From: Arcobacteraceae bacterium
GTDB taxonomy: Bacteria > Campylobacterota > Campylobacteria > Campylobacterales > Arcobacteraceae
Length of the DNA: 33,989 bases
NCBI GenBank assembly: GCA_050304095.1
Contig: JBNLDA010000001.1
Span: 1 to 33,989 of the forward strand
Direction of reading: 5' to 3'
A model generated the notes under the pieces. That model was not told the DNA's origin, searched no databases, and saw only the letters and a program-made list of their open reading frames with translations. Positions 1-33,989 of this stretch are shown here, piece by piece. The position numbers and the translations under genes were made by a program. Every line of letters begins with the position of its first letter. Position 1 is the first letter of the stretch.

Positions 1-21
1 TTTAAATTCTCTAAAAAGTAA

Positions 22-50
22 AGTATAAAAACCGATTTGGTTTTTATACT
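22..50 (-). terminator. Perfect 12-bp stem hairpin; rho-independent terminator downstream of the 63..833 gene, possibly bidirectional
   Basis: agtataaaaacc (22-33) pairs perfectly with ggtttttatact (39-50) around a 5-nt loop. On the minus strand the hairpin is followed by a T-rich run (ttacttttta). Confidence 0.7.
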
Positions 51-62
51 CTTAAAAATAAA

Positions 63-833
63 TTATGTTCCTTGGGTATGATCCTCAACATAATGTGTAA
101 TTGCTTCTTTGATATTTTTGAGCTTATTTGGATTTCCTTGTAAGTTTACAAAATATCTTGAAGCATCTTGATTTTCTTCAAATTTAATATCTGCTATTTT
201 TGAGCAAATTTGTAAGAATACATCATAAGGAACATCATCTCCTTTTCGTAAGAAATACAATGCCCTTTGAAGTGATACAAATGGATTTAAACTTACTTTT
301 GAAAGGTGATTGACCCTAGTGTTGATATAGTTTACAAATTCCATTCTCATATCACATTTATCAACTGTAAATAGTCTTTTTTTAGTATTGTAATGACATT
401 CAAAGGCGATCTTTGTGGAATCAAAATCAAAACCATCTACGAGCTGTTGTAAATTCGCTCCATCAAATCTTTCACGATACACTAACTGATAAAGTTCATT
501 TTTGTATCTATAAGTATAAGAATTGTTTTCATACTCAAAGTAATCCTGATTCATGGCATTGTTGATCAATTCTCGATCATTTTTTTCCGGGAAAAAGAGA
601 TCGATATCTCGAAAAGTATCTGTTTTAAGACATGATCCAGCAAGAAAAAATTTGATCTCTTGTTTTTTTATTGGTAAAATAATCAATCTTTGAAAAAAAG
701 TATTCAATTTGATGACGATATTGTCGAGTCTATAATCTAATAATGATGCTTGTTCATAAGACAATAATTCTTCGTAATCTTTCCAAAAATCATGTATCAT
801 ATTTTGTTCTCCATAATTGAAATTGTATAGCAT
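63..833 (-). CDS. Small Pol-beta-fold nucleotidyltransferase-like protein resembling a class II tRNA-NTase/poly(A) polymerase head domain; function unknown
   Basis: LAGSCLKTDTFRDIDLFF matches the G[GS]-x9-13-DxD motif. FDFDSTKIAF resembles the RDFTxNA motif. NPFVSLQRALYFLRKG resembles the DPxRxLRAxRF motif. At 256 aa it is far shorter than true CCA-adding enzymes. Confidence 0.45.
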   Translation of the reverse strand: MLYNFNYGEQNMIHDFWKDYEELLSYEQASLLDYRLDNIVIKLNTFFQRLIILPIKKQEIKFFLAGSCLKTDTFRDIDLFFPEKNDRELINNAMNQDYFEYENNSYTYRYKNELYQLVYRERFDGANLQQLVDGFDFDSTKIAFECHYNTKKRLFTVDKCDMRMEFVNYINTRVNHLSKVSLNPFVSLQRALYFLRKGDDVPYDVFLQICSKIADIKFEENQDASRYFVNLQGNPNKLKNIKEAITHYVEDHTQGT

Positions 834-909
834 TGTAGCATAGTTTTTTAAAATACAAATAGGGTGATTTTACTTATTTTTTTAAAAAAAAAATTATTAC
901 TTTAATGTT

Positions 910-917
910 TGTATAAT
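910..917 (+). promoter_or_regulatory. Candidate -10 element (tgtataat) for the histone-like gene
   Basis: TATAAT at 912-917 is preceded by TG, about 65 nt upstream of the ATG at 984. An AAGGA RBS lies at 973-977. A second tataat sits at 929-934. Confidence 0.3.
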
Positions 918-983
918 CTTCTTTCACCTATAATGGTAATAATTTATTACTATATGTAATAAAATATACACAAAGGAATTGTT

Positions 984-1172
984 ATGGCAAAAGAATTAAA
1001 GAAAAAAGTAGTTGCAAAAGTTGCAAAAAAAGCAGTTAAGAAAGCTGACGTGAAAAAGAAAAAAGCTGCTAAAGTATTAAAAGCAGTTACAAAAGCAGTT
1101 GCAAAAAAAGCTCCAACAAAAGTAAAAGCAGCTAAAAAAATCGCAAAAAAAGCGGTTAAAAAAGCAGCATAA
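984..1172 (+). CDS. Lys/Ala-rich histone-H1-like small basic protein; putative nucleoid or nucleic-acid binding protein
   Basis: The 62-aa protein has 26 Lys and repeated AKKA/VKKA units and is almost free of acidic and aromatic residues. It has a good RBS and is followed immediately by a strong terminator. Confidence 0.7.
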   Translation: MAKELKKKVVAKVAKKAVKKADVKKKKAAKVLKAVTKAVAKKAPTKVKAAKKIAKKAVKKAA

Positions 1173-1180
1173 TCTAAAAT

Positions 1181-1210
1181 ACGATAGAAAATCCTTTCTA
1201 TCGTATTATT
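1181..1210 (+). terminator. Rho-independent terminator of the histone-like gene
   Basis: acgatagaaa (1181-1190), loop atcc, tttctatcgt (1195-1204), then attatt. The 10-bp stem is perfect. Confidence 0.75.
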
Positions 1211-1301
1211 CGTAATAACTTCAAAAAACTTTCTTTCATCATATTATAAAAATATTACATGTATTTAGGTACAATCTATTAACCATACAATGGAGTTATC
1301 A

Positions 1302-2531
1302 ATGTTCAATATACATGATTATAAATTCGATGAACAACACAATTGCTTGTTTATTGGTGGTGAAGCAATGATTTTCCATTGTCATCATTATATTACCAAT
1401 CTTCAAAGAACTATTTTAGATGCTCAGTATTTGGATAGTAATAGATTTTTAATTGGTAGCGCTGCAGATGCAATATACTATCAATTATCTAATTTATGCC
1501 AAGGTTTATCGCTTGATGAATCTAAACAAATGGCACAAGATATCTATAAAATATTTGGTTATGGACTTATTGATCTATCTTGTATAAATGAAAATGGCTG
1601 TGAACTTCGAACAACTAAATCATTTTTTTCCAAAACATGGGAAATGAAATTTGGAAAAGCTGCAAACCCAGTTGATTATTATACGAGTGGTTTTTTAGCA
1701 GCAACGTATGCTGTGTTATATAACAAAGAACTGAAAGATATTGAAGCGACTCAAACTACTTGCATGGCATGTGGCGATGAATATAACACTCATATCATTA
1801 AAGTTGGATCATGCAATTTTGATATCTATCCTCCTAAAAAACCTACACAATTTAAAGAAGTTGAAAAATTAAAAATCGATTGGGAATATGAAGAAAATGT
1901 AACTCAGGCATTTTTAGGTGCTCACGAATTTATGGTTGGAAATGAAGAAGGATTAATCCCTGCATTCGGAGTTTATTTGATAAGAAATCAAAGTGATTAT
2001 GTGAATAGATTGCAATTTGAATTTGTAGATAGAATGAAAAAATTAACGGGTGATTATGGTGTGACTTTAGCTGGTGAATTATTGATGGAAGCAGGACACG
2101 CATGTGGTTTCTTTACTTATGGAGGAATTATGACCTCTAATGAATGGGAACAAAATGTTAAACCATACTTAAAAACGAAAGAAGATTGGATCAAAGGTCT
2201 AGCATCATTAGTAAATACGATGGGATGGGGATACCACACTGCTGTTGAATTATCGGAGCAAAAAGCAATTTTTAGAAATTATAATGATTTTGAAGATTTG
2301 AGTTTTCAAAGAATGTACGGTAAAGCTGATTATCCAGTTCACTGGGCAAACAGTGGTGGATTTACTGGTTTGATGCAATTAATTTATAATACTGATTTAG
2401 TCAATGGTGAAAAAATTGAAACTGAAGAAGGTTTTAGAGAAATGCGACGTTCAAAAGTTAGGTATAAAACTAAAATGACCAAATCAATAGCTTGTGGCGA
2501 TGATTATCTTGAAGTGGAGATTTGGAAATAA
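1302..2531 (+). CDS. Tandem V4R-like (4-vinyl reductase/XylR-N type) putative small-molecule binding protein
   Basis: Both halves end in V4R-like signatures: FGYGLIDL...NPVDYYTSGFLAATYAVL...TTCMACGDEY, and MGWGY...HWANSGGFTGLMQLIY...SIACGDDYLEVEIW. The ORF opens at 1290, but GGAG at 1292-1295 favours the ATG at 1302. The stop lies 3 nt before the kinase start. Confidence 0.5.
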   Translation: MFNIHDYKFDEQHNCLFIGGEAMIFHCHHYITNLQRTILDAQYLDSNRFLIGSAADAIYYQLSNLCQGLSLDESKQMAQDIYKIFGYGLIDLSCINENGCELRTTKSFFSKTWEMKFGKAANPVDYYTSGFLAATYAVLYNKELKDIEATQTTCMACGDEYNTHIIKVGSCNFDIYPPKKPTQFKEVEKLKIDWEYEENVTQAFLGAHEFMVGNEEGLIPAFGVYLIRNQSDYVNRLQFEFVDRMKKLTGDYGVTLAGELLMEAGHACGFFTYGGIMTSNEWEQNVKPYLKTKEDWIKGLASLVNTMGWGYHTAVELSEQKAIFRNYNDFEDLSFQRMYGKADYPVHWANSGGFTGLMQLIYNTDLVNGEKIETEEGFREMRRSKVRYKTKMTKSIACGDDYLEVEIWK

Positions 2532-2534
2532 TTT

Positions 2535-4571
2535 ATGCAAAAAAAACAATTATTAACAATCTATAATAAATTATATGAAATTGGTAAAAGTATCAATGAA
2601 ACTATTACAATAGAAGATTTGTATGATATTGCATGTGATTTTGCGACAAAAGAATTTGAATTAGATAAGGCACTTATTTTTCAACATGATGATAGCAATG
2701 GATGGTTTAAAGTAGTTAATTCTAGAGGTTATAATGATCCAATGGAACAAAGAATCCTTTCAATCATTAATCTGCTTCTTTCTGGTGAAGTGATCGAATA
2801 CCTACGAATAAAAGGGAAACCAATCATTCATACTAGCGAGAAACCAAAACAAGAAGTTCAAGCGTTGGTTAAATCACTCTTTTTAGAAGAAGCCTATTTT
2901 GAACTTTTGGGTGGAGATAAAGATGTTCCATATAGTTTAATGATTGTTGGAAATAGCACACAAAAGAAGAGTATATTTGATGAAGATGCACTTTTATTAG
3001 CTTTGGGTAATTTTACGATACAACTATCAAATTCTATTAATAATTCTTTATTCTATAAAGCATGGAGAAATGAAAGAGAAAAATTAGAAGAAAATATTGC
3101 TAAACGTACAAAACAAATCTCTGAGCAAAATAAATTTTTTGAAGCTATTTACAAAACTTCAAAAGATGGAATTGCTGTTATAGATATTGAAACAACTGCA
3201 TTTTTAGATGTAAACCCAGCTTATTGTGAAATGACAGGATACACTAGAGACGAGTTATTGAGAACTAGTTGTATAAAAATGAGTTTACCTGATGAAATTC
3301 AGAAAAGCCAAAATATGATAATTGAAGTAAAAAAGAATGGCTATGTAAAAAATTTTATTAAACATTGTGTTGGAAAAGCTGGAAATATTATTACTATCAA
3401 TATGTCAATTAATTTGATGGATAAAACAAAAATATTAGTAAGTTCGAAAGATATAACAAAAGAAAAGCAACAAGAAGCATTACTATTAAAACAAAAAGAG
3501 GAATTTCAATCAATATTCGACAATTCTAAAGATGGTATCGCGATTACTGATCTCGAATCGAATTTTTTAGAGTTTAATGATGCTTATGTAGAGATGACTG
3601 GTTATCCTAGAGAAGAATTACTTACGAAATCTTCCGTATCCTTAACAGTTCCAGAAGAACAAAAAAATAGCATCATCGCTTTTCATCAGCTTCAAATGGA
3701 AGGTTTTATTAAAAACCTTGAAAAAACATATATTACCAAAAGCGGAAAAAGAATCAATATAAATATGACAGTTACACTTTTACCAGATAAAAAAAGAGTC
3801 CTGATAATTTCAAAAGATATTACTAATCAAAAAGTTTTTGATGAACAAACAAAACTAGCCTCTATGGGGGAAATGTTGGCAAATATTGCCCATCAATGGC
3901 GACAACCTTTAAGTGTTATTAGTACTTCTATTAGTGGCTTAAGTTTAAAAAGCGATTTACATATTGAATTTCAAGAAGGGGAAGTGCAAGAAATTTCAAA
4001 AGCGATAATGGATCAAACGCAATATTTATCAAAAACGATCGATGATTTTAGAAACTATTTGAAAGGGGAACAAAATTATAGAAATGTAGATTTGCATTCA
4101 GTTGTTTCAGAAGCTCTTTCATTAGTAAATGCCTCATTTGTGAATAATTTTATAGATTTATCTGTATCTATTAATGAAAGTATAAATATCATAGGAAGTA
4201 AAAGTGAACTGCAACAAGCATTGATCAATATCTTTCATAATGCAAAAGATGCATTAAAAGAGAACAATAGTGATGATAGTAGATTTATGCAAATTACGAC
4301 ACATAAAATTGATAATAATACTTTAGAACTTACGATTTTGGATAATGGTGGTGGAATTGATGAAAAAATTATTCCTAATATCTTTGAACCATATTTTACA
4401 ACAAAACATCAAAGTTTGGGTACTGGTTTGGGATTGTCTATGGTTGAAAAGATTATACGTCATAGACATAAACAGAAGATCGAAGTATATAATGAAGAAG
4501 TAATCTATAAAAATAAAAAATATAAAGGTGCATGTTTTAAATTGATATTTGTATCTAATATTAATGAATGA
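2535..4571 (+). CDS. Cytoplasmic GAF-PAS-PAS sensor histidine kinase
   Basis: GAF-like N-terminus. Two PAS repeats: SKDGIAVIDIETTAFLDVNPAYCEMTGYTRDELL and SKDGIAITDLESNFLEFNDAYVEMTGYPREELL. H-box MGEMLANIAHQWRQPL. ATP-lid DNGGGI...FEPYFTTK...GTGLGLSM. No transmembrane segments. Confidence 0.9.
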   Translation: MQKKQLLTIYNKLYEIGKSINETITIEDLYDIACDFATKEFELDKALIFQHDDSNGWFKVVNSRGYNDPMEQRILSIINLLLSGEVIEYLRIKGKPIIHTSEKPKQEVQALVKSLFLEEAYFELLGGDKDVPYSLMIVGNSTQKKSIFDEDALLLALGNFTIQLSNSINNSLFYKAWRNEREKLEENIAKRTKQISEQNKFFEAIYKTSKDGIAVIDIETTAFLDVNPAYCEMTGYTRDELLRTSCIKMSLPDEIQKSQNMIIEVKKNGYVKNFIKHCVGKAGNIITINMSINLMDKTKILVSSKDITKEKQQEALLLKQKEEFQSIFDNSKDGIAITDLESNFLEFNDAYVEMTGYPREELLTKSSVSLTVPEEQKNSIIAFHQLQMEGFIKNLEKTYITKSGKRININMTVTLLPDKKRVLIISKDITNQKVFDEQTKLASMGEMLANIAHQWRQPLSVISTSISGLSLKSDLHIEFQEGEVQEISKAIMDQTQYLSKTIDDFRNYLKGEQNYRNVDLHSVVSEALSLVNASFVNNFIDLSVSINESINIIGSKSELQQALINIFHNAKDALKENNSDDSRFMQITTHKIDNNTLELTILDNGGGIDEKIIPNIFEPYFTTKHQSLGTGLGLSMVEKIIRHRHKQKIEVYNEEVIYKNKKYKGACFKLIFVSNINE

Positions 4572-4580
4572 AATGAGTAT

Positions 4581-5381
4581 ATGATGATTTATGGTACAGC
4601 TTGGAAAAAAGATAAAACTGCTCAATTAGTAGGGTTAGCAATCGATAATGGTTTTAGAGCTATTGATACAGCTTGTCAACCAAAACATTACAATGAAAAG
4701 CAAGTAGGTGAAGGAATTAGTCGAGCAATTGATAAATCAAATTTTGATAGAAATGATCTTTTTCTACAAACAAAATTTACTCCAGTTGATGGGCAAGACC
4801 CAAATAATATACCGTATAACCCTAATGACAATCTAGAAAAGCAAATTTGTGATTCTCTAGAGCTTTCATTGGCAAATCTACAAACAGACTATATAGATTC
4901 TTATTTATTGCATTCACCATTATTCCCTTTTGAAAAAACATTAAAAGCGTGGAGAGTATTAGAAAGTTTTGTTGAAAAAGGATATGTGAAACAAATAGGA
5001 ATTAGTAATTGCTATGATCTGCAATTATTAGTAAAGTTATATGATATAAGCTCTAGAAAGCCAAAAGTATTGCAAAATAGATTTTATGAGCATAGTGATT
5101 ATGATAAAGATTTGAGAAGTTTTTGCAATGCTCATGAGATAAGTTATCAAAGTTTTTGGTCATTGACTGCAAATCCTCAAATTTTGGGTTCTAAAGAAGT
5201 ATATACACTTGCAAAAAAGTATAATAAAACTACGCCTCAAATCTTTTATCGATTTTTAACTCAACTGAATATCACACCACTAAATGGTACCACTTCCACC
5301 CAACATATGAAAGAGGATCTTTCTATAAAAGATTTTGAACTTCAAACACATGAATTGGTGATGATCAACAACTTACTTTGA
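4581..5381 (+). CDS. Aldo/keto reductase family oxidoreductase
   Basis: AKR tetrad context is present: AIDTA, KHYNEKQVG (Tyr), LQTKF (Lys), LLHSP (His). It starts 9 nt after the kinase stop. Confidence 0.85.
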   Translation: MMIYGTAWKKDKTAQLVGLAIDNGFRAIDTACQPKHYNEKQVGEGISRAIDKSNFDRNDLFLQTKFTPVDGQDPNNIPYNPNDNLEKQICDSLELSLANLQTDYIDSYLLHSPLFPFEKTLKAWRVLESFVEKGYVKQIGISNCYDLQLLVKLYDISSRKPKVLQNRFYEHSDYDKDLRSFCNAHEISYQSFWSLTANPQILGSKEVYTLAKKYNKTTPQIFYRFLTQLNITPLNGTTSTQHMKEDLSIKDFELQTHELVMINNLL

Positions 5382-5915
5382 TGTCAGTTGTTGAATAATA
5401 TCTTTTTCTAACTCGCTTGGTTTAGTACTTGGAGCATAACGCTGGATCACTTTACCATTTTTATCAACTAAGAATTTTGTAAAATTCCATTTAATGGTAT
5501 CTATCCCCATAAAACCTTTTGAATTATCTTTTAGATATTGATAAAGGGGATGGGTATTGTCTCCGTTGACATCAATTTTTGAGAACATATCAAATTTTAC
5601 TCCAAAGTTCAGTTGACAAAATGATTTGATCTCTTCTTCAGTTCCAGGTTCTTGTGAAAGAAATTGATTACATGGGAATCCTAATACGGCTAAGCCTTTT
5701 GAAGCGTATTTTTCGTGAAGTTTTTCTAGGCCTTCGTATTGATTAGTAAAACCACATTTACTAGCTACATTGACTATGAGTAGTGCTTTTCCTTTGTATT
5801 TCTCCATGCTAAATTCATTGCCATTGATATCTTTGACTTTTATATCATAAAAATTCATAGTGTTTTCTCCAAAAAGTAGGATAGTTAAGCTTAATAGCGT
5901 AAAAAGAAGTTTCAT
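5373..5915 (-). CDS. Glutathione peroxidase family protein with N-terminal signal-like segment
   Basis: VNVASKCGFTNQYEGLEKLHEKY and LGFPCNQF are GPx motifs with a Cys active site. AGGAG RBS lies 5 nt upstream of the ATG at 5915. Hydrophobic N-terminus MKLLFTLLSLTILLF. Confidence 0.9.
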   Translation of the reverse strand: MKLLFTLLSLTILLFGENTMNFYDIKVKDINGNEFSMEKYKGKALLIVNVASKCGFTNQYEGLEKLHEKYASKGLAVLGFPCNQFLSQEPGTEEEIKSFCQLNFGVKFDMFSKIDVNGDNTHPLYQYLKDNSKGFMGIDTIKWNFTKFLVDKNGKVIQRYAPSTKPSELEKDIIQQLTSK

Positions 5916-5922
5916 TGAGTCT

Positions 5923-5937
5923 CCTAAATTATTTAGG
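5923..5937 (-). promoter_or_regulatory. Perfect 7-1-7 palindrome overlapping the gpx Shine-Dalgarno sequence
   Basis: cctaaat-t-atttagg. On the mRNA strand it reads CCTAAATAATTTAGG, directly fused to the AGGAG RBS. Confidence 0.35.
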
Positions 5938-6002
5938 TTATTGTAACGAATATCGCTAATTTTATACTTATTCTATTTGATTAAGTCGAAAACCAAGCAA
6001 TA

Positions 6003-6051
6003 AAAAAGCCTTACTCAATCAAGCTACAAACTCGATTAAATAAGGCTTTTT
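6003..6051 (-). terminator. Long imperfect hairpin downstream of tRNA-Met
   Basis: Outer 11-bp stem aaaaagcctta / taaggcttttt, plus an inner 7-bp helix with one mismatch. On the minus strand it ends in a T6 run. It starts 3 nt after the tRNA CCA end. Confidence 0.6.
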
Positions 6052-6053
6052 AA

Positions 6054-6130
6054 TGGTGGGTTCTCGGAGACTCGAACTCCGGACCACTCGGTTATGAGCC
6101 GAGTGCTCTAACCAACTGAGCTAAGAACCC
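6054..6130 (-). tRNA. tRNA-Met (anticodon CAT), elongator type, with encoded CCA; lysidine-modified tRNA-Ile2 cannot be excluded
   Basis: The reverse complement is GGGTTCTTAGCTCAGTTGGTTAGAGCACTCGGCTCATAACCGAGTGGTCCGGAGTTCGAGTCTCCGAGAACCCACCA. It folds as a cloverleaf with a 7-bp acceptor stem, anticodon stem CTCGG/CCGAG and loop CTCATAA. It has no initiator features (no 1:72 mismatch, no GGG/CCC anticodon stem). Confidence 0.9.
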
Positions 6131-6242
6131 ACAGTGGTTAATGAGCTGGAATTATATAAGAGTTTTTATTAAAAAAAGCTTTTACTTAAGGAACTCTCAA
6201 TAGAATCATTATATAATTAAATAAATTATATAATGGATTGTT

Positions 6243-7475
6243 TTGCCACTTGTAGAAAATAAAAAATATTGGTATTTGATTGTATTGTTCTTTTTATTTA
6301 TTTTTATAGTAAATATTACTATAAAATTTCAAGAATTTGAAGACTTTAAATCGCTTAAAGTATATGAATTTGATGGATATATTGAAAATATTTACTTTAA
6401 AGATCAATATAATATATTGAAAATTGATTGTAATGATTTTACTATTTTTACCTCAATCAATAAAAAGATCAAAGTTGATCAATTAAATAATGTGAGTGGG
6501 TATTTGCTTACATCAAAAATTTCATTTTTACAATATCTTAAAGGGATGTATGTTCAAAGCTTTGGACTTAATATTGAAAAAGTTCACTCTCAAAAACATA
6601 TTATAAAAGAGAACATAGTAGTACAACACACTGAAAACGATCTAGCTCAACTCTACAATGCCTTATTTATGGCCATACCAATAGATCAAGTATTAAGAGA
6701 TCAATGTGCCATATTGGGTATTTCACATTTAATAGCTTTATCCGGTTTTCATCTAGGATTATTAAGCTCAATATGTTTCTTTCTTTTGTATTATCCTTAT
6801 AGTTTTTTACAACAAAGATATTTTCCTTATCGAAATAGAAAGATTGATTTACTTGTCATCGTTTCTATTATTATGTTTGGATATCTTTATTTTACCAATT
6901 TTGTTCCATCGCTTTTAAGAGCTTTTGTGATGTCTGTTGTAGGGGTTTATTTCTTGCAAGCCAATATCAAATTGCTTTCATATGAAACACTTTTATTCAT
7001 AGTGCTTTTAATACTCTCATTATTTCCAACTTTATTGTTTTCTTTATCATTTTGGTTTTCTGTTTGTGGAGTATTTTATATCTATCTTTTTTTACAATAT
7101 TTTAAAAATATTCCAAAAGTAGGGCAGTTAATACTTTTTAATTTTTGGATCTATTTAGTTATCAATGCAGTGGTGCATTATTTCTTTGATATAACATCAT
7201 TAATGCAATTGTTTTCACCAATTTTATCAATATTGTTTGTAGTGTTTTATCCATTAAATTTATTTTTACATCTTATTCAAGAGGGTGGTTTATTAGATAG
7301 TGTTGTAGGTGTTTTATTTCAAAATAGCTTTGAATCCTATAATTTTATAACACCACTATGGTTTTTTATATTTTATGTTGCAATATCATTTGGAGCAATA
7401 TTTCACAAATATGGCTTTTATTTGCTCAATATTGCTATGATAGGGTTTAATGGGTATGTATATTTACTGCTTTAG
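6243..7475 (+). CDS. comEC: ComEC/Rec2 family competence channel protein; short form with membrane domain only
   Basis: Polytopic membrane protein carrying the competence-domain motif ISHLIALSGFHLGLL. TTG start. Confidence 0.8.
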   Translation: MPLVENKKYWYLIVLFFLFIFIVNITIKFQEFEDFKSLKVYEFDGYIENIYFKDQYNILKIDCNDFTIFTSINKKIKVDQLNNVSGYLLTSKISFLQYLKGMYVQSFGLNIEKVHSQKHIIKENIVVQHTENDLAQLYNALFMAIPIDQVLRDQCAILGISHLIALSGFHLGLLSSICFFLLYYPYSFLQQRYFPYRNRKIDLLVIVSIIMFGYLYFTNFVPSLLRAFVMSVVGVYFLQANIKLLSYETLLFIVLLILSLFPTLLFSLSFWFSVCGVFYIYLFLQYFKNIPKVGQLILFNFWIYLVINAVVHYFFDITSLMQLFSPILSILFVVFYPLNLFLHLIQEGGLLDSVVGVLFQNSFESYNFITPLWFFIFYVAISFGAIFHKYGFYLLNIAMIGFNGYVYLLL

Positions 7476-8204
7476 TAAAGTATTAAGTGTATATCTCATA
7501 TCTTCATCTAGATCAGTCATATTGTCTCGCATCCAGTAAAGATATCCTGGATCAGTTTTTGCGACTTCTTGAGTGGTCTGACCTCTGTATTTTCCAAATC
7601 TAAATGTTTTGACAAAGATTGGAGTAGTGGTTAGTTCAACCAATTTATCCATTACATTACCATCATATTGTTCTTTTGCTTTTTGCACCAATTTTGATAA
7701 AAAAAGTTTCATTACAAGTACATCACCAATAGCATCATGAGCTTTAATAGTGATATTGTGTTTAGATGCTTCTGCAGCTTCATCTTTATAAATATCTAAG
7801 GCATATCGTAAGTATTGAAGTCTATGATAAGGTAAGTCCTCAAAAAGATGTCGAGCACAACGAAGAGTGTCAATCACTTTCATTTGATTTTTAAAACCCT
7901 CTTTTTCAATCATTCCAAGATCAAATTTAATATTGTGAGCTATAAGGTAGTTATCTGGAACATTGAGCTCATTGATTCTTTTGAAAAAGCTTGTTTCAGT
8001 CGCTTTTGGTTTCCCTTCAAGCATATCTGGTGTGATATTATGTACTTCCATTGCCTCAAGTTTGATCTCAATATCAGTTGAACATAGTTCATCAAATACT
8101 TCGATATTTCCTTTTTGTGGAACAACCATAGCACCAAATTGAATAATTCTATCTTCTTCAAGTCCACCAGTTGTTTCTGTGTCAAATAATATGTAATGTG
8201 TCAT
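7464..8204 (-). CDS. DEDDh 3'-5' exonuclease (DnaQ/ExoX-like) with ExoX-like C-terminal domain
   Basis: Exo I motif ILFDTETTG. HNIKFDLGM. Exo III motif AHDAIGD. C-terminal FGKYRGQTTQEVAKTDPGYLYWM motif. Confidence 0.85.
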   Translation of the reverse strand: MTHYILFDTETTGGLEEDRIIQFGAMVVPQKGNIEVFDELCSTDIEIKLEAMEVHNITPDMLEGKPKATETSFFKRINELNVPDNYLIAHNIKFDLGMIEKEGFKNQMKVIDTLRCARHLFEDLPYHRLQYLRYALDIYKDEAAEASKHNITIKAHDAIGDVLVMKLFLSKLVQKAKEQYDGNVMDKLVELTTTPIFVKTFRFGKYRGQTTQEVAKTDPGYLYWMRDNMTDLDEDMRYTLNTLLKQ

Positions 8205-8213
8205 CAGTCTTCC

Positions 8214-9242
8214 TTATATAATTAGCATTCCATCACCATATGAATAAAACCTATATTTGTTTTGTATAGCGATCTCATAGAGTTCTAAAGTTTTTTCAAG
8301 TCCTACAAATGAGGCAATCAACATAATAAGTGTTGATTTTGGTAGGTGAAAGTTTGTTAGTAAATGATCTACTCTTATGGGATGGTTTGTAGGATTTAAA
8401 AACAAATTACATTCACCCTCGGTTTGTTTTGTTCTTGCATAATATTCAATGGTTCTAGTTACAGTAGTCCCTACAGCGAGTATTTTTTTATTACTATCGA
8501 TCGTTTTTTGCGCTTGTGCAGGTATTTCAAAATATTCACTATGCATTGGATGATCTAGTATTTTTTCACTCTCAACTGGTTTAAAAGTTCCAGCACCCAC
8601 ATGCAGTGTTAGATATTGTGTTTCATACTTTTCTTTTAAGTTTTCAAGTAAAGCAGGAGTAAAGTGAAGTGAAGCCGTTGGTGCGGCTACTGCACCATAG
8701 TTTTTTGCAAACAATGTTTGATAATGTGTTTCATCTTCTTTATTATCTTCTCTATTCATATATGGTGGTAATGGGATATGGCCAATTTCATTAAAAATCT
8801 CTACTAAAGTCAGAAAATCTAATTGTTTATCGTTTTGATAGAATTCCACGATACGTGTTCCATCTTCATTGACGGCTGTTACAATTGCAGTAAGATCATT
8901 ATCAAAAAGTAGTTTAATACCTGTTTTTTTAATTTTTCCACGTATATATACTAAATATTGATTGTCTGGCAGCGGTTTATTAAAAAGCAGTTCAATACTT
9001 CCACCACTTTCCTTTTGTCCAAAGAGTCTAGCTTTAATTACTTTGGTATCATTAAAAAATATCGCTATATCATGAGGTAAATATTTTAAAAGTTTACTAT
9101 AGGTTGTATGTGTAATTGAATCATCATTACGGTTATAAACAAGAAGTTTGGCACTGTCTGCAGGTTGAGCAGGAGTAGTGGCGATTAGTTCCTTTGGAAG
9201 GAAATAATCATAACTTTGAGTGTGTAGAGGATCCAAAGACAT
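8214..9242 (-). CDS. queA: S-adenosylmethionine:tRNA ribosyltransferase-isomerase
   Basis: YDYFLPKELIATTPAQPADSAKLLVY N-terminus. IGHIPLPPYM. HVGAGTFKPV. AVGTTVTRTIE. The ATG directly abuts the tatC stop. Confidence 0.95.
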   Translation of the reverse strand: MSLDPLHTQSYDYFLPKELIATTPAQPADSAKLLVYNRNDDSITHTTYSKLLKYLPHDIAIFFNDTKVIKARLFGQKESGGSIELLFNKPLPDNQYLVYIRGKIKKTGIKLLFDNDLTAIVTAVNEDGTRIVEFYQNDKQLDFLTLVEIFNEIGHIPLPPYMNREDNKEDETHYQTLFAKNYGAVAAPTASLHFTPALLENLKEKYETQYLTLHVGAGTFKPVESEKILDHPMHSEYFEIPAQAQKTIDSNKKILAVGTTVTRTIEYYARTKQTEGECNLFLNPTNHPIRVDHLLTNFHLPKSTLIMLIASFVGLEKTLELYEIAIQNKYRFYSYGDGMLII

Positions 9243-9974
9243 TTAGTCTTGGACATCCTCTATAGGTTGTGCTGGATTGAAGATTTTTGCAATCCAAATT
9301 GATACACCATAAAGTAAAATCAATGGTCCTGCCATCAAAAATTGTGTTAATACATCTGGTGGTGTTAAAAGTGATGCAAGTACAAAAATAAGTACAACGG
9401 CATATTTAAAGAAATCTTTGAGCATTTGGTCATCAACAAGACCAATTTTTGCTAAGAAAAATGTGATTACTGGTAATTCAAATGCTACACCAAAACCAAA
9501 AAGTAGTTTAGTGAAGAATCCAACATATTTACCAATACTAGGTAGTACTGTAACTACTTGTGAACCAAAAGCTACAAGGAATTCAAAACCAAATGGAACC
9601 ACAACATAATATGCAAAAGATGCTCCCATTAAAAACATCAATGTTGCAAAAAGTACAAATGGTATTACAAGTTTTTTCTCGTGTTCATAAAGCCCTGGAG
9701 CTAAAAATAGCCATAATTGCCAAAAAATGACTGGAAGCGATACTATAAATCCAGCAAAAAAAGCAACTTTCAATGCAGTGAAGAATGTTTCTTGGATCTC
9801 AACTGCAACCATTTGAGAACCTTTAGGTAAAACAGCCTCAACTGGTACCATCATCCAATTTAAAATAGGCTCATAAATAAAAAAACATGCAAAGAACGCA
9901 ACAATTAATGTTGCACCAGATATCATCAATCTTTTTCTAAGGTCAGCAATGTGTGGTTTTAAATCTTCAAACAT
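9243..9974 (-). CDS. tatC: Twin-arginine translocase subunit TatC
   Basis: Six-TM protein with HIADLRKRL, PGLYEHEKK and TPPDV motifs. Its start overlaps the tatB stop by 1 nt. Confidence 0.95.
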   Translation of the reverse strand: MFEDLKPHIADLRKRLMISGATLIVAFFACFFIYEPILNWMMVPVEAVLPKGSQMVAVEIQETFFTALKVAFFAGFIVSLPVIFWQLWLFLAPGLYEHEKKLVIPFVLFATLMFLMGASFAYYVVVPFGFEFLVAFGSQVVTVLPSIGKYVGFFTKLLFGFGVAFELPVITFFLAKIGLVDDQMLKDFFKYAVVLIFVLASLLTPPDVLTQFLMAGPLILLYGVSIWIAKIFNPAQPIEDVQD

Positions 9975-10354
9975 TACGCATTCTCCTCAGATTTCTTTTC
10001 TTTTTTATTGAACGACACTTTTTCTCTTTTTACAGTTTTTTCAATTGATTGTACTTCTTCTTTTGCAGATTCAACTGCTTTTACAGTATCTTCACCAACA
10101 ATTTTATCTAGATTGTCAAGTGAAGTTAAATCTCTCGCATCTTCGATTTGTGATTTTAATTTATTCGCTTGTTCTTTCATGTCTGCAAGGTGAAGCTCGT
10201 TGTCTAAAGTGGTTTTAGCATCTTCTATGCCTGATTTAAATTTTTTGAAAAATTTTGCGATATCAACCATCGCAGTGGGAAGTTTTTCTGGTCCTAAAGC
10301 AATAACAGCGATTACGGCTATTATTAAAATTTCTGCAAAACCCATTCCGAACAT
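9974..10354 (-). CDS. tatB: Twin-arginine translocase subunit TatB
   Basis: MFGMGFAEILIIAVIAVIALGPEKLP (GPxxLP TatB signature), followed by an amphipathic helix and an acidic tail. Confidence 0.85.
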   Translation of the reverse strand: MFGMGFAEILIIAVIAVIALGPEKLPTAMVDIAKFFKKFKSGIEDAKTTLDNELHLADMKEQANKLKSQIEDARDLTSLDNLDKIVGEDTVKAVESAKEEVQSIEKTVKREKVSFNKKEKKSEENA

Positions 10355-10436
10355 ATAATAATTCCTAAGTGTAAAATGAAGATAGATTTTACCTAATCTT
10401 AGATAAAATTTGACTTGAATTTTAAAAAGGCTTTTT

Positions 10437-11189
10437 ATGAAACTATTATTTTTACTTATTGTAATTGGATTCTTTTATTGGATATCTAGAACCTATAGAC
10501 ATAGTGATTATCAACGAATCAATGTAAATACAAAACAACAATTAAAAGGTAAACTAGAAGATCATGAAGCAGGGCTTTTGATCGCATTGATGGCAAAAGT
10601 AGCAAAAGCAGACGGGCAAGTAAGTAATTTAGAAGCAGAACTATTAAGCCATACCTTTACAGATATTAGTAGACATTTTGAAAACCCTGATGAGATTCGA
10701 GAGGGTCTAAAACAAATCTATATAAAAGAGAAAGAGAGTTTTGACAATACAGTTGATATTTGTAACAAATTTTATAAATTAACAAAAAGTGAATATACAA
10801 AACGACTTAAAGTGATGGAATATCTGCTTAATCTAGCATTTATTGATGCAGATTTTTCTAAAACAGAATTTATGATCACTGAAGATATTGCAAATGCTTT
10901 ACAGATCAAACGTGCTGATTTTGAAAGATTGATTAATCAATTTGAAATGTTCTATAAACAACAAAAAGAACATAAAGCATTAAGTTTAGACAGAGCCTAT
11001 CAAATTCTAGGAGCAAGTGCCGAAGATGATATGAATACAATTAAGAAAAAGTACAGAGAATTGGTTAAAAAACACCATCCAGATATCATTGCAGGGCAGG
11101 GAGCAGAACAATCAATTATAGATGAAGCAACTACGAAATTGCAAGAGATCAATGAAGCTTATGAAATGATCAAAAATCAGAAAAAATAA
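10437..11189 (+). CDS. djlA: DjlA-type membrane co-chaperone (TM + TerB-like domain + C-terminal J domain)
   Basis: N-terminal TM LLFLLIVIGFFYW. TerB-like repeats AKADGQVSNLEAELL. J domain AYQILGASAEDDMNTIKKKYRELVKKHHPD. Confidence 0.8.
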   Translation: MKLLFLLIVIGFFYWISRTYRHSDYQRINVNTKQQLKGKLEDHEAGLLIALMAKVAKADGQVSNLEAELLSHTFTDISRHFENPDEIREGLKQIYIKEKESFDNTVDICNKFYKLTKSEYTKRLKVMEYLLNLAFIDADFSKTEFMITEDIANALQIKRADFERLINQFEMFYKQQKEHKALSLDRAYQILGASAEDDMNTIKKKYRELVKKHHPDIIAGQGAEQSIIDEATTKLQEINEAYEMIKNQKK

Positions 11190-11202
11190 GGAAGTTATCT
11201 AG

Positions 11203-11427
11203 ATGTCAAGAAATTTTCAACATTCTCATGAAGTTTGTACCTGTAAACATGTTAGTTTAGCAGAAATTATACATGCGATCAAAGAGCGAAATGCAACAAC
11301 ACTTGAAGAGATAAAAGAATTGACTGATGCAGGAAGTGCTTGTGGCTGTTGTCAAAGTAAGGAAAGAGATTTTATGAACGAGACTCCATTATATGTAGAA
11401 GAGATTTTAAAGAAGTTTGTTGGATGA
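11203..11427 (+). CDS. BFD-like [2Fe-2S]-binding domain protein
   Basis: CTC...(30 aa)...AGSACGCC follows the CxC / CxxC spacing of BFD-like domains. The protein is 74 aa. Confidence 0.75.
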   Translation: MSRNFQHSHEVCTCKHVSLAEIIHAIKERNATTLEEIKELTDAGSACGCCQSKERDFMNETPLYVEEILKKFVG

Positions 11428-11624
11428 GTGAGATTATCAATAAAAAAGAACTATTAGAAGAGATAGAATTACTCATTAGTAGTGATAATACTACCACACC
11501 TATTAATCCAGAGTTTTTAGAATATTTAGAGCTTGAAGAATTGATAGATATTAGAGATAATTTAATAGAGAGTAAAAAAGATTATTCATCTATGCTTGAT
11601 GATATTTTTGAAAAAAATTCATGA
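11424..11624 (+). CDS. Small highly acidic hypothetical protein
   Basis: 66 aa with 18 Asp/Glu and 6 Lys/Arg. It shares ATGA-type 4-nt overlaps with both neighbours, which argues that it is translated. Confidence 0.55.
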   Translation: MSEIINKKELLEEIELLISSDNTTTPINPEFLEYLELEELIDIRDNLIESKKDYSSMLDDIFEKNS

Positions 11625-12139
11625 AAATCGAAACTTTAGAAAAAAAAGACTTTGAAGCAAATCCAATAATCACTTACGGGATATTTGAAACCCAATTTGG
11701 ACATACACTTATTGCTATATATCAAGAGAAAGTGATACATTTATCATTTTCATTAAATAATAGTGATGAAATAAAAGAATATTTTTTTACTAAATTTGAA
11801 AATGCAGTTATAAATAAAAATAATGCAATTGTAAAACCTTATATGGATCGATTATTTAATGATGAGAAAGTCACAGTTTTACTTATAGGAACTCCTTTTC
11901 AAATTTCAGTTTGGAAAGAGTTGTTAAAAATACCATTCGGTCAAATTTCAACTTATGCTACCATTGCTCAAAATATAGGAAATACCAAAGCTGTTCGAGC
12001 AGTGGGTACAGCTATTGGAGCTAATCCAATAGTGTATTTTATCCCTTGTCATAGAGTGATAAGTAAAGATGGAAGTTTAGGTGGTTTTCGTTGGGGATTG
12101 AAGTTGAAGCAACAAATGCTTCAACTTGAAAAGAACTAA
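11621..12139 (+). CDS. ogt: Methylated-DNA--protein-cysteine methyltransferase
   Basis: IPCHRVISKDGSLGGFRWG active-site PCHRV motif. YATIAQNIGNTKAVRAVGTAIGANP helix-turn-wing region. Confidence 0.9.
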   Translation: MKIETLEKKDFEANPIITYGIFETQFGHTLIAIYQEKVIHLSFSLNNSDEIKEYFFTKFENAVINKNNAIVKPYMDRLFNDEKVTVLLIGTPFQISVWKELLKIPFGQISTYATIAQNIGNTKAVRAVGTAIGANPIVYFIPCHRVISKDGSLGGFRWGLKLKQQMLQLEKN

Positions 12140-12144
12140 AGGTG

Positions 12145-14925
12145 TTAAATCTTTAGCTTTGGTAAGTCTCTTTTTCTATATGCTAGAGCGATTACTGTAA
12201 ACATCATAGCTACCATTACATATACCCAAGTAGGGATTGGTACAGGGTCACCTGTTGCGTATGAGTGCATACCTGATAAATAGAAGTTTACTCCAAAGTA
12301 TGTCATTAGAATTGATGAGAATGCTAATAATGATAAGGTACTTAGTACATAAGGAGTATTAAACTTCTTAATGAGTCTCATGTGTAATACAAATGCATAA
12401 ACAATGATAGATACCCATGCCCAGGTTTCTTTTGGATCCCATCCCCAATATCGCCCCCAAGATTCATTAGCCCAAACTCCACCTAGGAAGTTACCTACAA
12501 CAAGCATTGCAAGACCAATGATTAATGTTGCTTCATTGATTGCTGTGATATGATTGATAGAACTATCAATATTCGGTTTTTTAGGATCTCTCACGATAAA
12601 GAGTAATAAACTCATAAAACCTAAAATTGCTCCAAGTCCTAAGAACCCATAACTAGCAGTAATGATAGAAACGTGAATAGTTAACCAATATGATTTTAAT
12701 ACTGGTACTAGATTTGTAATTTGAGGATCAATTCCACTTAAGTGAGCAGTAAACATAAAAATACCAGCCATAACTACTGTTCCAGCTAGTGCCATTAACG
12801 ATTTTCTAAAGAAAATAGTTCCAGCAAACATTGCTGACCATGAAATATACAATAATGATTCGTATGTATCACTCCAAGGTGCATGACCACTAATGTACCA
12901 TCTCATACCCATACCAGCAGTGTGAACTAAAAATAAAAGTGCTACAACAGAGAATAAAACAGTATTTAGTTTATTAGATTCCCATTTTTTATTAAATACT
13001 GTAATAAAAGAAACAATAAATAAAACAAGACCTACTAAAATATAAGCTAAAGTAAGTTTTGGGAATATTTGAAGGTCATTGAATAAAATCTCATTATCAA
13101 TAACGTTTTGTGCTGGCATTACATTTTCACCAGCTTTTTTCTGGTACGCGATGATGAAATCTAAATATTTTTCTGCTTCATCATATCGCTTCAAAATAAC
13201 TGAATTAATAAAGCCTTTAATCATTGATTCAATTGCTTTTTGAGTTTGCCCTTGGAACTGTTGTAATGCCTCAATTGGTGTAAACCATCGGTTGTTTAAA
13301 TCAACATTTTGTGATCCATCATTAAAGTATGGGAAGATTTTAAATAAATTTCCATAATAGGTCATGTAAGCAATATTCAATCTTTCATCTAGTTTGATGA
13401 TATCTTTTTCATAAGTACCTCGTTCTAATGGTTTAGTTTCATTAGCTACTTCAACAAGATTTTTTAATCTATAGTTTTGACCATCAAACATATCTCCAAA
13501 AGGGATATAGTTTTGATTCACTGGATAACCTAACTCTTGTCTTAATTTAGGTGTAGTGATTTTGATCATATCAATAAAACGCCAAATTTCAGGACGAGTG
13601 AACATACCAAGAACTATTTGGTTATGATTCATATCTAAAAACGAACTTTTTCTCGTTAGTTTTTGTACGATTTGTAAGTTCATACTATCAACTGGTTGCA
13701 TTCTACCACCACCTGATTGAGTAACTACAGTTCCAAATTTTTTAGCAAGAGCAATATATCCCTTATCTGTTCTAATATGATTGAGATAATCTTCTACTGA
13801 TTCTTGTTGTAATTGATCTGGCATCACTGCTTGTTGTGTTTGAGGTTGTTGCGCTTCTTCAGCCATACTTGGAGTAGTATTCAATAGTGCAATTACAGCT
13901 ATTACAGCTGCAACATTAAATGATCGAATATAACGAGTAAGTCGCATAAATCTTGATTTTTTATCAAAGAAGTTCATAATAAGTCCAATAGTTAATAATA
14001 GATATCCTAAATAGGTAGGCCATTTTCCAGGGTCATTGTTCACTGAAAGAACTGTACCTAATTCGTCTGGATCGTATGAACTTTGGAAAAATTTGTATCC
14101 ACCATGATAAAGTGTAGAGTTCATAAAGATTCTATAGTCAAAACTTTTTGCTCCATCAATGACCGAAATTTCACTTGCATAAGATGATGGAGACATACTT
14201 CCAGGATATCTGTCTAGTTGGAAATCTCGCAGTTTCATTTCAAATGGGATTGACATTGGTTTTGAACCATAAACGATGAATAATTTTGTATCACCAATTT
14301 GTTCTTGTTTTGGTACACCTTGCATTCCACGTTTACCAACAAGTTTGAGTGTTTTTTTAACGCCATCTAATTCTACGTCAACGCTAAGAATACCCATATC
14401 ACTTTTTCCTTTTTTTGCATACATATATTTGTTGTAAGCAATATTAAGGTTTTTGCCATCAAATGGGATATCATAATCAAATCCATTGGCAAATTCTAAA
14501 GCACTGAGTTCAAACTGATGCTCTTCATAATACTGTTTTCCATTATGAGTGATATGCACTTGTAAATAAGGCTCTAGGGAGATCATTTTGCTGGTTGTTT
14601 CACCTTCACGAATATGCATAATTCCTTCAAATCCTACATATCTAGTAAGAGCTGCACCAATAAGCATTACCACAAATGAAAAGTGAAAAATGAATTTTGC
14701 AGGTGAACTCTTCCACATTTTGTATTTATATATGATACCACATAGATTGATGATCGATAATGTCATCACCACTTCATGCCAAACATGATTATAAACTAAA
14801 ACTCTGGCAGTTGAAGTTCCAAAGTCATTTTCTATAAATGTACCAACAGCTGCTCCCACTCCTAGAAGGAATAAAAGTACCAGTGTTAGCCAGTATGAGA
14901 ATAAAATATCTGTAATTTTTTTCAA
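12145..14925 (-). CDS. ccsBA: Fused cytochrome c biogenesis protein CcsBA (System II heme-handling synthase)
   Basis: 926-aa polytopic protein. ResB-like N-terminal half. CcsA WWD motif WANESWGRYWGWDPKETWA. The fusion is typical of Campylobacterota. Confidence 0.9.
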   Translation of the reverse strand: MKKITDILFSYWLTLVLLFLLGVGAAVGTFIENDFGTSTARVLVYNHVWHEVVMTLSIINLCGIIYKYKMWKSSPAKFIFHFSFVVMLIGAALTRYVGFEGIMHIREGETTSKMISLEPYLQVHITHNGKQYYEEHQFELSALEFANGFDYDIPFDGKNLNIAYNKYMYAKKGKSDMGILSVDVELDGVKKTLKLVGKRGMQGVPKQEQIGDTKLFIVYGSKPMSIPFEMKLRDFQLDRYPGSMSPSSYASEISVIDGAKSFDYRIFMNSTLYHGGYKFFQSSYDPDELGTVLSVNNDPGKWPTYLGYLLLTIGLIMNFFDKKSRFMRLTRYIRSFNVAAVIAVIALLNTTPSMAEEAQQPQTQQAVMPDQLQQESVEDYLNHIRTDKGYIALAKKFGTVVTQSGGGRMQPVDSMNLQIVQKLTRKSSFLDMNHNQIVLGMFTRPEIWRFIDMIKITTPKLRQELGYPVNQNYIPFGDMFDGQNYRLKNLVEVANETKPLERGTYEKDIIKLDERLNIAYMTYYGNLFKIFPYFNDGSQNVDLNNRWFTPIEALQQFQGQTQKAIESMIKGFINSVILKRYDEAEKYLDFIIAYQKKAGENVMPAQNVIDNEILFNDLQIFPKLTLAYILVGLVLFIVSFITVFNKKWESNKLNTVLFSVVALLFLVHTAGMGMRWYISGHAPWSDTYESLLYISWSAMFAGTIFFRKSLMALAGTVVMAGIFMFTAHLSGIDPQITNLVPVLKSYWLTIHVSIITASYGFLGLGAILGFMSLLLFIVRDPKKPNIDSSINHITAINEATLIIGLAMLVVGNFLGGVWANESWGRYWGWDPKETWAWVSIIVYAFVLHMRLIKKFNTPYVLSTLSLLAFSSILMTYFGVNFYLSGMHSYATGDPVPIPTWVYVMVAMMFTVIALAYRKRDLPKLKI

Positions 14926-15065
14926 ACCTAAACCTCTTTCAAAAAATTGAAAATGATTATAACCTAAGAAGTTTATAGATTAGCTTGACCCTATTTAAGT
15001 AGTGATTGAATTTAAGCTATATTTGTGTTAAACAGATTTTCTAGATCGATTTGCTAATATTTCGT

Positions 15066-15980
15066 ATGGATTTAAATAAATATAGAGAACAAAAAGCGCA
15101 ATGTGTAACTTGGAAAAATATAGAACCAATTTATAATGCTGTGCAAAATGCAAAAACAATACAAAAAGAAAATGTAGAATTGGTTTTAGATGATTGGGTA
15201 AGTATTGGTAAACGATCTGATCTGAATGATGAGGAATATAGCCTTTTATTAGAAGCATGTAATAAGCTTATCCCGTGGAGAAAAGGTCCTTTTAAACTTT
15301 TTGATCTGGAAATTGATACAGAATGGCAAAGCAATATCAAATACAATTTGATTCGTCCATATTTTAACCTCAAAGATAAAATAGTGGGAGATATTGGTTG
15401 CAATAATGGCTATTATATGTTTAGAATGCTTGAGGATAAACCAAAGAGATTAGTTGGTTTTGATCCAAGTCCATTAACAATGTTGCAATTTGATTTTTTG
15501 AATCATTTTGCAAGAACACCAATTATTTATGAGCAATTGGGAGTAGAGCATTTAGATTTTTTTGAACATAAATTTGATTTTATTTTCATGCTTGGAGTAT
15601 TGTATCATAGACCTGATCCAATTGGTACACTTAAAACTCTTCGAAATGCATTGAACAAAAATGGCGAAATATTGATTGATACATTTATGATAGATGGTGA
15701 TGAGGAAGTTTGTTTAACACCTAATGGACGATATTCAAAGATTCCTAATGTATTTTTTATCCCAACAATTCCTGCATTGAAAAATTGGGTTGAGCGAGCA
15801 GGGTTTATTGATATAGAGATTTTAGAAACAACGATTACCACTATTGATGAGCAACGAAAAACAAAATGGAGTTTTGATCAAAGCTTGGAAGACTTTTTAG
15901 ATCCAAATGATCCAACTAAAACGGTGGAAGGGTATCCTGCACCCAAAAGAGTATATTTAAAAGCTAAAAAGAAAAATTAG
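15066..15980 (+). CDS. cmoB: tRNA U34 carboxymethyltransferase CmoB
   Basis: PWRKGPFKLFDLEIDTEWQSNIKY signature. SAM-MTase motif VGDIGCNNGYY. LGVLYHRPDP. The ATG at 15066 is preferred over the TTG at 15051. Confidence 0.9.
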   Translation: MDLNKYREQKAQCVTWKNIEPIYNAVQNAKTIQKENVELVLDDWVSIGKRSDLNDEEYSLLLEACNKLIPWRKGPFKLFDLEIDTEWQSNIKYNLIRPYFNLKDKIVGDIGCNNGYYMFRMLEDKPKRLVGFDPSPLTMLQFDFLNHFARTPIIYEQLGVEHLDFFEHKFDFIFMLGVLYHRPDPIGTLKTLRNALNKNGEILIDTFMIDGDEEVCLTPNGRYSKIPNVFFIPTIPALKNWVERAGFIDIEILETTITTIDEQRKTKWSFDQSLEDFLDPNDPTKTVEGYPAPKRVYLKAKKKN

Positions 15981-16945
15981 AAGAAGTTAACACTACTTTC
16001 TTCTTCTTTTTTATACACTGCATACTGACTTCTTCCTTTATTTTTTGCTTCATAAAGGAATATATCTGCATTTTTAATTGCAGTATTGAGGTCTTCTCCA
16101 TCTTCAGGATAATATGAAATACCAATGCAAATAGTTTTATAAAGTAAGTGTTGATAGTCCTCATGAACAATAACTCCAGCTTTACTAAAATCAGTGATGA
16201 TTCTTTGTGCTATATCAATGACCTGTTTTTTTGATTTGTAATGAGTGAGGGCAACTAAAAATTCATCACCAGTAAGACGTGCGACTATATCAAATTCAGC
16301 AATATTTTTATGAATTACTTTAGCTAGTTCTATTAATACTTGATCACCAATATCATAATCAAATTCATCAATAACTGCTTTAAAATGATCAATGCCGATC
16401 ATCAAAAAGGCAATACTTGGGTCTTTTTTACCACTAAGATTCATAATCTTTTCAATATGTTTATTGAGATATTGGCGATTATAAACATTGGTTACACTAT
16501 CTAGTGATGATGCTTCCACATGATTTTTCTTCATGATACCAGCTGAAATAATTGGTGAAATTTGAAAAAATGCAGCTTGAATATGTTCATATTGGTTTTC
16601 TATTAATGCTTTTGTTGTTTTAGAATTGACATGGAAAGAAACGGTTGCATTAACATCTGTTTGAGTGTTGATAATAAAAAAGAAACTATTATCATCATCT
16701 AAATAAAAATCTTCCCCTTTTGTATAAATAGATTCTTTATAATCTTTATCCATATCAAAGAGTGAAAAATCAATATTATCAATGTGGTATTCTTTTAAAA
16801 GCCAATTAGCAATAAATTCACCCATCTCTTCAAGATTAGATGAATATTGTAATTGTTCATATAAAGAATATATCTTTTCTAATGCTTTGTAGCTATTTTG
16901 ATCAGATGCAGATTCTTTGATAAGATGTAATAACTGTTCTTTCAT
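15977..16945 (-). CDS. Degenerate GGDEF-domain protein (TGDEF) with a ~150-aa N-terminal sensor-like domain
   Basis: NVYNRQYL, IDHFKAVIDEFDYDIGDQVL, ARLTGDEFLV, YEAKNKGRS. The first Gly of the GG motif is lost, the Asn of the ND..GH element is replaced by Ile, and no RxxD lies upstream. Confidence 0.85.
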   Translation of the reverse strand: MKEQLLHLIKESASDQNSYKALEKIYSLYEQLQYSSNLEEMGEFIANWLLKEYHIDNIDFSLFDMDKDYKESIYTKGEDFYLDDDNSFFFIINTQTDVNATVSFHVNSKTTKALIENQYEHIQAAFFQISPIISAGIMKKNHVEASSLDSVTNVYNRQYLNKHIEKIMNLSGKKDPSIAFLMIGIDHFKAVIDEFDYDIGDQVLIELAKVIHKNIAEFDIVARLTGDEFLVALTHYKSKKQVIDIAQRIITDFSKAGVIVHEDYQHLLYKTICIGISYYPEDGEDLNTAIKNADIFLYEAKNKGRSQYAVYKKEEESSVNFF

Positions 16946-16957
16946 TCTAATCCCGAT

Positions 16958-17920
16958 TTAAAATAAATCAATTGTACTTGTTTCTTCCTGCGAGTATGCT
17001 AAAGCAATGCTTCTACCTTTGTTACGAGCTTCATATAAAGCAATGTCCGCATATTTTATAAGCTGATCTAATGATGTAGAATCATCTGGGTATACAGTTG
17101 TTCCTGCACAAATAGTTTTTTTCAATGTTTGGTTCGTATAGGCATTGACATTAATTTCAACATCTTTAAAAGCATCAATCAATTTTTGAGCAACGATCAA
17201 TACGTCATCAGGATGACTAATACTTGGTAAAGTTACAAAAAATTCATCAGCATTGAGTCGAATTGCAATATCTGATGCACGGATATTATTTTCAATAGTT
17301 TGGGCTAATTTGATTAAAACTTGATCTCCAATATCATAATCAAATTCATCAATGACTGCTTTAAAGTGATCTACTGCGATCATGACAAATCCGATCTTTT
17401 TATTTTCTCTTTGTGCTAATGGCATCAACTGATGAAGATGGTGCATGAGATAGGTTCTATTTGGCAAAGAGGTGAGAGTATCTGTAGAAGAATTATTTTC
17501 ATTTTCAATTTTATAATAGATCATTTTTAATGTAGGGGTAAAAAGTTCAAATAAAAATTTAAACTGATGTGCTTCTTCTTCAATTTTTTGCGCATGATCT
17601 AGTGTATCTGTACAAATATGATAAGTGATTTGTAAATGTTCTTCTACGTTTAAAGAAAATTGAAATGCTTTTGGACTGTCTTCTTCAAATTCTGAACCTT
17701 TGTGATAGATCACATTTTTTATTTGTCTAGTTTTGTCATAGGTTTCAATTTTTAGGGTATGAATATAGTGTTGTTGTTTAAACCAATCATAGATCAAAGG
17801 ATAGTATTTATTTGATTTTATTGGAGAATTAAGTTCTTCATAAAGTTTTTGAACTGAAGTCTTATAAGATTCATCAAGATCTAGTTTAGAATTTTTAAAT
17901 AGTATGTCAAATAAATCCAT
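16958..17920 (-). CDS. Degenerate GGDEF-domain protein (NADEF) that retains an RxxD I-site-like motif
   Basis: LPNRTYL, VDHFKAVIDEFDYDIGDQVL, RASDIAIRLNADEFFV, YEARNKGRS. It is a paralog of the downstream gene. Confidence 0.85.
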   Translation of the reverse strand: MDLFDILFKNSKLDLDESYKTSVQKLYEELNSPIKSNKYYPLIYDWFKQQHYIHTLKIETYDKTRQIKNVIYHKGSEFEEDSPKAFQFSLNVEEHLQITYHICTDTLDHAQKIEEEAHQFKFLFELFTPTLKMIYYKIENENNSSTDTLTSLPNRTYLMHHLHQLMPLAQRENKKIGFVMIAVDHFKAVIDEFDYDIGDQVLIKLAQTIENNIRASDIAIRLNADEFFVTLPSISHPDDVLIVAQKLIDAFKDVEINVNAYTNQTLKKTICAGTTVYPDDSTSLDQLIKYADIALYEARNKGRSIALAYSQEETSTIDLF

Positions 17921-17930
17921 TATTTTCCTT

Positions 17931-19778
17931 TTATAAGTTTATCACGCAAGATAGATTGTCTGTGTATCTAAATACTTGATTTCTACCTTGTTCCTTTGCT
18001 TTATAAAGAGCAATATCGGCAAATTTTACTGCTGTTGCAAAATCATCTGTATCATCAGGAACTATACTTACTCCAATACTAAGTGTTCTATTTAATGTAT
18101 AGCCTTGTTTGATATTAAATTCTTTCTTTTCTACATTCATTCTAATTTTTTCAGCTACTTTCATAGCTGATTCTTCAGTATTTTCACCCACTAAAAGAAT
18201 TAAAAACTCTTCTCCACCATATCTAATTGCAAGATCAGATTCACGAATTGATTCTTTTAAAATTATAGCCACATCTTCTAAAATTTTATCACCAATATCG
18301 TGTCCATATTCATCATTAACTGATTTAAAATGATCAATATCTAAAAGTAAGATTGCTAAATTAAAATGGTCTCTTTTTACTTGCGGGATCAATTTTTTCA
18401 GACTTTCTTCTAAATATTTTCTATTAAATAAACCAGTAAGTGTATCAGTATAAGCTGATTGTTGAAGTTTTTGCATTAAAAGATGTACTTCAAGAAGTGG
18501 TGTTGATTCGTATACATAACTTTTGATAAATGGCATATTGAGATTGATTGATTCTAACTCTTCATTTGTCTTAACTATGAAACTTAAAATTAATTTGTTG
18601 TGCTTATCAATATCTGCATGAATACAATGATATTTGTATTCATTATTGTTAAAACATGTACAAGTTTGATGAAAATCTGATGAGATGACATCTCCAGAGA
18701 TTTTTGTTGCTCTACAATTAAGAGGGTTCTCTAGTAACTGTTGCTTACAAAAAGTTAGATCACCATGTTCTATAACAGTATTCACAGTTTTGTTTTTATT
18801 GTCTATTTCATAGATATTGAAATGATTGAGATGAAATTGCGATATAAGGATTTGACTTAATCTATTGTAAATAGCTTCTTTACTATCATCTTGTTCAATC
18901 TCTTTTTTAAATTGATAGATTAATGAAAGTTTTGAGACAATTTCACTAGCATTATCAATAGGATTAGCATTGGTTACAGTTTTGTTTCCAATAAATATTT
19001 TGAGTTTTTGGTCAATGCTTTCAAAAGTATTTTGTAGTTTATGATTAAGTTTATTGTATTGTACTACTAGCTCTAAAGAATCTTTGTTGAGTTCTTCATC
19101 AATATCGAATTCAATTGGCTTGAATACGCCTTGACTCAATAACCCAAATCTATCTAGAAGTTTATTGATCATTTGAAAATGAACATTCATCATTTTATTT
19201 AAAAATGGAATGATGAGTAAAATAATAAATATTAAGAAGATCAATGTAAATGAAATCGTTTTGATTCCTGTAATTTGTGCTTTTGAAATATCTAATTCAA
19301 TACTAACTGCACCTAAAGTATCACCATATTTTACATTGTGACATTTTGTACAGTCTATAAATTGATTTACTTCTGCATTATAAGGAATAGTAACTCGAAT
19401 AGTAGGGATGGTTTCTATTTCTTTAAAATCAAATGCCATTTTTCCCGTATTAAGTACTTGACGATCAATCGAATCTCTTGGGAGATTATGATTTTGACTT
19501 TTCCCAAATTGGTCATCAACAAGATTAGATCGAACGACCCAAAGGTCTTTTACATTGTGTAAAGTTGAAATTGAATTAAGAAAAACCTCTTTTTGATCCA
19601 TATTGCCGTTAAGCATATGGGCAGTTAAACCTTTTTTAACGAGTTCAGAGATTATCTCTGCTTTTTCAATAGTCGAATTGATGCCACTTTTACGAAATTG
19701 ATAAATAGAGAATAGGCTGATAATAGTAGTTGAGATAACAATTATCACAATAAATCTATTAATAATTTTTTTCTGCAT
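17931..19778 (-). CDS. Membrane diguanylate cyclase: periplasmic CXXCH (DUF3365/Tll0287-like heme c) sensor, Cys-rich GAF-like domain, canonical GGEEF
   Basis: TM1 FIVIIVISTTIISLF. Periplasmic CTKCHNVKYGDTLGAVSIE (codons at 19338-19352). TM2 ISFTLIFLIFIILLIIPFL. DIDHFKSVNDEYGHDIGDKIL. RESDLAIRYGGEEFLILL. Confidence 0.85.
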   Translation of the reverse strand: MQKKIINRFIVIIVISTTIISLFSIYQFRKSGINSTIEKAEIISELVKKGLTAHMLNGNMDQKEVFLNSISTLHNVKDLWVVRSNLVDDQFGKSQNHNLPRDSIDRQVLNTGKMAFDFKEIETIPTIRVTIPYNAEVNQFIDCTKCHNVKYGDTLGAVSIELDISKAQITGIKTISFTLIFLIFIILLIIPFLNKMMNVHFQMINKLLDRFGLLSQGVFKPIEFDIDEELNKDSLELVVQYNKLNHKLQNTFESIDQKLKIFIGNKTVTNANPIDNASEIVSKLSLIYQFKKEIEQDDSKEAIYNRLSQILISQFHLNHFNIYEIDNKNKTVNTVIEHGDLTFCKQQLLENPLNCRATKISGDVISSDFHQTCTCFNNNEYKYHCIHADIDKHNKLILSFIVKTNEELESINLNMPFIKSYVYESTPLLEVHLLMQKLQQSAYTDTLTGLFNRKYLEESLKKLIPQVKRDHFNLAILLLDIDHFKSVNDEYGHDIGDKILEDVAIILKESIRESDLAIRYGGEEFLILLVGENTEESAMKVAEKIRMNVEKKEFNIKQGYTLNRTLSIGVSIVPDDTDDFATAVKFADIALYKAKEQGRNQVFRYTDNLSCVINL

Positions 19779-19845
19779 TTTATTTATAACTCGTTTATAT
19801 GGTATTAAGTTTAAATTATAGTATAAAAAAACTTAATATTTAAAG

Positions 19846-20439
19846 TTATAAATAATTTTTCCAAGCCTTGAGAGATTCTTTTTCAGTGAATAAATCAGTT
19901 GATGGCCCATGTCCTGGATAGATCTTATAGTTCTCTTTCCAAGCTAAAATTTTATCAATACTTTTCACCATATCTTTAGGATTTGAATAAGGAAAATCAA
20001 CTCTACCAATAGAGTGTTGAAAAATAAAATCGCCACTAAACATAGTGTTTTCAAATGTTATAACACTACATCCAGGCGTGTGCCCAGAGAAAAAATGATA
20101 CGCAAATTTTACACCATCAAGTTCAAATTTTTGATCGTTTTCTACCAACACATCTACTGTACTTTTTGGTGTACCTTGTCCAAATGGGTCATTTTGTAGC
20201 ATAAAAGCATCTTCTTTTGGACAATAAATTGGGATATTGAGTTTCTCTTTAACTTCTTGATTACTCCATACATGATCAAAATGTCCATGCGTATTTAAAA
20301 TAGCTATAGGATTTTTTGTATTTTGAATTATCCAAGGGGTTGCATCAACACCAGGATCGATTATAAAATCTTTTTCATCAATTGTGATAATATAACAATT
20401 TGTTTGGTAAGCTCCCATTGGATGCATTTGTATTTGCAT
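19846..20439 (-). CDS. MBL-fold metallo-hydrolase (glyoxalase II-like)
   Basis: NTHGHFDH metal motif. HTPGC. PGHGP near the C-terminus. Confidence 0.85.
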   Translation of the reverse strand: MQIQMHPMGAYQTNCYIITIDEKDFIIDPGVDATPWIIQNTKNPIAILNTHGHFDHVWSNQEVKEKLNIPIYCPKEDAFMLQNDPFGQGTPKSTVDVLVENDQKFELDGVKFAYHFFSGHTPGCSVITFENTMFSGDFIFQHSIGRVDFPYSNPKDMVKSIDKILAWKENYKIYPGHGPSTDLFTEKESLKAWKNYL

Positions 20440-20496
20440 TTAACTATCCTTGTGCTAAAATATAAAAATTATATTAACAAAAAAAGAGTTAAATTA

Positions 20497-21312
20497 ATGT
20501 TTTTTTCATCACTTGAAGATATCGCTTTAACACAAAGTCCCAATGACAAAATTATAAAATTCAAAGAGTTTTATAACAACTATTTAAATAATAAAATTCA
20601 ATTTGAATCTGATTATACCCCTTATCAATTAGACAAACCATCATATAGTTCAGTCTTAAATGTAGTATTGCCTAAACAGGTAAAGCAACGTAAATATTTT
20701 GATACTATTGAGGGTAAGCAAATTTTATTACATACTATTGCTCATATCGAATATAGTGCTATTGATTTAGCTATTGATGCAAGTTTGAGATTTCCCAATA
20801 TGCCAAAAGATTTTTATGATGATTGGTTGGAAGTAGCCAATGATGAAGTAAGACATTTTGAGATGATAGAATCAGTAATGCACCAAACTGGGGTTTCATA
20901 TGGTGATTTTGAAGTGCATACAAATTTATTTGAGGCAATGAAAAATACTACCACTTTAGTTGAGCGAATGGCAATAGTACCACGATATTTAGAAGCTAAT
21001 GGACTTGATCAAAATCCAAAGATCATCAAAAAGCTTGAATCTAATCCTGATAAGCTTAATCAGCAAATTTTAGAACTACTCTATATCATTTTAGAAGAAG
21101 AGGTTGATCATGTGAAAAAAGGGGATAAGTGGTTTAAATATGCTTGTGAACAAGAGAATCTTGAACCAAATAGTACGTATATAGAATTACTTGAAAAGTA
21201 TTACCCTGGATCCACACAAAAACATTTGCATTTGAATTTTGAAGCAAGAAAAAAAGCCGGTTTTAGTTGCGATGAACTAAAACGACTTTCTAATCAAGAA
21301 GAGTGTGTTTAG
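20497..21312 (+). CDS. Ferritin-like DUF455 family protein
   Basis: [17 protein letters not shown]...[17 protein letters not shown]...[12 protein letters not shown]...EEEVDHV. The start is moved to the ATG at 20497, because the longer ORF from 20323 overlaps the divergent MBL gene. Confidence 0.8.
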
Positions 21313-22433
21313 TCAAACCAATTCTTCACTTTATCAAACATTGTTTCAAAGATCGACTCGTGAGGTTTGCTTTCAATTCCAAAACTCTCTTGAAGCTTTT
21401 CTAATAGCTCTTTTTGTTCATTGTTTAATGAAGTAGGGTATTGAATTTTGATCTGTACAATTAAATTCCCTCGTGCATTTCCTTGAACAGATTTAATCCC
21501 TTCATTTCTAAAAGTAAATTGTTCTTTATCTTTTGTTCCTTGAGGAATTTTAAGTTCTAATTCACCTCGTAGACCTGGAATGGTGATCGTATCACCAAGT
21601 GCTACTTGAGTAAAGAATAATGGTACTTCATAGTAAATATCACTTCCATGTCTTATGAAGTGTTTATCTTCTTTTACAGATATCTCGATGTATAGGTCAC
21701 CTCTTGAGCCATCTGGAGCAATATTTCCTTTTCCTCCAACTCTCATTCGGTTTCCGTTATCGATTCCCTCAGGAATATTCACTTCAAAAGTCTCAGTGAC
21801 TTCTTCATATCCTAAACCGTTACAATCAGAACATTTTTCTGCTACTTCTTGCCCTGAACCGTGACAAGCTGGACATGTTTGAGCGAAGGTCATAAATCCT
21901 TGTCTCATAGAAACTTGTCCTGCACCATTACAGGTTCTACAAGTAGACATCTTACCACCTTTAGCTCCAGTTCCTTTACAAGATTTACAAGCTTTTTTAT
22001 ATTTGTAAGATATGTCTTTTTTACATCCAAATACGGCTTCATTAAAGTCAATGTTGATTTGTGTAGCCATATCGAGGTTATAGTTATATGATTTTCTTTG
22101 TCTTTGACGTCTTGATCCACCACCAAAGGCTGAACCAAACATCTCTTCAAAGATTGATCCAAGATCATCAAATCCAGCACTGCTGAATCCTCCACCATGA
22201 CCATGTCCCTCTAATCCAGCTTTACCATACCTATCATATAGTGCTCGTTTCTCATCATCACTTAATACTTGATAGGCTTCATTAACAGCTTTAAACATTT
22301 CTTCAGCTTCATTGTCATCTGGATTTTTATCTGGGTGATATTTCATAGCCATTTTTCTGTAGGCTTTTTTGATAGTTCCTTTGTCGCTATCTCTAGAAAC
22401 TTCTAATAATTCGTAATAATCCAATTCAGTCAA
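21309..22433 (-). CDS. dnaJ: Molecular chaperone DnaJ
   Basis: J domain DYYELLEV...[18 protein letters not shown] region. Four CxxCxGxG repeats: [32 protein letters not shown]. Confidence 0.97.
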
Positions 22434-22506
22434 TTTTCCACTCCATAAACGTTAAGTTTTGTTATTATTTCCGCGATTTTATCCAAATGTGGATATAATT
22501 GAGCTT

Positions 22507-23079
22507 ATGAAAAAAGGTTTAGAAAAATTTTATGCTTTGGTTGATGCTTTTGAAGCATTGCCGACAATTGGTAAAAAATCTGCATTGCGATTAGCATATC
22601 ATGTAGTAATGCATGATACATATACGGGAATCAAATTAGCTCATTCAATTGAAAATGCTATTGGATCAATAACAAAATGTTCAAAATGCAACGGAATAAG
22701 TGAACATGAGATTTGTGAAGTGTGTCTTGATGATACAAGAGAAGATCAAATTTTATGTTTAGTGCAAAATGCGAAAGATATTTTTGTTTTGGAAGAATCT
22801 AAACAGTTCAATGGATTTTATTTTGTGATGGAAGAATTAGATGCAATTTTACTGCAAAATCTTGAGAATCTAGTTAAGGAAAGACAAATTAAAGAGATTT
22901 TATTCGCTTTAACTCCAAGCTTAGCCAATGATGCATTTATTTTATATATAGAAGATAAGCTTAAAGCATTTGATATATCATTTACGCAGATCGCTCAAGG
23001 GGTTCCAACTGGTGTGAGCTTGGATAATGTTGATTTACTATCTTTGAGTAAAGCTATTCAAAGTAAAGTGCATATTTAA
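22507..23079 (+). CDS. recR: Recombination protein RecR
   Basis: LPTIGKKSALRLAYHV HhH motif. Zinc finger CSKCNGISEHEICEVC. Toprim segment LCLVQNAKD. C-terminal GVPTGVSLDNVD. The ATG at 22507 is preferred. Confidence 0.92.
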   Translation: MKKGLEKFYALVDAFEALPTIGKKSALRLAYHVVMHDTYTGIKLAHSIENAIGSITKCSKCNGISEHEICEVCLDDTREDQILCLVQNAKDIFVLEESKQFNGFYFVMEELDAILLQNLENLVKERQIKEILFALTPSLANDAFILYIEDKLKAFDISFTQIAQGVPTGVSLDNVDLLSLSKAIQSKVHI

Positions 23080-23104
23080 TTATTTTTGAGTATAATCTTT
23101 CACT

Positions 23105-23278
23105 ATGGATGAAAAAATAGTTTGTCAAAAGTGTAAATACTATTATGTTACTTGGGAACAGAATAAACCCCATGGTTGTAAGGCCTATGGATTCAAATCT
23201 GCAACAATACCCTCAACTGTTGTAAAACAAAGTAGTGGAATAGCGTGTAGTTTTTATACTTTAAAACACAATAAATAG
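23105..23278 (+). CDS. Unlisted 57-aa Cys-rich small protein, possibly zinc-ribbon-like
   Basis: Hand translation gives MDEKIVCQKCKYYYVTWEQNKPHGCKAYGFKSATIPSTVVKQSSGIACSFYTLKHNK, ending in TAG at 23276-23278. It has CxxC plus two further Cys. TATAAT at 23091-23096 lies only 8 nt upstream and there is no SD. Confidence 0.5.
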   Translation: MDEKIVCQKCKYYYVTWEQNKPHGCKAYGFKSATIPSTVVKQSSGIACSFYTLKHNK

Positions 23279-23289
23279 TCAGGAATACT

Positions 23290-24771
23290 ATGAAAATTAA
23301 CGAACACTTAGCGTTGTTTCTTGAAAATAAAAATACTGTGCTTCTTGGTTGGATGAATTACCAACCTGTAGAAGATGTTCTAAACTCTCTAAAAATAGAT
23401 AAAGATCAATTTGTTATACAATATGCTAATCAAGTATTTGATTTTTATATGGAAGTTATTGAAGATGATTCTAAAATTGGAAATTGTCCAGCATTAAAAG
23501 ATCTTATTGTATATTTAAAAGACAACAATGTCTCATCAAGCCAATTATTCGTTTTATGTAACGGTTTTAGATATGCAATAGTACAACTAGCTTATGATAA
23601 ATCAATCATTAATTTGGATATTGAAAAAGAGATCAATTATTTATTTGAAAACAACTTTAAAGGGGTGTTGGATATTTACTTTAACACCATTAATGAGGTT
23701 GAATTAAAATTAGCCAAAACAGTAAAAATGATGAGTGAGCACATAATCTCATCTCAAACTGACACAAAAGGTATTATCACACATGTTTCCGATGCTTTTT
23801 GTAAGATTAGTGGTTATAGTGCGCAAGAATTGATTGGACAACCACACAATATCATTCGACACCCAAATACTCCATCAAGAGTCTTCAAAGATCTATGGGA
23901 TACGATCCAATCAGGTAAAACATGGCGTGGTGAAATTGAAAATATGGATAAAAATGGTAAATCTTATTGGGTAGATGCAACGATTGAGCCAATTTTTAAA
24001 GATGATACGATTATAGGATATAACGCGGTAAGACAAGATATTACCTCTAAAAAATTAGTTCAGTCACAGCAACATATGATCATTGAACAATCAAAGTCTG
24101 CAGCTATGGGAGAGATGATTTCTATGATCGCTCATCAATGGCGACAACCATTGCAAGCAGTCTCGATATTGGTTCAAAAACTTCCACTAACAAAAATGAT
24201 CGATGGAGAATTAACTGACGAAGCACTTGATCAAGTAGTTGAAGATGTAAGTGTTCAGTTGAATTATATGTCTAAAACGATTGATGATTTTAGAAATTTC
24301 TTTAAACCAAACAAAGAAAAAGAACATATTGTAGTATCGGAATTGATCGCAAAAGTAAAAGATTTCTTGGCATATATGTTGAAGATTGATCAAATTGATT
24401 TTATCGTTGAATATGAAAATGATGTGGATGTACGTATATATATTAATGAAATTGTACAAGTATTGATCAATATCATTAAAAATGCTCGTGATGCGATGAT
24501 TGAAAATAAGATTGAAAATCGAAAAATCATCATTAGATTTGCACAAATTGATAATGATTTAGTTTTAACGATTGAAGATAATGCAGGTGGAATACCACAA
24601 GATGTTTTAGGGAAAATATTTGAACCATATTTTTCTACGAAATTTAATAAGAATGGTACAGGCTTGGGTCTTTATATGAGTAAAACAATCGTTGAAGAAC
24701 ATAGTCATGGAATGATAAAAGCACAAAATGGTGAGAATGGTGCCATTTTTACAATAAACTTACCACTATAA
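23290..24771 (+). CDS. Cytoplasmic PAS sensor histidine kinase with unknown helical N-terminal domain
   Basis: PAS: GIITHVSDAFCKISGYSAQELIGQPHNIIRHP...WRGEIENMDKNGKSYWVDATIEPI. H-box MGEMISMIAHQWRQPL. ATP-lid DNAGGI, FEPYFSTK, GTGLGLYM. AGGAA RBS. Confidence 0.9.
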   Translation: MKINEHLALFLENKNTVLLGWMNYQPVEDVLNSLKIDKDQFVIQYANQVFDFYMEVIEDDSKIGNCPALKDLIVYLKDNNVSSSQLFVLCNGFRYAIVQLAYDKSIINLDIEKEINYLFENNFKGVLDIYFNTINEVELKLAKTVKMMSEHIISSQTDTKGIITHVSDAFCKISGYSAQELIGQPHNIIRHPNTPSRVFKDLWDTIQSGKTWRGEIENMDKNGKSYWVDATIEPIFKDDTIIGYNAVRQDITSKKLVQSQQHMIIEQSKSAAMGEMISMIAHQWRQPLQAVSILVQKLPLTKMIDGELTDEALDQVVEDVSVQLNYMSKTIDDFRNFFKPNKEKEHIVVSELIAKVKDFLAYMLKIDQIDFIVEYENDVDVRIYINEIVQVLINIIKNARDAMIENKIENRKIIIRFAQIDNDLVLTIEDNAGGIPQDVLGKIFEPYFSTKFNKNGTGLGLYMSKTIVEEHSHGMIKAQNGENGAIFTINLPL

Positions 24772-24783
24772 AAGGATTGAAAT

Positions 24784-25707
24784 TTGTTATATGAAGAATT
24801 AAAAGTTAAATGTAACCACTTGGGTTTTTCCAATTTAGAGGACTTTGCTAAATATATTGGAGTTACTGCTTCAGATGTTTTGGAATGGGAAGAAAAAGAT
24901 ACTGTTCCATATACGGTGTCATTGATTATCCATTTACTCAATAATGAAAAAGAAGTACCAGTTGCAAATTCATTAGATGCAATGGTAGAAGAGTGTTTAC
25001 CATTGGCAACATTACTTGAAGAAGCATCAAGTTTTCCACATAAACTTGAAGAGATGTTCTTACTTCAAAAAGAATTAAATGATAATACTAATGGTAAAAA
25101 TTGGGAGTTGGGAGTTAATAAATTTGATAAAGAGATAAATTGGCTAAGATGTATTCATATGGAAGTAGCTGAATTGATTGATTCAACTCCTTGGAAACAT
25201 TGGAAAAATATTAAAGATGATCCAGATATGAACAATATCCATGTAGAATTAGTTGATATTTGGCACTTTTTGATGAGTTATGTTCTCTCTGAAACAAATA
25301 TTCCAAAAGCAGTTTCATTGGTCAATACACATTGTATCTATGAAGCGAGTGAAGATTTAGATATCAAATTACTTATTAAAGAAACGGAAAAATTATCATA
25401 TATTGCTTTAGCAATTCAAACTGGAAATATGCCTTCATTTAGTGGAATAGAGAGGTTTATTGATCAATTTTTTAGATGTTGTAAGATCTCTGGTCTTAGT
25501 TTTACATGGCTACAAAAACTTTATATTGGTAAAAATTGTTTGAATCAATTTAGGCAAGATAATGGGTATAAAGAAGGTACCTATATAAAAGTCTGGAATG
25601 GTGATGAGGATAATGTTGTTATGGTAGCACTTCTAGAACAAATGGAAAATGTTAGCTTCAATGTTCTCTATGAAGCTTTACAAGAAAAGTATGATCAAGC
25701 AAAGTAA
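24784..25707 (+). CDS. dut: Dimeric (all-alpha, Campylobacter-type) dUTPase with ~65-aa HTH-like N-terminal extension
   Basis: LQKELNDNTNGKNWELG, WLRCIHMEVAELIDSTPWKHWKN, VELVDIWHFLMSY, FRQDNGYKEGTYIKVWNG. N-terminus LGFSNLEDFAKYIGVTASDVLEWEEKDTVP. TTG start at 24784 with AAAGGA 7 nt upstream; an alternative ATG lies at 24982. Confidence 0.8.
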   Translation: MLYEELKVKCNHLGFSNLEDFAKYIGVTASDVLEWEEKDTVPYTVSLIIHLLNNEKEVPVANSLDAMVEECLPLATLLEEASSFPHKLEEMFLLQKELNDNTNGKNWELGVNKFDKEINWLRCIHMEVAELIDSTPWKHWKNIKDDPDMNNIHVELVDIWHFLMSYVLSETNIPKAVSLVNTHCIYEASEDLDIKLLIKETEKLSYIALAIQTGNMPSFSGIERFIDQFFRCCKISGLSFTWLQKLYIGKNCLNQFRQDNGYKEGTYIKVWNGDEDNVVMVALLEQMENVSFNVLYEALQEKYDQAK

Positions 25708-25717
25708 TTGCTTGATC
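25693..25717. terminator. Perfect 10-bp hairpin between convergent dut and the gamma-CA-like gene; candidate bidirectional terminator
   Basis: gatcaagcaa (25693-25702), loop agtaa (contains the dut stop codon), ttgcttgatc (25708-25717). Confidence 0.6.
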
Positions 25718-25731
25718 GTTGAATCATAAAC

Positions 25732-26256
25732 TTATCTGTATTCGTCTTTAAACTTCACATACCGAGCAGCATGCTCAATCAAGCCATCAACTTCATCTTG
25801 AGACAATGTTCTTACTACTTTAGCTGGACTTCCAACTATCAAACTATGTGGTGGAAATACTTTATTGCTAGTTACGAGTGAATGAGCTCCAACGATACTA
25901 CCTTTTCCAATAACGGCTCCATCTAGGATTGTAGCACTCATGCCAATTAAACAACCATCTTCAATGGTACATCCGTGGAGCATTACCTTGTGTCCTATTG
26001 TGACATCATTTCCAATTATTGTTGGATTTCCATCGCTCATATCTTCTTTTTTATAGTGAGTGACATGTACCATAGATAAGTCTTGAATAGAGGTTCGATC
26101 TCCAATTTCAATTTTATGAACATCACCCCTTACAACAGTTCCAAACCAAATAGAACTATCTTCACCAATAGTTACATTACCAATAATATCTGCACTTGGA
26201 GCGATCCAAGAGTTTTTGCCAATTTTAGGGAACCATTGTTTAAATTTTAAAAGCAT
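25732..26256 (-). CDS. Gamma-carbonic-anhydrase-like hexapeptide-repeat (LbH) protein
   Basis: IAPSADIIGNVTIGEDSSIWFGTVVRGD hexapeptide repeats. His ligand pattern MVHV ... IGHKVMLHG. Its start overlaps the M14 gene stop by 1 nt (TAATG). Confidence 0.85.
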   Translation of the reverse strand: MLLKFKQWFPKIGKNSWIAPSADIIGNVTIGEDSSIWFGTVVRGDVHKIEIGDRTSIQDLSMVHVTHYKKEDMSDGNPTIIGNDVTIGHKVMLHGCTIEDGCLIGMSATILDGAVIGKGSIVGAHSLVTSNKVFPPHSLIVGSPAKVVRTLSQDEVDGLIEHAARYVKFKDEYR

Positions 26257-28841
26257 TACTTTTCACCTTTATATTCTAATATTACAGGCTTTGAATAGTT
26301 TGGTACATTGTCATAAGTAAATATCCCATAATATTTATTCATATTTGTAGTTCCAAAATCATCAAAGGTATAATTGTCTTTACCTGCATAAATTTTGTCA
26401 CCATCTAGATGATTTGTAGGAGGATTAAATCTGTTTCTTACGACGTAAGTACCAACAAAGTCTTTATCAATTGGATTATCCCAAATGATTTTTGTCATAT
26501 TGTTTTCTATCTTATAAGATACATTACTTACTTGATCAACAGGTTTTTTTCTTTTTCCTATGTACTTAATAATAAGTTTTACAGATTCTTTATCATCCTT
26601 ACCATACCAATTCACCAAATGATTTTTACTTATAGCAGAAGTTGGTTTAATAAGAAATATGGCTTCTTTATTTTTTCGGTGCATATTTTGCAAATTTAAA
26701 ATTGAATAATTATCAAAGATAAATTTATGTGTTTTATTTTTTTGAAGATCGGCTCTACTTACTTCATATCCAATAAATTCGATACGATCACGATTTTGAA
26801 TGTTTTGATAATTGATATCATCTATCTCAACAAATTCTAAATTATAACGGATATCTTGTGTTGAATTTGTGGTGTTTTTATTTTTGATTTTAATATATGC
26901 ATCAGTAATAATAGTAGTATCTGGATTAGGTAGAGCTGAGAGGTCAAAACTCATTAAACCATAAATTTTATTGTTGTCTTTATCAAATCCACAAGCTAAT
27001 TGTTCATGATTCATAGTTTCAGGTGAAACTGTAGAAACTCTACTCACTTCAACAATTAATTCTTCTCTAGGAATAGTGTATATGATGTCAATATTTGGTC
27101 TATAATGAATTCCTCCTCCAAAATTTCCATATCCAAGGTCAAACATCATCATTTGAGAATCTCTACCTTCTGGTAGTTGTGTAGGTCCAGAAATTTTAAA
27201 GATCACTTTTTTTCTTTTAAGTAGTTTTTGCAAAATAATCTTTTCGCATTCATTAAAATTCCAATGACTCCAAATTCCTTGGGTAAGTTTTTCAGATGGT
27301 ATAGTTTGTCCTAAAGTTTGTATGATTTTTGCTTTAGCCACTTGATCATAATCAGTTATTTCTGCTATGCTTTCATCATCAATAAAAGAGATCGACCATT
27401 CGCCATATTTTTCAATCTTTGCATTGACTCTATTGAGGGGATATAATGAAATCCGCACATCTTTAATAATTGCATTTTCTGGAATTCCGTCTAGATTGAA
27501 CTGCATCATTCCATAGCTAATTCCTTTAGTTTCATTGATTCCAATGAATAAGGAATTTAATCCAAAATGTTTTCGATTTGTTTCAATAAGTTTTTGAGAA
27601 ACATAACCAACATCTTGAGGAAGAGGGAAAATGGTCTTACTGAATTCATCTGCTTCAAGAAGAGTTTTTACTTTTGTTTTAGGTGCAAATGGTGATTTTA
27701 TTCCTGTGATATTATCAACAGCACGTATATAATAATAGTAGGCAGTTCCACTGCTCAAATCAGTATCTGTATAATGTAAATCATTTGTTTGAGCAATCAT
27801 ATTGGCACAATTACATGCTTCTTTATTTTCTTTATTTCTAAAAATTTGAAAAAAGATATTTTTGTTTTCAAATGTATAATCCCAATGAAGAGTGACCTCA
27901 TTTGAACTATATTGATCAATATGAAAATTTGTTACTCTTTTAGGTGCTATTTTAGAATAATTTTGTGCTTCTCCCAATGCGTGTAAAAGGGCAGGTATAT
28001 TTTCGTTAATTGATTCTTTCATGTTTTGCATAAAATCTGGAATATTTCTTGTTCCTACTTCAACAACGGCACCTATAATACCTTTGCTATAATAATATTC
28101 TCTACCGCTTCCTGAAATTAATTTTGTTGGTGGTTTCCCTCTATGTATACCATATTTTCTACCAGTAATCTTTGATATTTCATAGTTCATATTGGCACAT
28201 AAAGCATTTAAATCTGTTCCATCGAGTTCAGCTTCATGATTAAATTTATGTGCAGGGAAAAAGACATTTCCTTGAGAGTGATAGTCTAAAGCTATGGTGA
28301 TGTTGTCATGTGCATCTACAAAGTTTTTCATTGAGCGTGTTTCGGGTTCACTAAATGGCTCTGGACCACTATAAACATTTGAAGAAGTATTGGTGATTTT
28401 AGTATAGCCAACTGAAAAATTTCTATTTAGATCAACCCCATAAGTACCATCGCCATTATTACGTCTATTTTTCCTCCAGAAAGAAAAATGTTTTTGACTA
28501 TACTCGAAACCATCTGGATTTAAACATGGAACAATATAAAGAGTATTCTTTGTTAATGTTTTTAGTATTTTTGGATTTTTATTATAATTATTTAAAAGAT
28601 ATTCAATAAAATGTACAGCTAATTCATTTCCAATCCATTCTCTAGCATGAATAGTTCCTGTATAAAGAAGAGCAGGTTTTAGATCTGCATTTTCTACATT
28701 TAATGAAATAGTTGCAAGAATAATATCTCGATCTTCCCAAGTTTTCCCTATATTTTGTATAGTGATTAAACTTGGATGATCTTTAACACATTGTTTTAAG
28801 AACTCAACTGTTTGGTCATATGACTTATACTGTTGCTTCAT
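26256..28841 (-). CDS. Large M14 zinc carboxypeptidase with FN3, two repeated beta-rich modules and FN3; no signal peptide
   Basis: Zn/catalytic motifs GTIHAREWIG (H65, E68), VDLNRNF, LDYHSQG (H188), AVVEVG (E261). FN3-like aa ~299-393 and ~766-858. Internal repeat ISYGMMQFNLDGIPENAIIKDVRISLYP versus KIYGLMSFDLSALPNPDTTIITDAYIKIKN. Hydrophilic N-terminus MKQQYKSYDQTVEF. Confidence 0.85.
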   Translation of the reverse strand: MKQQYKSYDQTVEFLKQCVKDHPSLITIQNIGKTWEDRDIILATISLNVENADLKPALLYTGTIHAREWIGNELAVHFIEYLLNNYNKNPKILKTLTKNTLYIVPCLNPDGFEYSQKHFSFWRKNRRNNGDGTYGVDLNRNFSVGYTKITNTSSNVYSGPEPFSEPETRSMKNFVDAHDNITIALDYHSQGNVFFPAHKFNHEAELDGTDLNALCANMNYEISKITGRKYGIHRGKPPTKLISGSGREYYYSKGIIGAVVEVGTRNIPDFMQNMKESINENIPALLHALGEAQNYSKIAPKRVTNFHIDQYSSNEVTLHWDYTFENKNIFFQIFRNKENKEACNCANMIAQTNDLHYTDTDLSSGTAYYYYIRAVDNITGIKSPFAPKTKVKTLLEADEFSKTIFPLPQDVGYVSQKLIETNRKHFGLNSLFIGINETKGISYGMMQFNLDGIPENAIIKDVRISLYPLNRVNAKIEKYGEWSISFIDDESIAEITDYDQVAKAKIIQTLGQTIPSEKLTQGIWSHWNFNECEKIILQKLLKRKKVIFKISGPTQLPEGRDSQMMMFDLGYGNFGGGIHYRPNIDIIYTIPREELIVEVSRVSTVSPETMNHEQLACGFDKDNNKIYGLMSFDLSALPNPDTTIITDAYIKIKNKNTTNSTQDIRYNLEFVEIDDINYQNIQNRDRIEFIGYEVSRADLQKNKTHKFIFDNYSILNLQNMHRKNKEAIFLIKPTSAISKNHLVNWYGKDDKESVKLIIKYIGKRKKPVDQVSNVSYKIENNMTKIIWDNPIDKDFVGTYVVRNRFNPPTNHLDGDKIYAGKDNYTFDDFGTTNMNKYYGIFTYDNVPNYSKPVILEYKGEK

Positions 28842-30259
28842 TTACCATTAGCCTTTTTATAAGATTGCCATACATCAACCATTCTATTAACTATCTTAGC
28901 TGTAAAACCTTTGACGTGAATAAATAAATCAGGTTGGGTTTCTAATATCTCTATAGCTTCTTTTTTTGTAAAAGTTTTATAGATTTTCTTGATTTTCTTT
29001 TCCCCAACTCCTTTTGTTTGTTTTAAAATTTTAGCTAATTGATCTTTAGTTAAGTGAATTTCAATAGATTGTGAAGCTTCATCATCACTTGGTGGTATCT
29101 CTTCATCCAAATTTTGAACTTTAATGCTTTTTAAGTTTTTGAGTGCAAATTTATCTTGAAAGTTCCATTTCTCACTAGGCCACTCTTCATATAATCTTGG
29201 AATTACATCGTAAATTTTGTATTTACTATCCAATTCATGGATGTAAACTTCTTTTTTCCCGTAGATTTTCTTCTTTTTGCCAAAATATGCACCATCATAA
29301 CTTGGACTATAGGCCCCAAAAGTTATATGTCTCATAGTTCGAAGTAATGATGAATCAATCTTACTTAATTCTTCCCAATTAAACATTGGAATATGAGGTT
29401 TTCTAAATCTACCTTTACTAAGACTCCACATTAAATATTGTCCAATCCAATCTCTAACATAAGGAAATGCTGCAAATGCTGTTGCACATTCCAATATCCT
29501 TACTTTGCCATCTTTTCCATATGCGACATCACAAGCCCAGTATTCAGCACGTGCAGCTTTACTTACTTTAACTGCAAGATCAAGTACAGATTTTGGTACA
29601 TCCATATAATCCATTGATCCACCCTGACTAGTGTTTGTAAGCCATGCCCCTTGAGGTGGTCTTCTCCAAAATGCACAAATTGGTTTATGACCAATAAGCA
29701 TCACTCTGATATCGGCTTCCATAGGAATAAAATCTTGAAAATACATTGGATGGTATTTTTTCTCATCAAATAATGCACGTGCTTCTTTATAATTATCGAC
29801 TTTGTGAACAAAATATCCACCATAGTTTGATGGTCCATAAGATTTTTTTACAATCTTTGGATATTTGCATTTTTGTAAGAATTTATCGCCATTCTCTCTA
29901 TTGTAGTAAATATAGGTTTTTGGTACAGGCAAATTGTATTTCCACGCAAATCGTGTTACATTTTCTTTTGATTTATTTGAAAATTGAGTATCAAGACTTG
30001 GAATAAATCGAACATTTGGCAACTCCCTTGAAATTTGTCTAAATGTTTCATAAGCAGTTGCAGGAATATTACCAATCAATACATCAATTTTCTTTCTTTT
30101 GACTTCATTGATGAATCTTTTTTTATCTTTTCCCCAATGGTACGTTACTGTTTCAATTTTATTTGGCCAACCTTTAAAATTCGAGTGATCGAAAAATCTT
30201 AAAACATGATCTAAGTATAAGAATCCTAATTTTGGCAGTTGTTTGTTGTTGAGTCCCAT
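28838..30259 (-). CDS. RimK-type ATP-grasp ligase with C-terminal tandem helix-hairpin-helix domain
   Basis: DIRVMLIGHKPICAFWRRPPQGAWLTNTSQGGS and CDVAYGKDGKVRILECA match the RimK-like ATP-grasp core. C-terminal LKQTKGVGEKKIKKI and LFIHVKGFTAKIVNRM are HhH-like. GGAGA RBS. An ATGA overlap links it to the M14 gene. Confidence 0.8.
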   Translation of the reverse strand: MGLNNKQLPKLGFLYLDHVLRFFDHSNFKGWPNKIETVTYHWGKDKKRFINEVKRKKIDVLIGNIPATAYETFRQISRELPNVRFIPSLDTQFSNKSKENVTRFAWKYNLPVPKTYIYYNRENGDKFLQKCKYPKIVKKSYGPSNYGGYFVHKVDNYKEARALFDEKKYHPMYFQDFIPMEADIRVMLIGHKPICAFWRRPPQGAWLTNTSQGGSMDYMDVPKSVLDLAVKVSKAARAEYWACDVAYGKDGKVRILECATAFAAFPYVRDWIGQYLMWSLSKGRFRKPHIPMFNWEELSKIDSSLLRTMRHITFGAYSPSYDGAYFGKKKKIYGKKEVYIHELDSKYKIYDVIPRLYEEWPSEKWNFQDKFALKNLKSIKVQNLDEEIPPSDDEASQSIEIHLTKDQLAKILKQTKGVGEKKIKKIYKTFTKKEAIEILETQPDLFIHVKGFTAKIVNRMVDVWQSYKKANGK

Positions 30260-30282
30260 TATTTAATTTCTCCTATTTTAAT

Positions 30283-31185
30283 TTATTTTTTTGTTTTTCT
30301 ATCAATTAGATCAACAATTAAGTCAATTTTTTTATCATTGAAATCCAACCCCATTTTTTCTTGTTCAGGTGTTGCAAATGCTGGGATTCCATTCACTTCT
30401 AATACAATGTATTCTTCTTTTTCTCTATCATAAATAATGTCTACACCAGCAATATCGGCCCCACAAATTTTTGCAGCTTTAATGGCGATATCTACAATTT
30501 CATCATTTGCTTCTCTTAAAAATATTGATCCACCACTAGTGATATTAGTTCGCCAATCTTCTCCACCAGCTTTTCTTCCATAACAACTGACAAATTGTCC
30601 ATCAACGATATCTACTCTAAAATCTGTTCTGTCATAATCAATGAATTTTTCAACATAAAAATATCGTAAATCCATTTGATTCAAAAATGGTAAAAGCATA
30701 TCTAAATTAGCTTCGTTTTCGATTTTCGTTAGACCAACTCCACCCCAACCATCTGTTGGTTTGTAAACCATTTTGTCCCATTTTTTAATGATTTTTTTTA
30801 ATTGGTGCGAATCATCTCTATGACATAATTTATAATCTGCAGTCGGTATTCCATGTTTACGAAGCATAAATGTTGTATGAAATTTGTCTTCTGTTAATTT
30901 AAAAGCTTCAAAGGTGTTTATCATAGGAATAACTCTATTAAGTGCTTCATATAAATATACTTGATATTGAGTTTGTTCTCCAGCATTGTATGAAAAAAAT
31001 AGGTCAAGATTGTCTAATTTTTCTTTATTGTATAGTATGTGTCCATTTTTAGCTATTGCATGTCTTAAGTTAACATCATTAAGTACATCAATGTCTCTTT
31101 GCTTTAGTTTTTTAATGATTTTTTCACCAATTTTCTCACCACCACTATTGGAATAAAGCCACATACCAATTTTTCTATTTTTCAT
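30283..31185 (-). CDS. RimK-family ATP-grasp amino-acid ligase
   Basis: KPTDGWGGVGL, DFRVDIVDGQFVSCYGRKAGGEDWRTNITSGGS, AGVDIIYDREKEEYIVLEVNGIPAF. At 300 aa it has typical RimK size. Confidence 0.85.
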   Translation of the reverse strand: MKNRKIGMWLYSNSGGEKIGEKIIKKLKQRDIDVLNDVNLRHAIAKNGHILYNKEKLDNLDLFFSYNAGEQTQYQVYLYEALNRVIPMINTFEAFKLTEDKFHTTFMLRKHGIPTADYKLCHRDDSHQLKKIIKKWDKMVYKPTDGWGGVGLTKIENEANLDMLLPFLNQMDLRYFYVEKFIDYDRTDFRVDIVDGQFVSCYGRKAGGEDWRTNITSGGSIFLREANDEIVDIAIKAAKICGADIAGVDIIYDREKEEYIVLEVNGIPAFATPEQEKMGLDFNDKKIDLIVDLIDRKTKK

Positions 31186-31196
31186 TCTTTCTCTCT

Positions 31197-32297
31197 TTAA
31201 AAACTTAAATGTATTTGATGGTGTTTTAAAATTTTCGTCATCATCACAATTCTTTGTTCAAAACTACTTTTTAAAGCTCTTTCATGAATTGTATGATCAC
31301 CATCACCAAAAGGACCGAAACCATCTAATGTAGTTACTCCATTACTAGCAACTATGTTTGCATCACTTACGCCGCCTCTATTTTCAGTAAGTAATTGTTC
31401 ATTAGTGATTCTTTGAAGCACAGATATTAACTTATCTTGGTTACAATTGTGTTCCATTACATCTCTTTGGATAAGACCATTTAAAATAGATTTTGTTCCT
31501 TCTACGTATGAAGTATTTGTAATTTTCTCAAGAGCATTTAGTAATCTATCTCTCTGTCTATTTTGCGTATAGCGAAGTTCTAAGAGTAGTTCGCATTTTG
31601 GGCTAATTGTATTGGCTCCAATCCCACCATTAATTTTCCCAACATTGACTGTCGTACCTTGTTCAAGGTTAGTTAGTTTTGTAAGTTCTTGAAGTTTATA
31701 AGAAGCCTCTAGATTTGCATTGATCCCCTCAGAATATCTTACACCAGCATGTGAAGCTTTTCCTTCGATAGTTATTGTAAATGTACCAACACCTTTTCGT
31801 CCAGTAACAATTTCAAGGTTTTTCCCTGCTGCTTCAAAGACAAAACAATAATCATAATCTTTAGCTATTGAGGCTGTAAGGTGCTTGGAATCATCGCTTC
31901 CAGTTTCTTCATCTGAAACTAAAAGCATATCAATGTTTTTAATTTCTTTGGTATCTATAAAAATATTTCGTAGTGACTGTAAAGCTACTATATTTCCACC
32001 TTTCATATCACAAACTCCAGGTCCATATATCCATTCATCATCTTGGGTAAAATTTTCAAATTCTCCTAAAGGAAATACGGTATCATTGTGACCTAAAAGG
32101 AGAATTTTGACTCCATCAACTTTTGGAGATTGGAATAAGAGATGATCTCCTATCAAATCTCTTTTATATCTTGTTGTTTCAAAATTGAGTGCTTCAAACC
32201 ACTGTTGCATTAAGTTCCCAACCTCATCAACGCCTGTTTTGTTTTTAGTATATGAATTTATACTGCATAGTGTTTGTAGGTCATTTAAGTATGTCAT
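31197..32297 (-). CDS. M20 family metallopeptidase, carboxypeptidase G2 (glutamate carboxypeptidase)-like
   Basis: LLGHNDTVFP, YGPGVCDMKGG, LVSDEETGS, GKASHAG, RGGVSDAN, GDGDHTIHE. The ATG at 32297 (MTYLNDL) is preferred over the TTG at 32327. Confidence 0.85.
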   Translation of the reverse strand: MTYLNDLQTLCSINSYTKNKTGVDEVGNLMQQWFEALNFETTRYKRDLIGDHLLFQSPKVDGVKILLLGHNDTVFPLGEFENFTQDDEWIYGPGVCDMKGGNIVALQSLRNIFIDTKEIKNIDMLLVSDEETGSDDSKHLTASIAKDYDYCFVFEAAGKNLEIVTGRKGVGTFTITIEGKASHAGVRYSEGINANLEASYKLQELTKLTNLEQGTTVNVGKINGGIGANTISPKCELLLELRYTQNRQRDRLLNALEKITNTSYVEGTKSILNGLIQRDVMEHNCNQDKLISVLQRITNEQLLTENRGGVSDANIVASNGVTTLDGFGPFGDGDHTIHERALKSSFEQRIVMMTKILKHHQIHLSF

Positions 32298-32369
32298 GAA
32301 TTGCCCAAATAAATAAATTTGTGGCAATTATATATAAAGAGAAGCGATGGTTTGGTTACAAGAGTATAT

Positions 32370-32392
32370 AAGCAAGGAGTGAATCCTTGCTT
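32370..32392 (-). terminator. Hairpin immediately after argG; candidate terminator separating argG from the ligase/peptidase operon
   Basis: aagcaagga (32370-32378), loop gtgaa, tccttgctt (32384-32392). The 9-bp stem is perfect. The trailing sequence on the minus strand is only moderately T-rich. A TATAAT-like box (minus strand, ~32327-32336) follows. Confidence 0.5.
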
Positions 32393-32398
32393 GAGTAT

Positions 32399-33637
32399 TT
32401 ATTTATTTTTTTTAGATCCAGCGATAATGAATCGTAAAGCATTTAATCGAATGAAACCTTCTGCATCTGCTTGGTTATAAACTTCATCTTCTTCAAATGT
32501 TGAATACGCATCATCATAAAGAGATTTAGAAGATTCTCTACCTACAACTGTTACATTTCCTTTGTAAAGTTTTACTTTAACAGAACCTTCTACAGTTTCT
32601 TGAGTTTGGTCAATTGCTGCTTGAAGCATTTCTCGCTCTGGAGAGAACCAGTATCCTTGATAGATTAGTTTTGCATATCTTGGCATTAATTCATCTTTTA
32701 AGTGTGCTTCTTCTCTATCTAAACAAATAGATTCGATCGCTCTGTGAGCTTTAAGCATAATTGTTCCACCTGGAGTTTCATAACAACCTCTAGCTTTCAT
32801 ACCTACATATCTATTTTCAACAATATCAACTCGACCAATACCGTGTTTATTACCATATTCATTTAATTTTGCCAATAAAGTTGCAGGTGACATCTCTTCA
32901 CCATTAATTGAGATTGGATCACCATTTTTATATCCAATAGTTAAGTATTCTGCTTCGTCAGGAGCTTCTTCAGGAGAGTTTGTCCATAGCCACATTGAAT
33001 CTTCAGGCTCATTGTTTGGATTTTCTAAATGTAATCCCTCATAAGAGATATGTAAAAGGTTTGCATCCATAGAATAAGGACTAATTTTTGGATTTCCATT
33101 TTCATCTACGTGTTTTTGTGAAATCTCAATATTATGTTCTTTTGCATATGCTAGAAGTTTTTCTCTAGAGTTTAGATCCCATTCTCTCCATGGTGCGATC
33201 ACTTTAATATCTGGTCGTAGAGCTAAAGCTCCAAGTTCGAATCTTACTTGGTCGTTTCCTTTTCCAGTTGCCCCATGACTTACTGCATCTGCTCCAGTTT
33301 CATTTGCTATATCAATAAGTTTTTTTGCGATCAATGGTCTTGCAATAGAAGTTCCAAGTAAATATTCACCTTCATAAATCGCATTAGCTCTAAACATTGG
33401 GAATACATAATCTTTTACGAATTCTTCTTTGATATCTAAAATATATACATTTTCTGGTTTGATTCCACAAGCTAAAGCTTTTGTTCTTGCTGGTTCAACT
33501 TCTTCACCTTGACCTAAATCTGCAGTGAAAGTTACTACCTCTGCATTATATTCATCTTGTAGCCATTTTAAAATAATACTAGTGTCTAGTCCACCACTAT
33601 AAGCTAAAACTACTTTGTTTACATTTTTCTTTGCCAT
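32399..33637 (-). CDS. argG: Argininosuccinate synthase
   Basis: [13 protein letters not shown]-loop-like motif, [41 protein letters not shown]. The ATG at 33637 has a GGAG RBS 5 nt upstream. Confidence 0.97.
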
Positions 33638-33654
33638 GTTTACTCCATTGATCA

Positions 33655-33673
33655 ATGTAAGAAATTCTTACAT
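33655..33673 (-). promoter_or_regulatory. Perfect 19-bp palindrome in the argG leader/promoter region
   Basis: atgtaagaa-a-ttcttacat, ending 6 nt upstream of the argG GGAG RBS. Confidence 0.35.
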
Positions 33674-33730
33674 GAAAAAAATTAAATTCAATTGGCGTTA
33701 TTTTATCTAAATATAGCTATAATCTTGGTT

Positions 33731-33989
33731 ATGAGAATTGATAAATTTTTAAATGCAGTGAATATCACAAAGCGTCGTTCTATTGCAGAAGACATGTGTG
33801 ACCATAAAGTGGTTTCTATCAATAATATGGTAGTAAAAAAAGCCAAAGAAGTGAAAGTAGGGGATACTATTCAAATCCAATATTTGGATTATATGGATGA
33901 GTTTGAAGTATTGCAAATACCTACAACTAAATCAACACCAAAATCAAAACAAAGCGAATATGTAAAGCAAACAAAAGGAAGAGAAAATG
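33731..33989 (+). CDS. S4-domain RNA-binding protein (Hsp15/RqcP-like); 3' end lies beyond the window
   Basis: Hand translation gives MRIDKFLNAVNITKRRSIAEDMCDHKVVSINNMVVKKAKEVKVGDTIQI..., a typical S4 motif, with no stop codon up to the window end. TATAAT at 33715-33720. Confidence 0.7.
   Translation, partial: MRIDKFLNAVNITKRRSIAEDMCDHKVVSINNMVVKKAKEVKVGDTIQIQYLDYMDEFEVLQIPTTKSTPKSKQSEYVKQTKGREN

What the first reader, a model, noticed from the sequence alone, without database searches (positions are those of the whole stretch)
25732..32297. Five-gene coupled operon pairing two RimK-type ATP-grasp ligases with two metallocarboxypeptidases: candidate amino-acid tail writer/eraser system with unknown substrate
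Seen in the sequence: five minus-strand genes run head to tail. The order is M20 CPG2-like peptidase (31197..32297), RimK-like ligase (30283..31185), ATP-grasp ligase with (HhH)2 tail (28838..30259), 861-aa M14 carboxypeptidase (26256..28841) and gamma-CA-like LbH protein (25732..26256). The spacings are 11 nt, 23 nt, a 4-nt ATGA overlap and a 1-nt TAATG overlap. The block is bracketed by perfect hairpins at 32370..32392 and 25693..25717. None of the five proteins has a signal peptide or a TM segment. Established knowledge: RimK-clade ATP-grasp enzymes add Glu or other amino acids to a free carboxylate. Examples are RimK on the ribosomal protein S6 C-terminus, LysX/ArgX on the LysW carrier, CofF and MptN on cofactors, and RIMKLA/B making N-acetylaspartylglutamate. 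CPG2-type M20 and M14 enzymes remove C-terminal residues. In eukaryotes, ATP-grasp TTLL ligases paired with M14 CCP peptidases form a reversible polyglutamylation code. Inference: this operon encodes both the building activity (two ligases, possibly initiation and elongation, or two different residues) and the trimming activity (two carboxypeptidases) for a C-terminal or side-chain amino-acid tail. The target could be a protein, a cofactor or a small peptide such as an osmolyte or storage compound. No acceptor is encoded in the cluster: there is no LysW-like carrier, no S6 and no short precursor ORF. The target therefore remains open.
Basis: partly seen in the sequence, partly recalled or inferred. 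Interest (0 to 1): 0.85.

Follow-up and report, generated by a model that had tools for sequence, protein, structure and literature searches.

The report
Bacterial glutamate-tail writer/eraser gene module
Four neighbouring genes (two enzymes that probably add glutamate residues and two that probably remove them) form a conserved, uncharacterised module in marine bacteria; it resembles the system that decorates tubulin in animal cells, but what it acts on is unknown.

Summary
Five tightly packed minus-strand genes sit between two perfect hairpins, and the domain calls are as described.

Comparative data reduce the unit to four genes: a CPG2-like M20 peptidase, a canonical RimK-type ligase, an orphan ATP-grasp ligase with a (HhH)2 tail, and an 861-aa cytoplasmic M14 carboxypeptidase. 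This set recurs in about 146 Campylobacterota loci. It also recurs, at 47-64% identity, in Vibrionaceae and other lineages, once as an insertion between ubiA and plsB. The LbH gene is only a lineage-specific neighbour.

Both peptidases keep their catalytic residues. The M14 has an invariant Arg at specificity position 255, the hallmark of acid-specific deglutamylases. The HhH ligase folds most like ArgX/LysX/RimK, is strongly basic, and has no full-length relatives outside the module.

No protein reaches the cut-off of any characterised family, there is no LysW-type carrier, and no paper found describes the module. The writer/eraser reading therefore passes its own refutation tests but is not proven.

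The acceptor remains open. Leads are adjacency to rpsF-ssb-rpsR and efp in some lineages. Free poly-alpha-glutamate turnover is a serious rival. I rate it a new variant of a known kind (RimK/RimB, TTLL/CCP).

The parts
32369..32393 (.). Perfect 10-bp hairpin with a 5-nt loop, immediately after the argG stop codon. It separates argG from the module.
32327..32332 (-). TATAAT-like -10 element, 29 nt upstream of the M20 start codon. This is a putative module promoter (inference only).
   Evidence: Sequence read. The element was not scored by the sigma-70 scan because no -35 hexamer is present.
31197..32297 (-). CPG2-like M20 dimeric metallopeptidase, 366 aa. All CPG2 metal ligands and the catalytic Glu are conserved. 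It is a predicted glutamate-releasing carboxypeptidase.
30283..31185 (-). Canonical RimK-family ATP-grasp ligase ('RimK1'), 300 aa, with intact K/D-x-R/E-V-N motifs. It is the predicted alpha-L-glutamate ligase (elongase).
28838..30259 (-). Orphan ATP-grasp ligase ('GraspHhH'), 473 aa, pI 9.6. The core spans residues 1-372, followed by an acidic linker and an (HhH)2 domain. Its fold is closest to ArgX/LysX/RimK.
29483..29491 (-). Codons for E257-C258-A259. This is the 'E-x-N' Mg-ligand motif with Ala in place of Asn, and it is invariant in all 36 family members.
28841..29050 (-). (HhH)2 domain of GraspHhH (residues 404-473), joined by the acidic, variable linker encoded at 29051-29143.
26256..28841 (-). 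Cytoplasmic M14A-like zinc carboxypeptidase, 861 aa, with no signal peptide or pro-segment. The catalytic domain (residues 1-300) is followed by fn3 and about 470 residues of family-specific beta-rich domains.
28101..28103 (-). Codon for Arg247, which aligns to S1' specificity position 255 of CPA/CPB. It is invariant in 29 orthologues and predicts a preference for acidic C-terminal residues.
25732..26256 (-). Gamma-carbonic-anhydrase-like LbH protein. It is translationally coupled to M14 in this window but is not part of the conserved module.
25693..25717 (.). Perfect 10-bp hairpin between the convergent LbH and dUTPase genes; a likely bidirectional terminator.

Best explanation
Proposal. The four conserved genes encode a self-contained system that builds and removes short chains of glutamate (or another acidic residue) on a cellular protein that is not encoded in the module.

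Proposed roles (all inferred):
- GraspHhH is the strongly basic ligase tethered by a flexible linker to an (HhH)2 domain. It recognises the acceptor, probably on or near nucleic acid, and attaches the first residue to a carboxylate.
- RimK1, the canonical RimK-type ligase, extends the chain with alpha-linked glutamates using ATP.
- The cytoplasmic M14 enzyme, with Arg at position 255, trims acidic residues one at a time from the free C-terminus.
- The CPG2-like M20 enzyme removes the last or branch-point glutamate, or clears released Glu-peptides.

Candidate acceptors: ribosomal protein S6 (by RimK precedent and gene adjacency) or EF-P (by gene adjacency).

What is shown: gene conservation, the fold, intact catalytic residues, and the acid-type specificity residue.

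What is inferred: the amino acid used, the division of labour, and that the acceptor is a protein.
For: Module conservation. M20, RimK, GraspHhH and M14 occur together, mostly in this order.
- Campylobacterota: RimK1 is directly upstream of GraspHhH in 96 of 121 evaluable loci, M20 is within 1.6 kb upstream in 62 of 97, and M14 is directly downstream in 54 of 111.
- Distant lineages: L059-L064, Photobacterium L067 and Veronia L058, at 47-64% identity for all four proteins.
- In L064 the module is an insertion between ubiA and plsB.
- Gene overlaps suggest translational coupling.

Chemistry.
- RimK1 has canonical motifs, and its best family models are all alpha-glutamate ligases.
- M14 keeps its zinc ligands and catalytic Glu, and has an invariant Arg at position 255. 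That residue contacts the C-terminal side chain and marks acid specificity in CCPs and CPO (PMC4230590).
- M20 is closest to carboxypeptidase G2 and has an intact active site.

Protein-directed hint.
- The GraspHhH model (pLDDT 88.5) is closest to ArgX/LysX and RimK, which all ligate onto a protein C-terminal residue.
- GraspHhH has pI 9.6.
- A C-terminal HhH domain is kept in divergent members despite unrelated linkers.

Neighbourhood. The module abuts rpsF-ssb-rpsR and/or efp in at least four configurations in Sulfurovum- and Sulfurimonas-type loci. In some, efp is followed by GraspHhH after an 11-29 nt gap.

Precedent. RimK with RimB is an experimentally shown writer/eraser pair for S6 polyglutamylation (PMC11957791).
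Against: - No acceptor is identified, and no conserved small ORF exists near the module.
- S6 proteins encoded next to the module end in -EA or -QA. From my own knowledge E. coli RimK extends a Glu-Glu terminus, which is absent here.
- The neighbouring EF-P has an ordinary Lys-type loop and a basic C-terminus. EpmAB is reported for some Campylobacterota (PMC11388002).
- The S6 and efp adjacencies come from a few related clades, and are absent from this window and from the gammaproteobacterial copies.
- GraspHhH lacks the Asn Mg ligand, so it might not be a ligase.
- RimK can make free poly-alpha-glutamate without any acceptor (PMC10375531, PMC11957791), so a protein target is not required.
- M14 or M20 is absent from many loci.
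Confidence: 0.35

Rival explanations
1. Free oligo- or poly-alpha-glutamate metabolism. The two ligases polymerise free glutamate: the HhH ligase primes or holds the polyanionic product on its basic surface, and RimK1 elongates. M14 and M20 hydrolyse the polymer back to glutamate. The polymer would buffer or store glutamate, which is the main osmolyte anion in marine bacteria.
For: - No acceptor gene is present in any lineage.
- The module moves as a self-sufficient island into Vibrionaceae.
- All identified hosts are marine: Campylobacterota from vents and sediments, Photobacterium, Veronia and Endozoicomonas.
- RimK makes poly-alpha-Glu in vitro, and RimB stimulates this (PMC10375531, PMC11957791).
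- The basic charge of GraspHhH and the extra beta-domains of M14 could bind a polyanion.
- CPG2-like enzymes act on small N-acyl-glutamates (own knowledge).
Against: - The ComEA-type HhH domain points to nucleic acid.
- The closest folds act on proteins.
- The GraspHhH core is very strongly conserved.
- GraspHhH occurs alone behind efp in Sulfurimonas-type loci.
- The module lies next to translation genes in several configurations.
Confidence: 0.3
2. Small-molecule or cofactor glutamylation. The ligases add Glu to a metabolite or cofactor, as MptN, CofF and RIMKLA/B do, and the peptidases recycle it, as GCPII/III or CPG2 do on folates.
For: - The best NCBIfam hit for RimK1 is MptN at 153 bits.
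- CPG2 is the closest solved relative of the M20 enzyme.
- In mammals (own knowledge), RIMKLA/B ligases paired with glutamate carboxypeptidases form a small-molecule writer/eraser pair.
Against: - All scores are far below the equivalog cut-offs: MptN 153 vs 350, CofF 64 vs 300.
- No cofactor-biosynthesis genes are conserved nearby.
- An 861-aa multidomain M14 and an HhH-tethered ligase are hard to explain for a small substrate.
Confidence: 0.12
3. EF-P modification system. GraspHhH, alone or with RimK1, acylates the conserved loop lysine of EF-P in place of EpmA.
For: - efp lies directly upstream of GraspHhH (11-103 nt gaps) in 17 Sulfurimonas-type loci.
- efp lies upstream of M20-RimK1-GraspHhH in 8 Sulfurovum-type loci, and nearby in others; 28 of 146 loci in total.
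- About half of Lys-type EF-Ps have an unknown modification (PMC11388002).
- A basic, nucleic-acid-binder-like enzyme could recognise the tRNA-shaped EF-P (inference).
Against: - Carboxypeptidases that need a free alpha-carboxylate do not fit removal of an acyl group from a Lys side chain.
- EpmAB-type EF-P is reported in Campylobacterota, and Vibrionaceae use EpmABC (own knowledge).
- efp is not near the module in this window or in the gammaproteobacterial loci.
- The adjacent EF-P sequences are unremarkable.
Confidence: 0.07
4. LysW-type amino-group-carrier pathway for Lys/Arg biosynthesis. The ligases would be LysX/ArgX and the M20 enzyme would be LysK/ArgE, linked to argG.
For: - ArgX and LysX are the top structural matches.
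- The M20 family includes LysK.
- argG is the upstream neighbour in 24 Arcobacteraceae-type loci.
Against: - There is no LysW-like ORF and no LysZ/LysY/LysJ.
- LysX scores 108 vs a cut-off of 276, and LysK scores 44 vs 363.
- argG is separated from the module by a hairpin and is absent from other lineages.
- The acid-specific M14 has no role in that pathway.
Confidence: 0.03

Closest known systems
RimK / RimABK ribosomal protein S6 polyglutamylation (E. coli, Pseudomonas)
   Same: - A RimK-family ATP-grasp ligase adds alpha-linked glutamates.
- It is paired in one operon with a peptidase that removes them (RimB).
- RimK can also make free poly-alpha-Glu.
- The module here lies beside rpsF in some lineages.
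   Different: - RimK1 scores 55 bits against the S6-ligase equivalog, whose cut-off is 331.
- The erasers are M14 and M20 metallo-exopeptidases, not a retropepsin-like endopeptidase.
- There is no RimA (EAL) regulator.
- A second, orphan ligase with an HhH tail is present.
- The neighbouring S6 proteins lack the Glu-Glu terminus.
Eukaryotic TTLL glutamylases with CCP (M14D) deglutamylases (the tubulin code)
   Same: - ATP-grasp ligases work together with cytosolic M14 carboxypeptidases that carry Arg at position 255.
- The two-ligase, two-peptidase layout matches the split between initiator and elongator ligases and between chain-shortening and branch-point-removing peptidases.
   Different: - The ligases here belong to the RimK/LysX clade, not the TTL family.
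- The M14 domain is closest to M14A/CPT types, not to CCPs.
- The second eraser is an M20 enzyme.
- The resemblance is analogy or convergence, not membership.
LysX/ArgX-LysW amino-group carrier system
   Same: It contains the closest solved folds to GraspHhH. The ligase acts on the C-terminal Glu of a protein, and an M20 hydrolase (LysK) releases the product.
   Different: - There is no carrier protein and there are no pathway enzymes.
- HMM scores are far below the cut-offs.
- The M20 enzyme here is CPG2-like.
- M14 and the HhH domain have no counterpart in that system.
RIMKLA/RIMKLB with glutamate carboxypeptidase II/III (NAAG and beta-citrylglutamate)
   Same: A RimK-like ligase that makes X-Glu compounds is paired with a di-zinc glutamate carboxypeptidase of the same clan as M20.
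   Different: - Those substrates are small molecules.
- Those enzymes are not organised as a gene module.
- They have no second ligase, no M14 enzyme and no HhH domain.
Carboxypeptidase G2 (Pseudomonas sp. RS-16)
   Same: It is the best solved relative of the M20 protein (E 4.5e-28), with all metal ligands and the catalytic Glu conserved and the dimerisation domain present.
   Different: CPG2 is a periplasmic folate-hydrolysing enzyme. The protein here has no signal peptide, and it scores 187 against the glutamate-carboxypeptidase model, whose cut-off is 349.

Membership tests
RimK (30S ribosomal protein S6--L-glutamate ligase, NF007764) | The whole-protein HMM score reaches the equivalog cut-off (331 bits). 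| tested here: not met
   RimK1 scores 54.9 bits, and GraspHhH is not listed. RimK1 scores 138 bits against the broader rimK_fam subfamily, just under its cut-off of 143.4.
RimK (30S ribosomal protein S6--L-glutamate ligase, NF007764) | ATP-grasp catalytic residues are present: ATP-binding Lys, D-x-R, and the D...E-x-N Mg ligands. | tested here: met
   RimK1 has all of them, including '...LEVNG...'. GraspHhH has all except the Asn, which is Ala259 in 36 of 36 members.
RimK (30S ribosomal protein S6--L-glutamate ligase, NF007764) | The acceptor S6 has a C-terminal Glu-Glu. | tested here: not met
   Twelve S6 sequences encoded beside the module end in -EA or -QA. S6 of the window's own genome could not be examined.
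LysX/ArgX amino-group carrier protein ligases | A LysW/ArgW carrier gene and LysZ/Y/J-type enzymes are present in the neighbourhood. | tested here: not met
   No conserved small ORF was found, and no such genes occur in the window or in related loci.
LysX/ArgX amino-group carrier protein ligases | The HMM score reaches the equivalog cut-off (TIGR02144, 275.6 bits). | tested here: not met
   RimK1 scores 107.6 and GraspHhH scores 69.1. The fold similarity is high (Foldseek 1.7e-15), but it is shared with RimK.
MptN / CofF cofactor alpha-glutamate ligases | The HMM score reaches the equivalog cut-offs (350 and 300 bits). | tested here: not met
   RimK1 scores 153.2 and 63.6; GraspHhH scores 65.4 and 45.0.
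TTLL glutamylases / CCP (M14D) deglutamylases | The ligase has a TTL-family ATP-grasp domain, and the peptidase has a CCP-type M14 domain. | tested here: not met
   No TTL Pfam hit was found. The best solved relatives of the M14 enzyme are CPB, CPA4 and CPT, and no CCP appears among the 54 listed hits.
TTLL glutamylases / CCP (M14D) deglutamylases | A basic residue (Arg) lies at S1' position 255, giving specificity for acidic residues. | tested here: met
   Arg247 aligns to Asp255 of CPB. It is invariant in 29 orthologues. The role of position 255 is taken from PMC4230590.
M14 metallocarboxypeptidases (active enzymes) | The HxxE...H zinc ligands, the Arg127 and Asn144-Arg145 substrate anchors and the catalytic Glu270 are present. 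| tested here: met
   H65/E68/H188, WRKNR, LNRNF and E261 are present and invariant. Position Tyr248 is occupied by Lys.
Carboxypeptidase G2-type M20 glutamate carboxypeptidases | Five metal ligands, the catalytic Glu and the dimerisation domain are present. | tested here: met
   The H, D, EE, E and H positions align with those of CPG2, and M20_dimer scores 3.2e-20.
Carboxypeptidase G2-type M20 glutamate carboxypeptidases | The curated family score is reached (NF004788, 349 bits; NF005602, 357 bits). | tested here: not met
   The scores are 186.9 and 205.9 bits.
Known EF-P modification enzymes (EpmA/EpmB/EarP) | The protein is homologous to a class II aaRS-like ligase, a lysine aminomutase or a rhamnosyltransferase. 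| tested here: not met
   None of the five proteins, and none of the genes beside efp, match these families.
Anti-phage defence systems (PADLOC) | Any of the five proteins matches a defence-system model. | tested here: not met
   No protein gave a hit, and no homologue was found in phage genomes.

The most novel reading that the evidence does not exclude
A bacterial counterpart of the tubulin code. A nucleic-acid-tethered initiator ligase, a RimK-type elongase and two glutamate-specific exopeptidases would reversibly polyglutamylate a core component of the translation or nucleoid machinery (S6, EF-P, SSB or another protein). This would tune its function in response to the environment in marine Campylobacterota and Vibrionaceae. 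It would be assembled independently of the eukaryotic TTLL/CCP system, yet converge on the same Arg255 deglutamylase solution.
Probability: 0.2. Interest if true: 0.85.

Novelty: new variant of a known kind. Interest (0 to 1): 0.62.

Why it matters
Reversible polyglutamylation is a major regulatory code in eukaryotes. In bacteria it is known only for S6, through RimK and RimB. This would be a second, differently built bacterial system: two ligases plus two metallocarboxypeptidases, one of them convergent with CCP deglutamylases.

If confirmed, it would show that this chemistry is used more widely in bacteria. It would add a new ligase clade with an unusual metal site and a nucleic-acid tether. 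It would also point to an unrecognised modification of a conserved protein, or to a cytoplasmic poly-alpha-glutamate pool in abundant marine sulfur-oxidising bacteria.

The question is directly testable. At least one cultured host carries an apparently intact copy (Photobacterium sp. DA100); the copy in Veronia nyctiphanis is split. The predicted phenotypes, such as +129-Da ladders and polyE reactivity, are easy to assay.

Tried and rejected
- First AlphaFold run. With 27 close homologues the model was unusable (pLDDT 45.6). It was replaced by a 123-sequence alignment.
- Metagenome scan. The profile scan returned only close Campylobacterota relatives, so it added sample size but no new lineages.
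- First small-ORF clustering. It found only alternative-frame shadows inside the large genes and was redone with overlap filtering.
- Permissive Pfam scans. Scans of M14 sub-segments and of the GraspHhH N-terminal and C-terminal extensions gave nothing beyond fn3.
- M14 C-terminal half. A homology search with this region found only fragments of the same protein family, so it gave no clue to the ligand.
- Other negative searches. PADLOC, phage genomes and Rfam (only a distant tRNA) all gave nothing.
- Literature. Five literature searches found no description of the module. The Iyer et al. 2009 amidoligase survey (PMC3268129) is not held and could not be checked.
- EF-P lead. I tested whether genes next to efp were EpmA or EpmB, and they are not. 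I tested whether the adjacent EF-P or S6 proteins carry unusual acceptor features. EF-P is ordinary, and S6 ends in -EA or -QA.
- Rejected explanations. LysW pathway: no carrier or pathway genes. Cyanophycin-like synthetase: CphA scores 42 vs a cut-off of 850, and the architecture differs. Graspetide maturation: scores of about 20-27 bits against cut-offs of 350-475, and no precursor peptide. Secreted peptidoglycan peptidase: there are no signal peptides, and the MltC neighbour in L001-L004 replaces M14 rather than accompanying it.

Full report
**Observation**

The window is low-GC (about 31%) chromosomal DNA of an Arcobacteraceae-like member of the Campylobacterota.
- M20 at 31197-32297
- a RimK-like ligase at 30283-31185
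- an ATP-grasp ligase at 28838-30259
- an M14 carboxypeptidase at 26256-28841
- an LbH protein at 25732-26256

The junctions are an 11-nt gap, a 23-nt gap, an ATGA overlap and a TAATG overlap. Perfect 10-bp hairpins lie at 32369-32393, right after the argG stop, and at 25693-25717, between the convergent LbH and dUTPase genes. No protein has a TM segment or signal peptide.

**What the unit is**

I compared 58 genome loci, 80 metagenome loci and loci found through divergent homologues.

Within Campylobacterota:
- RimK1 is directly upstream of the HhH ligase in 96 of 121 evaluable loci.
- M20 lies within 1.6 kb upstream, on either strand, in 62 of 97.
- M14 is directly downstream in 54 of 111, and elsewhere in the locus in 11 more.

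The same four genes recur in unrelated genomic backgrounds at 47-64% protein identity:
- L059-L061, at 47% GC, next to ATP synthase genes.
- L064, inserted between ubiC-ubiA and plsB. These genes are immediate neighbours in E. coli K-12.
- Photobacterium sp. DA100 (L067).
- Veronia nyctiphanis (L058), which has native GC but split genes.

An Endozoicomonas M14 fragment also belongs to this family.

The LbH gene follows M14 only in Arcobacteraceae-type loci (15 of 146). argG is upstream only in that group. The conserved module is therefore M20 + RimK + GraspHhH + M14. It behaves as a transferable unit, and no acceptor gene travels with it. After removing alternative-frame shadows, no small-ORF family recurs across lineages.

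**The parts**

*RimK1* is a canonical RimK-family ligase. Its best models are MptN, rimK_fam and LysX, all below their cut-offs.

*GraspHhH* belongs to a narrow orphan clade.
- In the 5.8-billion-sequence set it has 1300 hits, and the 120 best listed are 72-79% identical.
- Among 1.84 billion 50%-identity representatives, only 22 reach E <= 1e-30, and most of those are fragments. Below that, only the generic ATP-grasp region (about residues 100-260) matches.
- Residues 1-370 are nearly invariant. An acidic, variable linker and a C-terminal (HhH)2 domain follow.
- Members about 51-54% identical keep a ComEA-type HHH_3 domain despite unrelated linkers of up to about 250 residues.
- With a deep alignment the AlphaFold model is confident (pLDDT 88.5, pTM 0.86). 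Its closest solved folds are ArgX, LysX and RimK (Foldseek 1.7e-15 to 1e-12). All of these ligate onto the C-terminal residue of a protein.
- The protein is strongly basic (pI 9.6) in every domain except the linker.
- One anomaly: the Asn of the E-x-N Mg-ligand motif is Ala in all 36 family members, against Asn in 60 of 69 generic relatives. All other ATP-grasp residues are invariant.

*M14* starts at the position of the mature N-terminus of pancreatic carboxypeptidases, so it has no signal peptide and no pro-segment.
- It is conserved over all ~860 residues in every lineage.
- It keeps the zinc ligands, substrate anchors and catalytic Glu.
- Arg247 aligns with position 255, which is Asp in CPB and Ile in CPA. 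It is invariant in 29 orthologues.
- Position 255 contacts the substrate's C-terminal side chain. Arg there characterises the CCP deglutamylases and, as in CPO, predicts acidic specificity (PMC4230590).
- Its C-terminal ~470 residues match nothing beyond a weak DNRLRE hit, and they occur in no other protein.

*M20* is closest to carboxypeptidase G2. It conserves all five metal ligands and the catalytic Glu.

**How it most likely works**

All four enzymes point to glutamate, or at least acidic-residue, chemistry at a free carboxyl terminus: two RimK/LysX-clade ligases to build, and two exopeptidases to remove. My best-supported model (confidence about 0.35) is reversible glutamylation of a protein that is not encoded in the module.
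- GraspHhH is the acceptor-recognising, nucleic-acid-tethered initiator.
- RimK1 is the elongase.
- M14 shortens the chain.
- M20 removes the last or branch-point Glu, or clears released peptides.

This division of labour is inferred by analogy with TTLL initiators and elongators and with CCP1 and CCP5.

Leads for the acceptor come from gene neighbourhoods in Sulfurovum- and Sulfurimonas-type genomes. There the module abuts rpsF-ssb-rpsR and/or efp in at least four configurations:
- S6>SSB>S18>htrA(-)>efp>M20>RimK1>GraspHhH
- RimK1>GraspHhH>M14>S6>SSB>S18, in some loci followed by efp(-)
- efp>GraspHhH, with gaps of 11-29 nt
- GraspHhH>M14>x>efp(-)

S6 is the known RimK substrate, and RimK with RimB is a proven bacterial writer/eraser pair (PMC11957791).

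These leads are weak for four reasons:
- They derive from a few related clades.
- The adjacent S6 proteins end in -EA or -QA rather than Glu-Glu.
- The adjacent EF-P proteins are ordinary Lys-type, and EpmAB is reported for some Campylobacterota (PMC11388002).
- Neither gene is near the module in this window or in the gammaproteobacterial copies.

**Rivals**

- *Turnover of free oligo- or poly-alpha-glutamate (about 0.30).* It explains the missing acceptor, the island-like transfer, the exclusively marine hosts, the basic ligase surface and the polymer-binding-like M14 domains. RimK is known to make poly-alpha-Glu. It explains less well the ComEA-type HhH domain and the stand-alone efp-GraspHhH arrangement.
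- *Small-molecule or cofactor glutamylation (about 0.12).*
- *EF-P lysine acylation (about 0.07).* The carboxypeptidase chemistry fits this poorly.
- *A LysW-type pathway (about 0.03).* There is no carrier and there are no pathway genes, and scores are far below the cut-offs.

Defence-system and phage origins were not supported.

**Comparison with known systems and novelty**

The module works like RimK/RimB and like TTLL/CCP, but it is a member of neither.
- The S6-ligase equivalog score is 55 against a cut-off of 331.
- The erasers belong to different peptidase families from RimB.
- The ligases are not TTL-type.
- The M14 domain is M14A/CPT-like rather than CCP-like, so Arg255 is convergent.

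Searches of the held literature found no description of this gene set. The 2009 amidoligase survey could not be consulted. I classify the module as a new variant of a known kind.

**Verdict**

- The module is a conserved four-gene unit. It is chemically coherent and uncharacterised, with an unknown target.
- Interest is 0.62. It is not yet surprising in principle, because RimK-type tails are known. It is still a distinctive and readily testable system.
- The chance that it reveals a new regulated modification of core bacterial machinery is about 0.2.

Noticed in passing
L058 10505-14552 (Veronia nyctiphanis NZ_PEIB01000040.1): The GraspHhH and M14 orthologues are each split into two overlapping ORFs, in a contig with uniform, native GC of about 44%. 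The module may be decaying in this Vibrionaceae species, or the assembly may carry frameshift errors.
   Followed up: partly
L057 (Alpha proteobacterium SCGC AAA240-E13, 693-bp contig): This contig has 31% GC and is 89% identical to the window's GraspHhH. It is probably Campylobacterota contamination of the single-cell assembly rather than an alphaproteobacterial copy.
   Followed up: no
L065 10001-10864: A 287-aa protein (P0132) is 42% identical to GraspHhH residues 6-273 and has no Pfam hit. It comes from a 60%-GC organism and sits between rpsP-KH-rimM-trmD-rplS and smpB. It may be a degenerate relative, again in a translation-gene context.
   Followed up: no
window 24784-25707 (+): The dimeric-type dUTPase (dUTPase_2) has an extra N-terminal region of about 86 residues that the family model does not cover. 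A 40%-identical dUTPase lies upstream of the divergent M20 gene in L028, L036, L038 and L046.
   Followed up: no
window 15977-19778 (-): Three consecutive GGDEF-domain (diguanylate cyclase-like) genes lie here. c-di-GMP regulates RimK in Pseudomonas, but no link to the module was tested.
   Followed up: no
L064 11485-14151 and L067 10446-13109: The M14 orthologues of L064 (gammaproteobacterial-type synteny) and L067 (Photobacterium) carry an additional acidic C-terminal tail of about 25-30 residues that the Campylobacterota copies lack.
   Followed up: no
L001-L004 (for example L003 12104-13270): In these Arcobacteraceae chromosomes an MltC-like lytic transglycosylase gene follows the ligase pair where M14 would be. 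M14 is not found within 10 kb.
   Followed up: partly
window 12145-14925 (-): A 926-aa ORF contains a CcsB cytochrome c biogenesis domain only in its C-terminal quarter. It is probably a CcsBA-type fusion.
   Followed up: no
L022 6984-7685: In Sulfurovum-type configuration A, a ClpP-like protease gene follows GraspHhH where M14 sits in other lineages.
   Followed up: no
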